NCBI GenBank assembly: GCA_938049225.1
Contig: CALICM010000045.1
Coordinates: 33,114 to 97,113 of the forward strand
DNA length: 64,000 nucleotides
Direction of reading: 5' to 3'
Source of the DNA: an uncultured Rhodobacteraceae bacterium
GTDB taxonomy: Bacteria; Pseudomonadota; Alphaproteobacteria; Rhodobacterales; Rhodobacteraceae
Shown here: one piece after another, positions 1 through 64,000 of the stretch
Layout: the number at the start of each line of letters is the position of its first letter
Position numbering within the stretch: the stretch's first letter is position 1
The notes under the pieces: generated by a model
What the model was told of the DNA's origin: nothing
Databases searched by the model: none
Seen by the model: the letters and a program-made list of their open reading frames with translations, nothing else
Translations under genes and position numbers: made by a program

Positions 1-1
1 T

Positions 2-694
2 ATCCGCGAGGGCGAGATCCGCGCGATCATCGGGCCGAATGGTGCGGGCAAGTCCAGCATGCTGAATGTTATCAACGGTTTTTATCATCCGCAGGAAGGC
101 GAGGTTTGGTTTCGCGGGCAAAAGCGTAAGCCGATGAAACCGCATGCGATCGCGCATCAGGGGATCGCGCGAACGTTTCAGAACATCGCTTTGTTTCGCG
201 GGATGACCACGTTGGACAACATCATGACGGGGCGTTTTACCAAGATGAGGGCCCCCTGGTGGCAGCAGGCCTTTTGGACCGGCCCCGCCGAGCGTGAGGA
301 AGTCGCGAACCGCGAGGTGGTCGAGAAGATCATCGATTTCCTTGAAATTCAGGCGATTCGAAAGACACCCGTGGGCCGATTGCCTTATGGCTTGCAGAAA
401 CGGGTTGAGTTGGGGCGGGCCCTGGCCGCCGAGCCCAAGCTGCTGCTGCTGGACGAGCCGATGGCGGGGATGAACGTCGAAGAGAAAGAGGACATGAGCC
501 GCTTCATCCTGGATGTGAACGACGAGTTTGGGACGACGATCGCGCTGATCGAGCATGATATGGGTGTGGTTATGGACATCTCGGACCGTGTCGTGGTGAT
601 GGATTATGGCGCGAAGATCGGCGATGGGACCCCGGATGAGGTGCGCAATAATGCAGCCGTGATCGACGCCTATTTGGGGGTAGCGCATGATTGA
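2..694 (+). CDS. HAAT-family (branched-chain amino acid type) ABC transporter ATP-binding protein, LivG-like; 5' end outside window
   Basis: Frame open from base 2. Walker A GPNGAGKS at the window edge; LQKRVELGRALAAEPKLLLLDEP signature/Walker B region. ORF track 59..694. Confidence 0.85.
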   Translation: MREGEIRAIIGPNGAGKSSMLNVINGFYHPQEGEVWFRGQKRKPMKPHAIAHQGIARTFQNIALFRGMTTLDNIMTGRFTKMRAPWWQQAFWTGPAEREEVANREVVEKIIDFLEIQAIRKTPVGRLPYGLQKRVELGRALAAEPKLLLLDEPMAGMNVEEKEDMSRFILDVNDEFGTTIALIEHDMGVVMDISDRVVVMDYGAKIGDGTPDEVRNNAAVIDAYLGVAHD

Positions 695-1304
695 GCCGAC
701 CCTATGCCGGGGCGGGGCGGCCCACCCGCCCACCCCCGCCGCCCCACCCCGGCATTTGGTGCTTTTGGCGGCGGCGGGTCTTTTTCTGGGGTCGGCGGTC
801 ATGGGGCGGGCCGACAGCGTCTCTGTCGGCGCTGAAAGTTTAGACCTGTTTCAGTCCCATTGCGTTGGTCCGTTGACGACTGCGGATATCCCCCATGCGC
901 AGGGGTTGGCCCCTTTGGAACCCGATCACGCCGAGCGGTTCCAACGGATCCTGGGCCTGATGGGGGTGGCCAATACAGATCCTGAGGGGCAGGAGTTTTG
1001 GGTCACCGACACAACAAAACTGATCTATGTGACTCGCCGCGATCAACCGTATTGCGTGGTTTTCGGCTTTGACGCCGAGTATATCGAGGTCAGCGCCGCC
1101 TTGGCCGACTGGCGGGATATGCACGGAGATGCCTTTTTGGCGGATGGCGATTTTTCTTTGGACAGCACTGTCGCAGGGCGCCCGGCGCTTACATCGCTTA
1201 CCCGAAACCTTCCTGAGAACGGTACAATTCGTCTCAGCCTCAGCTATGACCCGAAGCTGGCCGGTCTTTTCGTGGCCGCCGCTGATCGCGTGGACACACG
1301 CTAA
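687..1304 (+). CDS. Hypothetical exported protein (HCVG-motif, copy 1)
   Basis: ATG overlaps the LivG-like stop by 8 nt. Signal-like segment LVLLAAAGLFLGSAVMG. Shares an HCVG ... xCxVV layout with the next ORF. No family recognised. Confidence 0.55.
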   Translation: MIEPTLCRGGAAHPPTPAAPPRHLVLLAAAGLFLGSAVMGRADSVSVGAESLDLFQSHCVGPLTTADIPHAQGLAPLEPDHAERFQRILGLMGVANTDPEGQEFWVTDTTKLIYVTRRDQPYCVVFGFDAEYIEVSAALADWRDMHGDAFLADGDFSLDSTVAGRPALTSLTRNLPENGTIRLSLSYDPKLAGLFVAAADRVDTR

Positions 1305-1339
1305 TCCCAAATGAGACCTCTAAAAAAGGACTGAATACA

Positions 1340-1825
1340 ATGCTTGCTGCCCGTACCGTGACCCCGGTCCTGACCCTGATATCGGCCCTGACCCTGATCC
1401 CCTTCGCCGCCACCGCCGGAGAGAACGCTTGGAAATTGGCCTCGAAACACTGTGTAGGCGCCTTTGAACGGCTCAACCCGGTGGACACCAGCGGTATGAC
1501 ACCGGCAGAAGCGCCGGCCTGGGCAGCTGTTGAAGAGGGCGCCGAGACCTTTGAGGTGGCCCCCGAGATCTTCTTGATGGTTAAGGGCGATATCGAAACC
1601 GAGCTGGCCAGTTGCACCGTGGTGGCACAAGCCGAAGGTCTGACCGATGACTTCTTGGGATGGGCCAAGGAAGCGGCTTTGATCGACATCTATGGCCCCG
1701 TCGAAGGCGATGATCTGACCCATATCGAAACCATCGACTGGCGCGAGCCCCGGATGGAAGTGAAAATCGAGGAGAAGGACGGGGTCACCTGGATCCACAC
1801 CTTCGAAGTCGACAAAGAGGCGTGA
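1340..1825 (+). CDS. Hypothetical exported protein (HCVG-motif, copy 2)
   Basis: Signal peptide-like TPVLTLISALTLIPFAATA. 3-nt gap to the LivH-like start. No family recognised. Confidence 0.6.
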   Translation: MLAARTVTPVLTLISALTLIPFAATAGENAWKLASKHCVGAFERLNPVDTSGMTPAEAPAWAAVEEGAETFEVAPEIFLMVKGDIETELASCTVVAQAEGLTDDFLGWAKEAALIDIYGPVEGDDLTHIETIDWREPRMEVKIEEKDGVTWIHTFEVDKEA

Positions 1826-1828
1826 TAT

Positions 1829-2830
1829 ATGAGCCCGACGTTTCTGTATACGATTGAAGTGATCCTCAACGGCCTTATGGCCGGCGTGATGTATTCGCTG
1901 GTTGCCTTGGGCTTTGTGCTGATCTTCAAGGCGTCGGGCATCTTCAACTATGCCCAAGGGGTGATGGCGCTGTTCGCTGCCCTCACCTTGGTGGGCCTGC
2001 AAAACGGCCAAGTGCCCTTTGCGCATTTGATCAACGCAGTCTTTGGCACGGATGTGCATTACTTCGGTTGGAACGTCCCCACTGTGGCGGCGATCTTGCT
2101 GACCCTTCTGATCATGGTCGCCTTTGCCTGGGCGGTGGAGGCGCTGATCCTGAAGCATCTGGTCAACCAAGAGCCGATCATCCTGTTTATGGCGACCATC
2201 GGCCTGGCCTATTTCATGGAAGGGTTTGGCGACCTTATGTGGGGGTCGGACATCAAGAAACTGGATGTTGGCCTGCCGTCGGGCGGATCCTTTTGGCTGG
2301 AGGATCTGACGGCCGGGTGGGCGGCCGAGGGGGCTGAGTACTACGGCATGTATATCGATCTGCTGGACGTCTGGGCCACGATGATTGCCGTGACACTGGT
2401 GATCGCGCTGATGTTGTTCTCGCAATACACCAAGACCGGCCGCGCCCTGCGTGCCGTGGCGGATGATCACCAAGCGGCGCTATCAGTGGGGATCAGCCTG
2501 CGGACGATTTGGGTGATTGTGTGGTCCATCGCGGGCTTCGTGGCCTTGGTTGCGGGGATCATGTGGGGCGCGAAACTGGGTGTGCAGTTTTCGCTGAGCC
2601 TGATCGCTTTGAAGGCCTTGCCGGTGCTGATGCTGGGCGGCTTTACGTCGATCCCCGGCGCGATTGTCGGGGGGCTGATCATTGGGGTGGGTGAGAAGCT
2701 GTTCGAGTTCTCGATCGGGCCTCTGATCGGTGGGGCAACGGAAAACTGGTTCGCTTATGTTTTGGCGCTGCTGTTCCTGGTGTTCCGGCCGCAGGGTTTA
2801 TTTGGCGAGAAGATAATTGAGAGGGTTTAA
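1829..2830 (+). CDS. HAAT-family ABC transporter permease, LivH-like
   Basis: 333-aa polytopic membrane protein. LivH-type N-terminus (LNGLMAGVMYSLVALGFVLIF) and C-terminus (FRPQGLFG). Confidence 0.9.
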   Translation: MSPTFLYTIEVILNGLMAGVMYSLVALGFVLIFKASGIFNYAQGVMALFAALTLVGLQNGQVPFAHLINAVFGTDVHYFGWNVPTVAAILLTLLIMVAFAWAVEALILKHLVNQEPIILFMATIGLAYFMEGFGDLMWGSDIKKLDVGLPSGGSFWLEDLTAGWAAEGAEYYGMYIDLLDVWATMIAVTLVIALMLFSQYTKTGRALRAVADDHQAALSVGISLRTIWVIVWSIAGFVALVAGIMWGAKLGVQFSLSLIALKALPVLMLGGFTSIPGAIVGGLIIGVGEKLFEFSIGPLIGGATENWFAYVLALLFLVFRPQGLFGEKIIERV

Positions 2831-2835
2831 AATCG

Positions 2836-3273
2836 TTGGAGGATCAACTGAGGTGGACCTGGTTCGCAGCGCTGCTCCTGTGTATTTACGCAGGGCTTTA
2901 TGGGTTTGTTCTTATGTTAATACTTCCCATAATACCGCCGCCGATCAGCTGGGTTATTGTGCCGCTCTTTGGGCTCGCAGTTACTCCTTTTGTTGCGATT
3001 ATGAAGTTGAACAACTTGAGAGAAGCCGCACGGCGTCACACGGTAATCCCGGAAGGTTTAAGGCGACATTCGTGGATAATGTTCTCCGTTATGTGTTTTC
3101 CTGCGGCTTTTTGGGGCTTCGGCGTCGCCTACGCCATTTGGGATCTTCCATATCCTTCTTTGCGCTTTGGAGAGTTCGCGGGTTTTGTGATCTTGGTTTT
3201 TTGTCCTGCGTTTCTGTCGTTTTGGCTGGCTCTCACATTTGCCCGAGTTGCGCGGGCCAAGACCGAAACGTGA
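2836..3273 (+). CDS. Hypothetical integral membrane protein
   Basis: TTG start 12 nt after GAGAGGG. About four hydrophobic segments. Visibly lower G+C than the flanking liv genes. Confidence 0.45.
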   Translation: MEDQLRWTWFAALLLCIYAGLYGFVLMLILPIIPPPISWVIVPLFGLAVTPFVAIMKLNNLREAARRHTVIPEGLRRHSWIMFSVMCFPAAFWGFGVAYAIWDLPYPSLRFGEFAGFVILVFCPAFLSFWLALTFARVARAKTET

Positions 3274-3301
3274 CCAGCTTCCCAATAGGCGAAAGCTCGA
3301 T

Positions 3302-3673
3302 ATGACCCATCGTTCTTCCCTCCGCATGATCGTGATCGACTGTCAGACCGAGGATCTGGCCGAGGCCTGCCGCTTTTGGGAAGCGGCCCTGGGCGGTACC
3401 GCGGATCTGGATGCGGACGGTAAGTATGCGCGGATCCAGGGGCAATCCTGTCCCGCCGTTTTGCTGCAAGCGGTCGACCACGCGCCACGGGTGCATATCG
3501 ACATTGAAAGCGACGATCAGGCTGCCGAGGTGTCGCGACTGGAAACGCTGGGTGCAAAAGTGATCGCGCAGGTCAAGAAATGGACGGTGATGGAGGCGCC
3601 CACCGGGCACAGATTTTGTGTTGTAAATCCGCAGAATGATGGTTTCCTGGCGGACGCCAAGGAATGGAGTTAA
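3302..3673 (+). CDS. VOC (glyoxalase/bleomycin-resistance/dioxygenase-fold) family protein
   Basis: ATG at 3302 preferred over the ORF-track start at 3239, which overlaps the previous ORF. VOC-like sequence VIDCQTEDLAEACRFWEAALG ... HIDIESDD ... WTVMEAPTGHRFCVV. Confidence 0.7.
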   Translation: MTHRSSLRMIVIDCQTEDLAEACRFWEAALGGTADLDADGKYARIQGQSCPAVLLQAVDHAPRVHIDIESDDQAAEVSRLETLGAKVIAQVKKWTVMEAPTGHRFCVVNPQNDGFLADAKEWS

Positions 3674-3679
3674 CGAGTT

Positions 3680-4078
3680 ATGCAAACGATCCTGGATTGG
3701 TTGTTTCGCGACGATGAAACCCTGCACCCCAAGGTGGTGATCGGCGCCGGGCTTTTGGCCTATGTGCTGATGTATCTGAACACTTGGCTGGGGATTGGCA
3801 TTATCCTGGCGGTGCCGCTGGTGGTGATCTCGATCACGATCGTTTGCTATGCGGTGCTGCGCTTCCTGCTGCCGATGATGGACCCCCGCGACCCGGATGC
3901 CGACCGCTTCGCGGTTTGGGGCGGCACGCTTTTGTTTGTGATCGTGGGCGCCGACGCCTTTGGCGTGTGGTTCATCCCCGGTTTGGTGCTGGGCGGCGGG
4001 CTGCTCTACTGGCGCGCGCCGGAACTGCTGGAGGTCTTCCCGTATTTTGAGGGCAAGGGCGGCGGGATGGAGCGCTGA
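3680..4078 (+). CDS. Hypothetical integral membrane protein
   Basis: 132 aa with 3-4 hydrophobic helices. 6-nt gap upstream and 2-nt gap downstream. Confidence 0.5.
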   Translation: MQTILDWLFRDDETLHPKVVIGAGLLAYVLMYLNTWLGIGIILAVPLVVISITIVCYAVLRFLLPMMDPRDPDADRFAVWGGTLLFVIVGADAFGVWFIPGLVLGGGLLYWRAPELLEVFPYFEGKGGGMER

Positions 4079-4080
4079 CG

Positions 4081-4482
4081 ATGGCGGGTGCGGATATTGA
4101 AGCCTCGGAAAATCCGACCCAAGGTCACCCTGAGAAGCGGCCAGGGTTTCGGATGGGACTGATCTTTCTGTTTGCTGCATTGGCTATGATCGGCATTGAA
4201 TCCTATCAGTTCGCCGCGGAGCAGGCCGAGCGAGCCGCCGCCGTCGCAGCGGTTGAGGCGCGGTTGATCGCGGCTGGCCTGCCACTGGATCGCGACACAG
4301 CAAAGGCCCTCGGCCATTTGGTATCACCCGATGGCGCGGAGTTCTTTGTGTGGACCGACCACTTCAAAGCGGCATTTAGTTATATGGTGGTGGGCGCGTT
4401 TCTATTCCAATTCGGCAGGTCTGAGGCGGGCTGCTGGGCAGGACAGATATTCACTAAATTCTGGACCTGGAGACCGCAGTGA
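4081..4482 (+). CDS. Hypothetical membrane protein
   Basis: 133 aa with two hydrophobic segments flanking an Ala-rich helix. Stop overlaps the next start by 4 nt. Confidence 0.5.
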   Translation: MAGADIEASENPTQGHPEKRPGFRMGLIFLFAALAMIGIESYQFAAEQAERAAAVAAVEARLIAAGLPLDRDTAKALGHLVSPDGAEFFVWTDHFKAAFSYMVVGAFLFQFGRSEAGCWAGQIFTKFWTWRPQ

Positions 4483-4724
4483 GAAATCGTGCCACTCCAA
4501 TTGGACCCTTGCGGTTCCTCATCTGGCTCATCGCCGGTGTCAGCTTGTTGCTGACGCTTGGGGGGTTGAGCGTTGGCATGGTGGTCGGGCGCTTGGTCCA
4601 GGCCGGCAGTGCGCATAGCTCTGCGGTCAATATGCCGTTTCTTGTGATGACCGCCGTGATCTTCGCGCTGAGCGCGGCTACCATTATCTTCACCCGTCGG
4701 CGTGTCCGACCTCAGGGGGACTAA
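4479..4724 (+). CDS. Hypothetical small membrane protein
   Basis: 81 aa with two hydrophobic helices. GTGA overlap with the upstream ORF; 3-nt gap to the LivM-like start. Confidence 0.45.
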   Translation: MRNRATPIGPLRFLIWLIAGVSLLLTLGGLSVGMVVGRLVQAGSAHSSAVNMPFLVMTAVIFALSAATIIFTRRRVRPQGD

Positions 4725-4727
4725 CGT

Positions 4728-5804
4728 ATGTTTTACCGCGAGGCTGGGGATTTCAAAACCACCTATGCTGCCGACGCGCAGACCTTTCCGATCAGCTTCG
4801 ATCGCTGGCGGTATTATCTGGTGGTTGGCGTCGCTTTTCTGATCGTCCCGCTGTTTCTGACCGAATATATGGCCAGCGCGGTGCTGATCCCTTTTCTGAT
4901 CTGGTCGATCATTGCGATTGGGTTGAACATTCTGACGGGCTATTGCGGCCAAGTGAGCCTGGGCACGGGCGGGTTCATGGCGGTGGGGGCCTATGCCGCA
5001 TATAAGATCATGACGGCCTTTCCGGATCTGAACATCTTTTTTGTGGTCATTTTGGGTGGTGTGGTCACGGCGATTGTCGGCCTGCTGTTCGGTCTGCCCA
5101 GTTTGCGGATCAAGGGCTTCTACCTGGCTGTCGCCACGTTGGCAGCGCAGTTCTTTCTGGTGTGGCTGTTTAACCGGGTGGCCTGGTTTTACAACTACTC
5201 GGCCTCGGGCCAGATCAGCGCGCCCGAACGTTCGGTCTTTGGTTATGCTGTGACCGGACCGGCGGCGCACGCCTCGTCAAAATATCTGTTTTGCTTGGTT
5301 TTGGCGTTTCTCTTGGCCTGGGTCGCACGCAACCTTACCCGGGGCCGCCTGGGCCGCAGTTGGATGGCGATCCGCGACATGGACATCGCGGCCGAGATCA
5401 TTGGGGTGAACCCCTTGCGCGCCAAACTTTCCGCTTTTGCCGTTTCTTCTTTTTTCGTTGGTGTGGGTGGGGCATTATTTTTCACGGTCTATCTGGGCGC
5501 GGTCGAGGTGGGCGAGGCTTTTGGCATCCAAAAGTCCTTCCTCGCCCTCTTTATGATCATCATCGGCGGCTTGGGCTCGATCTTTGGCAGCTTCGCGGGT
5601 GCGGCCTTTATCGTGCTGATGCCCGTCTTGCTGAAAAACATCATGGTCGGCGGCTTTGGCTGGCCCACCGACATCGCCGCGCATTTCGAGTTCATCATTC
5701 TGGGTGGCCTGATCATCATCTTTCTGATCGCCGAGCCGCATGGGCTGGCTGCCCTCTGGCGAACCGCGAAAGAAAAACTACGTCTATGGCCGTTCCCACA
5801 CTAG
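4728..5804 (+). CDS. HAAT-family ABC transporter permease, LivM-like
   Basis: 358-aa polytopic protein. LivM-type core (GLNILTGYCGQVSLGTGGFMAVGAY). Confidence 0.9.
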   Translation: MFYREAGDFKTTYAADAQTFPISFDRWRYYLVVGVAFLIVPLFLTEYMASAVLIPFLIWSIIAIGLNILTGYCGQVSLGTGGFMAVGAYAAYKIMTAFPDLNIFFVVILGGVVTAIVGLLFGLPSLRIKGFYLAVATLAAQFFLVWLFNRVAWFYNYSASGQISAPERSVFGYAVTGPAAHASSKYLFCLVLAFLLAWVARNLTRGRLGRSWMAIRDMDIAAEIIGVNPLRAKLSAFAVSSFFVGVGGALFFTVYLGAVEVGEAFGIQKSFLALFMIIIGGLGSIFGSFAGAAFIVLMPVLLKNIMVGGFGWPTDIAAHFEFIILGGLIIIFLIAEPHGLAALWRTAKEKLRLWPFPH

Positions 5805-5861
5805 GGTGGGCCGCACATTCCCCGGTCAACGGGGCTTAACCATGTCAGGGAGGTTTACGAC

Positions 5862-7151
5862 ATGAAATTCAAAACCCTAGCGACTGCGGCGATTGCCTCG
5901 GTCATGGCGGCCAGCCCGGTCCTGGCGGATCTGGTGTTCCCGTCGCTCAGCTATCGCACCGGGCCCTATGCAGCTGGCGGTATCCCTTTCGCGGACGGCT
6001 ATGCCGACTATTTCACCCTGCTGAACGAACGTGACGGCGGCATTGGTGGCATCGAAGTGCGCGTGCCGGAATGCGAGACCGCCTATAACACCGAAAAAGG
6101 GGTGGAGTGCTACGAGTCGACCAAGGGCGACGGCGCATTGTTGTATCAGCCGCTGTCGACCGGCATCACCTATCAGCTGATCCCCAAGGTCAGCGAGGAC
6201 AAGATCCCGCTGCATACCATGGGTTATGGTCGTACATCGGCCGCGAACGGCAAGGTGTTCGAGTGGGTCTTTAACTACCCCGCGAACTACTGGAACGGTG
6301 CCAGCCATGCGGTGAACCACGTTCTGGACCTGAACGACGGTGACATCAGCGGCAAGAAAATCGCGCTGGTCTATCACAACTCGGCCTACGGCAAGGAGCC
6401 CATCCGCACGCTTGAGGAACTCAGTGCCAAGCATGGGTTCGAGTTTACGCCGGTCGCGGTCGATCACCCGGGTCAGGAGCAGAAGTCGCAGTGGCTGCAA
6501 ATTCGCCGCGAGCGCCCGGACTATGTCTTTATGTGGGGCTGGGGTGTGATGAACCAGGTTGCCGTGCAGGAGGCCGCGAATATCCGCTATCCGATGGAGA
6601 ACTTCATCGGCATTTGGTGGTCGGGGTCCGAGAATGACGTCCTGCCCGCGAGCGATTCCGCAACCGGCTTCAAGGCGCTCACCTTCCACAATGTCGGCTC
6701 AGACTTCCCCGTTTTCGACGATATCCAAGAACATGTCGTCGACAAGGGCCTTGCCGCCGGCGCGGGCGATCAGATCGGTACTGTGCTCTATAACCGCGGT
6801 CTCTATGCTGCAATGCTAGCCGCTGAAGCAGCGCGCAAGGCCCAAGAGATCCACGGCACGGCCGAAATCACCCCCGAGATGATGCGCGACGGGATGGAGG
6901 CGCTGGAGATAACTGAGGCGCGGATGGGAGAGCTTGGCATGCCCAACTTCGGCCCGTCGTTCAATGTCACCTGTGACAACCATGGTGGCCCCGGCTTGGG
7001 CGCGGTCCAGCAGTGGGATGCCGCGACTGGCAAATGGTCGCTGATCTCGGAGTTCGGCCCCTCGGACGCCGAGGTGATTAACGCTCTGATCGAAGAAGAC
7101 AGCGGCGCCTATGCGGCAGAGAACAATCTGACGCCGCGCGACTGCAACTAA
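5862..7151 (+). CDS. ABC transporter substrate-binding protein (Leu/Ile/Val-binding-protein family)
   Basis: Signal peptide MKFKTLATAAIASVMAASPVLA. 429 aa, type-I periplasmic binding-protein-like. Sits between the LivM-like and LivF-like genes. Confidence 0.85.
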   Translation: MKFKTLATAAIASVMAASPVLADLVFPSLSYRTGPYAAGGIPFADGYADYFTLLNERDGGIGGIEVRVPECETAYNTEKGVECYESTKGDGALLYQPLSTGITYQLIPKVSEDKIPLHTMGYGRTSAANGKVFEWVFNYPANYWNGASHAVNHVLDLNDGDISGKKIALVYHNSAYGKEPIRTLEELSAKHGFEFTPVAVDHPGQEQKSQWLQIRRERPDYVFMWGWGVMNQVAVQEAANIRYPMENFIGIWWSGSENDVLPASDSATGFKALTFHNVGSDFPVFDDIQEHVVDKGLAAGAGDQIGTVLYNRGLYAAMLAAEAARKAQEIHGTAEITPEMMRDGMEALEITEARMGELGMPNFGPSFNVTCDNHGGPGLGAVQQWDAATGKWSLISEFGPSDAEVINALIEEDSGAYAAENNLTPRDCN

Positions 7152-7162
7152 ACCTCGACAGT

Positions 7163-7188
7163 CGCGTCCCCGGGCTTAAGGGGGCGCG
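7163..7188 (+). other. Intercistronic GC-rich stem-loop after the binding-protein gene
   Basis: CGCGTCCCC / GGGGGCGCG gives a 9-bp stem (one G-U) with an 8-nt loop. No U tract follows, so it is not a classical terminator. Confidence 0.45.
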
Positions 7189-7210
7189 GCCCAACAAATG
7201 GAATAGACCC

Positions 7211-8413
7211 TTGCGCAAACTTTCTGTTCTTTTGGTCCCTTTCGCCTTGGCGGCCTGCTCGGCCACCGAACCTGAAAACCTGATGTGCCCGGCCCTTGAA
7301 GTTGCCTCGAACGAAGGTGTCGAGGTGAGTCAAGGCCGCGTCATGACGCCAGAAGAAGCCCAGATCTTTGGCATGGGTGCTATGTTCTCGCAACGGGCCG
7401 ATGTGGCGCCTGCGCCTGCGGATGTGCCGCGCCGTGTCGCCCCGCCGATCCCCAAGATCAAGGTCGCCGTGTTGTCTGCGGGGGGGCAATTTGGCGCCTT
7501 TACCGCCGGTTTCATGACTGGCTGGTCGCAAAACCCTGTCACCCCTCGCCCGCAGGAATTCGAAGTTGTCACGGGGGTCAGCACCGGTGCGCTGCTGGCA
7601 CCTTATGTCTTTGCTGGCTCGGACTACGACGTCAATCTTGAGGCGATCTATAATGGTGTGGGCGAGGCGTCAGTGTTCCGTCGTCGTAGCACCTTGGAAT
7701 TGGCCAGTGCGCCATCGCTATGGGACGCCTCGCCGCTGCGTAAGCAAATCACCGACAACCTGGACAAAGAGCTGTGGGACAGAATCGCTGCGGCTTCGGA
7801 TGATCGCACCCTGCTAGTGGGTGCCGTGAACCTGAACTCAGGGTTCTTCGAGGCGTTCGACCTGACCTCGATCGCGGCAAAGGGCGGCGCTGGCGCCCCT
7901 GACTGCTTTACCGAAGGGCTGATGGCCAGTGCTGCGATCCCGGTCGCCTTTGCGCCGCGCAAGATCAACGGGAACCTCTATATTGACGGTGCCGCGCGCC
8001 AGGGCCTTTTCCTGCGGGGCCTGGCCCGGGCCCGCGTGCAGCCCGAGATCTATGTGTTTCTGAACAACCCCGCCGCCTTCCCCGAAGGGGATCCGACATA
8101 TGGCCTGCCGCCGCTGGCCGGGCGCGCCACGCAGATCCTGTCGGACGAGTTGCTGCGTTCCTCGGCCGAGGATGCGGTGCGCTTCGCAATGTCGCAGGGC
8201 TGGGACATTAAGGGTGTCTTCGCGCCCGATATCGAGCCGGGCCCCGATTGCATCAACCGCGGCGGGCAGAAGGCGTCGTTCTGCAAAAGCTTCACCGCTG
8301 CCCTGTTCAAAGACGGCTGGACAAAAGGCAACGCCAACCCGATCCCATGGCTGGACGCTGACGAGCTGTTGGAACGCCTGGGCGACAGCCGCCATAACCA
8401 ACGGACCCAGTGA
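7211..8413 (+). CDS. Patatin-like phospholipase, predicted lipoprotein
   Basis: Lipobox LAAC near the N-terminus. Patatin motifs: AGGQFG (oxyanion GGxxG), GVSTG (GxSxG), YIDGAA (catalytic Asp). Stop overlaps the LivF-like start by 4 nt. TTG start. Confidence 0.8.
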   Translation: MRKLSVLLVPFALAACSATEPENLMCPALEVASNEGVEVSQGRVMTPEEAQIFGMGAMFSQRADVAPAPADVPRRVAPPIPKIKVAVLSAGGQFGAFTAGFMTGWSQNPVTPRPQEFEVVTGVSTGALLAPYVFAGSDYDVNLEAIYNGVGEASVFRRRSTLELASAPSLWDASPLRKQITDNLDKELWDRIAAASDDRTLLVGAVNLNSGFFEAFDLTSIAAKGGAGAPDCFTEGLMASAAIPVAFAPRKINGNLYIDGAARQGLFLRGLARARVQPEIYVFLNNPAAFPEGDPTYGLPPLAGRATQILSDELLRSSAEDAVRFAMSQGWDIKGVFAPDIEPGPDCINRGGQKASFCKSFTAALFKDGWTKGNANPIPWLDADELLERLGDSRHNQRTQ

Positions 8414-9234
8414 TGTTGGATAGCGCAAAAACCGAGACTTTGCTTGAGGTCAACAACATCGAGGTGATCTACAATCACGTCATCTTGGTGCTCAAAGGGG
8501 TCAGCTTAAGCGTGCCAAAGGGCGGCATCACCGCCCTTCTGGGGGGCAATGGTGCGGGCAAGACAACCACCCTGAAGGCGATTTCGAACCTGCTGCATTC
8601 TGAGCGGGGTGAAATCACCAAGGGTAGCATTGAATATCGCGGCGACCGGATTGGGAACCTGAGCCCGAATGAAATGGTGAAACGCGGGGTCATCCAGGTG
8701 ATGGAAGGCCGCCATTGTTTCGAACATTTGACCGTTGAGGAAAATCTGATGACCGGCGCGTATACGCGCCGCGAGGGCAAAGGCGCTGTCGAGGCCGATC
8801 TGGACCTGGTCTATACCTATTTTCCGCGTCTAAAGGAGCGCCGCAAATCCCAAGCAGGTTATACCAGCGGGGGCGAGCAGCAGATGTGCGCGATCGGCCG
8901 TGCGTTGATGAGCAAGCCCGAGACGGTGCTGCTGGACGAACCCTCGATGGGCCTGGCCCCGCAACTGGTCGAAGAGATCTTCGGCATCGTCAAAGCGCTG
9001 AACGAGAACGAGGGGGTGTCGTTCCTGCTGGCCGAGCAAAACACCAACGTCGCGCTGCGGTTCGCGCACTATGGCTATATCCTCGAGTCCGGTCGCATCG
9101 TCATGGACGGCCCCGCCGACGAGCTTCGCGAAAACCCGGACGTCAAGGAGTTCTACTTGGGCATGTCCGATAAGGGCCGCAAGTCCTTCCGCGATGTGCG
9201 CAGCTATCGGCGGCGCAAACGCTGGCTGAGTTAA
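8410..9234 (+). CDS. HAAT-family ABC transporter ATP-binding protein, LivF-like
   Basis: Walker A GGNGAGKTT, signature YTSGGEQQM, Walker B LLDEPS. Confidence 0.9.
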   Translation: MMLDSAKTETLLEVNNIEVIYNHVILVLKGVSLSVPKGGITALLGGNGAGKTTTLKAISNLLHSERGEITKGSIEYRGDRIGNLSPNEMVKRGVIQVMEGRHCFEHLTVEENLMTGAYTRREGKGAVEADLDLVYTYFPRLKERRKSQAGYTSGGEQQMCAIGRALMSKPETVLLDEPSMGLAPQLVEEIFGIVKALNENEGVSFLLAEQNTNVALRFAHYGYILESGRIVMDGPADELRENPDVKEFYLGMSDKGRKSFRDVRSYRRRKRWLS

Positions 9235-9533
9235 TGGAACGCGTCGCGTGCCGAACCCCTGCCGAAGGACGGAGCGGGGTGACCAATATCCCCGCCTGGA
9301 AATTCGAGGCAGTGCGCCGCGCGATTTTAGATGAGCTGGCAACAGGGGATCTGCTGAACAAAGACCTGCGCGACAGGGTCGGTGCGCGCCTGAGGGCCGA
9401 GGATCTGGCCAACCTTGGCAAGCTTGGGTGGCATGTTGTCACCGTGAAGCTCGAACTGGAAGTGCGGGGCGAGGTTGTGCGAGTGCCCGGCGCGTCGCCG
9501 CTGCGGCTGACCCTGGGGCAGATCAGGGATTAG
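9234..9533 (+). CDS. Hypothetical protein (99 aa)
   Basis: TAATG overlap with the LivF-like stop. No motif recognised. Confidence 0.45.
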   Translation: MERVACRTPAEGRSGVTNIPAWKFEAVRRAILDELATGDLLNKDLRDRVGARLRAEDLANLGKLGWHVVTVKLELEVRGEVVRVPGASPLRLTLGQIRD

Positions 9534-10375
9534 CCTATCGTCGTTCCCTCTGGAATTTGCCCTGCCAGGCGTTCGACCAACGCCGCGGGGGCCGCCACAC
9601 CGCCGAAATGCCCATCCCGCGTCCGATCACACAATCGGATCGCCTGGTTCTGGAAATATCCGGCCTCCCGGTAGCCCGCAAAACCCGCATCCAGCATTTG
9701 CCCCGCGCGCTGTGCCAAAGGGAAGGCCGCGCCATGGGCGACGGCCCACTCAAAATCCAAACCTGTTGTTTGCAGCATCAGGTAGAGCGCCAAAAACTCG
9801 TTCGTGGCGAATTCGGTGTAGTTCATTAACTCGTCAAAGACGATCACATCGCCCGGGCGCAAATAGGGTGCAAGGGATTGCAGTACTGTATGCGCCGCAG
9901 AGAAAATATCGCAATCAATATGGATCAGCGCGATCCGAGGGCGCTTGCCTTGCCATTGCGCGACGAACGGCGGCACCGTCTCGGCGAAATACCCCGGCTG
10001 CAGCGTGACGTTCCCAGGCACTTCGGGCAGTGCGGCGACGGAGAAATCCTGGGTCCAATCCGTGCGGCCATCCTCGGGGAAGCCTTGGAAACTGTCGAAG
10101 CCGTGGATCTGTGCCTGGGGTCGTCGCTGTGCCAAATGGCGCAGACTGTTGCCTTGAAACACCCCGAACTCCAGGATGATGCCGTCAGGCGCCGACGATT
10201 GTGCCAATGCCGCATCCAACACCGCTTTCCAAGGCTTGCCGGTCTTGCCGCGCCGTCCCGACCAAGGCCAACGGCGCGGCAGGGGTGTCTGCGCTTGCGC
10301 AAAGCTGTCATGCGCGGCACACAGGAAAGCGGCATAGTCGGCCACGACGCGTTGGTGATCTGCAGCTTGGATCAT
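9530..10375 (-). CDS. Class I SAM-dependent methyltransferase (TylF/MycF-like fold)
   Basis: Motif I-like ILEFGVFQGNS, and IALIHIDCDIFSAAHTVL ... GDVIVFDE, typical of the Methyltransf_24/TylF type. Confidence 0.6.
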   Translation of the reverse strand: MIQAADHQRVVADYAAFLCAAHDSFAQAQTPLPRRWPWSGRRGKTGKPWKAVLDAALAQSSAPDGIILEFGVFQGNSLRHLAQRRPQAQIHGFDSFQGFPEDGRTDWTQDFSVAALPEVPGNVTLQPGYFAETVPPFVAQWQGKRPRIALIHIDCDIFSAAHTVLQSLAPYLRPGDVIVFDELMNYTEFATNEFLALYLMLQTTGLDFEWAVAHGAAFPLAQRAGQMLDAGFAGYREAGYFQNQAIRLCDRTRDGHFGGVAAPAALVERLAGQIPEGTTIG

Positions 10376-10443
10376 CGGCGGAACTTTGCATAAGTCCTAA
10401 GGGATTGCCAGATTACGCAGACGCCGCGCACCGGAGGATATGG

Positions 10444-11640
10444 ATGACCTACTACGACACCCTCGAGACCCGAAGCGCAGACGCTCGCGCCGCGGATCAA
10501 ACCGCCCAACTGCTGGCTCAGATCGACCGCGTTGCGGCGGTGCCCGACAGTTGCCTGGCCCCGGTGAAAGAGGTCAAAACCCTGGACGACCTGCGCCACA
10601 TCCCCGTCCTGCGTAAATCCCAGCTTGCGACCTGGCAGGCCGAAACGCCCCCGTTCGGTGGCGTTCATGTCGGCGAGATCACCCATGTTTTCCAATCCCC
10701 CGGCCCAATCTATGAGCCTGGCGGGACCAGCCACGACTGGTGGCGCTTTGGTCGTTTTCTGCATGCCTGTGGCATCGGCGCGGGGGATTTGGTGCAAAAC
10801 TGTTTCGGCTATCACCTGACCCCAGCCGGCACGATGTTTGAAAACGGTGCGCGCGCCGTCGGCGCCCGGATCTTGCCCGCTGGAACCGGCCAGACCGAAC
10901 TGCAGGCCCGCGCCGCCCATGATGTCGGCGCGACCGCCTATGCAGGGACGCCGGACTATCTTAATGTGATCCTTGAGAAGGCCGACGAGATGGGCCTGTC
11001 CCTGAACATCACCAAGGCCGCCGTTTCGGGTGGCGCACTCTTCCCCAGCCTGCGTCAGGCCTATGCCGACCGTGGCATCGCTTGCCTGCAGTGCTACGCG
11101 ACCGCCGATCTGGGCCATATCGCCTATGAAAGCCCGGCGATGGAGGGGATGATCGTCGACGAGGGCGTCATCGTCGAGATCGTCCGTCCCGGCACCGGCG
11201 ATCCCGTGCCCGTGGGCGAGGTGGGCGAAGTGGTGGTGACCACGCTCAACCCCGACTACCCGCTGATCCGCTTTGCGACCGGTGACCTTTCAGCGGTTCT
11301 GCCGGGCACCTCCCCCTGCGGGCGCACCAATATGCGGATCAAAGGCTGGATGGGCCGCGCTGACCAGACGACCAAGGTCAAAGGCATGTTCATCCGCCCC
11401 GAACAGGTCGCCCAACTCGCCGCGCGCCACCCTGAGGTGGTGCGGTTTCGCCTGACCGTCACCCGCGCTGGCGAGGCGGACGTCCTGACCGTCCAAGTCG
11501 AAGCCACCGATGCGGATGCCGCGGCCATTACCGCCAGCTTGCCAGATGTCCTGAAACTGCGCGGCACGGTGGAGCTTGTGTCGCCGGGCAGCCTGCCCAA
11601 CGACGGCAAGGTGATCGACGATCAGCGCAGCTACGACTAA
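10444..11640 (+). CDS. Phenylacetate-CoA ligase family (PaaK-like) adenylate-forming enzyme
   Basis: ATG at 10444 (MTYYDTLETRS...) preferred. The ORF-track start at 10201 overlaps the antisense methyltransferase. PaaK-like C-terminal region (TKVKGMFIRPEQV). Confidence 0.8.
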   Translation: MTYYDTLETRSADARAADQTAQLLAQIDRVAAVPDSCLAPVKEVKTLDDLRHIPVLRKSQLATWQAETPPFGGVHVGEITHVFQSPGPIYEPGGTSHDWWRFGRFLHACGIGAGDLVQNCFGYHLTPAGTMFENGARAVGARILPAGTGQTELQARAAHDVGATAYAGTPDYLNVILEKADEMGLSLNITKAAVSGGALFPSLRQAYADRGIACLQCYATADLGHIAYESPAMEGMIVDEGVIVEIVRPGTGDPVPVGEVGEVVVTTLNPDYPLIRFATGDLSAVLPGTSPCGRTNMRIKGWMGRADQTTKVKGMFIRPEQVAQLAARHPEVVRFRLTVTRAGEADVLTVQVEATDADAAAITASLPDVLKLRGTVELVSPGSLPNDGKVIDDQRSYD

Positions 11641-11723
11641 GGGCGCATCGTGACGCCTGCCACGGCGGTTGCACCCTTTGACCTGCTATGCTTGAGTCGC
11701 GCCGAATAATTCTTGGGACATCC

Positions 11724-13004
11724 ATGTTTGCCCACCGCCTGCTGACGTTGTTCTTTCTCACTCTTGCCAGCCCTCTGGTCGCCGCCGATGTGGTGCTGAT
11801 CGTCACTGGCGACGAGGCCCTGCCGGGGGCGCTGGGCCATGACAATCTGACCCAACGGTTCCGTGACGCAGGCTATGAAGTCTATGCGGGCGAGGATCTC
11901 AATCGCGCCGATATGACCAAGCTTATCGCCCAGGTTGAGGGCAAATTGGCCGATACGGGGCGTTTAGTGATCCATCTGTCCGGTCCCGTCGCGGCCGAGG
12001 CCGGGTTGTCGGTTTACCTGCCGCGCGATGTCTCGCCCGAAAGCCGGACCGAGGTGCTGACGGGCGGTGTTCCCCTTGCGCTGTTGCTGGAGATGGCCGC
12101 CACACGACCCGGCCAAAGCATGTTGGCGCTGGGCCTGCCACGACTGGCCGACCCGCTGAACCTGAACCTGGACATCCCCCAGGGCGTATTGGTCCTGCGC
12201 GGCCGCCCGCCTGAGGTGCGCGATGTCGTTGTCGACCAAATGCTGCGCGCTGGGCGGACGGTGCCGCAAATCGATGCCGCAGCGGCGGGTGTCCAATTCG
12301 ATGGGCTGATCACCGACTTTTTCCGGCTGGCCGAACCGCCAGATCCGGCGGCGTCTGATGCTGATCCGACCGCAGTGGAAGCACAGTTGAGCGAAGCTGA
12401 TCGTGTGCAGATCCAAACTGACCTCGCCGACCTGGGCTATGGTCCTGGCGATGTGGATGGGGTCTTTGGCAGCGCCACCCGTGGGGCCATTCGGGCGTGG
12501 CAACGGGATAACGGTCAACCGGCGGATGGGGTCCTCTCGAGTGCGCAGATCCGGGATCTGGCCGACGCCGCCACGGCCGAGCGCGCCGCTCGTGCCGCCG
12601 CCAGCAGCGCCGAGCAAGCCGAGCGCGAGGCCTGGGACCTGGCCCGCACCACAGACACGCTGCGCGCTTATCGCGACTTTTTGGTGGCCTATCCCGAGGG
12701 CCGGTTTACCGCCCGCGCGCAAGATCGTGTGGACACGCTCGAGGCGGCCAGTGAAACCGCGCAGCGCATTCGGGGTTATCGCCAGCAAGAGCAAAACCTG
12801 GGCCTGACCGTCGCGAGTGTCGCGGTCATTGAACGCCGTCTCGATGCGCTTGGCCTGGCGGCGGGGCCGCCGGACGGCCGGGTCGACCGGCAAACCCGGC
12901 GGGCCATCGCCACATTTCAAGCGCAGCGCGGCTTGACGCCGACAGGGTATTTGGACCCCGCGACAATCCAACGTCTGATCCTGGCGGGCGCCGAGGCTCA
13001 GTAA
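11724..13004 (+). CDS. Exported protein with two peptidoglycan-binding (PG_binding_1-like) repeats
   Basis: Signal peptide MFAHRLLTLFFLTLASPLVAA. Two repeats: LADLGYGPGDVDGVFGSATRGAIRAWQ and LDALGLAAGPPDGRVDRQTRRAIATFQ. Confidence 0.75.
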   Translation: MFAHRLLTLFFLTLASPLVAADVVLIVTGDEALPGALGHDNLTQRFRDAGYEVYAGEDLNRADMTKLIAQVEGKLADTGRLVIHLSGPVAAEAGLSVYLPRDVSPESRTEVLTGGVPLALLLEMAATRPGQSMLALGLPRLADPLNLNLDIPQGVLVLRGRPPEVRDVVVDQMLRAGRTVPQIDAAAAGVQFDGLITDFFRLAEPPDPAASDADPTAVEAQLSEADRVQIQTDLADLGYGPGDVDGVFGSATRGAIRAWQRDNGQPADGVLSSAQIRDLADAATAERAARAAASSAEQAEREAWDLARTTDTLRAYRDFLVAYPEGRFTARAQDRVDTLEAASETAQRIRGYRQQEQNLGLTVASVAVIERRLDALGLAAGPPDGRVDRQTRRAIATFQAQRGLTPTGYLDPATIQRLILAGAEAQ

Positions 13005-13020
13005 GGGTCGGTGCAACAAA

Positions 13021-13047
13021 AAAGGCCACCCCGCAGGATGGCCTTTT
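13021..13047. terminator. Hairpin between convergent genes (possible bidirectional terminator)
   Basis: AAAGGCCA-N10-TGGCCTTT, with an A run upstream and a T run downstream. Confidence 0.5.
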
Positions 13048-13066
13048 CACGACTCTTAAAAGCAGT

Positions 13067-13192
13067 TCAGCCTTGGCGGGCTTTGAACCGGCGCTGGGTC
13101 TTGTTGATCACATAGACCCGCCCCTTGCGGCGCACGACGCGACAATCGCGGTGGCGCTGCTTGAGGGAGCGAAGCGAGTTTCTGACCTTCAT
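13067..13192 (-). CDS. rpmJ: 50S ribosomal protein L36 (bL36)
   Basis: 41 aa: [41 protein letters not shown]. Internal ATG of ORF 13067..13252. Confidence 0.9.
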
Positions 13193-13282
13193 GGCCTCTC
13201 TCCTTGTCTCTCGCGGCGCGCGGCTGGACCTGCGCCTTTGGTTGCATGGCACCCTGTCCGGCTAAGGCCTGGGTGGCGGATA

Positions 13283-13357
13283 TGGTGGGCGTAACTGGGA
13301 TTGAACCAGTGACCCCTTCGATGTCAACGAAGTGCTCTCCCGCTGAGCTATACGCCC
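13283..13357 (-). tRNA. tRNA-Val (anticodon GAC)
   Basis: Hand-folded cloverleaf: acceptor GGGCGTA/TACGCCC, anticodon stem CTTCG/CGAAG with loop TTGACAT, T-arm ACTGG-TTCAATC-CCAGT, encoded CCA. Confidence 0.95.
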
Positions 13358-13398
13358 GAAACACGCCGCGCGAGGCCATAACCTCGCGTGAGCCGCCC

Positions 13399-13426
13399 GT
13401 ATAAAACGTTGTGTTCGAGGGTTCAA
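13399..13426 (-). promoter_or_regulatory. Possible sigma70-type promoter for tRNA-Val
   Basis: TTGAAC-16 nt-TTATAC on the minus strand, about 40 nt upstream of the tRNA 5' end. Confidence 0.3.
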
Positions 13427-13447
13427 GACCTTTTGCCCTAGGGTGCG

Positions 13448-14344
13448 TTGCGCTACATTGTCAGCGGAGGGACGGAGCATGCGACCGTGACTAAGGCCTA
13501 TTCGATCTATCATCCGACGGAATGGACATCGCCTGCGGTGTTCAGTTCACCCCATTCCGGATCGCGCTATCCGGCTGATTTTTTGGCCACGGCGGCGCTG
13601 GATGCCATGACCATTCGGTCGTCCGAAGACGCCTTCGTGGATGACCTCTTTTCGTTTGCTCCGCAGCATGGCGCGCCTCTGATCGCAGCCCATTTGCCCA
13701 GGGCCTATGTTGATCTGAACCGTGCGCCCGACGAATTGGATCCTGCCCTGATCGCCGGGGCGCAAAGGCATGGGGCCAATCCGCGGGTCTCGGCGGGTCT
13801 GGGTGTCATTCCCCGTGTGGTGGCCGAGGGGCGACCGATTCGCTCTGGTAAAATCTCGCAGCGCGAGGCACTCAAACGTTTACGTGTCGCCTATCACCCT
13901 TATCACGATGAGCTTGAGTCTCTGCTGGCCCGGCAACGCAATGCTTTTGGGACTGCCGTTTTGTTCGATTGCCATTCGATGCCGCATGATGCTTTGGCCT
14001 CGGCCCCCCGTGTGCGGGGGAAAAGACCTGATATTATCCTCGGCGACCGTTTTGGCGCCGCTTGCGCGCGCTGGGTGATCGATGCTGCGACCTGTCTGTT
14101 CACCGACGCCGGCTTTGTGGTCGCACGCAATGCACCCTTTGCTGGCGGCTATATCACCCAACACTACGGCCGCCCGTCGCGCGGCGTTCATGCCCTGCAG
14201 ATCGAGGTGGATCGCCGTCTTTATATGGACGAACGGGCGATGACGCGCCGCCCCGATTTCGCTGACATTGCGCAACGGCTTGAGCCAGTGATCGCCGGTT
14301 TGGCGCATTTGGGCGGTGCGGCGATGCCAATGGCCGCAGAATAA
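13448..14344 (+). CDS. N-formylglutamate amidohydrolase family protein
   Basis: FGase-family features (FSSPHSGSRYP, YVDLNR, FDCHSMP). Start uncertain: TTG at 13448 or GTG at 13487. Confidence 0.8.
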   Translation: MRYIVSGGTEHATVTKAYSIYHPTEWTSPAVFSSPHSGSRYPADFLATAALDAMTIRSSEDAFVDDLFSFAPQHGAPLIAAHLPRAYVDLNRAPDELDPALIAGAQRHGANPRVSAGLGVIPRVVAEGRPIRSGKISQREALKRLRVAYHPYHDELESLLARQRNAFGTAVLFDCHSMPHDALASAPRVRGKRPDIILGDRFGAACARWVIDAATCLFTDAGFVVARNAPFAGGYITQHYGRPSRGVHALQIEVDRRLYMDERAMTRRPDFADIAQRLEPVIAGLAHLGGAAMPMAAE

Positions 14345-14367
14345 CGGCTGCGTCACGCCTCCACCCC

Positions 14368-14397
14368 AAAAAAAAGGGTCGCGACACGTCGCGACCC
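14368..14397 (-). terminator. Rho-independent terminator (minus strand)
   Basis: GGGTCGCGA-CGTG-TCGCGACCC gives a 9-bp GC stem, followed by T8 on the minus strand. Confidence 0.8.
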
Positions 14398-14447
14398 AAG
14401 TCTAGGGAGGAAACGCCCGGAAGGGCGTATGATGCAGCGCATCAATA
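14368..14447 (-). ncRNA. Candidate trans-acting sRNA (about 80 nt) with a CCUCCC single-stranded seed
   Basis: Minus strand: TTGACT-16 nt-TAAATA promoter (14454..14481). Then hairpins TGATGC/GCATCA and ACGCCC-TTCC-GGGCGT, the unpaired stretch UUCCUCCCUAGACUU, then the terminator. 5' end is estimated only. Confidence 0.4.
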
Positions 14448-14638
14448 AGTTAGTATTTATGCCGCGCCGCAACATAGTCAATGCGACATGCGGATAACCG
14501 CCTAGCTTACCTAACGTCATGCCTATGAAATGGGCGCGCCCGAGAGGATGCCTATTTTTTGGTCGAAATTGGTTTAAGCAAGGCTCTTGCCCCAACTTGG
14601 GCTGCCCTCGGTGGCATTTGACGCCGCAAGCGCGCGGG

Positions 14639-15892
14639 TTAACTCAAAGCCCGTCCTTTGACGATCGCCTCAGCCCCAAACCGCTCCCGAATGATGTCCG
14701 TCGCACGTTCGGCCTCGGTCCGGCGGGCGGCATTTGGGTCCAGAAGGTCCGTGGTGAGATCGGCATGGGAGCCGGGGGTCAAGCGCCCCAATCCGACACC
14801 GATCAAGCGGAAAGGCCCTTCGCCCAGGGCCTTTGTGAGAAGCGGACTTGCGGTCCTGTGCAGCACATCGGCCAACTGGGTGGGCTGTTCCAGGGTCATA
14901 CTACGGGTCAGCAATCGGTGATCGGCGCGCTTTAATTTCAAAGTGATAACTTGCCCGGCCAGATCCTTGGCTTTTGCGCGGGCCGACACCTTTTCGGCCA
15001 GCCGCCAAAGATGGCCGTCCAACAGGTCTGGGTCGGTGGTGTCCTCGCGAAACGTCGTCTCGTGCGAGATCGACTTCATCTTTGATCTGCTCGAGACCTG
15101 GCGCGCGTCTTGTCCCCAAGCCAGCCGCCAGATGTGGTCGCCCATCGCGCCATAGCGATCCGCCATAGCCTTGCGGTCGCGGCGGCGGACATCGGCGATG
15201 GTGCGGATCCCGTCGCGCGCCAGGGTTTGGCGGGCGGCCTGGCCGACGCCCCAGATCACACTGACGGATTGGCGTGCCAGGAAATCCAGCGCCTCGGCCT
15301 GGCCGATCACCGAGAATCCCCGGGGTTTCTCCAGGTCGCTGGCGATTTTGGCCAGGAATTTGTTGTGCGACAGGCCCACCGACGCGGTGACGCCCAACTC
15401 AGCCTCAATCCGGGCGGTCAGGCGGGCCATCAGGATTGCGGGGGCAGCCCCGTGCAGGCGCTCGGTCCCGGTCAGATCGAGGAAGGCCTCGTCGAGAGAG
15501 AGGGGCTCGATGATTGGGGTCAGATCCTCCATCAAGCTGCGGATCTGGCGGGAAACTTGGACGTATTTCTCCATATTTGGGCGGACCACGGCAGCGTCGG
15601 GGCAAAGGGCCAGAGCCTTGAACATGGGCATGGCCGAGCGAACGCCGCGGATCCGGGCGATATAGCAAGCGGTCGAGACAACGCCCCGTCGGCCGCCGCC
15701 GATGATCACAGGTCGATCTGCCAGACTTGGATCGTCGCGTTTCTCGACCGTGGCATAAAAGGCGTCACAATCGATGTGGGCGATGGAAAGTTGCGTTAGC
15801 TCGGCATGGGCCAGCGTTCGCGGCGAGCCACAGGCGGGACAACGGCCTGGTGCTTGGCCAAGGTGGAGGCAATCGCGGCAAAGGATCTGCAT
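14639..15892 (-). CDS. dinB: DNA polymerase IV with N-terminal CxxC...CxxC zinc-ribbon-like extension
   Basis: Y-family polymerase motifs (IAHIDCDAFYATVEKRDDP, SLDEAFLDLTG). ATG at 15892 (MQILCRDC...) preferred over the ORF-track start at 15931. Confidence 0.9.
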   Translation of the reverse strand: MQILCRDCLHLGQAPGRCPACGSPRTLAHAELTQLSIAHIDCDAFYATVEKRDDPSLADRPVIIGGGRRGVVSTACYIARIRGVRSAMPMFKALALCPDAAVVRPNMEKYVQVSRQIRSLMEDLTPIIEPLSLDEAFLDLTGTERLHGAAPAILMARLTARIEAELGVTASVGLSHNKFLAKIASDLEKPRGFSVIGQAEALDFLARQSVSVIWGVGQAARQTLARDGIRTIADVRRRDRKAMADRYGAMGDHIWRLAWGQDARQVSSRSKMKSISHETTFREDTTDPDLLDGHLWRLAEKVSARAKAKDLAGQVITLKLKRADHRLLTRSMTLEQPTQLADVLHRTASPLLTKALGEGPFRLIGVGLGRLTPGSHADLTTDLLDPNAARRTEAERATDIIRERFGAEAIVKGRALS

Positions 15893-16065
15893 GATTGCAG
15901 TATACTGCGGTGTTGGCGGCGGTAAAACCATGGGGTTTCATCGTGAAACCATGTGCAGGATTTTGGAGCAATTGTTAGAAAATTTCGTGTAGCTTATTTC
16001 TGAGCCTATAGGGCATCGATCACACGCATTTCGCCGTTGGCTCGAAAACCCAAAGTGCGTGAACC

Positions 16066-16275
16066 TTAAGACGAAAGAGCGGTCGTACTGCCCGTCTCGT
16101 TCGAACTCACTGGTTGATGGGTCGGTGCCAGACTGCCTTGCGCCGGGCGCAGGCTGGCTTTGCGGGCCTCGATGGCGCGCAGGGCGATGTCGATATCGGC
16201 CAGCTCCTCGCGCAGTTCAGCAATTTTTGCCTCGACTGTTTTGCGTTGTGTTCTCAACATTTCAACCACACCCAT
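16066..16275 (-). CDS. Hypothetical small coiled-coil protein
   Basis: 69-aa ORF (KIAELREELADIDIALRAIEARK), same strand as and upstream of dinB. No family recognised. Confidence 0.35.
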   Translation of the reverse strand: MGVVEMLRTQRKTVEAKIAELREELADIDIALRAIEARKASLRPAQGSLAPTHQPVSSNETGSTTALSS

Positions 16276-16676
16276 AGTCTCGACCCCTCAACCCGTAATA
16301 TCGTCATCCCACGATCCTCCGATAACACAGTTGTTTACCATTGTGGCAATTTATTGCGGCTTTCACGGCGCATTTGCGGCGTTTTTTTTGTTTCTGCCCA
16401 ATAGCTTGGCAGAAGTGTGGTTAACGCAAGGTTAAGCGGGCCCGAAACACAGCCATCAGAGCCCCGCATTTCTTTCCACCCGCTCAAGCGGCGTCATCAT
16501 CATGCATCCTCAAAACAGGGCCTCCACAGGGAGATTGACAAGCCCCGCACAAAGAGGATCACCGAAATTGGTTGCGCTGCCATATTGTTTCGTCAGGGAC
16601 TTTGCCATGCAGGGTGGGTCGGGCTTGCCATGATACTTCTGACGGAAGGCCAAATGTTTCACAGGGGGGGCTCACA

Positions 16677-17018
16677 GTGACACAGCATCCGAGAAAGAAA
16701 GCTCAGGACTTCGACCAACGCATTCTGGAAATTTTCTGATGGCTATGTGCATGGCAAGATGTCCAAACGGGATTTCGTTGCCAGCGCTGGAAAATACGCG
16801 ACAGTGGGCGTGACGGGGGCGATGCTCCTTGAGCAGTTGCAGCCGAATTAGGCGCAGGCGCAACAGGTCGCGCCGGATGATCCGAATACTGTAACGGAAG
16901 TGATCGAATACACCAGCCCCCAGGGGCATGGCGCCATCACGGTTTTATGGCCAAACCCGCGTCCGCGACGGGCAAGCTGCCCGCGGTTTTGGTGATCCAC
17001 GAGAAGCGGGGCCTGAAC
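16677..17018 (+). pseudogene. Dienelactone hydrolase family pseudogene (5' part only, multiply disrupted)
   Basis: Reads (V)TQHPRKKAQDFDQRILEIF, then a +1 shift at about 16737. Continues DGYVHGKMSKRDFVASAGKYATVGVTGAMLLEQLQPN, then an in-frame TAG at 16849. Continues ...[11 protein letters not shown], a -1 shift near 16940, then [23 protein letters not shown]. Similarity stops near 17018. Confidence 0.75.
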
Positions 17019-17237
17019 GGCCCTCGTGCAAAAAAGTGTTTGCATCGATGTTCACGACCGCTTTTTACCTGTGGGCTCTCAATACTCTTGCTGGAGTGGG
17101 GGGTTTTTCGAGTTCACTGCCGTGTGGCGACATGAGTTTGTTCATCATTTCGGGTCCGAGGCTGACGGCGCGTTCGATCAGGCGGACTTCTCCCCTGATC
17201 CCATCCTGAAGCTGGAAGGCCTTAGTCTGTTTCTTCT

Positions 17238-17336
17238 CTAGCCCCGCACGTCCGCCGCTATCGCTTCTTGCGCAGCGCGATCCAGCCAGCCTTTGTAAAG
17301 TTGAAAACCAACGACCTCGATCACCGTGCTAGACAT
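17238..17336 (-). pseudogene. AlkB (2OG/Fe(II) dioxygenase) N-terminal remnant, 32 codons
   Basis: MSSTVIEVVGFQLYKGWLDRAAQEAIAADVRG* matches the conserved AlkB N-terminus (G..L..G.LDR.AQEAL..D.R). No continuation in any frame. Confidence 0.55.
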
Positions 17337-17387
17337 TCCCCGCTCCCGCCCCCAAGTCTGACCCAAACACCCAATAGGACGACTTTC

Positions 17388-19022
17388 ATGCCAGAAACCC
17401 GTTTCGCGTCTTCCCATCTTGACGAGACTCTGCGGCGGGACGCAAGTCGTAGCCTGACCCCCGAACAGCAAGAGTTGTTGCGCCCCTTTGGGACTATTAG
17501 GACCTACGATGCTAACACCTTTCTATTCCGCGCCGGTGACGAGAGCTATGGCTTCCACCTGGTGCTTGAGGGCGAGGTCGCAATCCTCGACCAATCCGAG
17601 GACGGGGAACTCTTGATCAATATGCTCACCGAAAATGCCTTTCTGGGTGAGCTGGGGTTGCTTAGCGGTCAACGCCCTTTCCTGTCTTGCCGGGCTGAGT
17701 TGCCAACCAAAACGCTCGAACTGACAGCCGAGGCACTGCACGAGGTTATCAATCAGATCTCCGAGATCGGCGACATTATCGTCGCGGCCTTCGCTGCCCG
17801 CCGTGAAAGCCTGATGGCCACCGCCAGTTCCAATGTGACCATCCTGGGCCCCGAGGCCAGCCGCGATGTCACCCGTGCGCGTGAGTTCGTCTCGCGCAAC
17901 CGCATTCCACACCAGTACCTCGACACGCATCAGCCCGACGGGGCTGCCTTTGCCAACCGCCTCGGCCTGGACCTCGGGACCCTGAATGTGGTGATGCGCG
18001 GGACTGAGGTCGTGGCCCGCCCCGACAACCCCGGTATCGCCTATGCTCTGGGCATGGCTTTGGACGTGGCCGATGGCACGCAAGTTGATCTGACCGTCAT
18101 AGGGGCGGGGCCTGGCGGTTTGGCGGCGGCGGTTTATGGGGCATCCGAGGGGCTGGACACCGTAGTGGTCGAGAACACCGCCATCGGCGGTCAGGCGGGC
18201 ACGTCCAGCAAGATCGAGAATTACATGGGCTTTCCCACCGGTATCTCGGGCCGCGATCTGGCCTATCGTGGGGCGGTTCAGTCGGTCAAATTCGGCGCCC
18301 GTTTTGCCGCCCCTCGCACGGCGCGTAAGCTGGAGGTGACCGACAACGGCTACCGGATCGTGCTGTGCAACGGCAACGATATCTGCACCAAATCCATCGT
18401 CATCGCCTCGGGCGTCCAATATCGCCGCCTGCCGCTGGAAGGGCTGGAAAGCTTCGAAGGGGCTGGTATCTACTACGCCGCGACCGACCTGGAAGCGCGG
18501 TTTTGCAAGAATACCGAAGCGGTTATTGTTGGTGGCGGCAACTCGGCTGGTCAGGCCGCCATGTACCTTAGCCGCCACGCGAAACACGTTCACGTTGTGA
18601 TCCGCAGCGGCGGGCTTGCGGCCAGCATGTCCGACTATCTGCTGCACCGTTTGGAAAATGATCCGCGCATCACCATCCACACCCAAAGCCAAGTCACAGC
18701 CCTGCATGGCACCGACGCCCTGTCGGCCATCACCCTGACCACCAAGGGCACCGACCAACGGATCGACACGCGCGCCCTGTTTATCATGATCGGCGCCGCC
18801 CCTTTCACGGAATGGCTGGGCGACCGTGTCAGCCTGGATAATCGCGGCTTCATCCAAACGGGCGAGGCTGTCGGCGGCCGCAGCCCCTACGAAACCTCAA
18901 GCCCTGGCATCTTCGCCATCGGCGATGTCCGCGCGGGATCTGTGAAACGCGTCGCCTCGGCGGTGGGCGAAGGCTCGGTCGTTGTTTCGGCGGTTCATGC
19001 GCATATTTCCGATAATACCTAA
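17388..19022 (+). CDS. Cyclic-nucleotide-binding domain fused to a thioredoxin-reductase-like FAD/NAD(P) oxidoreductase
   Basis: ATG at 17388. cNMP-binding-like N-terminus (FLFRAGDESYGFHLVLEGEVAI ... FLGELGLLSG). TrxR-like part: VIGAGPGGLAAAVYGASEG, VVGGGNSAGQAAMYL, GIFAIGDVR. Confidence 0.85.
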   Translation: MPETRFASSHLDETLRRDASRSLTPEQQELLRPFGTIRTYDANTFLFRAGDESYGFHLVLEGEVAILDQSEDGELLINMLTENAFLGELGLLSGQRPFLSCRAELPTKTLELTAEALHEVINQISEIGDIIVAAFAARRESLMATASSNVTILGPEASRDVTRAREFVSRNRIPHQYLDTHQPDGAAFANRLGLDLGTLNVVMRGTEVVARPDNPGIAYALGMALDVADGTQVDLTVIGAGPGGLAAAVYGASEGLDTVVVENTAIGGQAGTSSKIENYMGFPTGISGRDLAYRGAVQSVKFGARFAAPRTARKLEVTDNGYRIVLCNGNDICTKSIVIASGVQYRRLPLEGLESFEGAGIYYAATDLEARFCKNTEAVIVGGGNSAGQAAMYLSRHAKHVHVVIRSGGLAASMSDYLLHRLENDPRITIHTQSQVTALHGTDALSAITLTTKGTDQRIDTRALFIMIGAAPFTEWLGDRVSLDNRGFIQTGEAVGGRSPYETSSPGIFAIGDVRAGSVKRVASAVGEGSVVVSAVHAHISDNT

Positions 19023-19397
19023 GTGCTTCGCGCCCTCAACATACTGCTTCTTACGGGTCTTCTCGCTTATGGTGCCTGGCTGCTCTACGGCGACGAACTA
19101 ACCCCGGCTGATCGCAAGATCCTGTTTGTAGGAAACTCTTTTACCTTTGGCGGGAACATCCCTCTTCAGGTCAAGATACTTGCGGCACAGGCCCACACGC
19201 CCGTGACCTACCACACCCGCATGATCGCAAAGCCTGCTTACGCCTTGCGCCAGCATATCCACGAGGGGGCGATCCTGAACGAATTGCGTTCAGGTGTTTG
19301 GGATGTGGTGATTGCGCGCATGATGCGCAGTATCGCGGCGCAACTTGCATGGCCTGTTTCACGACCAATCACAGAAGATGTCAGATCAAACCAATAG
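19023..19397 (+). CDS. SGNH/GDSL-hydrolase-like protein, probably truncated
   Basis: N-terminal TM/signal segment, block I-like ILFVGNSFTFGGN. Similarity to the family ends after WDVVIA. Only 124 aa. Confidence 0.4.
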   Translation: MLRALNILLLTGLLAYGAWLLYGDELTPADRKILFVGNSFTFGGNIPLQVKILAAQAHTPVTYHTRMIAKPAYALRQHIHEGAILNELRSGVWDVVIARMMRSIAAQLAWPVSRPITEDVRSNQ

Positions 19398-19413
19398 GTG
19401 TCAGCAAAAAGCC

Positions 19414-19656
19414 TCAGCAAGGTCCATCTTGCACAGGGTATCGTGCGCCCACTCTCTGATCCGGTGCCGTATGATGGATGATGGACAAAACTCTGTTTGC
19501 GCCCAGATCCGAGGCTTGCGGGTTCGCTTCGGCCACCACCATCGTTGACATCAGTCGCGCCGAGGTTTTTGCGTCACTCACCGGATAGGGCACGATCATG
19601 CCCGTCATCACCGCGACAACGGCGATTGTTCTATAGGTTCCAGGTACTCTGGCCAT
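19414..19656 (-). CDS. Hypothetical small protein (80 aa)
   Basis: ATG 6 nt after GGAG. Hydrophobic N-terminus. No family recognised. Confidence 0.3.
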   Translation of the reverse strand: MARVPGTYRTIAVVAVMTGMIVPYPVSDAKTSARLMSTMVVAEANPQASDLGANRVLSIIHHTAPDQRVGARYPVQDGPC

Positions 19657-19939
19657 CGTTAACTCCGTCTTACAAACTTTCGACTGCCCTGCGGGAACTG
19701 AACAAGGCACAGGTCAGGCATTAAGTGCGTTATCTCTCAAAGAGTTGTGGTCCAATCATGGCCAGGGATGGGGGATTGATTGACAAGACCTTGGCGGGTG
19801 ATGCCGCACCTGTGGTTAATGCCTGCGCTTCAGACCCCCATCCGCCTGTTTTTACTGCCCTGGGTGTCTTGGAACCGATCCGGCAGCAACAAAGGTGCAT
19901 ATAAAGCGATTTAATCCCCATCTGAGCCCCTCGTGAGCG

Positions 19940-19968
19940 CTTGCAGCACCCCCTTCCCACTCCTATAT
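19940..19968 (+). promoter_or_regulatory. Putative RpoH (sigma32)-type heat-shock promoter of dnaK
   Basis: CTTG-18 nt-CCTATAT about 100 nt upstream of dnaK. Resembles the alphaproteobacterial sigma32 consensus CTTG-N17/18-CYTATNT. Confidence 0.5.
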
Positions 19969-20066
19969 ACCCCCCGAACCGTCGCGTCGGCGGCGCACAC
20001 CTATGGGATGAGGATGGGGGCCGATACCGGACCCGGCCTCGTAATCGCCAAATGAAGAGGTAAAAA

Positions 20067-21986
<1,920 letters not shown>

Positions 21987-22001
21987 CCCAAAGGCCTTGA
22001 A

Positions 22002-22033
22002 TAACCGGTCCGTCCCCCGGGGCGGGCCGGTTA
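22002..22033 (+). other. Stem-loop between dnaK and dnaJ (attenuator/processing-type hairpin)
   Basis: TAACCGGTCCG ... CGGGCCGGTTA, an 11-bp stem with one mismatch. Confidence 0.5.
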
Positions 22034-22058
22034 TGCCGTTTTAAGAAAGGCATCTTTG

Positions 22059-23210
22059 ATGGCCAAAGCAGATTACTACGACCTGCTGGGTGTGGGCAAA
22101 AACGCCAGCGCGGACGAGCTGAAAAAAGCTTATCGCAACAAGGCAAAGGCGCTGCACCCTGATCGGAACTCTGATAACCCCAACGCCGAAGAGCAGTTCA
22201 AGGCGGTGAACGAGGCTTACGACGTTCTCAAAGATGCCGACAAAAAGGCGGCCTATGATCGATTTGGCCACGCCGCTTTCGAGGGCGGCAACGGCGCCAG
22301 CGCCGGCCAGCGCGGCGGTTTCCAAGGCGGCGGCGACTTCGCCTCGGCCTTCTCTGATGTTTTCGATGATCTTTTCGGCAATTTCGCGGGTGGTCAGCGG
22401 GGCGGCGGCCAGCAACGCGCCCGGCGCGGCTCGGACCTGCGGTATAATCTGCGCGTGAACCTGGAAGATGCCTATCGCGGCAAACAGACCACGCTAACTG
22501 TCCCAACCTCGGTCGGGTGCGAGACCTGCTCGGGCACCGGGGCTGAGGGCGGCGCTGAACCCTCGACCTGCCCGACCTGTTCAGGCATGGGTAAGGTCCG
22601 CGCGCAACAAGGGTTTTTCACCGTCGAACGCACCTGCCCGACCTGTTCGGGCCGGGGTCAGATCATCAAGAACCCCTGCAAAACCTGCGGCGGCGCAGGC
22701 CGTGTCGAGAAAGAGCGCAGCCTTAGCGTTAACATCCCACCCGGCGTCGAAACCGGCACCCGCATCCGCCTCGCGGGCGAGGGCGAGGCGGGTCTGCGTG
22801 GGGGGCCGCCGGGCGATCTCTATATTTTCATTGAGGTGGCTGACCACCAGATATTCGAACGCGATGGCGCAAATCTCTACTGTCGCATCCCGGTGTCCCT
22901 GACCACTGCCGCTTTGGGCGGCGAGATCGAAGCGCCCACCATCGACGGCGGCCGCAGCCGGGTCAAAGTTCCCGCAGGCGTGCAATCGGGCAAACAACTG
23001 CGCCTGCGCGCCAAGGGCATGCCCGCCCTGCGCGGCGCTAATTTCGGTGATCTCTACATCGAACTCGCGGTTGAAACCCCGGTCAACCTGACCCAGAAAC
23101 AAAAGGACCTTCTGAAAGACTTCGAGGCCGCCGGTGGCAACAACAGCCCCGATACCCAAGACTTCTTCTCCAAGGTCAAAACCTTTTGGGACGGTGTCAA
23201 AGGCGCGTGA
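22059..23210 (+). CDS. dnaJ: Molecular chaperone DnaJ
   Basis: J domain (DYYDLLGV ... HPD), G/F region, four CxxCxGxG zinc motifs. Confidence 0.97.
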
Positions 23211-23281
23211 ATATGGTTTCAGGAGCGCAACTAAGCGATGTGCACCTGACTTCCCGTTATTCCGAAAGAACCCGCAGGGGA

Positions 23282-23455
23282 TTACCCGCGCCGCAGCAAC
23301 GCTTCCCCCCGCGCCGCTGCCCGGCGTCGTTTGACCCAAGTATATAGTCGCATCCGTTCGTGTGGTTCGTTGTGGGCATGCGGCCCCCGAAACAGCCGAC
23401 GTTCCCTGATTTCGCCCTTGGTCCCACGCAGCTTTTTCACTTCGACCTGGTTCAT
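23282..23455 (-). CDS. Hypothetical small, very basic protein (57 aa)
   Basis: ATG 5 nt after a strong SD AGGAGGGG. Preceded by an AT-rich island (23520..23600). Confidence 0.5.
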   Translation of the reverse strand: MNQVEVKKLRGTKGEIRERRLFRGPHAHNEPHERMRLYTWVKRRRAAARGEALLRRG

Positions 23456-23601
23456 TCCATCCCCTCCTGTTGAGCCCAAACGGGGCCGTTGGAACACACG
23501 GATTCGACAGATTGGTAGCTTACCACAAATCCACTTTAAATGCCTGTTGGCTTCATATAAATTTATGATTATTTCATAATATCAGCTAGTTAAGTGGGAT
23601 C

Positions 23602-24774
23602 TTACGCAGAAATCCCAGCATATGCCGCTGCTGCCCGCCCCGCATGAAACCCAGTGGCCAGACAGGTCGTGATTAGGTATCCGCCCGTCGGTGCGTCCCA
23701 GTCCAGCATCTCCCCCGCACAGAAAACGCCTGGGCGATGCCTCAGCATCAGATCTTTGTTCACGTCGTCCAGCCGGACGCCGCCGACCGTGGAAATTGCC
23801 TCGTCCAATGCTTGCGGCCCCTGGGTCAGCAGGTTGACCCGCTTGATGCGAGTCGCCAAGTCTTCGGCCCGCTCAGGCAAGGCACCGCCCTCGCGCAAGA
23901 GTGCCGCTTTGACCCCTGTCAGCCGCAGCGTTTTGCGCAAATGGTTCGCCAAGCTGGCCTTTCCCTGTGGCCGCTTTAGCCGGGTTATCACCTCGTCCAG
24001 CGAAAGATCCGGCAATAAATCGATCTCCACCATGCCGCCAGACCGCAGTTCACTGGAAATCCCATAAATCGCCCCACCCTCTACCCCGGATTTCGAGATC
24101 ACAAACTCCCCCAAAAACGACTGTTTCCCGGCCGAGACCCGAACCCCCTTTACCGGTGTCCCAATGTGTCGCGCCATTGGTTCGCTCCAAGGCACCTTGA
24201 GGCCGACGTTCGATGGCTCGAAAGGTGCGGTGCCCTCAAGGATCCCGGCCCAGTTCCCATCTGAGCCCAACCTGGCCCAGCTCGCCCCGCCCAGCGCCAA
24301 GACGGCCGCATCAGCCTGGACTAACTGAGGCCCGTCGGGCGCGTCAAACCGAAGCGCACGGCCCTGCCACCCGACCCACCGCCAGCGGGTCCGCATTGAA
24401 ACGCCCGCCCCAGATAGCCTTGATATCCAAGCCCGCAGCAGGGGCGATGCCTTCATCGCGCGGGGAAAAACCCGCCCGGAACTGCCCGTGAAAACCGGCT
24501 GATCCAGTGCTTCGGCCCAGGTTTTAACATGATCCGGACCGAAGGCAGACAGGGCTGGATCAAGCACCGCGCTGCCGTTTACATGACCCCAAAAACCCTC
24601 GAGTGGCTCATCTTTGGTCAGGTTCAGGCCAGACTTCCCGGCCATCAGGAACTTCCGGCCCAAGGTCGGCATTTGATCGGCCACCAGAACCGTCGCGCCA
24701 GCGCTCTGGGCGGCCTCGGCGGCGGCAAGTCCTGCGGGACCGCCACCGATCACACAAATGTCCACGGTTTTCAT
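23602..24774 (-). CDS. HI0933/BaiN-like NAD(P)/FAD-dependent flavoprotein (TIGR03862-like)
   Basis: ATG at 24774. MKTVDICVIGGGPAGLAAAEAA dinucleotide fold; LMAGKSGLNLT. Confidence 0.85.
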   Translation of the reverse strand: MKTVDICVIGGGPAGLAAAEAAQSAGATVLVADQMPTLGRKFLMAGKSGLNLTKDEPLEGFWGHVNGSAVLDPALSAFGPDHVKTWAEALDQPVFTGSSGRVFPRAMKASPLLRAWISRLSGAGVSMRTRWRWVGWQGRALRFDAPDGPQLVQADAAVLALGGASWARLGSDGNWAGILEGTAPFEPSNVGLKVPWSEPMARHIGTPVKGVRVSAGKQSFLGEFVISKSGVEGGAIYGISSELRSGGMVEIDLLPDLSLDEVITRLKRPQGKASLANHLRKTLRLTGVKAALLREGGALPERAEDLATRIKRVNLLTQGPQALDEAISTVGGVRLDDVNKDLMLRHRPGVFCAGEMLDWDAPTGGYLITTCLATGFHAGRAAAAYAGISA

Positions 24775-24879
24775 GGGAAACAGCCCTATCAGGTGTTGAC
24801 GGGGTCCCACCAGAATTACCTAGACCGCGACTGGGCGGCGCACTAGGTTTTCGAAACGGCGTATAAGGAGAGGCAGACC

Positions 24880-25434
24880 ATGCCCGATCGGGAGCTTCAG
24901 GACATCGGCGAGGACAACTCGCTGCTTTTGGTGGACGATGACGAGCCATTTTTGCGACGGCTGGCTCGGGCGATGGAAAAACGTGGGTTCGAGCCGACGG
25001 CGGTCCTTTCGGTGGCCGAGGGCAAGGCGGTGGCTGCCACCCGGCCCCCCGCCTATGCCGTGGTGGATCTGCGATTGGAAGACGGGAACGGGTTGGATGT
25101 GGTCGAACTGCTGCGCGAAACGCGGCCCGACAGCCGGGTCGTGGTGCTGACCGGTTACGGGGCAATTGCGACGGCCGTGGCCGCGGTCAAGATCGGGGCC
25201 ACGGACTACATGTCGAAGCCAGCGGACGCGAATGATATCACGCAGGCGCTGCTGGCGACGGGCGAAGACAAGCCGCCGCCGCCGGAAAACCCTATGTCAG
25301 CGGATCGGGTGCGATGGGAGCATATTCAGCGCGTGTTTGAGTTGTGCGACCGGAATGTCAGCGAGACAGCCCGGCGGTTGAACATGCATCGCCGGACCTT
25401 GCAGCGGATCCTCGCGAAACGTTCGCCACGCTGA
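24880..25434 (+). CDS. regA: Redox response regulator RegA/PrrA/ActR
   Basis: Receiver domain (LLLVDDD ... VVDLRL). Near-invariant RegA HTH tail NVSETARRLNMHRRTLQRILAKRSPR. Confidence 0.9.
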   Translation: MPDRELQDIGEDNSLLLVDDDEPFLRRLARAMEKRGFEPTAVLSVAEGKAVAATRPPAYAVVDLRLEDGNGLDVVELLRETRPDSRVVVLTGYGAIATAVAAVKIGATDYMSKPADANDITQALLATGEDKPPPPENPMSADRVRWEHIQRVFELCDRNVSETARRLNMHRRTLQRILAKRSPR

Positions 25435-25471
25435 AAACCCACATAGCCGTCGGAAAACGTTAAGGCAGACC

Positions 25472-27130
25472 TTAGGACCGGATGGAGCGAGACAAACGGC
25501 CCCAGTCAGCATTGCCTTGGTCGATCCCCAGCGGTAAGACGCCACCTTTCCAGTTGGTGTTGAGCAGAGTCTCTGCCTCGCCCTGTGGGAGGGGTTTGGA
25601 AAAGAGATATCCCTGACCCTGATCGCAGTCGAGGCTTACTAAAAAACCCAGTTCGCCGGTGTTTTCGATCCCTTCTGCGGTTACGACCAGATCGAGCGAA
25701 GCTGCAAGTGATAGGATGCCCTGCACGATTTTTGCACTTTGGGGTTTTTTGGTCACCCCCGACACAAAGCTGCGATCAATCTTGAGTTTGTCAAAAGGCA
25801 ATTGATTCAAAGTCGCGAGGCTGGAGTACCCCGTTCCGAAGTCGTCCAAAGAGATCCGGACGCCCAGTCTGTGTAACAGAGTAAAGACCTGTTTGGCGTT
25901 CTGAATGTCCTTGATCACCGCGTTTTCGGTGATCTCGATTTCGAGCCGTGACCCATCAATCCCGGCCTCATCCAAGATGCGGCCGATCTTGCGCGCGAAA
26001 TCAGGATCTGAAAACTGATGCGGAGAGATGTTGAAGGCAATCGACAGATCCGGATCCCAACCGGCCAATATACGGCAAGAGCGGCGCAAAAGTTGCCAGG
26101 TCAGAACCCCCATCAAACCCGTTTCCTCGGCCAGAGGGATGAAACGGTCGGGTGGCACCAGCCCGTGCTTGGGGCTGATCCAGCGGGCCAAAACCTCGAA
26201 CCCCAGCAGTTTCCCATCAGCCAGGCAAATGATGGGCTGGAAATAAGGCTGGATTTCGCCCGCATCGATGGCGATGGCCAGGTCATTTTCGTATTGTGCT
26301 TGGATCCTGAGTTGCTCGCCCAACCCCTCGTTAAAGAACGAGGTGCGCGCCCGCCCCTCGGCTTTGGATTGGTGCATGGCCTGGCTGGCGTTTTTGACCA
26401 AAACGGCGCTGGTATCCCCTGGTTTCCACACCGCGACGCCCATGCTGCAGGATATTCGGGTCGATCCGCCGGGAAACTCAAACCCCGTTTCAAGGGCCGC
26501 CACGATACGCTGAACCAGCTTCGCGGCGGATCCGCCCCCTTTTGGTTCTTGCAACAGGATCGCGAATTCGTCCCCCCCAAAGCGCAGCGCGCATTGATCG
26601 GCGGCACAGCAGGTTGTGATCCGCCGGGCCACCTGTTGCAGAATAAAGTCGCCCGCCTGGTGACCCCGCAAATCGTTGACCGGGTTGAACCGGTCCAGAT
26701 TCAGCAAAACCAGCGCGGGGGCCAAGGACTGGTCCGTATCCGCCGCGATCAGCTGGTCGAGGTGTTCGAACAGATAACGGCGATTAGGCAAGCCGGTTAG
26801 CTGATCATGATATGACAGATGGCGGGCGATATCCTGGGCCTTGGCCGTCTCGCTGTTGTTACTGCGCATCTTTAGACCGGCCTGCAAAAGAAGCGCTGAA
26901 AGCGCGAACAGCGCAGCTAAAGTCAGGCCAAGAACGTGGCTTAGAACCGCGGGGTTGGCCAAGTGCAGATGTTGAACCGCGGCTGGCACGCTGACAATGA
27001 ATTGTGGCAGGGCATAAAGCGCCACGGACACCGCAACAATGGATAATGTTATCCGTTGTTGTTGTCTTGCGACCACCACCTTGACCCCTTTCGTTATGAT
27101 TTGGGCTTGGTAGCGCTTATGTCCTAACAC
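25472..27130 (-). CDS. Membrane-anchored GGDEF/EAL (diguanylate cyclase/phosphodiesterase) protein
   Basis: Two N-terminal TM segments; RFGGDEFAILL; EAL domain (EVLARW, DDFGTGYSSL, KIDRSF). GTG start. Confidence 0.9.
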   Translation of the reverse strand: MLGHKRYQAQIITKGVKVVVARQQQRITLSIVAVSVALYALPQFIVSVPAAVQHLHLANPAVLSHVLGLTLAALFALSALLLQAGLKMRSNNSETAKAQDIARHLSYHDQLTGLPNRRYLFEHLDQLIAADTDQSLAPALVLLNLDRFNPVNDLRGHQAGDFILQQVARRITTCCAADQCALRFGGDEFAILLQEPKGGGSAAKLVQRIVAALETGFEFPGGSTRISCSMGVAVWKPGDTSAVLVKNASQAMHQSKAEGRARTSFFNEGLGEQLRIQAQYENDLAIAIDAGEIQPYFQPIICLADGKLLGFEVLARWISPKHGLVPPDRFIPLAEETGLMGVLTWQLLRRSCRILAGWDPDLSIAFNISPHQFSDPDFARKIGRILDEAGIDGSRLEIEITENAVIKDIQNAKQVFTLLHRLGVRISLDDFGTGYSSLATLNQLPFDKLKIDRSFVSGVTKKPQSAKIVQGILSLAASLDLVVTAEGIENTGELGFLVSLDCDQGQGYLFSKPLPQGEAETLLNTNWKGGVLPLGIDQGNADWGRLSRSIRS

Positions 27131-27154
27131 TTTATTATGGTATTACTTCCTCAT

Positions 27155-28231
27155 TTAATCGCCGAATATCGGGTGGTCTGGTGGGCCCCAACCTTGGTAC
27201 ATTGGGTGGCTGTTGGGTAAGGGCAAATCGACCGGCTGACCACCGCGTGCCGAGGCGTAGATGGCCGTGATCAGTTCAAGCGCGTGCCGGGCGTCGGCTA
27301 GGGTCACAATCTGGGCGGGGGTTCCGCGTAAGTGGTCTGATATGGCTTGGAAAAACCCGATGTATCCGTCGGGTGGCGAGGGCGTCTTCGCCAGGACATT
27401 CTCGATTTGCGCTTGGGTCGTCGGCGCGCGTGCAGTGAAGGTCCAAGCAGCATTGGCGGGCGCATAAGGGTCGGTGCCGCTTGTTGCGGTCAGGCCCTCG
27501 AACACCAGGCGGATGCGGGTGGTGTCGGTGGCGGCGCCCAGCGTGACCGAACTGGTAACCAGCGCCCCATTGGCCATTTTCAAGGTAAGGGCGGCGCAAT
27601 CCTCAACATCGATTCGGTTGACGCCGGTGGCCAGCAGGGCGGTGACCTGAGCGACAGGCCCCAGCGCGTAAGTGAGCCAGTCGTGGATGTGAATGGCGTG
27701 GGTCAAGATAGCACCACCGTTCTCGCCCGCCCAGGTCCCGCGCCACGGCGTGGCGTAATAGGCGGCGTCACGGTTCCAGTGGGTTTCCAGCGTGGCCACA
27801 TGGGCTTTGCCGGTCAGGCCCGCGGCCTGCAGTGCTTTGAACTGGGTGGCGGCGGGGCCATAGCGGTATTGGAAAACCGGGAAGATCTGGCGGTTGGTTT
27901 GCTGGGAAAGCGTTTGCAGTTTGTCTGTTTCAGCGAGCGAGGGGACCAGGGGTTTCTCGCAAATGACATGTTTGCCAGCTTTGAGGGCCGCGGCGGTCGT
28001 GTCGAAGTGCAGATGCGGCGGCAGGCAGACGTCGATCAGATCGATGCCGGGGTCGGTGACGGTGGCGTCGAGGTCGGTGGTGTGGACGGTCTGCGCGGAC
28101 AGCAGGGGTGCTGCGCGAGTGGCGTCCAGGTCGCAGATGGTTTTGACCCGGAAGCGGTCAGGCAGGGCGCGATAGGCGGCCAGATGCTGCGCGCCGATGC
28201 CCGCCCCGAGAATGGCGACGGTCAGGGTCAT
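27155..28231 (-). CDS. Gfo/Idh/MocA family oxidoreductase
   Basis: N-terminal Rossmann VAILGAGIGAQH, EKP motif (VICEKPL). Confidence 0.85.
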   Translation of the reverse strand: MTLTVAILGAGIGAQHLAAYRALPDRFRVKTICDLDATRAAPLLSAQTVHTTDLDATVTDPGIDLIDVCLPPHLHFDTTAAALKAGKHVICEKPLVPSLAETDKLQTLSQQTNRQIFPVFQYRYGPAATQFKALQAAGLTGKAHVATLETHWNRDAAYYATPWRGTWAGENGGAILTHAIHIHDWLTYALGPVAQVTALLATGVNRIDVEDCAALTLKMANGALVTSSVTLGAATDTTRIRLVFEGLTATSGTDPYAPANAAWTFTARAPTTQAQIENVLAKTPSPPDGYIGFFQAISDHLRGTPAQIVTLADARHALELITAIYASARGGQPVDLPLPNSHPMYQGWGPPDHPIFGD

Positions 28232-29220
28232 GCGTCCGCCTTGGCTTGCGCTTCTAACGCCAGGCGCATCGTACGGAAGGTGTGCGCTTGCGGGACGGCG
28301 GTTTCGCCGCGCTCGCGGATATCGGTGATCAGGCGGGGGAAATAGGGCAAGGGCATGTCCGTGCAGTCGATGCGGCGGTTCTCGGTCCCGTTAACCAGGT
28401 AGAGCTGGTTGGGGCGGTGTGGCTGGCCGATGTCGGTGTATTTGCGAACCTCGATAGTGCCTTCGGTGCCCAGCAGGAACAGACGGCCGTCACCCCAGGT
28501 GGGCAGGCCGTCCGGGGTCAGCCAGTCGACGCGGATATAGCCGTGTGAATTGGCGCCGGTCAGGGTGACCTCGCCGAAGTCTTGGAAGCGGGACTGGGTG
28601 GTTTTTCGGGCCAGGGAATGGGTGATCTGCGGGTCGGTATCACCAGTGAAATGAAGGTATTGGTCGATCTGGTGCGAGCCGATGTCAGTCAGGATACCAC
28701 CGTTGCGGCTGGGATCGAAGAACCAGGGCGGGCGGGTTTTCAGGTTTTGCTTGTGCGGGGCCAGGTTGATTGTTTGGACCACCTGGCCGATGGCGCCCCG
28801 GGCGACCAGGGTTTCGGCTTGCGCAACGGCGGGGACTTGGAAGCGTTCGGAGAAATTGACGGTCCAGATGCGCTTGGTTTGCGCCTGGGTGTCTTGCAGG
28901 GCGGCGAGTTGGGCCAGAGTGGTGCAGCCGGGTTTGTCGGTCATGACGTCTTTGCCAGCCTCCATCGCCTCTATGGCCAGGGCGGCGCGGTCGGCGGGAA
29001 TGGCGGCGATCAGGATCAGGTCTACGGACGGGTCGTCGAGGATCCAGCGGCGGTCGGTGACTTGAGTGAGTTGGGGGAACGTCTGGCGGAACTTAGCCTC
29101 GGTCACTGCCGGGCCATCGGTCCACCAATGGGTGCAGGTGCAGCCCTGGGCCAACAGGTTTTGCAGCATGCCGAAGATATGTCCGTGGTCGATACCGAGG
29201 ATGGCGAGGTGCAGGGGCAT
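28228..29220 (-). CDS. Gfo/Idh/MocA family oxidoreductase
   Basis: LAILGIDHGH N-terminus, DVMTDKPG. 4-nt overlap with the downstream paralogue. Confidence 0.85.
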   Translation of the reverse strand: MPLHLAILGIDHGHIFGMLQNLLAQGCTCTHWWTDGPAVTEAKFRQTFPQLTQVTDRRWILDDPSVDLILIAAIPADRAALAIEAMEAGKDVMTDKPGCTTLAQLAALQDTQAQTKRIWTVNFSERFQVPAVAQAETLVARGAIGQVVQTINLAPHKQNLKTRPPWFFDPSRNGGILTDIGSHQIDQYLHFTGDTDPQITHSLARKTTQSRFQDFGEVTLTGANSHGYIRVDWLTPDGLPTWGDGRLFLLGTEGTIEVRKYTDIGQPHRPNQLYLVNGTENRRIDCTDMPLPYFPRLITDIRERGETAVPQAHTFRTMRLALEAQAKADA

Positions 29221-29264
29221 GATGGGCCTTGTGGTTGGCGCCGGAGCCTCCGGCGGGGATATTT

Positions 29265-30281
29265 TCAGGACAAAGTGAGGCGGGTGCCGGATGCATTGGA
29301 GCGTTCCATGGCCTGGATCAGGGCGTGAACCGGTAGGGCCGAGCGGGCCGGGGCCAGTGGGGCGCGGTTTTCGGTTAGCGCGGCGGCGAAATCGGCGATC
29401 ATGGCACGATGCAGATCAGCAGAGAAGGCCATTGGGTCAGCGCCTGCGCCCGAGGGGGCGTCGGTTCCATGAGTTTCGGTTCTGCCGTCGTGCCAGGCGA
29501 CGCTCAACTGGTTCGCCCGTAGCCGGGCGGTGGCTTGGGCATGGTGCAGGGTGATGCTTTCGGCCCGGCCCGGAAAGCTGGCGGTAGAGGCGAAAAGCGT
29601 TCCTGGCGCACCGTTCTCAAAGCGCAGGGCGGCGGTGACGAAATCCTCGGCCTCCATATCGTGGAGCGTGTCTATCTGGGCGAGCACCTGAGCCACGGGC
29701 CCCGTGAATTGCAGGGCCAGGTCCAGGGTGTGGATCGCCTGGGTGATCAGCACACCACCACCGTCGCGGCTATAGGTGCCGCGACCGGGCGCATCGTAAT
29801 AGGATTGCGGCCGCCACCAGGGGACGGAGATTTCCACGGCGCGCGGCGGGCCAAGATCCATCCTGCGCAAGGCCAGCGCTGCAGGGCGCGCGCGATGTTG
29901 GAGCATAAGACCCAGGGTGATGTTATGTCGCTCAGCGATCTCGCACAGTTCGGTAGCGGCGGTCAGCGTGCGCTCGACGGGCTTCTCCATCAGGATGTGC
30001 TTGCCTGCGGCGGCCAGGGTTTGAACGATCTCGCGCCGCGCATCAGGCGGCGTGGTCAGCAGGACGACTGTGACAGCTGGGTCCTGGGCAATCTCGACCA
30101 CCGAGGTATAGGCGCGGCCTTTGGGGGCATGTTCATGCAGAAAGGCCTGGGCCGACGTCGGACTACTCCCCAGCGCACCGGTCAGAGTGACGCGGTCGCT
30201 CAACTGAGCGAGGGCCGCCGCATAGGTGGGCGCGACCATCCCCACGCCAATAAGCGCCGCACCTAGGATAGGATGGGTCAA
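29265..30281 (-). CDS. Gfo/Idh/MocA family oxidoreductase
   Basis: TTG at 30281, 6 nt after GGAG, preferred. The ORF-track start at 30452 would abut the divergent gene. AALIGVGMV, ILMEKPV. Confidence 0.8.
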   Translation of the reverse strand: MTHPILGAALIGVGMVAPTYAAALAQLSDRVTLTGALGSSPTSAQAFLHEHAPKGRAYTSVVEIAQDPAVTVVLLTTPPDARREIVQTLAAAGKHILMEKPVERTLTAATELCEIAERHNITLGLMLQHRARPAALALRRMDLGPPRAVEISVPWWRPQSYYDAPGRGTYSRDGGGVLITQAIHTLDLALQFTGPVAQVLAQIDTLHDMEAEDFVTAALRFENGAPGTLFASTASFPGRAESITLHHAQATARLRANQLSVAWHDGRTETHGTDAPSGAGADPMAFSADLHRAMIADFAAALTENRAPLAPARSALPVHALIQAMERSNASGTRLTLS

Positions 30282-30450
30282 GGGTGGCTCCGTGGTGGTT
30301 TTGAAAAGCCTACGGGGTTCAGGTGCGGTCGTCCATGGTGCCTCGAGATCGGCTGGCGTTTGAGTTTTTGGCGTTGTGGACAGTGCGGACGATGAAGGTA
30401 GCGTGAGAGGGTGGACGGTCTTAATGTCGTCGTCACGGAGGTGAGCCAGC

Positions 30451-31440
30451 ATGCGCGCGATAACTTATGAGAGGTTCGGACGGGCAAGCGAGGTTCTTTG
30501 TTTGGAGGACCTCGCCACCCCCGCGCCCGGACCCGGAGAGGTCCTTGTGCGGCTGCGTGTTTCCGCAGTTAATCCGTCGGATATTCGCGCGCGGGCCGGT
30601 GGTCGCCCTGGCGTGACCCAGCCACCCTTTCCAAAGATTATACCGCACAGCGACGGTGCCGGAGTTATCGAGGCCGTTGGTGAAGGTATCGACGGTTCGC
30701 GTATCGGGCAGCGTGTTTGGATCTGGAATGGTCAGTGGAAACGCGCCTTCGGCACGGCGGCAGAATATATCGCTTTGCCTTCGGATCAGGCCGTCAGATT
30801 GGCCGATACCGTATCTTTCGAAGACGGCGCCGTGATGGGAATTCCGGGCCTTACCGCGTGTCACGTGGTTCTTGGCGGTGGCCCGGTCAACGGAAAGACC
30901 GTGCTTGTGAGTGGTGGGGCCGGGACGGTCGGGCACCTCGCCGTGCAGGTTGCGGCGGCTTCGGGCGCTCGGGTTCTGGCGACGGCACGTGGTGACGAAG
31001 GCCTTGAAGCGGCTCGAAAAGCGGGGGCAGAGCATGTTTTTGATTATTCCGAAGATATGTTGGCTGACCGGATCTTGGAAGCAACCAATGGCAAGCCCGT
31101 CGACCGCATCGTTGAGGTGGAGTTCGGTAAGAACATCGATACCAACGCCAGGATCATCGCGGAACGCGGAACCATAGCGACCTATGGATCGGCCAAAGAT
31201 ATGACACCTGTCATACCCTTTTACCCGCTGATGTTCAAAGCCGCGAAGATCGATCTGGTTTTGGTCTATCTGCTGTCCCGGGCCCAGCGCGCCACAGCCA
31301 TTGAGAACCTCACAAGCTTAATTGACCGAGGAGCGCTCCAAATCCGAATATCAGATGTGATGGATTTGGCTGATTGCGCCAAAGCGCATGACCTCGTTGC
31401 TGCCGGTAATCGTGCTGGTGCCGTCGTTCTGATGACGTAA
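30451..31440 (+). CDS. NADPH:quinone oxidoreductase / zinc-type MDR alcohol dehydrogenase family protein
   Basis: MRAITYERFG ... GEVLVRLRVSAVNPSD; VLVSGGAGTVGHLAVQ. Confidence 0.85.
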   Translation: MRAITYERFGRASEVLCLEDLATPAPGPGEVLVRLRVSAVNPSDIRARAGGRPGVTQPPFPKIIPHSDGAGVIEAVGEGIDGSRIGQRVWIWNGQWKRAFGTAAEYIALPSDQAVRLADTVSFEDGAVMGIPGLTACHVVLGGGPVNGKTVLVSGGAGTVGHLAVQVAAASGARVLATARGDEGLEAARKAGAEHVFDYSEDMLADRILEATNGKPVDRIVEVEFGKNIDTNARIIAERGTIATYGSAKDMTPVIPFYPLMFKAAKIDLVLVYLLSRAQRATAIENLTSLIDRGALQIRISDVMDLADCAKAHDLVAAGNRAGAVVLMT

Positions 31441-31522
31441 CGTGTGGTGCGGTGGTTCTACTTTGGCCCGTTGACCCCAAGCGCCCATTTGGCCAGTTGG
31501 ACACTCAGGATCTCCAAGCGAT

Positions 31523-34249
31523 TTATGGGCTTCGCTCCGAAGGGTCGGGCGCAGCCAGTCCTTTAAGTTCATAGACTAAATCCAAAGCTTCGCGGGGGGT
31601 GAGCGTGTCTGGCATAACCGCTTGTAAGCGTTTCTCCGCCGGACCGGGCCCGTTGGGGGCTGCCGTCGCCACAGGGGTTGCACTGAACAGCGGCAGGTCA
31701 TCAATCATGGCCTTTGCCTTACCCCCTTGCGCGCGCTCGCCTTCCTCCAAAGCATCCAGGATCGTTCGCGCCCGGGCGATCACCGCCTCAGGAAGGCCCG
31801 CCAGCCGCGCCACTTGCACCCCGTAGGATCGATCCGCAGCGCCGTCCCGCACCTCATGCAGGAAGATCACCTCGCCCTCCCATTCGCGCACGGCAACTGT
31901 GGCGTTGTGCAGGCCTGACAGCGCGCCCGCCAGCGCGGTCAATTCGTGATAATGGGTCGCAAACAGGGCCCGGCATTGGTTCACGTCATGCAGATGTTCC
32001 AAGGTGGCCCAGGCGATGGACAGACCGTCATAGGTCGCGGTGCCCCGGCCGATCTCGTCCAGGATCACCAGGGCATTTCGGCCCGCCTGGTTCAGGATGG
32101 CTGCTGTTTCGACCATTTCGACCATAAAGGTCGACCGGCCCCGGGCTAGGTCGTCCGCCGCGCCGACGCGACTGAACAACTGGTCGACCACACCGATATG
32201 GGCCGCAGCCGCAGGCACGAAGCTGCCCGATTGAGCCAGCAGCGCGATCAGCGCGTTTTGCCTGAGAAAGGTGGACTTCCCCGCCATATTCGGCCCGGTC
32301 AGCAGCCAAATCGGATGTGCGTCTTCCGTGTCGGCGCTGAGTGTGCAGTCATTGGGGATAAAGCCCGTGTCCCCGGCGCGTTCCAAAGCGGCCTCGACCA
32401 CTGGATGGCGCCCGGCTTGGATATCGAACGTCCGGCTGCTGTCGATGCGCGGCCGGGTCCAGCTGCGCGCGCAAGCCAGGTCGGCGAGGGCTGCCTGCAG
32501 ATCCAATTCCGCCAAAGCCTGTGCTGTGGCGGCCAAGGGGGCAGCACTGGCCAACACTTCGTCGACCAAGGTCTCGAAGATCTCCTTTTCCAACTCAAGC
32601 GCCCGTGCGCCTGCGTTCAGAATACGGGTTTCCAGGTCGGACAACTCGACGGTCGTGAAACGCACCTGATTGGCGGTGGTTTGGCGATGAATAAAGGTCT
32701 CGCTGAGCGGTTCCGCCATCATCTTGGACGCATGCGAAGCTGGGGTTTCGACGAAATACCCCAAAACATTGTTGTGCTTCACTTTCAGTGACGAGATCCC
32801 CGAAGCTTCGGCATAGGTCTTTTGCAATCCCGCCACCACGGATCGGCTTTGATCCCGTAGTTTGCGGGTTTGATCCAACGGGCCGCTATAGCCCGGCGCT
32901 ACCACGCCGCCATCGCGGGTCAGCAGGGGCGGTTCCTCGGCCAGCGCTTGCTGAAGAAGGGTCGTCAGCACATCGTGCCCGGTCAGTGCTTGGACCGCGT
33001 CGTCCAGAAGCTGGGGCAGATCCTTGCCCGTCAGCATGTCTGCCAATGCTTTCGCCTGTATCAAACCGGCGCGCAGCGCGGCCAGATCGCGGGGCCCACC
33101 GCGCCCCAGGCCGATCCTGGACAACGCGCGCTCCATATCCGGTACCTTGCGCAGAGCAGCGCGGGTCGTCTCGCGCAGGTGGCTGTGATGGGCAAAGGTG
33201 CTGATCGCGTCCAGGCGATTGGTGATCTGGTCGATATCGGTCGAGGGGCTGGTGATCCGCGCTTCCAACAGGCGTGCCCCTCCCCCGGTGACCGTGCGAT
33301 CGATCATGGACAACAGCGAGCCCGCGCGGCCGCCATCAAGGGCGCGGATCAATTCCAAATTGCGCCGCGTGGCGGCATCGATATGCATCGCACCCCCGGC
33401 GCGTTCAACCGTTGGGGGCTGCAACAGCGCCATTTGGCCCCGCTGCGTCAGGTCGAGATAGGCCAGCGCCGCCCCAAGTGCCCCCAGTTGTGGCCGGGCG
33501 AGTACGCCAAAGGCATCCGGGCTATCGACCCCATATTGCGCCGCGATCCGTTGCCCGCCGCTGGTGCTGTCAAAGCTTTGTGCCGGGCGGGGGGTCACGG
33601 TCACGCCCATCTCCTCGATCTGGGCGCGCAACGCCTCTGTATCTTCCTCGCTGACCAGCACCTCCCTGGGCGCGACGCGGGCCAGCAGTGGGCCGAGGGT
33701 CGCCAAAGTGGCGGACGTCACGGTGACCTCGCCCGTCGAGATATCGATCCAAGCGAACCCCGCCTCCTCGCGCACCATGCAAAAGGCGGCGAGATAGTTG
33801 TGCGACCGGGCCTGCAGCAGACTGTCTTCGGTCAATGTACCGGGGGTGACCAGACGGACGACATCGCGTTTGACCACCGCTTTATAGCCGCGTTTCTTGG
33901 CTTCGGCCGGGCTTTCCAACTGCTCGCAGATCGCGACGCGAAAGCCCTTGCGGATCAGGGTAAGCAGATAGCCCTCGGCCGCGTGATGCGGCACGCCGCA
34001 CATGGCGATGTCTTGATCCAAATGCTTGCCGCGCTTTGTAAGCGCGATGTCCAGGGCGGCCGAGGCGGCCTGGGCATCCTCGAAAAACAACTCATAAAAG
34101 TCACCCATACGGTAGAACAAAAGCGCGTCGGGATATCTGGCCTTAATGTCCAGATACTGCGCCATCATCGGCGTCGCCTCGCCGGTCTTTGTCACACGCA
34201 CGGTCCCTTGGGTTGTCCAGGTTTGCGCCACACTAGCGAGGGGCGGCAA
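31523..34249 (-). CDS. mutS: DNA mismatch repair protein MutS
   Basis: TPMMAQYLDIKARYPDALLFYRMGDFYELFF; Walker A GPNMAGKST. The true start may be internal (GTG 34201/34195 or ATG 34168). Confidence 0.97.
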   Translation of the reverse strand: MPPLASVAQTWTTQGTVRVTKTGEATPMMAQYLDIKARYPDALLFYRMGDFYELFFEDAQAASAALDIALTKRGKHLDQDIAMCGVPHHAAEGYLLTLIRKGFRVAICEQLESPAEAKKRGYKAVVKRDVVRLVTPGTLTEDSLLQARSHNYLAAFCMVREEAGFAWIDISTGEVTVTSATLATLGPLLARVAPREVLVSEEDTEALRAQIEEMGVTVTPRPAQSFDSTSGGQRIAAQYGVDSPDAFGVLARPQLGALGAALAYLDLTQRGQMALLQPPTVERAGGAMHIDAATRRNLELIRALDGGRAGSLLSMIDRTVTGGGARLLEARITSPSTDIDQITNRLDAISTFAHHSHLRETTRAALRKVPDMERALSRIGLGRGGPRDLAALRAGLIQAKALADMLTGKDLPQLLDDAVQALTGHDVLTTLLQQALAEEPPLLTRDGGVVAPGYSGPLDQTRKLRDQSRSVVAGLQKTYAEASGISSLKVKHNNVLGYFVETPASHASKMMAEPLSETFIHRQTTANQVRFTTVELSDLETRILNAGARALELEKEIFETLVDEVLASAAPLAATAQALAELDLQAALADLACARSWTRPRIDSSRTFDIQAGRHPVVEAALERAGDTGFIPNDCTLSADTEDAHPIWLLTGPNMAGKSTFLRQNALIALLAQSGSFVPAAAAHIGVVDQLFSRVGAADDLARGRSTFMVEMVETAAILNQAGRNALVILDEIGRGTATYDGLSIAWATLEHLHDVNQCRALFATHYHELTALAGALSGLHNATVAVREWEGEVIFLHEVRDGAADRSYGVQVARLAGLPEAVIARARTILDALEEGERAQGGKAKAMIDDLPLFSATPVATAAPNGPGPAEKRLQAVMPDTLTPREALDLVYELKGLAAPDPSERSP

Positions 34250-34564
34250 GGGGTGAAAGGGGGGAGTTGTGTGGTGGCAGCAAGGTCAGCAAGGACGAAG
34301 ATTTTCTAATGCAGGCCAGTGTGCGGCCTTTTGGCTTGGCTTGAATGTGGCCTGCGTTGGAAAATCTCTCAGGGAGGAAGCCGCGGGGTCTGGGCGGGGC
34401 CTAACCGGGAACTCTCAAGCAACGCCAGTGCGGCCAGACCATACGGTCGTCACCTTCGACATAGGCCGCGCTCTGATCGAAGGATCGCTCCACCCCAATC
34501 TGCGCGCAAAACATGCAGTTTCCGATTTCTGCGACTTATCCTGACAGTCAACGCGAAAGTGCTG

Positions 34565-36652
34565 TCATTTCTGTTTTTCGCATCGCGCGATCAGCCAGGC
34601 TCGCAAGGTGGGGGCTTCATCGGCTTTGGTTTTGAAATCCGCCGCCTGTTCGAGAAGGGTGCGCATTGCTTTGCCGTCCTTGCCCAAGGACTTCGCGGGC
34701 CAATGGGGTTTGTGGGCTTCCCAGGCTGTCAGATATCCGTCTGCCCAGATTGAAAAGAGGACAGGGTCTGTCGGAAAGAGTGCTTTGGATGGTGCGCCAT
34801 CGCGCAGCAGGGAAAGACGGCTGTGGTAGGCAAGGACGATCAGGTCGAGACTCTTTTGCAGATCTTCTTCGGAGGCCACGTCTTCAGCCACGACATTGAG
34901 GATCGTGACAATCCATTCGGAGGGCTTGATGAACTTGGGCGCGGTGCAGAGACCTGTGAGAAAGCCTTCCATCCAGGGCAGGGTGATCCGGGCGGGGCTC
35001 AGGAGGCGGTCGAGAGCCTTCTGTTCTTTTGGGCCGAAAGTAGCCACCTGGGCATGAGTTCCTGGCGCCAGTTGCTCTTCTGTGACTTCGAAGCCATCAG
35101 ATGGCATGGGGGAGCTGTCTTGATTGATCCAGGCCTCAAAGCTCATGCTGTGCACGAACTGCATGATGGGTGTCTTCTTCAGATCGCGGCCCTCGGCCAT
35201 GGCCTGTGCTACAGCGACAAACTCAGGCGCGGCCGGATCATTCGCGGCTATCAGCAAGGCGGCGTTGCGGGCAAAGACCATGGTCCAGAAGGCGCGGCGG
35301 GTCTCCAGATGCTGCCAGAGCTTGCGGTCCATCGAATTGCGGGTCATGCCGCTTTCGATCGCGTCTGAAGAGGCGTCGCTGTCTTCGAACCAGCTGTCCG
35401 AGATCGCATAATGATCGGGCCAGTGCCCACTTGCCACGATCAGACTGCCGCGCGAACGGACAGAGAGGTTTGCGACCTCGCCCTCGGGATCAGCCACAGA
35501 AACGATGTCGGCAACATCTGCTGCCTGTGGACGCAGTTCTCCAAGACCGGCGGTTTCGACAACATCCAAGAGACCCGCCGCTGGCATGGCGCCGTTCGAT
35601 TGCCCATCGGCAAGCGCCCAGGCCAGAGCGGTGAAAGCATAGTCCTCGGTCACCTCCACCGCAGCCGCCTGTTGGGCGATCTGCCCGATCATCTGGCGTT
35701 GCTCAGTGGCGCTGTTGCAGGGGAGAGTAAAGGCGTCCTTGACGCCAAAACCTTGTTTAAGCAGCACCACGGCCAACGCGCGGCGGCTGCCGGATTGAAT
35801 GGCTATAGAGATGCTCTGAGCACCGCTGCCATCGACCATAGAGGATACGACACGGTGGATTTTGGGTTTCGCGCTCTTGGTCGGGACCGGCGTTCCGCTT
35901 ATGAGCGCAGCGCGGACAATCTCGTCAATGCCGCGCAGGATGTCCGGGTTCTGCACCCAGCTTCGGATCAGCGTCAGACGGGAAAGCAGGCTCTGCCGCA
36001 ATTCACCGGCCTCTTGGCGCAGAGAGAGGCCTGCCAGCGCACCTGCGCTCAGGGAAGCATCTGTCGCAAGCAACAGAGCCGCAGCGGCCTCACCGCAGAG
36101 TGGTTCTGCCCGCGTGGCCAGCTTGCGGATGAAGGCGAAGCGCGCTTCGGGCGGCAAGGTCGGCAGCATCTCGTCGAGAAGCGCAAGCATTGCCGAGACC
36201 GATTGTTCGCCGATATCATTGAAACCTTTGAAAATACCATCGAACATCTCATCGGGAATGTCCGGAATGCCGCCGGTATCCGCAAAAGCGCCCGGGTCCT
36301 CCGGAATGACCGCATGCGCGAGGGACGGCGGCGGGGCGAGGCCTGCGCGAGACCAAACGCTCGAAAGGGACAAGGCCGCTTTGGAGGTGAGAGCGGTGTC
36401 AAGCCGCGCCACCTCGTCGCGCATGGCGTCGAGGAAAGCGCGACCTTTGCGCTGAGCGTTCTCATCGGCCATGCGTGCTTCGTCCAGCGCGGCTGTTAGT
36501 AACTGCATCTCGCCATCCGAAAGAGGGTCTGTTTTGGCCGCACTGATCAGCGCAGCGCACATATCCGGTCGCGCAAAAAGCTCTTTGCCACACCGTCGCA
36601 AAACGTCCGAATGCCGCGAAGAAGACGTCGCCGCATCAACTGCCCTAACCAT
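34565..36652 (-). CDS. Large hypothetical protein (695 aa) with C-terminal UPF0149/YecA-N-like domain
   Basis: ATG at 36652 preferred over the 843-codon ORF-track extension. C-terminus reads WMEGFLTGLCTAPKFIKPSEWI ... IWADGYLTAWE. The N-terminal ~520 aa are Ala/Leu-rich and helical-looking, with no recognised motif. Confidence 0.7.
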   Translation of the reverse strand: MVRAVDAATSSSRHSDVLRRCGKELFARPDMCAALISAAKTDPLSDGEMQLLTAALDEARMADENAQRKGRAFLDAMRDEVARLDTALTSKAALSLSSVWSRAGLAPPPSLAHAVIPEDPGAFADTGGIPDIPDEMFDGIFKGFNDIGEQSVSAMLALLDEMLPTLPPEARFAFIRKLATRAEPLCGEAAAALLLATDASLSAGALAGLSLRQEAGELRQSLLSRLTLIRSWVQNPDILRGIDEIVRAALISGTPVPTKSAKPKIHRVVSSMVDGSGAQSISIAIQSGSRRALAVVLLKQGFGVKDAFTLPCNSATEQRQMIGQIAQQAAAVEVTEDYAFTALAWALADGQSNGAMPAAGLLDVVETAGLGELRPQAADVADIVSVADPEGEVANLSVRSRGSLIVASGHWPDHYAISDSWFEDSDASSDAIESGMTRNSMDRKLWQHLETRRAFWTMVFARNAALLIAANDPAAPEFVAVAQAMAEGRDLKKTPIMQFVHSMSFEAWINQDSSPMPSDGFEVTEEQLAPGTHAQVATFGPKEQKALDRLLSPARITLPWMEGFLTGLCTAPKFIKPSEWIVTILNVVAEDVASEEDLQKSLDLIVLAYHSRLSLLRDGAPSKALFPTDPVLFSIWADGYLTAWEAHKPHWPAKSLGKDGKAMRTLLEQAADFKTKADEAPTLRAWLIARCEKQK

Positions 36653-36750
36653 GTCCGCAATGTACGAATCCACCCCGACCCCCCGTCTATTGCCGTCCTT
36701 GCAAAACAGAATTCGACGGCTTCGCCAAGCCAAAACCATGATCTGGATCT

Positions 36751-37370
36751 TCAGGAGCCCGTAACCTCTTCGATCACATCGCGAATGCGCTCCCGTTCTG
36801 CTTTCGGGGACGCCAGTTGGATCACCGTCAAACGCCTCTCTTTGAGCAGTGCTTTGGTCTCTTCCTCTGCCTTTTGCCACGCGGAAAGGTGAGGGGCGTG
36901 GATGCAGGCGTTCGGACACTTCGCCAACTGGCAAAGCCCGGTCTGCGGTTTGGTCTGGTCGGCGGTGGTCTTGAGGCAGAGGGCTGATGCGGGGTCGAAG
37001 AAACAGCCCGCAAGAATGCCAATATGAAGCGTCCGCGCCAAAGTGTAGCCAGAGACAGCAGCGATCTTTGGCGTGCGCAACGCCGTGAAAGCGCACTACC
37101 CGGCAAAATAGGCACTCTCGTACATTGATGTGTAATCCTGCACGTTCAATTCGGCGATATCCGCTCCTGCAGCGAATGCGCTTTCATGCCGGTAAGGGCG
37201 ATGCATCCGACATTGGCTTCAGTTTCATAGGACAAGGTTCAATCGAGCATCTCTTCCATTATTTGCGTGTTCAGCGCATTCAACGCCTTGGGCCGATTGA
37301 ACCGATTGGTTACAACCCTAACTGTCTGGCTGACGTCGATTGTTTGGTATGGTCTTCTGTCTTTCGTCAC
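36751..37370 (-). pseudogene. Enoyl-CoA hydratase/isomerase (crotonase) family pseudogene
   Basis: Reads (V)TKDRRPYQTIDVSQTVRVVTNRFNRPKALNALNTQIMEEMLD, then TGA at 37241..37239. Continues TLSYETEANVGCIALTG, a frameshift near 37182, then SAFAAGADIAELN...YFAG, then TAG at 37098..37096 where a Trp is expected. Continues ...LRTPKIAAVSGYTLA, which runs into the ATG-less ORF 36751..37080. Confidence 0.65.
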
Positions 37371-37371
37371 T

Positions 37372-38688
37372 TCAACTGTCCCAGATTGCGCCAAAAGCGG
37401 GAATACCTTCGCTTTCCATGTCGTAGATGACTTGTCGGGTCAGTTTTGGGTTAGATATCACGATCACGGCCTCCGCCCCGCTTTGTCGCACCGCTTGCAG
37501 CGCCAAAGCCGACAGGTTTGGCTTGCCTAGTTTGTCCGTGTCCCAGATGATTGAATCCTCCGAATGGGCAAGGATCTCTTCAACCAACGCCCTGCCATAG
37601 GTTTTGTGCGGCGAGCGTGTCGACCAGATCAACTTACAGGGGACATCGAAGGTCAGTAGATGCGGCAGGATTGGCCCGATACCACTGCCGGTCCCCACGT
37701 AGACGACCTTTTTGAATAGCGTTTCAATCCGAGCCACGCCTGACGTCGTGATGCCCTTGACCCAAACATGACTTGGCGGATTGTCGATGAAACGCCCCGT
37801 CCAATCACCCGCGCGGCTGATTACCAGCCGATAGCCATCCTTGCCAGGCGTCGGGATGTTTGCAAAGGAATGCCATTCAAAAAGTGGATTAAGGCTCACG
37901 GCGTTGGATGATCCCGCAAAGGGCGTTTCGCCGTAGTCAAACTGCACCACCGCGACGTGATTTGATGGTGTCTCAACGGTGATCGGAACTTTGCGTAAGG
38001 TCATCCACGGCGAGGCAATTGACAGAGTGATCAAGCAAAGCAGCCAAAACGCGAGGCTTGAGGTCAGCGGTATGCCCGCATCCCGAACCATTGCCGCATT
38101 CTGCGCCCAGAAGAGTGCAAGCAGTGTCCAACCGGCGAACCGATGGACATGTTCAAACTGATTATGGAACGCTTGTCGGATTGGGCCTATCGCGGTGACC
38201 ACCATGGGAACCATCAAGGCAACCATAATAGCGCTCAAGACCAGCGTAAGAGACGACGCGCTGCCGACCCCGTTGAGCGTATTGGTCCCGAGCGCAAACA
38301 GCAGAAAACCAAACCAGATTGACCCGGCGACTGCCCCACCGGCGTGAAGTCCACCGAAGTGAAACACCTTGCCTGCACCCCAGCGAATCCAGAGGGGCCA
38401 GCTTGTTGGGATCCGCGTCGCGATCCAAAAGAGAAGGTTCACGACACGTTGCTGCCGGATCAAGATCGCCACTGTAAAGTTGAAGAGCGCGATTTGGGCA
38501 ATTGCCGCCACGTCGAACACGTCCTCGGAAAACCAGATTTCATTGCTGATCCCATTGGCGAAGACCCATAGGTTGGCCAAAGCCACAATCGCCGCCAAAC
38601 GGCGGTATTCGATAAACCAAGGATGCCGGGTGAGCCGTCGCACATTGAATCGCCGCGGGCTATGTGCACCGATCGTTTCGAGCGTCAC
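37372..38688 (-). CDS. Polytopic membrane flavoprotein, ferric-reductase/NOX-like TM domain plus FNR-like FAD/NAD(P) module
   Basis: About 6-7 TM helices with His-containing segments (FHFGGLHAGG, HNQFEHVHRF). EWHSFA resembles the HPF(T/S) FAD motif; VGTGSGIGP resembles GxGxxP. ATGA overlap with the upstream adenylation gene. Confidence 0.7.
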   Translation of the reverse strand: MTLETIGAHSPRRFNVRRLTRHPWFIEYRRLAAIVALANLWVFANGISNEIWFSEDVFDVAAIAQIALFNFTVAILIRQQRVVNLLFWIATRIPTSWPLWIRWGAGKVFHFGGLHAGGAVAGSIWFGFLLFALGTNTLNGVGSASSLTLVLSAIMVALMVPMVVTAIGPIRQAFHNQFEHVHRFAGWTLLALFWAQNAAMVRDAGIPLTSSLAFWLLCLITLSIASPWMTLRKVPITVETPSNHVAVVQFDYGETPFAGSSNAVSLNPLFEWHSFANIPTPGKDGYRLVISRAGDWTGRFIDNPPSHVWVKGITTSGVARIETLFKKVVYVGTGSGIGPILPHLLTFDVPCKLIWSTRSPHKTYGRALVEEILAHSEDSIIWDTDKLGKPNLSALALQAVRQSGAEAVIVISNPKLTRQVIYDMESEGIPAFGAIWDS

Positions 38689-40395
38689 TCTGCTGCCTCA
38701 ACGACCGTGTTTGCGAGCGCTTCGGCTGCAAGTGTCAAGAGAAGGCGTTTATCCAACTTACCGCGTGCGGTCTTTGGCAATTGATCCATGGGTAGGATAA
38801 CCGCGGGACTGCAATAGTAAGGTAGGCTTTGTTTGACACTGGTTTGTGCGGCCATGGGATCGACAGATGCCGGGCTTACAAATGCGACGAGCGTGCGGTC
38901 ATCAAATTTGAGAGTGACCGCTTGGTCGCAGCCCTCGGTTGTCTCCAAGGCACGCGAGATGCCGTCAAGTTCGACGCGGAACCCACGGATCTTGACCAAA
39001 TCATCCACGCGACCGTAGTGCAAAAGCTCGCCCGCTTCTGTCCAAGCCCCAAGATCGCGCGTGTTGAACATCATATGGCCTGGGCGGAAGGGGTCAGGAC
39101 GGTAACGATCGGCGGTCAAGCTGGGATTTGCGAGATATCCAGCCGTGACACAGTCGCCGCCGGCCCACATCACGCCACGTTCACCGAAGGGGAGCGGCTT
39201 TAGGTTCCCGTCTAGGATGTAGACGGTGTTGTTAGGCGTCGGTTTTCCAATCGTCAGATCTGACTTGTTAGGCCAATGCCGCACCGCGGTATTGATGATC
39301 GTTGTCTCCGTCGGGCCGCAGGAATTGTAGAAATTACAAAAGCTGCCCCATTTGTCAGCAAGCGGTCGCGGGCATGGCTCCCCTGCGACCGCAACGGTCT
39401 TCACCTGACGGCAAGCGTCAGCATCCAGCGCACCCAGGATTGACGGCGTGGCGATCAATATATCAACTGCACTCGCGGTTTCCTGAATGTCTGATCCGCG
39501 AATGACCAGCGTTGCTCCATTGGACAAGGCGCCAAGGGTTTCCCAGGCGGCCATGTCAAAGGCGATCGAGAGGATTTGTCCAACCCGCAGACCAGGACCC
39601 ATCCCCAGATTGCCGGGGGTGGTTAAGAGAATATTACATAGGTTTCTGTGCGTGACTTGCACCCCGTTTGGAACACCCGTTGTCCCGGATGTGAAGAGCA
39701 CCATACACAAGTCATGTGGTTGCAATGGGCTTTCCACTTTAAGGCGCGGGGTGGAAGTGTCGGCTAAAGCGTTTCGCCTTTACCTTGAGACATGTCTCGT
39801 TACCTAACGCGTTGAAATCTATGATTTCAGGCAGCGTTAGGTGATTCAAGTTTAAGGCGAAACGCTATAGGGTATCTTCAATCAGCAATATTTGCTGGGG
39901 CGCACCTAAAGGTATTTGATCTGCGCAGTCTGCGATCGACAAAATGACCTTGGCCCTGGTCACTGCAGAAATGTGACGCAGGCTGTCTTCGGATGCGACA
40001 CCGATGTGCTGTGGCACGTAGTACGCCCCCAATTTCAGACAGGCGAAAATGCCAACGACCATGGGAATTGAACGCCGGAGGAAAAGGCCTACCGCATCAC
40101 CGTGCCTTACGCCAAGTTCTGCCAGTTGAAAGGCAAGGCGCTCAGCAGCTGCATTAAGATCGCCATAGCTGATCCAATCCGATCCGCATTCAACCGCACG
40201 TGTTTGTGGTGCCACATCCGCAAAATGCTCAAATCCTGCGAGGATCGTAAAAAAGGCAGGCTCTGCCTGAGGGCCAAATCCGAATTCGAAGAACCAATCG
40301 TCGAGGTCCAGGCCAGATGGATCGGGTCTCCAACCCGGCGGCATGGCGATAGCGGCTGTTTGTGATTGGTTTGGTGTAAGGTGAACTGATGACAT
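38685..40395 (-). pseudogene. Stand-alone NRPS-type adenylation enzyme (no carrier domain), interrupted by a 101-bp MITE
   Basis: N-fragment 40395..39865 (ISYGDLN, LKLGAYYVPQ) ends in TAG. C-fragment 39737..38685 carries FTSGTTGVPNG, FDMAAWE, NSCGPTETT, GRVDDLVKIRGFRVEL, PKTARGKLDKR. Removing 103 nt restores one 535-codon frame. Confidence 0.8.
39767..39867. mobile_element. Miniature inverted-repeat element (101 bp) with TA target-site duplication
   Basis: Ends AAGCGTTTCGCCTT ... AAGGCGAAACGCTA share a 13-nt perfect inverted core. Internal palindrome CCTAACGC ... GCGTTAGG. TA at 39765..39766 and 39868..39869. Confidence 0.7.
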
Positions 40396-40780
40396 TTTTC
40401 TCTCCCCATTGGCGCAACCGTCAACTTTGCGAATTGACGTGAAGCGGGACCGCTCTGGGTTGCTACCTAAGTGGAGGATACCCACGAACTGATATGAGTA
40501 GGGATTACGTGGACGCCGAGGGCACGGCGGAGTCTTTACGTAGATGCTACGTAGACTACCTCAACAGAGAATACACTAAGGATCTAATTTTAAAGTATTT
40601 TTCTGGTGGATGCGATGGAGAAGAGAGAGAAGCGGGGCAAACCGAGTTACCCATCACGACTGTGTGAGACGCGGCTAACGCAAATGAAGACGACACAATT
40701 GCAGTGTAAGAGGTGCTTCAGTCTAACCTCGCCCCCGGGGCGCCTGGTCTTCTCGGATTCCGCTCTAGGTGTGATTACTT

Positions 40781-42013
40781 GAATTAGTCTCGATGTGATC
40801 TGACACCGCCCCCTCTCAGCAAGCTGAAACGGGGGCGGCACATCTCTTGAACGAGATGATGGTTGTCCGTTTTGATGGTGGTGCAAACCAAGACCATCGA
40901 AACAAGGAAACCACAATGTTGAATACTACTGATAAGATCATCAAACACAAAACCGGCTTGCTGAACCTGGCCGAGGAATTAGGTAACGTGTCCAAAGCGT
41001 GCCAAGTCATGGGCATGTCGCGCGATACGTTCTATCGCTATAAATCGGCGGTCGAGGACGGCGGCGTTGAGGCGCTTTTTGAACGCACAAGGCGCAAACC
41101 CAATCTGGCGAACCGGGTGGATCATGCGACTGAAGATGCCGTCATCAAATCCGCCACCGACTTCCCGGCTTATGGCCAAGCCCGCACGTCCAACGAGCTG
41201 CGCAAACTGGGTGTGTTTGTCTCGCCGTCTGGGGTGCGATCAATCTGGCTGCGTCATGATCTGGCGAACTTCAAGGCGCGGCTGAAGGCGCTGGAAGCCT
41301 TGGTTGCCGAGGACGGCGGTATCCTGACCGAGGCGCAGGTGCAGGCATTGGAAAAGAAGAAGCATGACGACGAGGCCTGCGGCGAGATCGAGACCGCGCA
41401 TCCCGGCTATCTGGGGTCACAGGACACGTTCTATGTCGGCACCCTGAAGGGCGTCGGTCGTGTCTACCAGCAGACCTACATTGATACGTATTCCAAAGTG
41501 GCCCATGCCAAACTCTATACCACCAAGACGCCGATCACAGCCGCTGATCTGCTCAATGACAGGGTGCTTCCATTCCATGAGGAACACGATCTGCCGGTGC
41601 TGCGGATCATGACCGACCGGGGCACGGAATATTGCGGGCGTGTCGACAAGCACGACTTCCAGCTCTTCCTGGCGATCAACGATATCGATCATACGAAGAC
41701 CAAGGTGAAATCGCCCCAGACGAACGGGATTTGCGAGCGGTTCCACAAGACGATCCTGCAGGAGTTCTATCAGGTCGCGTTCCGCAAAAACCTTTACGAA
41801 AGCATCAACGCGCTGCAAGCGGATCTGGACGAATGGCTGCACCACTACAACTTTGAGCGCACGCATCAGGGCAAAATGTGTTGCGGCAGAACACCCATCG
41901 AAACTATGATCGACGGGAAAGAAATCTGGCAGGAAAAGTTCCTGAACTGAACTTCACCTGACAGATGCCGCCAGAAAAACGGACAACTGTCAGATCACAT
42001 CTGAACCACTACA
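40781..42013 (+). mobile_element. IS481-family-like insertion sequence (1233 bp) flanked by an 8-bp direct repeat GATTACTT
   Basis: Inverted core GATGTGATCTGACA at 40792..40805 and 41988..42001. GATTACTT at 40773..40780 and 42014..42021. Single DDE transposase ORF. Confidence 0.75.
40916..41950 (+). CDS. IS481-family-type DDE transposase (HTH plus integrase core)
   Basis: ATG at 40916. HTH (VSKACQVMGMSRDTFYRYK); rve-like core (GYLGSQDTFYVG ... IMTDRGTEYCG ... SPQTNGICERFHKT). Confidence 0.88.
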   Translation: MLNTTDKIIKHKTGLLNLAEELGNVSKACQVMGMSRDTFYRYKSAVEDGGVEALFERTRRKPNLANRVDHATEDAVIKSATDFPAYGQARTSNELRKLGVFVSPSGVRSIWLRHDLANFKARLKALEALVAEDGGILTEAQVQALEKKKHDDEACGEIETAHPGYLGSQDTFYVGTLKGVGRVYQQTYIDTYSKVAHAKLYTTKTPITAADLLNDRVLPFHEEHDLPVLRIMTDRGTEYCGRVDKHDFQLFLAINDIDHTKTKVKSPQTNGICERFHKTILQEFYQVAFRKNLYESINALQADLDEWLHHYNFERTHQGKMCCGRTPIETMIDGKEIWQEKFLN

Positions 42014-42015
42014 GA

Positions 42016-44202
42016 TTACTTCCTCCGCCGCTTCACCTTCCCTCCGCGCTGTCCGGCCCGCCCAGCTGTACTTCGCCCCTCGGCCTTTTTCGCGTCCTCG
42101 ACGGCTTGCTCCACCGCCGATTGCCGGGCCAGGGGATCGTCGGCTATTAGCAGGTCGACGGATTCCAGCCGTTTGACCTCGTCCCGCAGGCGGGCGGCCT
42201 CTTCGAATTCCAGGTTCTCGGCGGCCTTCATCATATCCTTGCGCAACGCGTCCAGATGCGCCTGCAAGTTCGCGCCCACCATCGGTTTGTCGACCTTGGC
42301 CGTCACCCGGTTCATATCGACATCGCCCTGATAGAGGCCTGCCAGCACGTCCTCGACGTTCTTCTTGACCGTCTCGGGCGTGATGCCGTGCGCCTCGTTA
42401 TAGGCGTGCTGCTTTTCGCGCCGCCGGTTGGTCTCGCGGATTGCGCGTTCCATCGAACCGGTCACGCGGTCGGCGTACATGATTACCTTTCCGTCCGCGT
42501 TGCGCGCGGCGCGGCCGATGGTCTGCACCAGCGAGGTTTCCGAGCGCAGAAACCCCTCCTTATCCGCATCCAGGATCGCGACCAGCCCGCATTCGGGAAT
42601 GTCCAATCCCTCGCGCAGCAGGTTGATGCCGACCAGTACGTCGAAGGCCCCCAGGCGCAGGTCCCGCAGGATCTCGATCCGCTCCAGCGTGTCGATGTCC
42701 GAGTGCATATAGCGCACGCGGATGCCCTGTTCGTGCAGGTATTCGGTCAAATCCTCGGCCATGCGTTTGGTCAGCACGGTGCACAGCACGCGATAGCCTG
42801 CTTGCGCCACGCGGCGGATCTCGTCCAGCAGGTCGTCGACCTGGGTCTCGACGGGGCGGATTTCAACCGGCGGGTCCAACAGGCCGGTAGGGCGGATAAC
42901 CTGTTCGGCGAAGACGCCGCCGGATTGCTCCAACTCCCAGGCCGAGGGCGTGGCCGAGACAAAGACCGATTGCGGGCGCATGGCGTCCCACTCCTCGAAT
43001 TTGAGGGGGCGGTTGTCCATGCAGGATGGCAGCCGGAAGCCATGCTCGGCCAGGGTGAACTTGCGCCGGTAGTCGCCCTTGTACATGCCGCCGATCTGCG
43101 GGACCGAGACGTGGCTTTCGTCGGCAAAGACGATGGCATTGTCGGGGATATATTCGAAAAGGGTCGGCGGCGGCTCGCCCGGGGCCCGGCCGGTCAGGTA
43201 GCGAGAGTAGTTTTCGATGCCGTTGCAGACGCCGGTCGCTTCGAGCATCTCAAGGTCGAAGTTGGTGCGTTGTTCCAGGCGCTGGGCTTCCAACAACTGC
43301 CCATCCTTTACAAGCTGGTCCAGGCGGACGGCCAACTCCGCTTTGATCCCCTTGATCGCCTGCTGCATCGTTGGGCGCGGGGTGACATAGTGCGAGTTGG
43401 CGTAGATGCGGGTCTTTTCCAGAGTGTCGGTTTTCTGGCCGGTCAGCGGGTCAAATTCGGTCAGGCTCTCTAGCTCCTCACCAAAGAACGACAGACGCCA
43501 GGCGCGATCCTCAAGGTGGGCGGGCCAGATCTCCAGACTGTCGCCCCGCACGCGAAAACTGCCGCGCTGGAACGCACTGTCGTTGCGCCGGTACTGCTGG
43601 GCGATCAGATCGGCCATCACCTTGCGCTGATCATAGTCGCGCCCGACGACCAGATCCTGGGTCATCGCGCCATAGGTCTCGACCGAGCCGATGCCGTAAA
43701 TGCATGATACCGAGGCGACAATGATCACGTCATCGCGTTCCAACAGCGCCCGGGTGGCCGAATGGCGCATCCGGTCGATCTGTTCGTTGATCTGTGATTC
43801 TTTCTCGATATAGGTGTCCGAGCGTGGAACATAGGCTTCGGGTTGGTAATAATCGTAATAGCTGACGAAATATTCTACCGCGTTGTCTGGGAAGAACCCC
43901 TTGAACTCACCATAAAGCTGCGCCGCCAGCGTCTTGTTTGGCGCCAGAATGATGGCTGGGCGCTGAGTCGTTTCGATAACTTTGGCCATTGTAAAGGTTT
44001 TGCCAGTGCCGGTGGCGCCCAGCAGGACTTGGTTCTGCTCGCCGCCGGTGATGCCCTCGACCAGTTCGGCGATGGCCGTGGGTTGGTCCCCCGCGGGCAG
44101 AAATTCGGTATTCATTACAATGCGTTTGCCACCATCCAGCTTATCGCGGGTGCGGGCTTGGGTGGGAATATTGGCGGGGCTGGCGGCGCTTTCTGTGGTC
44201 AT
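42016..44202 (-). CDS. uvrB: Excinuclease ABC subunit B
   Basis: [12 protein letters not shown] Walker A, helicase motifs, C-terminal UVR domain ([12 protein letters not shown]). ATG at 44202. Confidence 0.97.
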
Positions 44203-44373
44203 GACATATCCTTTGATGACCACAATGTGAGGGTTGCCGCTAGGACTTCAAGGTTAATAAAATGTTAAAACCTTAGGTTGCATTGAAAAAATAAAAAACA
44301 ACTATTTAGGCATTTAAGGGTTGTGTAACCCTACCGCCGAGCGCTAATTTGTTCTTGCAAGCAGCGACTACCC

Positions 44374-44433
44374 TACCAGCCAGGTGCGGACACCCACCCA
44401 CCCCACCCCTCACTCCCCCGCACTTGGCTGGTA
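44374..44433. repeat. 16-bp inverted repeat enclosing a 28-nt C-rich (plus) / G-quadruplex-type (minus) loop
   Basis: TACCAGCCAGGTGCGG ... CCGCACTTGGCTGGTA pairs at 15 of 16 positions. The loop is ACACCCACCCACCCCACCCCTCACTCCC. Confidence 0.7.
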
Positions 44434-44470
44434 GCTTCTTTCTCTCCTAAAATGCGAGGCACTCGATTTA

Positions 44471-44495
44471 GCCTGACCCCTTGTCAGGCCCTTTT
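44471..44495 (+). terminator. Terminator-like hairpin 40 nt upstream of the NDUFS4-like gene
   Basis: GCCTGAC-CCCTT-GTCAGGC followed by CCTTTTC. The U tract is weak. Confidence 0.35.
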
Positions 44496-44534
44496 CGATT
44501 GAGGATAAGCCAAAGACAGTGACGGAGATTGCCC

Positions 44535-44846
44535 ATGCTTGCCCGAATTTTCAAACCCGCTAAGACCGCCATGCAGTCCGGCACTGCCAAAACCGGTGAC
44601 TGGGTGCTTGAGTTCGCCCCGTCCGTGTCGCGGACCAAGGACGTTTTGATGGGCTGGACCGGGTCCGGGGATACGCAGACGCAAGTGCAATTGCGGTTCG
44701 ACACCGTCGAGGCGGCGGTCGCCTATGCCGAGAAACACGGCATCGCCCACCGGGTGCAGCAGCCCAAAACCCGCAAGCCCACCATTCGCCCGGGCGGCTA
44801 CGGCGATAATTTTGCACACAACCGGCGCGGGGCCTGGACGCACTAA
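44535..44846 (+). CDS. ETC complex I subunit conserved-region protein (NDUFS4-like)
   Basis: MLARIFKPAKTAMQSGTAKTGDWVLEF ... MGWTGSGDT ... YGDNF ... WTH. GGAG 7 nt before the ATG. Confidence 0.85.
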   Translation: MLARIFKPAKTAMQSGTAKTGDWVLEFAPSVSRTKDVLMGWTGSGDTQTQVQLRFDTVEAAVAYAEKHGIAHRVQQPKTRKPTIRPGGYGDNFAHNRRGAWTH

Positions 44847-45010
44847 GCGGTTCCGAAGTTCAGATCTGCCTGCATTGTCTTCGTCGTTGGCCACCAAACG
44901 CAGCACCACTTGGCGTTTTGGCGGGCTGGGGCGCGAAATTGGCGAATACCCGGAGGATCGCCATCCAATCTGCGACTAGTTTCCTCTCACCAACGAGAGA
45001 GGATCGAACC

Positions 45011-45424
45011 ATGACATCTTGCAAAGAACATATTCTGTTTGCGTCGCTTGTGGTCCAATTGTCCGCCGGCTCGGCAATGGCTGCGGAACAGATGGATACG
45101 GCCCAACTTCACGCCCTGATCACCGGAAACACGCTTTATGTCGACGTCGCCCCTGGCACGCCTGGCGCACCGGACGGCGGGATTGCCCCGATATACTATG
45201 CCAATGATGGGGCGGCGGCGGCACAGCTTCCCGCCGGTTTGAAGTTGATCGGAACCTGGGCCATTGACGGCGATCAGTATTGTATCGACTGGGACAATGG
45301 CCCCAAAAATAGCTGCACAAAACTGGTGCGTACCGACGCCGGGTTTCAGGTGATGGATGCGGCTAAGAACGAGCCGCGTGGTGTCGTTACCCGCATTGCC
45401 ACCGGCAACGCTGAAAACCTTTAA
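45011..45424 (+). CDS. Hypothetical exported protein (possibly DUF995-like)
   Basis: ATG at 45011 after GAGAGG. Signal-like ILFASLVVQLSAGSAMA. Two Cys (YCIDW ... NSCTKL). Confidence 0.6.
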   Translation: MTSCKEHILFASLVVQLSAGSAMAAEQMDTAQLHALITGNTLYVDVAPGTPGAPDGGIAPIYYANDGAAAAQLPAGLKLIGTWAIDGDQYCIDWDNGPKNSCTKLVRTDAGFQVMDAAKNEPRGVVTRIATGNAENL

Positions 45425-45439
45425 CCGAAGGAACCGGTT

Positions 45440-45727
45440 ATGAAGTTGATTACTGTCGAGGCGGCGTTTTCCGTCGCGGATCTTGAAACCGCCATATCCC
45501 TGTTCTCGGACCAAGCCCCGACGGTGCGGGCGATGCCGGGGTGCGACCACTATGCGCTTTATGAAAAACCCTCTGGCGATGGTGTCGCGATCGTTCAACG
45601 TTGGGAGACGATAGAGGCCTTTGATGCCTATCGGTCCAGCGACACCTTCGCGACGCTGGGACAGGGGCTGAAGCCGATGATGTCGGCACCACCAGTGACG
45701 GTCATTGCCGAGGTTGTTACTGTCTGA
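45440..45727 (+). CDS. Antibiotic-biosynthesis-monooxygenase (ABM) domain protein
   Basis: 95 aa, ferredoxin-like ABM pattern (GCDHYALYEK ... IVQRWETIEAFDAY). Confidence 0.7.
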   Translation: MKLITVEAAFSVADLETAISLFSDQAPTVRAMPGCDHYALYEKPSGDGVAIVQRWETIEAFDAYRSSDTFATLGQGLKPMMSAPPVTVIAEVVTV

Positions 45728-45730
45728 CGC

Positions 45731-46489
45731 ATGCCCGCGACGCAGCCTGCCGTTTATTGCTTCTTTCAAGACATAGCTCCGCGTCCCCCGTGGGACGCGG
45801 TTTTTGAACGTGATTACTTGCTTTACGCGGTCAAGGGCGCCCTGCGGGTCGAGGTTGCGGGGCAACGCTGGCTGTTGCCGCCATCGTTCGCAGCCTGGGT
45901 TCCGGCGAACACCCGGTTTCTGGTCGAGATCCCGCGACCTGTCACCAGCTGTTCGGTCCTTGCCGAGCAGGGGTTTTGTACGCGTTTCCCCCAAGGCCCG
46001 ACTGTCTTTCAGATGTCGGGTTTAACGCGCGAGATGATCCAGCATTGCAAGGACTGGGGCCCCGAGGTGGCCCAGCCCGCACATGCCGGGACGTTCTTCT
46101 TGGCACTGCTCAGCACCTGTGCCGAGCTTGCGGCACAGTCCATAGACGTGATGCGCCCGACCGCGGCCGATCCCGCGCTGCGCAAGGCGATTGCGTTCAC
46201 CGAAGCGCATTTGGATCTGCCGATTACCGCCAAAGAGGTCGCGCAGGCCGCACATCTGTCCGAGCGGACAATGCAAAGACGTTTTGCCGAGCAGGTCGGC
46301 GCCTCGTGGGCGCAGACCTTGACCCGCATCCGCATGATCCGCGCGGTCGAGGCCCTTGCCGAGGACGCGATGCCGATCATTCAGATCGCCGCCGCCTGCG
46401 GATATGCCTCGCTGAGCGCGTTCAATCGCGCGTTCTTGGACTTCGCGAAAATGACACCGTCGGAGTTTCGAAACCGCCTGAAAGGCTGA
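45731..46489 (+). CDS. AraC family transcriptional regulator
   Basis: Cupin-like N-terminus and dual-HTH C-terminus (IAFTEAHL ... AAACGYASLSAFNRAFLDFAKMTPSEFR). Confidence 0.85.
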   Translation: MPATQPAVYCFFQDIAPRPPWDAVFERDYLLYAVKGALRVEVAGQRWLLPPSFAAWVPANTRFLVEIPRPVTSCSVLAEQGFCTRFPQGPTVFQMSGLTREMIQHCKDWGPEVAQPAHAGTFFLALLSTCAELAAQSIDVMRPTAADPALRKAIAFTEAHLDLPITAKEVAQAAHLSERTMQRRFAEQVGASWAQTLTRIRMIRAVEALAEDAMPIIQIAAACGYASLSAFNRAFLDFAKMTPSEFRNRLKG

Positions 46490-46497
46490 GAGGGAGT

Positions 46498-47109
46498 TCA
46501 GGTTTCGTGCTGGATCGTTTTGCGGTCGTAGAACCGCAAGGCAGCGGCCCGTTGATCCGCGCCACGGAACAGGTTGGGCATGGTCCAATCCGGCGTTTCG
46601 CCAGCAAACAGATCCAGAAAGGCGATGCCCAACGACGGGTCGCTGAGGGCGTTTTCCCTAAAGCTCCACCAGGTGCGGATCTGGCCCAGCTCGGGCGCCT
46701 CGCGCTGGTTCTCGTTGAAATCCTGCTCCAGAACGGCCGAGCGGATGGTTAGGCAATAGGCAACATAGACATAGCCCTCGGGCCAGAAATAGGCGGGGTT
46801 GGCGGGATCGGCACCCGGCGGATTTTGCTGCACCGACAGGGGTTTGTGGGCAATCAGCTCTCGTAGCATCAGGCCCGCGGCAAAGCCAACATAGGCGTGC
46901 CGGTCCGCGTCGGTCTCGGGCTTTTGTGCCTCGAAGGCTTTCAGCCAGTTCAAAAATGTGGTGGTCAGACGTTGCTCATTTATGTCGAAGCGGACACCGG
47001 TTTCGTCCGAGGTTCGGTCGACCTGGTCGCGGAACGAGGTTTTGAACCACCGCAGGCGCCGGATCGATTTGCGCAGCGGTTGTTTGGCCTGGGCAATAGG
47101 GGGTGACAT
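46498..47109 (-). CDS. Hypothetical protein (203 aa)
   Basis: TGATG overlap with the upstream ORF. No motif recognised. Confidence 0.6.
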   Translation of the reverse strand: MSPPIAQAKQPLRKSIRRLRWFKTSFRDQVDRTSDETGVRFDINEQRLTTTFLNWLKAFEAQKPETDADRHAYVGFAAGLMLRELIAHKPLSVQQNPPGADPANPAYFWPEGYVYVAYCLTIRSAVLEQDFNENQREAPELGQIRTWWSFRENALSDPSLGIAFLDLFAGETPDWTMPNLFRGADQRAAALRFYDRKTIQHET

Positions 47110-47789
47110 CAGATCGCCCCGGCATAGGTTTCAAAGATCTTTGCCAGGTCCTTCTGATCCCCGGGCGACTGGTCAAAGATCGACGCGGCGACATCCGCGC
47201 ACAGCGCCAGCACCTCGGCCTCGGGCTGCGGCGTCGCATCACGCTCGACAAGCATCCATAGCAACAGGGCCAAGAGCGCGATCTGAATGATGCGGTTGTC
47301 CGACGCTGTAAGACCCAGAGGGGTGCCAGGGGCCGCGCCGATGACGTGGTGATCGCGCAGGTTTTGGAACAGATCTTGGGCGCGGTGGAACGCATCGCCC
47401 GTGGTATTGGCCATGGCACTGTCATAAGCAATCCGGGCGATGGTTTCGCTGACCATCAGGTCGGGCCGCTCTTGCCTGGCCAGCACGAATTCCAAACCGC
47501 GATAAGCGAGGTCGGCGAACAGATCAGCTGTGGCCCGGTCAGCGTCGAACCCGTGCAACTGAGCCACACGGTCCAGGCACGGGCGGGGCGGGGTCTGCGG
47601 GTCCAGACCCGCGCGGGCGAAGCGCGCGACCCCTTGGGCGATGTCCCTAAGCACGGCTGGCAAGGCGGCCTCGACCGAATCGGCCAGCTTAGGCGGGCCA
47701 TTGAGGGTTTTGCGCAAGCCGCGCAGGATGTCGCGAACCGGCATCGACAGCTCGCTCGGTAGGGGCAGCGGCGGGATCTGTGGCGGCAT
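47109..47789 (-). CDS. Hypothetical protein (226 aa)
   Basis: ATG at 47789, 38 nt after the PfkB kinase stop. No motif recognised. Confidence 0.55.
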   Translation of the reverse strand: MPPQIPPLPLPSELSMPVRDILRGLRKTLNGPPKLADSVEAALPAVLRDIAQGVARFARAGLDPQTPPRPCLDRVAQLHGFDADRATADLFADLAYRGLEFVLARQERPDLMVSETIARIAYDSAMANTTGDAFHRAQDLFQNLRDHHVIGAAPGTPLGLTASDNRIIQIALLALLLWMLVERDATPQPEAEVLALCADVAASIFDQSPGDQKDLAKIFETYAGAI

Positions 47790-47827
47790 GGCGGCGTCCT
47801 TGCGGTTCGGTGGTCCGTGCAAAGAGT

Positions 47828-48775
47828 TTATGACTTGATGGGGGTAGTTTCCATGAATGCCAAGGTCGCGTCCAGCGAAGATACCACCGCTTGCGAGCCC
47901 AACCCCATGGCATTCTGCGCCGAGGACGCCTGACCCAGCCGCACACACTCCTGCATAGGTCGGCCCAGATGCAGGCCGGTGGCGAAGCCCGCGTTAAAAC
48001 AATCGCCACAGCCGCAGGTGCACACGACGCCGATGTCAAAGGCGGGGATCTGAAAGCTTAGGCCGGACTGGTCCCGATAAAGCGCGCCATCTGCCCCCAA
48101 GGTCAGGATCACCGCGCCGACACCATGGTCCAGCAGAAACCGCGCGATATCGTCCAGATCGGTCAGGCCAGACAGCGCCATCGCCTCTTCCTCGGACGGC
48201 ATGAAATAGTCGGTTTGCGGCAATAGCGGCGCGACCAGCGGCATGTCATCTGGGGTCGAGGCGAAGACATCCAAAGTGGTGGTGATGCCCCGGTCACGCG
48301 CCGTGGCCAGCACCTCGGCGGTGCGACCCTGATCCATACGGTCCATCAGGCCGACGCCGCCGACATGCAGGATCTTGGTGTTCAGCACATCGTCCAGCGC
48401 CGCGTCGTCGACAAAAAAACCGGCGGTCGCGCCCCGTTTGTGCAGCGCGGGTCGGGCGCCATCGGGCCGCGTCGTGACGATCGAAGAGGACGTGGTGAAG
48501 TCAGGGCAGCGTTGCATGTGTTTTGTGTCGACGCGGAAAGATCCCAGCTTTTGCAGCACCCAGTCGCCCATGTCGTCGGGGCCGACGCCGCCCACCGCCT
48601 GTACCCGCAGCCCGTGCTTGGCGGCGACAATGGCCGCGCTGCCCGCAGCGCCCGAGACCGCCAGCGTGAACTCTTCGACAAAATAGGTGTCCGCGTTGGG
48701 GGGGATCTGGGTCACCGGGCGGCACAGGCAATCGAAGGTGTAAAACCCGATGGAGGTATAGTCGAACACTGGCAT
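47828..48775 (-). CDS. PfkB-family carbohydrate kinase
   Basis: ATG at 48775, 5 nt after AAAGGGGGC. Ribokinase-like motifs (AVSGAAGSAAIVAA, TCGCGDCFNAGF). Confidence 0.85.
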   Translation of the reverse strand: MPVFDYTSIGFYTFDCLCRPVTQIPPNADTYFVEEFTLAVSGAAGSAAIVAAKHGLRVQAVGGVGPDDMGDWVLQKLGSFRVDTKHMQRCPDFTTSSSIVTTRPDGARPALHKRGATAGFFVDDAALDDVLNTKILHVGGVGLMDRMDQGRTAEVLATARDRGITTTLDVFASTPDDMPLVAPLLPQTDYFMPSEEEAMALSGLTDLDDIARFLLDHGVGAVILTLGADGALYRDQSGLSFQIPAFDIGVVCTCGCGDCFNAGFATGLHLGRPMQECVRLGQASSAQNAMGLGSQAVVSSLDATLAFMETTPIKS

Positions 48776-48921
48776 TTCGCCCCCTTTTGTCATGTTTGTC
48801 AGCAGCCTAGCGCGCGGGTGGGCACCGGTCCAGATCGGTGCGGTGGCTAGCAATTGAGCCGGATCAAAACGTGATCGACGTGAGATGCGATACTCGGCGT
48901 GGACAACTCAAACGAAAGGCG

Positions 48922-49107
48922 ATGACCGGGATGTCGGATGTTATGAAATACGCACGGGCGCTTTACGAGGCACACGGCGACAAGGCCGAGGCGGAAGCGG
49001 CGCAACGCGCGCGCAAATACCAGGATGCGGGCGAGGTCGAGGAGGCCGAGCAATGGCGCAAGGTACGCCTGGCGATCAATCAGTTGCGTGGTGCGCATCA
49101 GGGTTAG
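48922..49107 (+). CDS. Hypothetical small protein (61 aa)
   Basis: MTGMSDVMKYARALYEAHGDKAEAEAAQRARKYQ..., helical and charged. Internal ATG of ORF 48838..49107. Confidence 0.4.
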   Translation: MTGMSDVMKYARALYEAHGDKAEAEAAQRARKYQDAGEVEEAEQWRKVRLAINQLRGAHQG

Positions 49108-49113
49108 GGGGTC

Positions 49114-50163
49114 TCAGCGGATCCGCTGGCCGGTTTTGGGATCAAAGAAGTACAGGCGCTGGGGGTCGAACGTCACATGGCAGGTGACGTCCAGATCGGA
49201 CCGGTAGTCACGGTCGGCCTTTACCTCGATCAGCCTGTCGCCTGCCTTCAGGGTCAGATAGGTCATATCGCCCGTGGGCTCGACACCATAGACTTGGCCG
49301 ATCAGATGCCCGCCATCGGCCGCGACACGGCAATCCTCGGGGCGGACGCCCAAGGTCACCGGCCCGTCCCAGGAAATCGGCAGGTCGGGCAATGTGACCC
49401 CTGCGGACTGAAAACGGTTATCCTTCACCTGCCCCTCGATCAGGTTCATCGGTGGCGCCCCGATGAAGCCCGCGACAAATGTGTTCGCGGGGTCGGAATA
49501 GATCTGATCTGGTGTGCCGATCTGCTGGATCAGCCCACCCTCCATGATCACGATACGGTCGGCCAGGGTCATCGCCTCGATCTGGTCGTGGGTCACATAG
49601 ACGGTGGTGATTTTCAACTGCCGTTGCAGGTGCTTGATCTGGACCCGCATCGCCTGGCGCAGCTTGGCGTCCAGGTTGCTGAGTGGTTCGTCCATCAGAA
49701 ACATCTGCGGCTGGCGGACGATGGCGCGGGCTAGGGCCGCGCGCTGGCGTTGACCGCCGGACAGGGCGCTGGGTTTGCGGTCCAGCAGATCGCCCAACTC
49801 GACCATATCGGCGGCCTCGCGCACCAGCCGGTCCTGTTCGGATCGGGGCACCGACCGCATCCGCAGCGGGAAGCGGATGTTCTCGTATATCGTCATGTTG
49901 GGATACAGGGCATAGCCCTGAAAGACCATCGCCACGTCCCGGTCGCGGGCGTCGATGTCGTTCATCACCTCGCCGTCCATGATTACCTGGCCCTCGGTCG
50001 GGTCCTCGAGCCCCGCGATCATCCGCATGGTGGTGGTCTTGCCGCAGCCCGAAGGGCCGAGAAAAACGATCAGTTCCTGATCCGCAATGTCGATATTGAC
50101 GTCGCGGACGCCCCAAACATTGCCCCAGCGTTTCTGGATGCCGGTCAGTTCAATGCGTGCCAT
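49114..50163 (-). CDS. Sugar ABC transporter ATP-binding protein (MalK/UgpC-like)
   Basis: GPSGCGKTT, LSGGQRQR, FLMDEPLS, plus a C-terminal regulatory/TOBE-like domain. Confidence 0.9.
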   Translation of the reverse strand: MARIELTGIQKRWGNVWGVRDVNIDIADQELIVFLGPSGCGKTTTMRMIAGLEDPTEGQVIMDGEVMNDIDARDRDVAMVFQGYALYPNMTIYENIRFPLRMRSVPRSEQDRLVREAADMVELGDLLDRKPSALSGGQRQRAALARAIVRQPQMFLMDEPLSNLDAKLRQAMRVQIKHLQRQLKITTVYVTHDQIEAMTLADRIVIMEGGLIQQIGTPDQIYSDPANTFVAGFIGAPPMNLIEGQVKDNRFQSAGVTLPDLPISWDGPVTLGVRPEDCRVAADGGHLIGQVYGVEPTGDMTYLTLKAGDRLIEVKADRDYRSDLDVTCHVTFDPQRLYFFDPKTGQRIR

Positions 50164-50164
50164 C

Positions 50165-51007
50165 CTAGCCTTTCACAGCCCCCATCGTCAGTCCCCGCGA
50201 CAGGTGTTTCTGGATCGCCACCACCACCACGAAGATCGGCACAAATGCCAGAAAGGCCACCAGTGCAATCGCGTTATAGATCACCCCATCCGATCCGCCG
50301 GTGAAATTCGCCAGTGCGACAGACATCGTATAGGCGTTCTTGGTCGAGGCGATAAGCAGAGTGAACAGGAACTCATTAATCGCGAAGATCATCGCGATCA
50401 CCGCCGCAGTGATGATCCCAGGCAGAACTGCCGGGATGATGATCTCCCACAAAATCCGCAGATCCGACGCGCCGTCGGTGCGCGCCGCATCCTCTAGCTC
50501 CTGCGGGATATCCATCATGTACGAGCGGATGATCCAGGTCACCACGCTCAGGTTGATGGCGGCATAGATCAGCATCAGCGCCCAGATCGTGTCGAGCAGA
50601 CCCATATTGCGGAATAGAAAAAAGATCGGGATCGCCACAATGGCCGGGGCCATCATCCGGGTCGACAGAATGTAAAAACCGATATCTTCGCGCCCGCGAT
50701 AGGTATAGCGCGACAGGGAATAGGCGGCCGGGATCGCCAGTACCAGATCGATCGCGACCGAGCCGACAATCGCCAGCACCGAATTGCGCAGATAGCTGCC
50801 CATCGGCCAATCCGACCAGATCATGTTCCAAGCATCCAAAGACAGTGTGGGCACATAGATCGGTTGCGGCGTGATGATCTCGGTCCTTGGGCGCAGGCCA
50901 ATCGACAGAAACCAGATGACCGGCACCAGGCAGAACAGCGCCCAACTGCCCAGGATCAGATACCGTACCACCCGGTTCTGTCCTCGTTTGCGGCGCTGCG
51001 ATGCCAC
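50165..51007 (-). CDS. Carbohydrate ABC transporter permease (CUT1, MalG-like)
   Basis: 280 aa, six TM segments, EAA-type loop (ELEDAARTDGAS). Confidence 0.88.
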   Translation of the reverse strand: MASQRRKRGQNRVVRYLILGSWALFCLVPVIWFLSIGLRPRTEIITPQPIYVPTLSLDAWNMIWSDWPMGSYLRNSVLAIVGSVAIDLVLAIPAAYSLSRYTYRGREDIGFYILSTRMMAPAIVAIPIFFLFRNMGLLDTIWALMLIYAAINLSVVTWIIRSYMMDIPQELEDAARTDGASDLRILWEIIIPAVLPGIITAAVIAMIFAINEFLFTLLIASTKNAYTMSVALANFTGGSDGVIYNAIALVAFLAFVPIFVVVVAIQKHLSRGLTMGAVKG

Positions 51008-51010
51008 GGC

Positions 51011-51937
51011 TCAGACCCTCCCCGAGCGAAAGGCGCGTTTGACCAGCACTTGTGCAACGATGATCGTCAGGATCAGCATCAGCACCGAAGCGGCCGAGGC
51101 ATAGCCGAAGTTGAAGGTCTTGAACCCGATGCGATAGATGAAATAGCTGATCGTCTCGGTCGAGCCGCCGGGCGTGCCCTTGGTCATGATAAAAACATTG
51201 GCGAACATTGTGGTGATGTCGATGCCGCGCAGGATCACCGCGACGGCAATCACCGGCCGCATCAGCGGCAGCGAGATGTTCCAAAAGATTGCGGCCCAGC
51301 TTGCACCGTCCAGCCGGGCGGCCTCTTCGATCTCCTCGTCTTGGCTTTGCAGAGCGGCGACGAAGATGATGAACAGGAACGGAGTCCACTGCCAGACATC
51401 CGCCAGGATCAGCGTCATGCGGGCCAGGGGGATCGACGATTGGAACGCGATGTTGGCGTCGATCAACCCGACACGCATCAACAGATCCGAGACGATCCGC
51501 CCGTCGTTGAAGGCCAGCTTCCACAGAAACGCGACGGCCGAGGGCATGAACAGCATCGGCACCAGAAAGATGATCCGCCATCCCCGGACAAACGGATCGC
51601 GATAGGCGTGATAGGCCAGCAACAGCGCCAGCGCGCACTGCAACGTCAGCGCGATGCTGCCCATGACCAGCGTGTTCCAAAGTGCGGCCCAGAACTCGCG
51701 GTCCGCGAAAAGCTGTTGGTAATTGTCCCATCCGGTCCATTGCCAGGGTCCGAATTTGACGAAGTGAAAGCTTTGCCAGATCGCAAAGATGCCCGGATAC
51801 AGTGTGATCGCCAGCAGATACAGAACGGCGGGCGCGACCAGCAGATATGGAAAAAGGCGGCGCATCGCTCGGCTGCGTCGCCTTTTGCTGCGAACCGGGG
51901 CCTTGGCGGCCCTGGCGGAAACTGTGGTCTGGCTCAC
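51011..51937 (-). CDS. Carbohydrate ABC transporter permease (CUT1, MalF-like)
   Basis: EAA-type loop (EIEEAARLDGAS). Start uncertain: GTG at 51937, 9 nt after the SBP stop, or ATG at 51865. Confidence 0.85.
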   Translation of the reverse strand: MSQTTVSARAAKAPVRSKRRRSRAMRRLFPYLLVAPAVLYLLAITLYPGIFAIWQSFHFVKFGPWQWTGWDNYQQLFADREFWAALWNTLVMGSIALTLQCALALLLAYHAYRDPFVRGWRIIFLVPMLFMPSAVAFLWKLAFNDGRIVSDLLMRVGLIDANIAFQSSIPLARMTLILADVWQWTPFLFIIFVAALQSQDEEIEEAARLDGASWAAIFWNISLPLMRPVIAVAVILRGIDITTMFANVFIMTKGTPGGSTETISYFIYRIGFKTFNFGYASAASVLMLILTIIVAQVLVKRAFRSGRV

Positions 51938-51947
51938 CGGCTGCCCG

Positions 51948-53492
51948 TCAGAACGGCAGCGCCTTGCCCTCGCCGACCCATAACCCGGGGGCGGCTGCGG
52001 CATAGTCGACCGGCGGGGTCGATCCGTAAAACCCGTTGCGATCCATGATTTGGCGCACGGCCGCGGCCGCGTTGTCCAGCGCTTCCTTGCCGGTGATCTG
52101 CCCCACCCAGGCGCGGTTCAACTCGTTGCCGATGGCCTGTTCCATCTCGAACATGCCCGGCAGGCGTGGGGCGCACCAGGCATAATCCAGGGATGTGCCC
52201 CAGACCTCGGCCGGTTGGCTGACCTTTTGCAACTCTGGGTTCGACAGGACCGAGCGATAGCCGGGCGCCACACCGTTCGCATTCGCCTCGTTCATCGCCA
52301 TGATCGAGGCGGTGGTCAGAAACGCCAGCATCAAGAAGGCGCCCTCAGCGTTTTGGGCCGAGGCGGCAACGCACGAGGTGGACCCCGCGATGTTCGGCGG
52401 CGCGAACCGTCCGCCATCGATGCGCGGTTCATAGATCGTGACGAAATCATCAACGATCTGCGACTGGTCGGGCCGCATCGCTTGGGTGCCGCTGTCCTGC
52501 CAACTGATATTCGTCGCGACTTGCCCGCCGAGCCAAGCGGCGCGGTTTTCGGGCCAGCCGGCGCCGGCGAAGCCTTCTATCGCATTGGGTGTCAGTGCCA
52601 GGATCGTCTCGACCCCTTTGACGCCTGCGTCGCCGTTGAAGATCGGCTCCCAATTCTCGTCGAACAGCATCATCCCGGCCTGGGCCGCCACATGCTCCCA
52701 CGTATAGGTGGACCAGAAACCGCGCCCGCCCAACAGCCCGACACCGGCCACGCCAGGCTCGACATTGTTCAGCTCAGCCGCCAAGCGGATCAGTTCGTCA
52801 TAGGTCGGGACCGAGGTCCACTTGTCGATCGGCCCGCCCAGCACCTGTTCGGCAAAGCCCTTGCGCAGATGCACCATTTGGATGTCGCAGTCGAAGGGGA
52901 TCCCGTACATCGTGCCGTTGAAGAAGCCGTAGTTTAGCCGGTAGGTGTCATAGAAGTCGTCCATCGGCAGGCCCCATTTGGCCGCGAAATCGTCCAGTGG
53001 GGCCAGGAACCCTGGGGCCGCGAAATCGCCCAACCAGGGCGAGAAGAATTGCAGTGCATCAAAGCTGGCGTTGCCCGAGATGAACTCGGCGATGGCTTTG
53101 TCATAGAAGCTGTCATCCGGGATTGGCACTAGTTCCACCGAGATCCCCGAGAGTTGCTCAAAGGGGACCAGACCCTCGGCCGCTGACTCCTGATCTGCCG
53201 CACCGATGGCGAAGCGAACCGACGTGCCCGCCAGTTCCGACCGCACGGCCTCCCAATCCACGGTGCGGATCCAGTCTTTGTTCGGATCCCAAAGCGGCTC
53301 GCCGGACATGTCATAGAGCGTGCGGTAGTCCTCGCGCACGTATTTCGGGACCGAGATATCGTCCAAAACGCTGGCCGGGTCGGGCAGATGCCCATCGGCG
53401 CGCACGATACTGGGCATCGCGGTGCCCGCGACCCCGGCAGCGGCGGTGGTTTTCAGAAACGAGCGGCGCGAAACGGGTGTAAGCTTCCCCAT
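51948..53492 (-). CDS. Extracellular solute-binding protein (family 1) with twin-arginine signal
   Basis: MGKLTPVSRRSFLKTTAAAGVAGTAMPSIVRA. 514 aa, which is long for this family. Confidence 0.85.
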   Translation of the reverse strand: MGKLTPVSRRSFLKTTAAAGVAGTAMPSIVRADGHLPDPASVLDDISVPKYVREDYRTLYDMSGEPLWDPNKDWIRTVDWEAVRSELAGTSVRFAIGAADQESAAEGLVPFEQLSGISVELVPIPDDSFYDKAIAEFISGNASFDALQFFSPWLGDFAAPGFLAPLDDFAAKWGLPMDDFYDTYRLNYGFFNGTMYGIPFDCDIQMVHLRKGFAEQVLGGPIDKWTSVPTYDELIRLAAELNNVEPGVAGVGLLGGRGFWSTYTWEHVAAQAGMMLFDENWEPIFNGDAGVKGVETILALTPNAIEGFAGAGWPENRAAWLGGQVATNISWQDSGTQAMRPDQSQIVDDFVTIYEPRIDGGRFAPPNIAGSTSCVAASAQNAEGAFLMLAFLTTASIMAMNEANANGVAPGYRSVLSNPELQKVSQPAEVWGTSLDYAWCAPRLPGMFEMEQAIGNELNRAWVGQITGKEALDNAAAAVRQIMDRNGFYGSTPPVDYAAAAPGLWVGEGKALPF

Positions 53493-53746
53493 GAGGTATC
53501 CTCCCTGAATGGTTATGGGCCCTCTGGTGGGGCCTTAAGGCGCAAGCGGCGTTTTGGAACATTTGCACGTTCTTGATAACTAATGTTCATTGATACTCAG
53601 CTGTCAAGATATATCGAAATTGGAATTGGTCAGGTTTGTAGACCCTTTTGCCGATATCCAAAGGGCGGGTTGTGAACATTCGTATTGATATTTGTACCAA
53701 AGTTCAAGATAGTTCTGAAGCAGGTTCACCCTGAAAGGATTGCCTC

Positions 53747-55081
53747 ATGCCATCGAATGTTGTCCTGACCGGCCTGGCCAAGGATCTGTCCGAGCGTCAG
53801 CGCGACGGACGGCCGGTGCGCATTGGCCTGATTGGAGCGGGCGAAATGGGGACGGACATCGTCACCCAGACGGCGCTGATGGATGGTATCGACGTGGCCG
53901 CGATTGCCGATTTGGCGCCTGCGGCAGGGCACAAGGCGGTCGAGATTGCCTACCAGAGCAGCGGCCATTCAGCGGATGCGACTACACCCGATGCGGCAAA
54001 TGCGGCGATTGAACAGGGCAAGACGGCAATCGCCGACGATCCGCAACACATATTGGACAGCGGCCTCATCGACGTGGTGATCGATGCAACTGGTGTACCG
54101 GCGGTGGGGGCTGAGCTGGGGCTCGCGGCGATGGAGCGCGGCAAGCATCTGGTGATGATGAATGTCGAGGCGGATGTGACCATCGGTGCCTACCTGAAAG
54201 CCGAGGCGGATCGGCTGGGCGTTGTCTATACCCTGGGCGCGGGGGACGAGCCGTCGTCGTGTATGGAGTTGATCGAGTTTGTCTCGGCGATGGGACATCG
54301 GATTGTCTGTGCGGGTAAGGGCAAGAACAATCCGTTGAACATCGACGCGATCCCCGATGACTATGCGGCCGAGGCCAAGGCGCGGAACATGAACACCCGT
54401 ATGTTGGTCGAGTTCGTCGATGGCTCGAAAACAATGGTCGAGATGGCGGCGATAGCGAATGCCACGGGGCTGATCCCCGACAAGCCGGGCATGCATGGAC
54501 CAGCGGCGGGGCCGAAGGAGCTGTCAAAGGTGCTGATCCCGCAGGCCGACGGCGGGGTTCTGTCGGCGCCGGGCCGGGTGGATTTCTCGGTCGGGAAGGG
54601 GTTGGCGCCGGGGGTTTTCGTGGTTGCCGAGATGCGCCACCCCCGCGTGTGGGAGCGGATGGAAGATCTGAAAATGGGGGAAGGCCCGTATTTCACGTTT
54701 ATCCGTCCGTATCATCTGACCTCGCTCGAAGTGCCGCTGACCTGTGCCCGTGCGGTGCTCTATGGCAAGGCCGATATGGTGCCCATGGCGCGGCCGGTGG
54801 CCGAGGTCTGCGCGGTCGCCAAGCGGGATCTGACGCCGGGGGATACGTTGGATCAAATCGGCGAGTATTGCTATCGCGCTTGGGTGATGGAGGCCGATGC
54901 GGCGCGCGCCGCGCGGGCAATCCCCTGTGGGTTGCTGGCGGGCAGCCGGGTTGCCGCGCCGATTGCCAAAGGCGCGCTGATCACCACGGCCAACACCACG
55001 CTGCCCGCAACCTCGCGGATTGTCGCGCTGCGCGCCCGGCAGGATGCGATGTTGGGGCTGGTCGAGGCCGCGCATGCCTGA
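53747..55081 (+). CDS. NAD(P)-binding oxidoreductase with SAF domain (COG4091-type 'predicted homoserine dehydrogenase')
   Basis: [16 protein letters not shown] Rossmann N-terminus. The C-terminal region resembles a SAF domain. Stop overlaps the E1 alpha start by 8 nt. Confidence 0.65.
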
Positions 55082-56084
55082 CAGCAACCCCGAAAACCTG
55101 CCCTTCGCGATCCGGCACTACAGCCCGGATCAACTGCGGGGCGCGTTGCGCAAAATGATCTTGATCCGCAAGTTCGAAGAGGGGGCCGAGGACAGCTACA
55201 CCCGTGGCCTAATCCATGGCACGATGCATCTTTCGATTGGGCAGGAGGCCTGCGCGGTCGGGGCCTGTATGGCGCTGAGCGATGATGACAAGATCACCTC
55301 GACCCATCGCGGCCACGGGCATTGCATCGCCAAAGGGGCGGATGTGGCGCGCATGTTCGCCGAGTTCTTCGGCAAGGAAACCGGGTACTGCAAGGGTCGC
55401 GGCGGGTCGATGCATATCGCCGATGTCGCCAAAGGGAATTTGGGTGCGAACGGGATCGTCGGGGGTGGCCTGCCGATTGCTGTGGGTGCGGCTTTGTCGG
55501 CGAAACGGCTGGGAACCGGGGCGGTGACGGCCTGCTTTTTCGGGGATGGGGCCAACAACGAGGGGGCGTTTCACGAAGCGTTGAACATGGCGTCGATCTG
55601 GGCGCTGCCGGTGGTGTTCGTCTGCGAGAACAACAAATATGGCATGTCGATGTCGACCGAACGGTCGACGGCGGTCGCCGCGATCGCCGACCGGGCGGCG
55701 GCCTATGCCATGCCCGGTGTATCGGTGGACGGCAACGACTTTTCCGCTGTGGCCGAAACGGTTGAGGGCGCGGTGGCGCGGGCGCGGGCGGGCGCTGGCC
55801 CGTCGCTGATCGAGGCGGTGACCTATCGCTGGCGCGGTCATTCGAAGTCGGACCGCAACCGGTACCGCACAAAGGACGAGATCGCCGGGTGGATGGCCCA
55901 AGATCCGGTCCCCCGTATGGCGGCGATGCTGCGCGCGCATGGGGTGTTGGAGGACGAGGGGCTGGCTGCTTTGGAAGCCGAGGTCGCGGATGAAATCGCT
56001 GCCGCCATCCAATTCGCCAAGGATAGCCCTGCGCCGCGCGTGGACCATGCGACCCGCGATGTCCTGACCCCGAGTGCGGCGTGA
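55074..56084 (+). CDS. TPP-dependent 2-oxoacid/acetoin dehydrogenase E1 component, alpha subunit
   Basis: ATG at 55074. [36 protein letters not shown] thiamine-diphosphate motif. Confidence 0.9.
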
Positions 56085-57094
56085 ACATCGCCGTCGTGGA
56101 CTCCGGCTTGCGCGAGTTGTCCTATGCCGAGGCGATCCGCGAGGCGATGGACATTGCCCTGGCCACCGACCCGCGTGTGGTGCTGATGGGCGAGGATATT
56201 GGCGTCTATGGCGGGGCGTTCCAGGTCACTGGGGATCTGATCGACAAATACGGCCCCGACCGTGTGATGGACACCCCGATTTCCGAGCTTGGCGGCGCGG
56301 GCGTGGCTGTCGGGGCGGCGCTGACGGGTCTCAGGCCGATTTTCGAGTTCCAGTTTTCGGATTTCGCCACGCTGGCGATGGAACAGATCGTCAATCAGGC
56401 GGCGAAGCTGCGCTATATGCTGGGCGGTGCCGTTTCCGTGCCACTGGTGATGCGCTTCCCCGCAGGCTCGGGCACCGGGGCGGCCGCGCAGCACAGCCAA
56501 AGCCTGGAAGCCTGGTTTGGCCATGTACCGGGGCTGAAGGTGGTCCAGCCCAGCACGCCGCAGGATGCCAAGGGGCTGCTACTGGCGGCGCTGGACGACC
56601 CGGACCCGGTGATGATCTTCGAACACAAGCTGCTCTATAAGATGCGCGGGCCCGTGCCCGAGGGGGCGTATTGGGTGCCCTTGGACAAGGCCGAGGTTCG
56701 CCGCACGGGCACCGATGTGACCGTGGTCGCAACCGGGATCATGGTGCATAAGGCGCTTGAAGCGGCCGAGGTGTTGGCGGGCGAGGGGATCGCGGCCGAG
56801 GTGATCGACCTGCGCAGCATCCGCCCGCTGGACCGTGACACCGTGCTGGCCAGCGTGCGCAAAACCGGTCGACTGACGTGTGTCTATGAGGCGGTCAAGA
56901 CACTGGGCATCGGTGCCGAGGTCAGTGCCATGGTCGCCGAAAGCGACGCCTTTGACTATCTGGACGCGCCAATTGTGCGGCTGGGCGGGGCCGACAGCCC
57001 GATCCCCTATAACCCGGACCTCGAAAGGGCGGTCGTTCCGCAGGTTCCCGATATTATCGCGGCGGTGCGTGATCAGGCGCGAGGCGCGCTCTGA
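56081..57094 (+). CDS. 2-oxoacid/acetoin dehydrogenase E1 component, beta subunit
   Basis: Transketolase-like pyrimidine-binding and C-terminal domains ([15 protein letters not shown] ... DTPISE). 4-nt overlap with the alpha subunit gene. Confidence 0.9.
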
Positions 57095-58345
57095 ATGCCG
57101 ACCGAGGTGATCTTGCCCAAGGTCGACATGGATATGACCAGCGGTCGGATTGTCACCTGGCACGTGGCCGAAGGCGCCGTGGTTTCCCAAGGCGCGCCGC
57201 TGTTCGACATCGAAACCGACAAAGCCGCGATGGAGGTGGAAAGCCCCGCCTCAGGCCGCGTGCATCATCAAGCGGCGCTGGGCATCGAAGTCGCGATCGG
57301 GACCGTGGTGGCTTGGATCTATGCGGAAGGTGAGGCCGTGGGTCCGCCGCCGGAGCACGTCACAGAGAAGCCGGTGCCACGGACGTCAACAGCCGATGCG
57401 CCCCGCCAGATCGCCGTACCACACACGGATCTCCAAAAACCTCGTGCAACACCGGCTGCGCGCAAAGCGGCGCGGGATCTGGGTCTTGACCTGGCGACAG
57501 TTTCCGGCACTGGCCCGCGCGGGCGGGTGATGCGCGGCGACGTGGGCCCTATATCGGGGCTCAACGCAGAGTCCGGCACGTTGGCGGTGATCCGCGATGG
57601 GGGGACGCGGGGCGTGCCCTTGGTTCTGCTGCACGGTTTGGCTGGGGACCGTTATGGGTGGGAGCCGTTGATGGCGGAGCTGCCCAGCAGCCAGCCGGTC
57701 ATCCGGGTGGAATTGCCCAACCATGGGACCTCGGCGCGGATGCGGGCTGATGGGTTCTCCGATGTGCTGCGACAGCTGCGCAACACATTTGACACCTTGG
57801 ATTGTGGCCCCGTGCATCTGGTTGGGCACTCGCTGGGCGGCGCTTTGGCGCTGGGCTTGTCCGATACACGCCCCCGGCAGGTCGCGCGTTTGACCTTGCT
57901 GGCCCCCTCCGGACTGGGGCCAGAGGTCAATGGCCCAGCGCTGGACGGGCTGATCGGCGCGACCCGCGCCGAAAGCCTGGGGCCCTGGCTGAAGGCGTTG
58001 GTGGCAGACCCAGACCTCATGACGCCCAGCTTTGTTGAGGCCGCGATGCGTCTACGCCAGGACGCCAGCCTGCGCGCGGCGCAAGCGCAGATGGCGGCGG
58101 TTCTTTTCCCGGATGGGACCCAAGCGATGGATCTCACCAGCGCCCTGGATCGGTTAGAGATGCCGACCCGAATTATCTGGGGCCGTCGCGACCGGATTGT
58201 CCCCTGGAAGCACGCCTTGCGTGCGCCGGGGCGGGTCTCGTTAAACCTGTTCGACAATGTCGGGCATTTGCCACATATCGAAGCGGCGGCGGCGGTTGCG
58301 CGGTTTTTGATGCCCGCCGATCAGGAGGTTTTGAGTGGGGACTAA
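57095..58345 (+). CDS. AcoC-type E2: lipoyl domain, E3-binding domain and alpha/beta-hydrolase-fold domain
   Basis: Lipoyl-lysine motif ETDKAAMEVE; PSBD-like [28 protein letters not shown]; GHSLGG nucleophile elbow. Confidence 0.85.
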   Translation: MPTEVILPKVDMDMTSGRIVTWHVAEGAVVSQGAPLFDIETDKAAMEVESPASGRVHHQAALGIEVAIGTVVAWIYAEGEAVGPPPEHVTEKPVPRTSTADAPRQIAVPHTDLQKPRATPAARKAARDLGLDLATVSGTGPRGRVMRGDVGPISGLNAESGTLAVIRDGGTRGVPLVLLHGLAGDRYGWEPLMAELPSSQPVIRVELPNHGTSARMRADGFSDVLRQLRNTFDTLDCGPVHLVGHSLGGALALGLSDTRPRQVARLTLLAPSGLGPEVNGPALDGLIGATRAESLGPWLKALVADPDLMTPSFVEAAMRLRQDASLRAAQAQMAAVLFPDGTQAMDLTSALDRLEMPTRIIWGRRDRIVPWKHALRAPGRVSLNLFDNVGHLPHIEAAAAVARFLMPADQEVLSGD

Positions 58346-59306
58346 GCCCAAACCCCTTAAATCCGAAGCGCCAGATCCCAGCCAGCAACAACGGGTGCGT
58401 GCGGCTTGGATCTATTACGTGGAGGGGCGCACCCAAAACGAAGTCGCCGAAGCCTTGGGCCTGAACCGCATCGCTGTCACCCGCCTGTTGTCCGAAGCGC
58501 GTCGCCGGGGCGAGGTGGCAATAAGGATCACGTCGGAACTGGCGACCTCGGTCGATCTTCAGCAGCAATTGCAGGGCCGCTATGGGCTGGAAAGTGCAAT
58601 CGTAGCCCCGCTGAGCGATCCGGCCGCCGATCCCACGCGGGTGATCGCGGCGGCGGCGGGGGCACATATCTCGGACTTGATGGCCAGCAACATGACCGTC
58701 GGCGTGGGCTGGGGGCGCACCCTGCACACTGCGCTGCCCTTTATCGAAGGCCGCTCGCTCGAGAACGTACGGGTGATCTCGCTTCTGGGCGGGATCGCTC
58801 AAGCGCGGCGGTTCAACCCGGCCGAGTTCGCTTGGCAATTCGCCGAGCTTTACGACGCCGAGGGCTTTCTGGTGCCCGCCCCCGCACTTGTCGATAGCGC
58901 GCAGACCAAACATGCGCTGCTAGAGCATTGCGGGTTGGATCAGATCTTTGAGATGGCCGAGGCCAGCGATCTGGCGATTTTGAGCGCGGGGGGGATTTCG
59001 AACATCACGACGTCGTACCGCTTGGGCCATTTGACCGAGGCAGAACGCCAGTCACTCATGGCCGCGGGCGCGGTGGGCGATGTGCTTTATAATTTCATCG
59101 ACGCGCAAGGCGCCTTGGTGGATCACCCGGTGAATGATCGCGCGGTGGCGATCAGCCTCGCGCGTTTGGCACGGATCCCGCGCAAGGTTCTGATCTCGGG
59201 TGGGGCTGAAAAGGTGGCGGTGCTGCGTGCGGCGCTGTCGGCGCTGCGGCCGAACACCCTGATCACCGACGAGCAGACCGCCCTGGCACTTTTGGCGCAT
59301 GTTTGA
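58335..59306 (+). CDS. SorC/DeoR-type sugar-binding transcriptional regulator
   Basis: HTH (QNEVAEALGLNRIAVTRLLSEARRRG) plus a sugar-phosphate-binding domain. 11-nt overlap with the E2 gene. Confidence 0.85.
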   Translation: MGTKPKPLKSEAPDPSQQQRVRAAWIYYVEGRTQNEVAEALGLNRIAVTRLLSEARRRGEVAIRITSELATSVDLQQQLQGRYGLESAIVAPLSDPAADPTRVIAAAAGAHISDLMASNMTVGVGWGRTLHTALPFIEGRSLENVRVISLLGGIAQARRFNPAEFAWQFAELYDAEGFLVPAPALVDSAQTKHALLEHCGLDQIFEMAEASDLAILSAGGISNITTSYRLGHLTEAERQSLMAAGAVGDVLYNFIDAQGALVDHPVNDRAVAISLARLARIPRKVLISGGAEKVAVLRAALSALRPNTLITDEQTALALLAHV

Positions 59307-59374
59307 GCCAGCGGATGCAGCATGGCATTGAAAAACGCCAATGGATCGGTAAGGTCGAGCCACCACCGCCGAAT

Positions 59375-59451
59375 GGCCCCTTAGCTCAACTGGATAGAGC
59401 AGCTGACTTCTAATCAGCAGGTTCCGGGTTCGAGTCCTGGAGGGGTCGCCA
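59375..59451 (+). tRNA. tRNA-Arg (anticodon TCT)
   Basis: Hand-folded: acceptor GGCCCCT/AGGGGTC (one G-U), anticodon stem GCTGA/TCAGC with loop CTTCTAA, T-arm CCGGG-TTCGAGT-CCTGG, encoded CCA. Confidence 0.93.
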
Positions 59452-59465
59452 TCTTCCCCGGATCG

Positions 59466-60464
59466 TTACGCGACTGTCTGTGCCACAGGTGCTGCCTTGA
59501 TGCAGGTCACCTGATGTCCTGGCCCGATCAGGGTCTGTGGTGGGCGCGCGGTGGCGCAATCGGGTCCCGCGATGGGGCAGCGTGTGCGAAAGACGCAGCC
59601 CGAGGGTGGGTTGAGCGGCGAGGGCAGTTCGCCTTGAAGCGCTTGGCGGTGCCGGGTGCGTTCAATGGTGGGATCGGGGATCGGGACCGAGGCGATCAGG
59701 GCCTGGGAATAGGGGTGGTGCGGGGATTGGATCAAAGTGTCGGCGGCCGCCTGCTCCATCATCCGGCCCAGGTACATGACCATGATCCTGTCCGAGATAT
59801 GGTTTACCACGCTCAGATCATGCGCGATAAAGATCAGCGCCAGGTCCATCTCGCGTTGCAACTCGCGCAACAGGTTGATCACCTGTGCCTGAACCGACAC
59901 ATCAAGGGCCGAGACCGGCTCGTCACAGATCACCAGCTTGGGCCTGAGGATCAGCGCGCGGGCGATGCCGATGCGTTGGCACTGGCCGCCCGAGAACTCA
60001 TGCGGGTAGCGGTTGATCAGATTGGGCAGCAGGCCGACGCGGTCCATCAGCGCGCGCACCCGGTCGCGGCCCTCCGACCTGGGGGTATTGGGGAAGTGGG
60101 TCATCAGCGGCTCGGCGATGATCTCGCCCACCGTCATACGGGGGTTCAGCGCGGCCAGCGGGTCTTGAAAGATCATCTGGACGTCTTTGCGATGGGTCCG
60201 CCGCTCGCGCGGGCTGAGGGCAAGCAGATCCTTGCCCTGCCACAGGACTTTGCCCGCGCGGGCGGGCACGGTGCCGATCACCGCGCGCGCCAACGTGGAT
60301 TTGCCCGAGCCGCTTTCGCCGACCACACCCAAAGTTTGTCCCGCGGCCAGTTCGAACGACATGTCCGAGACCGCGTAAAGTGTGCGTGGTTTGGTCCAGG
60401 GCCAGTCGCCGGGTTGCGGCACGTCGAACGTGACAGTCAGGGCGTCAACCTTCAGCAGGGTCAT
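59466..60464 (-). CDS. Peptide (Dpp/Opp-type) ABC transporter ATP-binding protein, F-type
   Basis: ATG at 60464 (ATGA overlap). [18 protein letters not shown]-terminal oligopeptide-ABC extension with Cys cluster. Confidence 0.9.
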
Positions 60465-61426
60465 GCCACTTGCGCCACGGGCAGGTGGCACGCGCGGGCG
60501 CGACCGGTGCCAAAGGGATCAAGGGCCGGGCGCGTGCCATGGCACTGCGGCAGGGCCTGGGCGCAACGGGGCGAAAACGGGCACCCGGCGGGCAGGTTCG
60601 ACATATCGGGCGGCTCGCCCGCGATGGTGCGCAATTCCTCGTCGGCGCGATCAAGGCGCGGGACAGCCTCAAGCAGGCCAGCGGTATAGGGGTGGCCGGG
60701 CGTGGCAAACAGCGCCTCGGTGGCGCCGCTTTCCATGATCTGGCCGCCGTACATCACCATCGTCCGCGCGCAGGACCCAGCAACAATGCCCAGGTCATGG
60801 GTGATCAGGATCATCGCGGTGCCGAACTCGGTCCGGATCTCGGCCAGCAGATCCATGATCTGCGCCTGCACCGTGACGTCCAAGGCTGTCGTCGGCTCAT
60901 CCGCGATCAGCAGGCGCGGGCGGCACAACAGGGCCATGGCGATCATCACCCGCTGGCGCATCCCGCCTGAAAACTCGTGCGGGTGCATGGTAACGCGGGA
61001 TTTCGCCTGCGCGATGCCGACCGCATCCAGCATCCGCACGGCCTCGGCCCGCGCCTCGGCCTTGGTCATCCCCTTGTGCAGGATCAAGACCTCCTCCATC
61101 TGGGCCGAGATCCGCATGTAGGGGTTGAGCGAGGTCATCGGGTCCTGAAAGATCATCGCGATTTGCTCGGCCCGGATATGGTTCAGATCCGCCTCGGATA
61201 GGGTCAACAGACCGGTTCCGTCGAACCGCACGCCACCGTTGGCCGTGCCGTTTTTGGCCAAAAGACCCATGATCGCAAAAACCGTCTGGCTTTTGCCCGA
61301 CCCGCTTTCCCCCACAATCGCCAGGGTCTCGCCCGCGTCGATGTCGAAACTGACGCCGTTCACTGCATTCACCACCCCGTCGTTGGTCTGAAAGCTGACC
61401 CTTAAATCTTGGACAGAAAGCAGCAT
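60461..61426 (-). CDS. Peptide (Dpp/Opp-type) ABC transporter ATP-binding protein, D-type
   Basis: [28 protein letters not shown]. Confidence 0.9.
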
Positions 61427-62346
61427 CAGCGGTCCTTAGGGTCGAGTGCATCGCGCAGCCCGTCGCCCAGGAAAAACAGGCTGAAGAGCGTGATCACGAA
61501 GAAAAAGAGCGGCACCAGCAGCATCCACAGCGTGCCATAGAACATCTGCGAGGCGCCTGCGGCCAGCAGCGCGCCCCAGCTTGTGCTGGGTTCTTGCACG
61601 CCCAGGCCCAGAAAGCTGACGAAGCTTTCAAAGATGATCATATTGGGCACCAACAGGGTGGCATAGACGATCACAACGCCCAGCAGGTTGGGAACGATAT
61701 GGCGCAGGATGATGCGCCAGGTGGGCACGCCGGTGGCAATCGCGGCTTCGACAAACTCTTTGTTTTTAATGCTCAGGGTCTGGCCCCGGACGATGCGGGC
61801 CATATCGAGCCAGGAAATAAGCCCGATGCCGATAAAGAGCATGATCAGCGAGCGGCCGAACATCACCAGCAGGATGATCAGCACGAACATATAGGGGACC
61901 GCGATCAGAATATCGACAAAGCGCATCATGATGTTGTCAATGCGCCCGCCCAGATAGCCGGCGGTGGCGCCATAAAGTGTGCCGACCACCACGGCGACCA
62001 GGCTGCCGATGACGCCGACCATCAGCGACACTTGCGTGCCCTGCACCGTGCGCGCGAACAAGTCGCGGCCCAAATCATCGGCACCGAAATAGTGCCCTGT
62101 GGCGATCGATGGGCCGCCCTTTTCCTTGACCGAGCCGATGATCCCCCAGTCAATCTCTTCGTTCGACCAGGCCGCGAATTGACCGCCAAAGACCGCGAAC
62201 AGGCCAACCAGGAGCAGGACGATCAAGCTGGCGACGGCCGCTTTGTTGCGAAAGAACCGCACGCGCGCATCCGCCCACAGCGAGCGGCCCTTGATTGGGG
62301 CGTCGGCCAGATCTGCGGCCGCGGATTTGTTGATCACCAGGGCCAT
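61426..62346 (-). CDS. Peptide ABC transporter permease (DppC/OppC-like)
   Basis: 306 aa, BPD-transporter fold, 1-nt overlap with the ATPase gene. Confidence 0.88.
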
Positions 62347-62348
62347 GG

Positions 62349-63272
62349 CTAATACCGGATCTTCGGGTCGATCCAGGCGTACAGAATGTCGACCAACAGA
62401 CTGAACAGGATCGTCAGCACGCCCGTCAGCACCGTGATCGCCATGATCACCGGATAGTCGCGGTTAAACGCGGCATTAACCATGAACATGCCGATGCCGC
62501 CGGTGGAAAAGATAACATCGATCACCACCGAGCCGGTGATCATGCCCACAAACGTTGGGCCCAGATACGAGATGACCGGCAGCAGCGCGGGCTTCAGCGC
62601 GTGGCGGATCACGACGCGGCGCATCGGCAGGCCCTTGGCCCGCGCTGTGCGGATGAAATTGGTATTCATCACCTCCAACATGGACGAGCGGGTGAGCCGC
62701 GCGATGGACGCCATGAACGAGGTTGCAAGGGCAATCACCGGCAGGATCACATGGTCCACCGCCCCACCGTTCCAGCCGCCGCCCGGCAGCCAGTTCAGCC
62801 AGACCGCGAAGACCAGGATCAGCACCGGGGCCATAATGAAGTTCGGCAAGACCTGTGCGCCGATGCTGATGCCCACAGCCAGATAATCCAGCCATGAATT
62901 GTGAAAGATCGCCGCCGCGATCCCCAGCCCGATCCCCACTGTCGCCGCCATCACAAAAGCCCAGAAACCATAGGTCAGCGTGACCGGAAAGCCCTGCGAG
63001 ATGATGTCGGCCACGGATTGATCCGTGTAGTAATAGGATGGGCCGAAGTCGAAGCTGAATAAAATGCCGCTCACATAGCGCCACATCTGTACCACAAAGG
63101 GTTGGTCCAGCCCGTATTTGGCATCCAGGTTGGCCATTACCTCGGGCGGCAGCGGGCGCTCGGTCGAGAACGGTGTGCCGGGGGCGGCATACATCAGACA
63201 AAAGGTCAGCACGATCAACACCAAGATGGTGGGGATCGCGACGGCCAAGCGGCGGAGGATGTAAGTTGTCAT
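62349..63272 (-). CDS. Peptide ABC transporter permease (DppB/OppB-like)
   Basis: MTTYILRRLAVAIPTILVLIVLTF ..., typical DppB N-terminus. Confidence 0.88.
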   Translation of the reverse strand: MTTYILRRLAVAIPTILVLIVLTFCLMYAAPGTPFSTERPLPPEVMANLDAKYGLDQPFVVQMWRYVSGILFSFDFGPSYYYTDQSVADIISQGFPVTLTYGFWAFVMAATVGIGLGIAAAIFHNSWLDYLAVGISIGAQVLPNFIMAPVLILVFAVWLNWLPGGGWNGGAVDHVILPVIALATSFMASIARLTRSSMLEVMNTNFIRTARAKGLPMRRVVIRHALKPALLPVISYLGPTFVGMITGSVVIDVIFSTGGIGMFMVNAAFNRDYPVIMAITVLTGVLTILFSLLVDILYAWIDPKIRY

Positions 63273-63320
63273 ATGACGCAGCGTTCTAGGCGCGGGCAGG
63301 ACCCGCGCCCAGCGGTCCGC

Positions 63321-64000
63321 TTACTCGGCCGCTACGCGATAGTGGTCTTTGACGTACCAGTTGTTCTCGACGTTGTTCAGCGGCCAGCCTTTGTAGTCGG
63401 GCTTCAGCACAAAGGCGTTGGCGTAGTGATAGATCGGCGCGATGGCCATCTCGTCCGCCAGGATTTGCTCAACCTTCGTGTACATCGGCTGTGGGTCAGC
63501 CGCGGTTTTCGAGGCCTGCATCAACTCGTCCACGCGTGCGTTCGAGTATTTGCCATCGTTCGCACCATGGGTGGTGGTCACCAAGTCCAGGAAGGTCGAC
63601 GCCTCGTTATAGTCACCGCACCAGGCCGAGCGGGCGACGTCGAACTGCTGATCACCGCGAATGTCGATATAGGTTTTCCACTCATAGTTCGACAACTCGG
63701 TGCTGACGCCCAGCTTCTGCTTCCACATTTGGCTGACAACCGTCGCGATCGCCTTGTGCGTTTCCGAGGTGTTGTAAATCAGCTTCAGCGTAATGGGGTT
63801 GTCGGGGCCATAGCCCGCCGTCGCCATTAGTTCTTTTGCTTTCGCGTCCCGTTCGGCTTGGGTCCATGTGCCATAGTCGATGTCCGGCAGATCGAACCCG
63901 GCGGTGGCGGAATGCGTGAAGTTATAGGCCGGTGTCTGACCCGCCTTCAGCACTTGATCGACGATCACGTTGCGGTCGATGGCCATTGATAGAGCCGTGC
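63321..64000 (-). CDS. Peptide/nickel ABC substrate-binding protein (family 5), C-terminal part; 5' end outside window
   Basis: Frame stays open to the window end. Family-5 SBP-like sequence downstream. Confidence 0.8.
   Translation of the reverse strand, partial: TALSMAIDRNVIVDQVLKAGQTPAYNFTHSATAGFDLPDIDYGTWTQAERDAKAKELMATAGYGPDNPITLKLIYNTSETHKAIATVVSQMWKQKLGVSTELSNYEWKTYIDIRGDQQFDVARSAWCGDYNEASTFLDLVTTTHGANDGKYSNARVDELMQASKTAADPQPMYTKVEQILADEMAIAPIYHYANAFVLKPDYKGWPLNNVENNWYVKDHYRVAAE

Follow-up and report, generated by a model that had tools for sequence, protein, structure and literature searches.

A conserved bacterial operon of adenylation enzyme, membrane flavoprotein and crotonase, found in decay, and its likeness to the fungal TmpB/TmpL proteins

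Introduction

The fungal proteins TmpA, TmpB and TmpL affect sporulation signalling, the balance of reactive oxygen species (ROS) and, in pathogens of plants and humans, virulence. The original TmpA study is said to date from 2006. It is cited as earlier work in a 2009 publication on TmpL (PMC2766074), in which TmpL was found to be devoid of thiolation (T) and condensation (C) domains, its C-terminal domain was shown spectroscopically to bind flavin in the recombinant protein, and the tmpL mutant displayed altered ROS and virulence phenotypes. TmpA and TmpB are located at the plasma membrane and required for conidiation signals; the substrate of TmpB is predicted to be a hydrophobic amino acid, TmpA has been proposed to make an extracellular signal together with AfeA, and an enoyl-CoA hydratase (ECH) gene is conserved beside tmpB in several Aspergilli (PMC4804170). 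In the related ChNPS12, an adenylation (A) domain is joined to a ferric-reductase domain, and the clade of ChNPS12 also includes standalone A domains from bacteria, which nest inside it (PMC2823734). In the literature searched, no later work on the biochemistry of TmpA, TmpB or TmpL was found.

Here, we describe a bacterial three-gene module that had been pointed out in an earlier note as unassigned, with a layout known from no characterised bacterial pathway. The module does have a precedent: it corresponds to fungal TmpB/TmpL/ChNPS12, with the A domain and the TmpA-type domain encoded by separate genes (PMC4804170, PMC2766074, PMC2823734).

Results

Layout and decay of the locus

The module lies on the minus strand of the window, i.e. 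the whole 64-kb stretch of DNA that was analysed, and every feature described for it in the earlier note was recovered with small corrections only. The assigned features are as follows:

37036–37370, minus strand: crotonase (enoyl-CoA hydratase) pseudogene remnant, detected by tblastn with the Shimia ECH and by a weak ECH_1 match
37372–38688, minus strand: intact ORF of a predicted TmpA-type membrane flavoprotein of 438 aa, with a GTG start that overlaps the A-gene stop (GTGA)
37375–37995, minus strand: predicted FNR-like FAD/NAD(P)H-binding domain of this protein (aa ~232–438), from Foldseek, a DUOX1 profile alignment and invariant residues
37999–38616, minus strand: six-helix transmembrane (TM) domain of this protein (aa ~25–230), from DSSP on the AF2 model
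38685–40395, minus strand: carrier-less NRPS-type A gene, inactivated by one insertion, from Pfam AMP-binding and TIGR01733 matches
39764–39870, no strand assigned: palindromic (MITE/REP-like) insertion of 107 nt, through which the A gene has acquired a stop and a frameshift
40792–42001, plus strand: insertion sequence with an HTH_29/rve transposase gene (40847–41950), from Pfam matches

The N-terminal part of the A gene, in frame −2, stops at an in-frame TAG (39865–39867), and the C-terminal part is read in frame −3 (39776–38685). The 107-nt element between them is an inverted repeat with 42-nt arms and carries terminal inverted repeats of about 17 bp (CTAWAGCGTTTCGCCTT); one of its 13-mers occurs twice, against 0.14 expected occurrences, and a related element was found at about 8945–9043 of metagenome contig L090. 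Upon excision of 109 nt, an uninterrupted ORF of 533 aa is restored in the A gene, whose only lesion is the insertion; the earlier reconstruction had 535 aa. An intact Shimia orthologue aligned to the gene in tblastn with 78% identity over aa 173–536 and 48% over aa 33–197. The crotonase remnant begins with a GTG at 37370, one nucleotide past the stop of the 438-aa gene as previously described, and retains residues 4–112 of about 260. It is interrupted by two in-frame stops and one frameshift and has lost the C-terminal 150 aa. The flavoprotein ORF is the sole survivor in the window, next to a split A gene and a truncated and frameshifted crotonase gene. The previous count of two dead genes out of three is correct in that both are broken, although the A gene, with its one insertion, is less decayed than this implies.

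The G+C content of positions 37000–41000 (0.50–0.58) is lower than that of the flanking mutS (0.59–0.67) and uvrB (0.61–0.65) genes, as had been observed before. The insertion sequence at 40792–42001 is bounded by perfect 14-bp terminal inverted repeats (GATGTGATCTGACA / TGTCAGATCACATC) and sits where orthologous alphaproteobacterial loci have a regulator pair, the divergent DUF6502 and DUF5666-like genes; no homologue of either was found in the 64-kb window. A conserved bacterial operon is decaying at this locus. Its pathway is unable to operate here, and the copy itself is of little value beyond a record of how the operon decays.

Conservation of the operon across bacteria

The flavoprotein gene is present in at least 580 species representatives. 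Gene neighbourhoods were surveyed at 80 loci from different species and about seven phyla, spanning Alpha-, Beta- and Gammaproteobacteria, Actinomycetes, Chloroflexota, Bacteroidota and Cyanobacteria, with 74 loci evaluable for the A gene and 77 for ECH. An A gene lay directly upstream of the flavoprotein gene in all 74 of the former, always as a separate gene, and a canonical crotonase gene lay directly downstream in 67 of the latter. The module is no chance juxtaposition, and given this strong co-conservation the objections that the earlier note raised against its own reading fail. The crotonase may be accessory, since it is missing in 10 of the 77 loci. The reported 4-nt overlap between the A-gene stop and the flavoprotein start is real, but it reads GTGA with a GTG start rather than ATGA; it recurs at locus L001, and translational coupling of the second gene to the first through this overlap is well supported.

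Bushley and Turgeon suggested for bacterial standalone A domains that they serve a distant NRPS or carrier (PMC2823734). Action in trans is widespread among standalone A domains. Such a VibE/EntE-like role would make the link to the flavoprotein and the crotonase regulatory or coincidental. We consider this highly improbable in view of the adjacency in 74 of 74 loci across phyla with overlapping stop and start codons, the physical fusion of the A and flavoprotein parts in fungi and in protein P0121, and the finding that the 8 kb around the surveyed loci contain neither a conserved NRPS gene nor one for a carrier.

The adenylation enzyme

Pfam AMP-binding gave matches with E 3e-39 and 1e-20 on the A gene, and TIGR01733 (amino-acid adenylation) matched with E 2e-67. 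The protein comprises core motifs A2–A10, including all of the NRPS-type motifs quoted before, with LgrA (5e-99) and GrsA (1amu, 3e-63) as best PDB matches. It ends 23 aa past the A10 catalytic lysine and 19 aa past the quoted A10 motif, which replaces the earlier figure of 17. Profile searches found no T, C or reductase (R) domain, in line with the original description, and PP-binding and Condensation profiles had no matches in the A proteins or fungal fusions searched. An AcpP/PCP-like carrier was absent within 8 kb on either side in 80 of 80 loci and the GxDS motif was absent from the module proteins; unlike for ordinary NRPS A domains, a cognate thiolation domain was thus found neither in cis nor within 8 kb at these 80 loci. 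It is well supported by these sequence comparisons that the protein is a genuine NRPS-type, carrier-less adenylation enzyme. The usual dependence of NRPS A domains on a carrier counts against the carrier-less reading.

The Stachelhaus code of the A domain was read as DMWIAASIIK, a weak reading anchored on a PheA fragment that itself gave the expected DAWTIAAICK. Between bacteria and fungi the pocket hardly varies (DMWIAA[S/A/C]I[I/V]K). It has no close match among characterised codes, Phe-type codes being the most similar, and it retains Asp235 and Lys517. These features suggest that the enzyme activates one α-amino acid, probably a hydrophobic one, and its product is probably the acyl-adenylate of that particular substrate. 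The hydrophobic assignment is opposed by the fungal FNR-type 'type IV' adenylate-forming reductases, which PMC8070225, citing Kalb 2014, labels as L-serine reductases.

The membrane flavoprotein

The 438-aa protein has more than 2300 homologues. Its AF2 model (pLDDT 80.8, pTM 0.74) shows six TM helices (DSSP: 28–48, 60–78, 99–138, 146–165, 175–204 and 212–229) followed by a β/α domain, which fits the intact gene with about 6–7 helices described before. The FNR-like motifs reported for it were located at aa 271–276 (EWHSFA) and 331–339 (VGTGSGIGP); the domain thereby holds an HSFA flavin motif and a GTGSGIGP nucleotide motif, and its C-terminus consists of an aromatic residue (W436) and, after it, an invariant D-S. 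In the DUOX1 profile alignment, EWHSFA falls over EYHPFT and GTGSGIGP over GGGIGVTP. Foldseek with the full model returned SpNOX (8qt6) as top match (E 9e-12, TM 0.56/0.61 over 419 columns), followed by DUOX1, NOX5 and NOX2, and the FNR-like domain matched the SpNOX DH domain and FNR-family reductases with target-normalised TM scores of 0.66–0.72. Among 77 representatives with pairwise identities of at most 50%, the invariant TM-domain residues (N39, N70, R78, R102, H115, W125, R171, H175, E179, H182, R183 and W228) lie toward the cytoplasmic face. A plasma-membrane flavoprotein of predicted NADPH-oxidase fold, passing electrons from NAD(P)H to FAD in its cytoplasmic domain, is well supported by the model.

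With NADPH oxidases as the best full-length structural matches and altered ROS in fungal tmpL mutants (PMC2766074), the protein might be a genuine NOX or ferric reductase that transfers electrons through the membrane onto O2 or Fe(III) for ROS production or iron uptake, with a siderophore-like or regulatory ligand being supplied by the A enzyme and the crotonase. The heme ligands of SpNOX are H69/H83 on TM3 and H129/H142 on TM5 (PMC11564096), and the outer-heme ligands are absent here. H115 is the only invariant histidine of TM3 (H110 occurs in 52%), and H175 and H182 of TM5 lie at the helix start and only 7 residues apart, with no histidine at +13 or +14, so that the bis-heme pattern of histidines 13–14 apart is not seen. 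Ferric_reduct, FAD_binding_8 and NAD_binding_6 models had no match on the 438-aa protein (Pfam E ≤ 0.01, NCBIfam E ≤ 1), FAD_binding_8 giving a sub-threshold match (E 0.009) on the fungal homologue P0139, and conserved genes for siderophores or iron uptake are absent from the neighbourhood of the surveyed loci. We therefore regard a genuine NOX as quite improbable. The earlier assignment holds for the predicted NOX/FNR-like fold and the motifs aligned with DUOX1, but 'ferric-reductase' was overstated given the missing histidine pairs and HMM matches. Transmembrane electron transfer is unlikely without bis-heme pairs, and the lack of outer-heme ligands together with the invariant His-His-Glu-His/four-Arg cluster at the inner face suggests that electrons probably go no further than a single inner heme or a non-heme iron site and do not cross the membrane.

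The precomputed Pfam annotation of the protein, and of all 120 listed homologues, is PF26733 '03009_C', a name which presumably derives from 'adenylate-forming reductase 03009'. This label points to a reductase, as which the fungal 'type IV' enzymes are annotated: an amino acid would be activated by the A enzyme, and its activated carboxylate would be reduced by the FNR-like protein, giving an amino aldehyde or amino alcohol. To our knowledge, all characterised carboxylate reductases act on a carrier-bound thioester through an SDR-type R domain, whereas proteins of the FNR fold serve in electron transfer and are not known as acyl reductases; both points oppose such a reaction here. A C-terminal FNR domain is described for type IV reductases in PMC8070225 (citing Kalb 2014), and the 438-aa protein does contain NAD(P)H and FAD motifs. 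The split and fused forms, however, lack a T domain and phosphopantetheine site, and a reductase would leave no role for the six TM helices, the His/Glu/Arg cluster or the crotonase, so that we deem this alternative unlikely.

The crotonase

Intact orthologous crotonases match ECH_1 (E 3.5e-67), Mycobacterium tuberculosis EchA8 (1.6e-87) and rat ECH (6e-72) and keep the GGGCE and QPE catalytic motifs. That the third gene of the operon encodes a canonical crotonase with both catalytic glutamates is well supported by these orthologues.

Discussion

The bacterial operon is an uncharacterised variant, with split genes, of a fungal family that is known from genetics. The A protein shares 45% identity over 506 aa with the A domain of Mycena NPS12 (E 7e-128), and the flavoprotein matches P0145 in BLASTP (39% identity, E 1e-96) and, over aa 14–438, the Mycena 'nonribosomal peptide synthetase 12' P0139 in phmmer (E 4e-96). 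A representative search returned fusions of 1005–1202 aa, the Mycena protein among them, that combine AMP-binding with the flavoprotein domain and give no PP-binding match. We favour, with some reservation, the reading that the operon is the split-gene equivalent of fungal TmpB/TmpL (ChNPS12) together with their neighbouring ECH, of which the window holds a decaying copy. Against this explanation counts the localisation of TmpL, which is found in Woronin bodies and peroxisomes and not at the plasma membrane.

For this split-gene equivalent, we propose that the adenylate would be passed to CoA, or straight to the membrane partner, with no carrier involved. The flavoprotein would then carry out a redox step on it at the inner membrane face, and the crotonase would hydrate or dehydrate the resulting enoyl- or 3-hydroxyacyl-CoA. 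This putative sequence of activation, redox step and hydration would formally resemble the first steps of β-oxidation. We infer an acyl-CoA intermediate, with CoA as the acceptor, solely from the crotonase being a canonical CoA-dependent hydratase. By analogy with the fungal genetics, the product may be a small diffusible metabolite with a signalling or redox-homeostasis role, and the previous suggestion that carboxylate activation and membrane redox chemistry yield a signalling metabolite agrees with what fungal geneticists have proposed for the homologues (PMC4804170). Only tentatively do we extend this to an ancient carrier-independent pathway of bacteria and fungi, in which the aminoacyl-adenylate of an A domain, or its CoA ester, would go straight to a NOX-fold membrane flavoenzyme with a new His3-Glu metal or single-heme site at the inner membrane face, and from there through a crotonase to a diffusible signalling or redox metabolite. 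If true, this metabolite would represent the long-sought class of TmpA/TmpB conidiation signals, with bacterial producers among marine Rhodobacteraceae, Vibrionaceae and actinomycetes.

The compact operon, the tractable genera that carry it and the near-invariant A pocket across kingdoms make the chemistry of TmpA, TmpB and TmpL approachable in simple bacteria. Carriers of the flavoprotein gene include culturable and genetically tractable Ruegeria, the Phaeobacter group, Pseudomonas, Vibrio and Micromonospora. Possibly new enzymology may be expected from a carrier-less NRPS adenylation enzyme and from a NOX-fold protein that has no transmembrane heme wire.

Comparison with known systems

As in β-oxidation (FadD, FadE, crotonase), adenylation, flavin redox chemistry and hydration would be combined in the module, although this is an analogy only. 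Its crotonase is identical to housekeeping ECHs in the 55% range, whereas its activating enzyme is of the NRPS type with an amino-group-binding Asp and its flavoprotein has an NAD(P)H-linked NOX fold, not that of an acyl-CoA dehydrogenase. The pairing of adenylation with an NAD(P)H-dependent redox module on a single substrate, with no peptide formed, is shared with the A-T-R enzymes CAR, Lys2 and ATRR, which reduce carboxylic acids, α-aminoadipate and glycine betaine. These are soluble proteins with a phosphopantetheinyl T domain and an SDR-type R domain, whereas the redox partner here is predicted to be membrane-integral with an FNR/NOX fold, and PP-binding, NAD_binding_4 and SDR models had no match in the module.

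With SpNOX, NOX2, NOX5 and DUOX1, the 438-aa protein has in common the predicted six-TM and FNR-like fold, an HSFA motif resembling HPFT, GxGxxP and the C-terminal aromatic residue. It differs from NOX/FRE proteins by its inner-face cluster of H115, H175, E179, H182 and four arginines in place of bis-heme pairs and is missed by the Pfam NOX/FRE models; unlike NOX proteins, the family is obligatorily partnered with an adenylation enzyme. In A. nidulans, the membrane flavoprotein TmpA and its neighbour AfeA likewise represent this oxidoreductase module acting genetically with a separately encoded adenylate-forming enzyme, but AfeA is a 4CL-like, coumarate-ligase-type acyl-CoA ligase, whereas the bacterial partner is an NRPS-type A enzyme with a presumably different substrate.

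TmpB (A. nidulans AN9129), TmpL (Alternaria brassicicola, A. fumigatus) and ChNPS12 share with the bacterial proteins the specificity code, the lack of T and C domains, a 'TmpA-like' six-TM and FAD/NAD(P) domain (39–43% identity) with a G(A/P)I(W/F)DS C-terminus, the conserved N-terminal FG(F/Q/R)GP motif and the ECH gene as a conserved neighbour. In contrast to TmpB and TmpL, each a single polypeptide of about 1000 aa, the bacterial A enzyme and flavoprotein are encoded by two coupled genes, and their operon is flanked by DUF6502/DUF5666-like genes or two-component regulators.

Organisation and decay of the operon

Between mutS (31523-34249) and uvrB (42016-44223), the window carries three consecutive minus-strand genes and, just upstream of them, an insertion sequence:

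38685-40395, minus strand: gene 1, adenylation (A) enzyme, now two ORFs
37372-38688, minus strand: gene 2, flavoprotein, an intact 438-aa ORF
GTG at 37370, 1 nt after gene 2, minus strand: gene 3, crotonase (enoyl-CoA hydratase, ECH) remnant, located by tblastn with the Shimia ECH
40792-42001: insertion sequence (IS), bounded by perfect 14-bp inverted repeats (GATGTGATCTGACA); its HTH_29/rve transposase gene spans 40847-41950

Matches to Pfam AMP-binding (E 1e-20 and 3e-39) and to NCBIfam TIGR01733 'amino acid adenylation domain' (E 2e-67) class the A gene as NRPS-type, as the earlier note had claimed, and the best solved relatives of the intact Shimia A orthologue were NRPS A domains (LgrA, 5e-99; GrsA/1amu, 3e-63). 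The overall layout described in that note was confirmed, except that the GTG start of gene 2 overlaps the stop of gene 1 as GTGA and not as ATGA. Its further observations of a decayed crotonase one nucleotide past the flavoprotein stop and of a G+C content below that of the flanks also held: the Shimia ECH aligned in two frames, over residues 4-61 and 65-112, interrupted by two in-frame stops, and gave no tblastn alignment in the window past residue 112, while G+C amounted to 0.50-0.58 over the operon versus 0.59-0.67 in the flanks. The crotonase remnant is directly followed by a 724-aa gene (34565-36739, minus strand) with precomputed Y4lR_2nd/Y4lR_C/DUF7401/UPF0149 matches. The approximately 300 nt between this gene and the ECH fragment (36740-37035) matched nothing tested and mark the site where the 3' half of ECH was lost. 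Rfam scans of window positions 36500-42100 (E ≤ 1) and of eight intact loci (gathering threshold) returned no riboswitch or other RNA that could hint at a ligand.

The N-terminal part of the A gene ends at an in-frame TAG (39865-39867), and the C-terminal part resumes in a different frame from about 39776. This break falls on a 107-nt palindrome (39764-39870) with 42-nt arms and terminal inverted repeats of about 17 bp (CTAWAGCGTTTCGCCTT). Removal of 109 nt (the element plus 2 nt) yielded a single 533-aa ORF with zero internal stops, which reads ...LLIEDTDTSTPRLKVESPLQPHDLCMVLFTSGTTG... and is collinear with its orthologues. As the break coincides with the palindrome and its removal restores the ORF, the A gene was knocked out by one small MITE/REP-like insertion, which probably occurred recently. 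The C-terminal part shares 82-83% identity with its nearest orthologues. A separate origin of the N-terminal part was rejected, as its 48-55% identity is ordinary for a region that spans 46-66% in all orthologues. An unrelated metagenome contig (L090) carries, in an intergenic position (about 8945-9043), a related element that shares these termini. L085, a public short-read contig covering the same sequence as the window, ends inside the palindromic element, and this break suggests a multi-copy, MITE/REP-like repeat. A 25-mer from the insert found no match in the first metagenome scan.

The IS, whose end is separated from the stop codon of uvrB by 15 nt, occupies the place that a DUF6502/DUF5666-like gene pair, absent from the window, holds in related alphaproteobacterial loci. 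No clear signal of relaxed selection was obtained for the surviving flavoprotein ORF: where alignment columns are conserved to 92% or more, it has 12 unique changes, compared with 0-16 in 25 orthologues. With the A gene interrupted and the crotonase beyond repair, the flavoprotein is the only intact ORF of the operon, and the pathway cannot function in this genome unless copies exist elsewhere in it.

Distribution of the three-gene unit in bacteria

Intact loci in Shimia (sp. R9_2, with the A gene at 6397-8004 of locus L001), Ruegeria atlantica and Roseibium encode an AMP-binding protein (535-541 aa), a protein of family 03009_C (437-438 aa) and an ECH (256-260 aa) consecutively, with a divergent DUF6502 and DUF5666-like pair upstream. 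With every GTDB species represented by a single genome, a scan revealed at least 580 stretches encoding a relative of the flavoprotein, the best 80 of which were analysed. Among these 80, an A homologue was located immediately upstream on the same strand in all 74 evaluable loci, ECH immediately downstream of the flavoprotein gene in 67 of 77, and the DUF6502 pair, nearly always in Alphaproteobacteria, in 50 of 69. Chance juxtaposition of the three genes, which the earlier note had treated as a real module, is thereby excluded. Carriers include Rhodobacteraceae, Rhizobiaceae, Stappiaceae and Geminicoccaceae; Halomonas, Pseudomonas, Aliikangiella, Arenicellales, Vibrionaceae and Ideonella; Micromonospora, Nonomuraea, Microbispora and Streptosporangium; as well as Chloroflexota, Saprospiraceae and one Pseudanabaenales cyanobacterium. 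Clustering of all ORFs from the 80 loci revealed no additional conserved neighbour. One alternative is that the A domain, NRPS-type by its matches, works for a distant NRPS; searches of the 80 loci with AcpP and PCP queries found no carrier protein, extending what had been noted for the window, and the A gene accompanies the flavoprotein gene at every evaluable locus.

The DUF6502 protein (about 280 aa) shows a weak DprA winged-helix match, and its DUF5666-like partner (about 295 aa) has a hydrophobic N-terminus that by appearance resembles a signal peptide; the two, at positions 4493-6228 of the intact Shimia locus (L001), may constitute a dedicated regulator/sensor pair. In Vibrionaceae, Arenicellales and Micromonospora (L071, L078, L081-L084, L077, L079), an OmpR-type response regulator replaces the pair beside the operon, accompanied in the Vibrionaceae and Arenicellales loci by a sensor-kinase cluster. 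A 607-aa TmpA-like variant with an N-terminal cyclic-nucleotide-binding domain (P0124) is encoded at 8001-9824 in L086-L089 and is sometimes tandemly duplicated (second copy at 13276-15099 in L087). Its neighbours, integrase, Mu-transposase, Toprim and DUF2786 genes, form a mobile-island setting reminiscent of nucleotide-activated membrane effectors. Given these surroundings and the absence of A or ECH genes nearby in L086-L089, this context was rejected as a clue to the chemistry of the operon.

Substrate pocket of the A domain

Specificity codes were read from an alignment in which a GrsA-PheA fragment served as reference for the window sequence, 75 bacterial A proteins and five A-flavoprotein fusions (four fungal, and P0121 from a Logan contig); as the fragment returned the textbook code DAWTIAAICK, the indexing was considered validated. 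The window code, DMWIAASIIK, is identical in 53 aligned sequences, most others follow DMWIAA[A/C/S]I[I/V]K, and a few differ elsewhere. The fungal codes include DMWIAACIVK (Mycena NPS12) and DMWIAASIVK (P0144). By sequence, Asp235 and Lys517 argue for an amino-acid substrate. A large hydrophobic side chain is weakly suggested by the resemblance to Phe codes and by the small residues that occupy positions 299, 301 and 322. A secondary source labels fungal FNR-type reductases L-serine enzymes (PMC8070225). The aligned codes give solid grounds for the same pocket from Vibrio to mushrooms, and thus probably for the same substrate. N-terminal to the A domain there is a further conserved motif, (W/H)F..(F/Y)G(F/Q/R)GP (window about 40270-40300, residues about 33-42), which lies outside the standard A-domain core motifs. 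It occupies the same position in bacterial and fungal members, namely in L001, in the Mycena protein (P0139) and in P0121.

A membrane flavoprotein with a predicted NOX-like fold

The local Pfam and NCBIfam libraries gave no match for the 438-aa protein, while precomputed assignments in a large protein database place it and all 120 homologues listed in PF26733 '03009_C'. A profile search against the PDB returned DUOX1 only, at a sub-significant E of 0.12, in an alignment that sets EWHSFA on EYHPFT (FAD motif) and GTGSGIGP on GGGIGVTP (NADPH motif). The fold was therefore assigned from an AF2 model based on an input of 26 orthologues (pLDDT 80.8, pTM 0.74), in which six long helices lead into a beta-barrel and a Rossmann-like domain. 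Foldseek against the PDB ranked NADPH oxidases on top over nearly the full length (SpNOX 8qt6, E 9e-12, 419 columns; then DUOX1, NOX5 and NOX2), and the C-terminal half alone matched the SpNOX dehydrogenase domain, ferredoxin-NADP reductases and siderophore-interacting proteins.

These matches and the aligned FAD and NADPH motifs support a NOX/FNR-like membrane flavoprotein, and to this extent the ferric-reductase/FNR-like reading of the earlier note stands. They would also suit a genuine NOX that reduces iron or makes ROS. SpNOX ligates its two hemes by H69/H83 in TM3 and H129/H142 in TM5 (PMC11564096). Across 77 full-length family representatives (pairwise ≤50% identical), H115 is the sole invariant His of TM3, H110 occurs in only 52%, TM5 starts with H175-x3-E179-x2-H182-R183, and neither helix has a His 13-14 residues further out; N39, N70, R78, R102, W125, R171 and W228 are the further invariant residues of the TM domain. 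The bis-heme His pattern is thus absent, and a strict ferric reductase is not supported. Judged by secondary structure and helix order (the cytoplasmic domain follows TM6) rather than by coordinates, H115, H175, E179, H182 and four Arg appear to lie at or near the cytoplasmic face. Such a set would fit a single inner heme or non-heme metal site with a polyanionic-ligand site and would not fit a transmembrane electron wire.

Fungal counterparts

An exhaustive HMMER search of 1.8 billion cluster representatives yielded 1119 clusters. Among the best were proteins of 1005-1202 aa, including ones from Mycena ('nonribosomal peptide synthetase 12'), Apiospora and Tricholomella, in which an AMP-binding domain at the N-terminus is joined through a low-complexity linker to a C-terminal flavoprotein domain, with no match to a PP-binding domain. 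The Shimia A protein shares 45% identity with the Mycena NPS12 A domain (506 aa, E 7e-128), and the window flavoprotein 39% with the Apiospora protein (E 1e-96), the C-termini aligning as ...GAIWDS/GPIFDS. The closest representative outside the 50% cluster of the window flavoprotein (54% identity) is P0121, a 1016-aa A-flavoprotein fusion with a short charged linker from a 6.6-kb Logan contig. As it is nearer to bacterial than to fungal sequences, the fusion may also occur outside fungi.

In ChNPS12, a single A domain precedes a ferric reductase transmembrane domain, and bacterial standalone A domains nest within the same clade (PMC2823734). TmpL of Alternaria brassicicola and A. fumigatus comprises an AMP-binding domain, six TM helices and a FAD/NAD(P) domain with experimental flavin binding, lacks T and C domains, is required for redox homeostasis, normal conidia and virulence, and was considered limited to filamentous fungi by its authors (PMC2766074). 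In A. nidulans, TmpA is the oxidoreductase alone and acts with the adjacent ligase AfeA, while TmpB (A plus TmpA-like) forms a second conidiation-signal pathway; both are located at the plasma membrane, a hydrophobic amino acid is the predicted substrate, and an enoyl-CoA hydratase gene is conserved beside tmpB in several Aspergilli (PMC4804170).

Proposed pathway and comparison with known systems

Sequence, predicted model and synteny establish a co-inherited unit whose members are an amino-acid adenylase without a carrier, an NAD(P)H/FAD membrane protein of NOX fold without outer heme, and a canonical crotonase. The intact ECH orthologue (M. tuberculosis EchA8, E 1.6e-87; rat mitochondrial ECH, E 6e-72) carries the GGGCE and QPE motifs with the two catalytic glutamates; by these features it is a textbook short-chain enoyl-CoA hydratase, and its predicted identity is the sole pointer to an enoyl/3-hydroxy CoA thioester in the pathway. 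We tentatively propose an order of reactions, which we regard as possible but rather doubtful in its specifics: either CoA or, directly, the membrane partner would receive the adenylate, the flavoprotein would perform a redox reaction via its His/Glu site at the inner membrane face, the crotonase would hydrate or dehydrate an enoyl-CoA, and the product would be a small metabolite that can diffuse and that, by fungal genetics, has a part in signalling or redox balance. Alternatively, though less probably, the A enzyme and the flavoprotein could together form an amino-aldehyde-forming 'adenylate-forming reductase', a reading that would leave the conserved crotonase without function.

The bacterial operon is very probably a TmpB/TmpL-type system. 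Such a system is already known from fungal genetics, and its bacterial A domains were noticed in 2010 without the flavoprotein partner gene; new here is the split-gene bacterial operon. Our literature search found no published study of this operon and no TmpA/B/L biochemistry after 2016. The window copy itself is a relic, and its value lies in the wide spread and cross-kingdom conservation to which it led, through which the products of the TmpA/TmpB/TmpL enzymes become directly testable in bacteria. As with tmpB and its neighbouring hydratase gene in Aspergilli, adenylation, a TmpA-type oxidoreductase and ECH are linked in fungi and bacteria alike; in contrast to TmpB, TmpL and ChNPS12, which join the first two in one polypeptide, bacteria encode the A enzyme and the flavoprotein as split genes.
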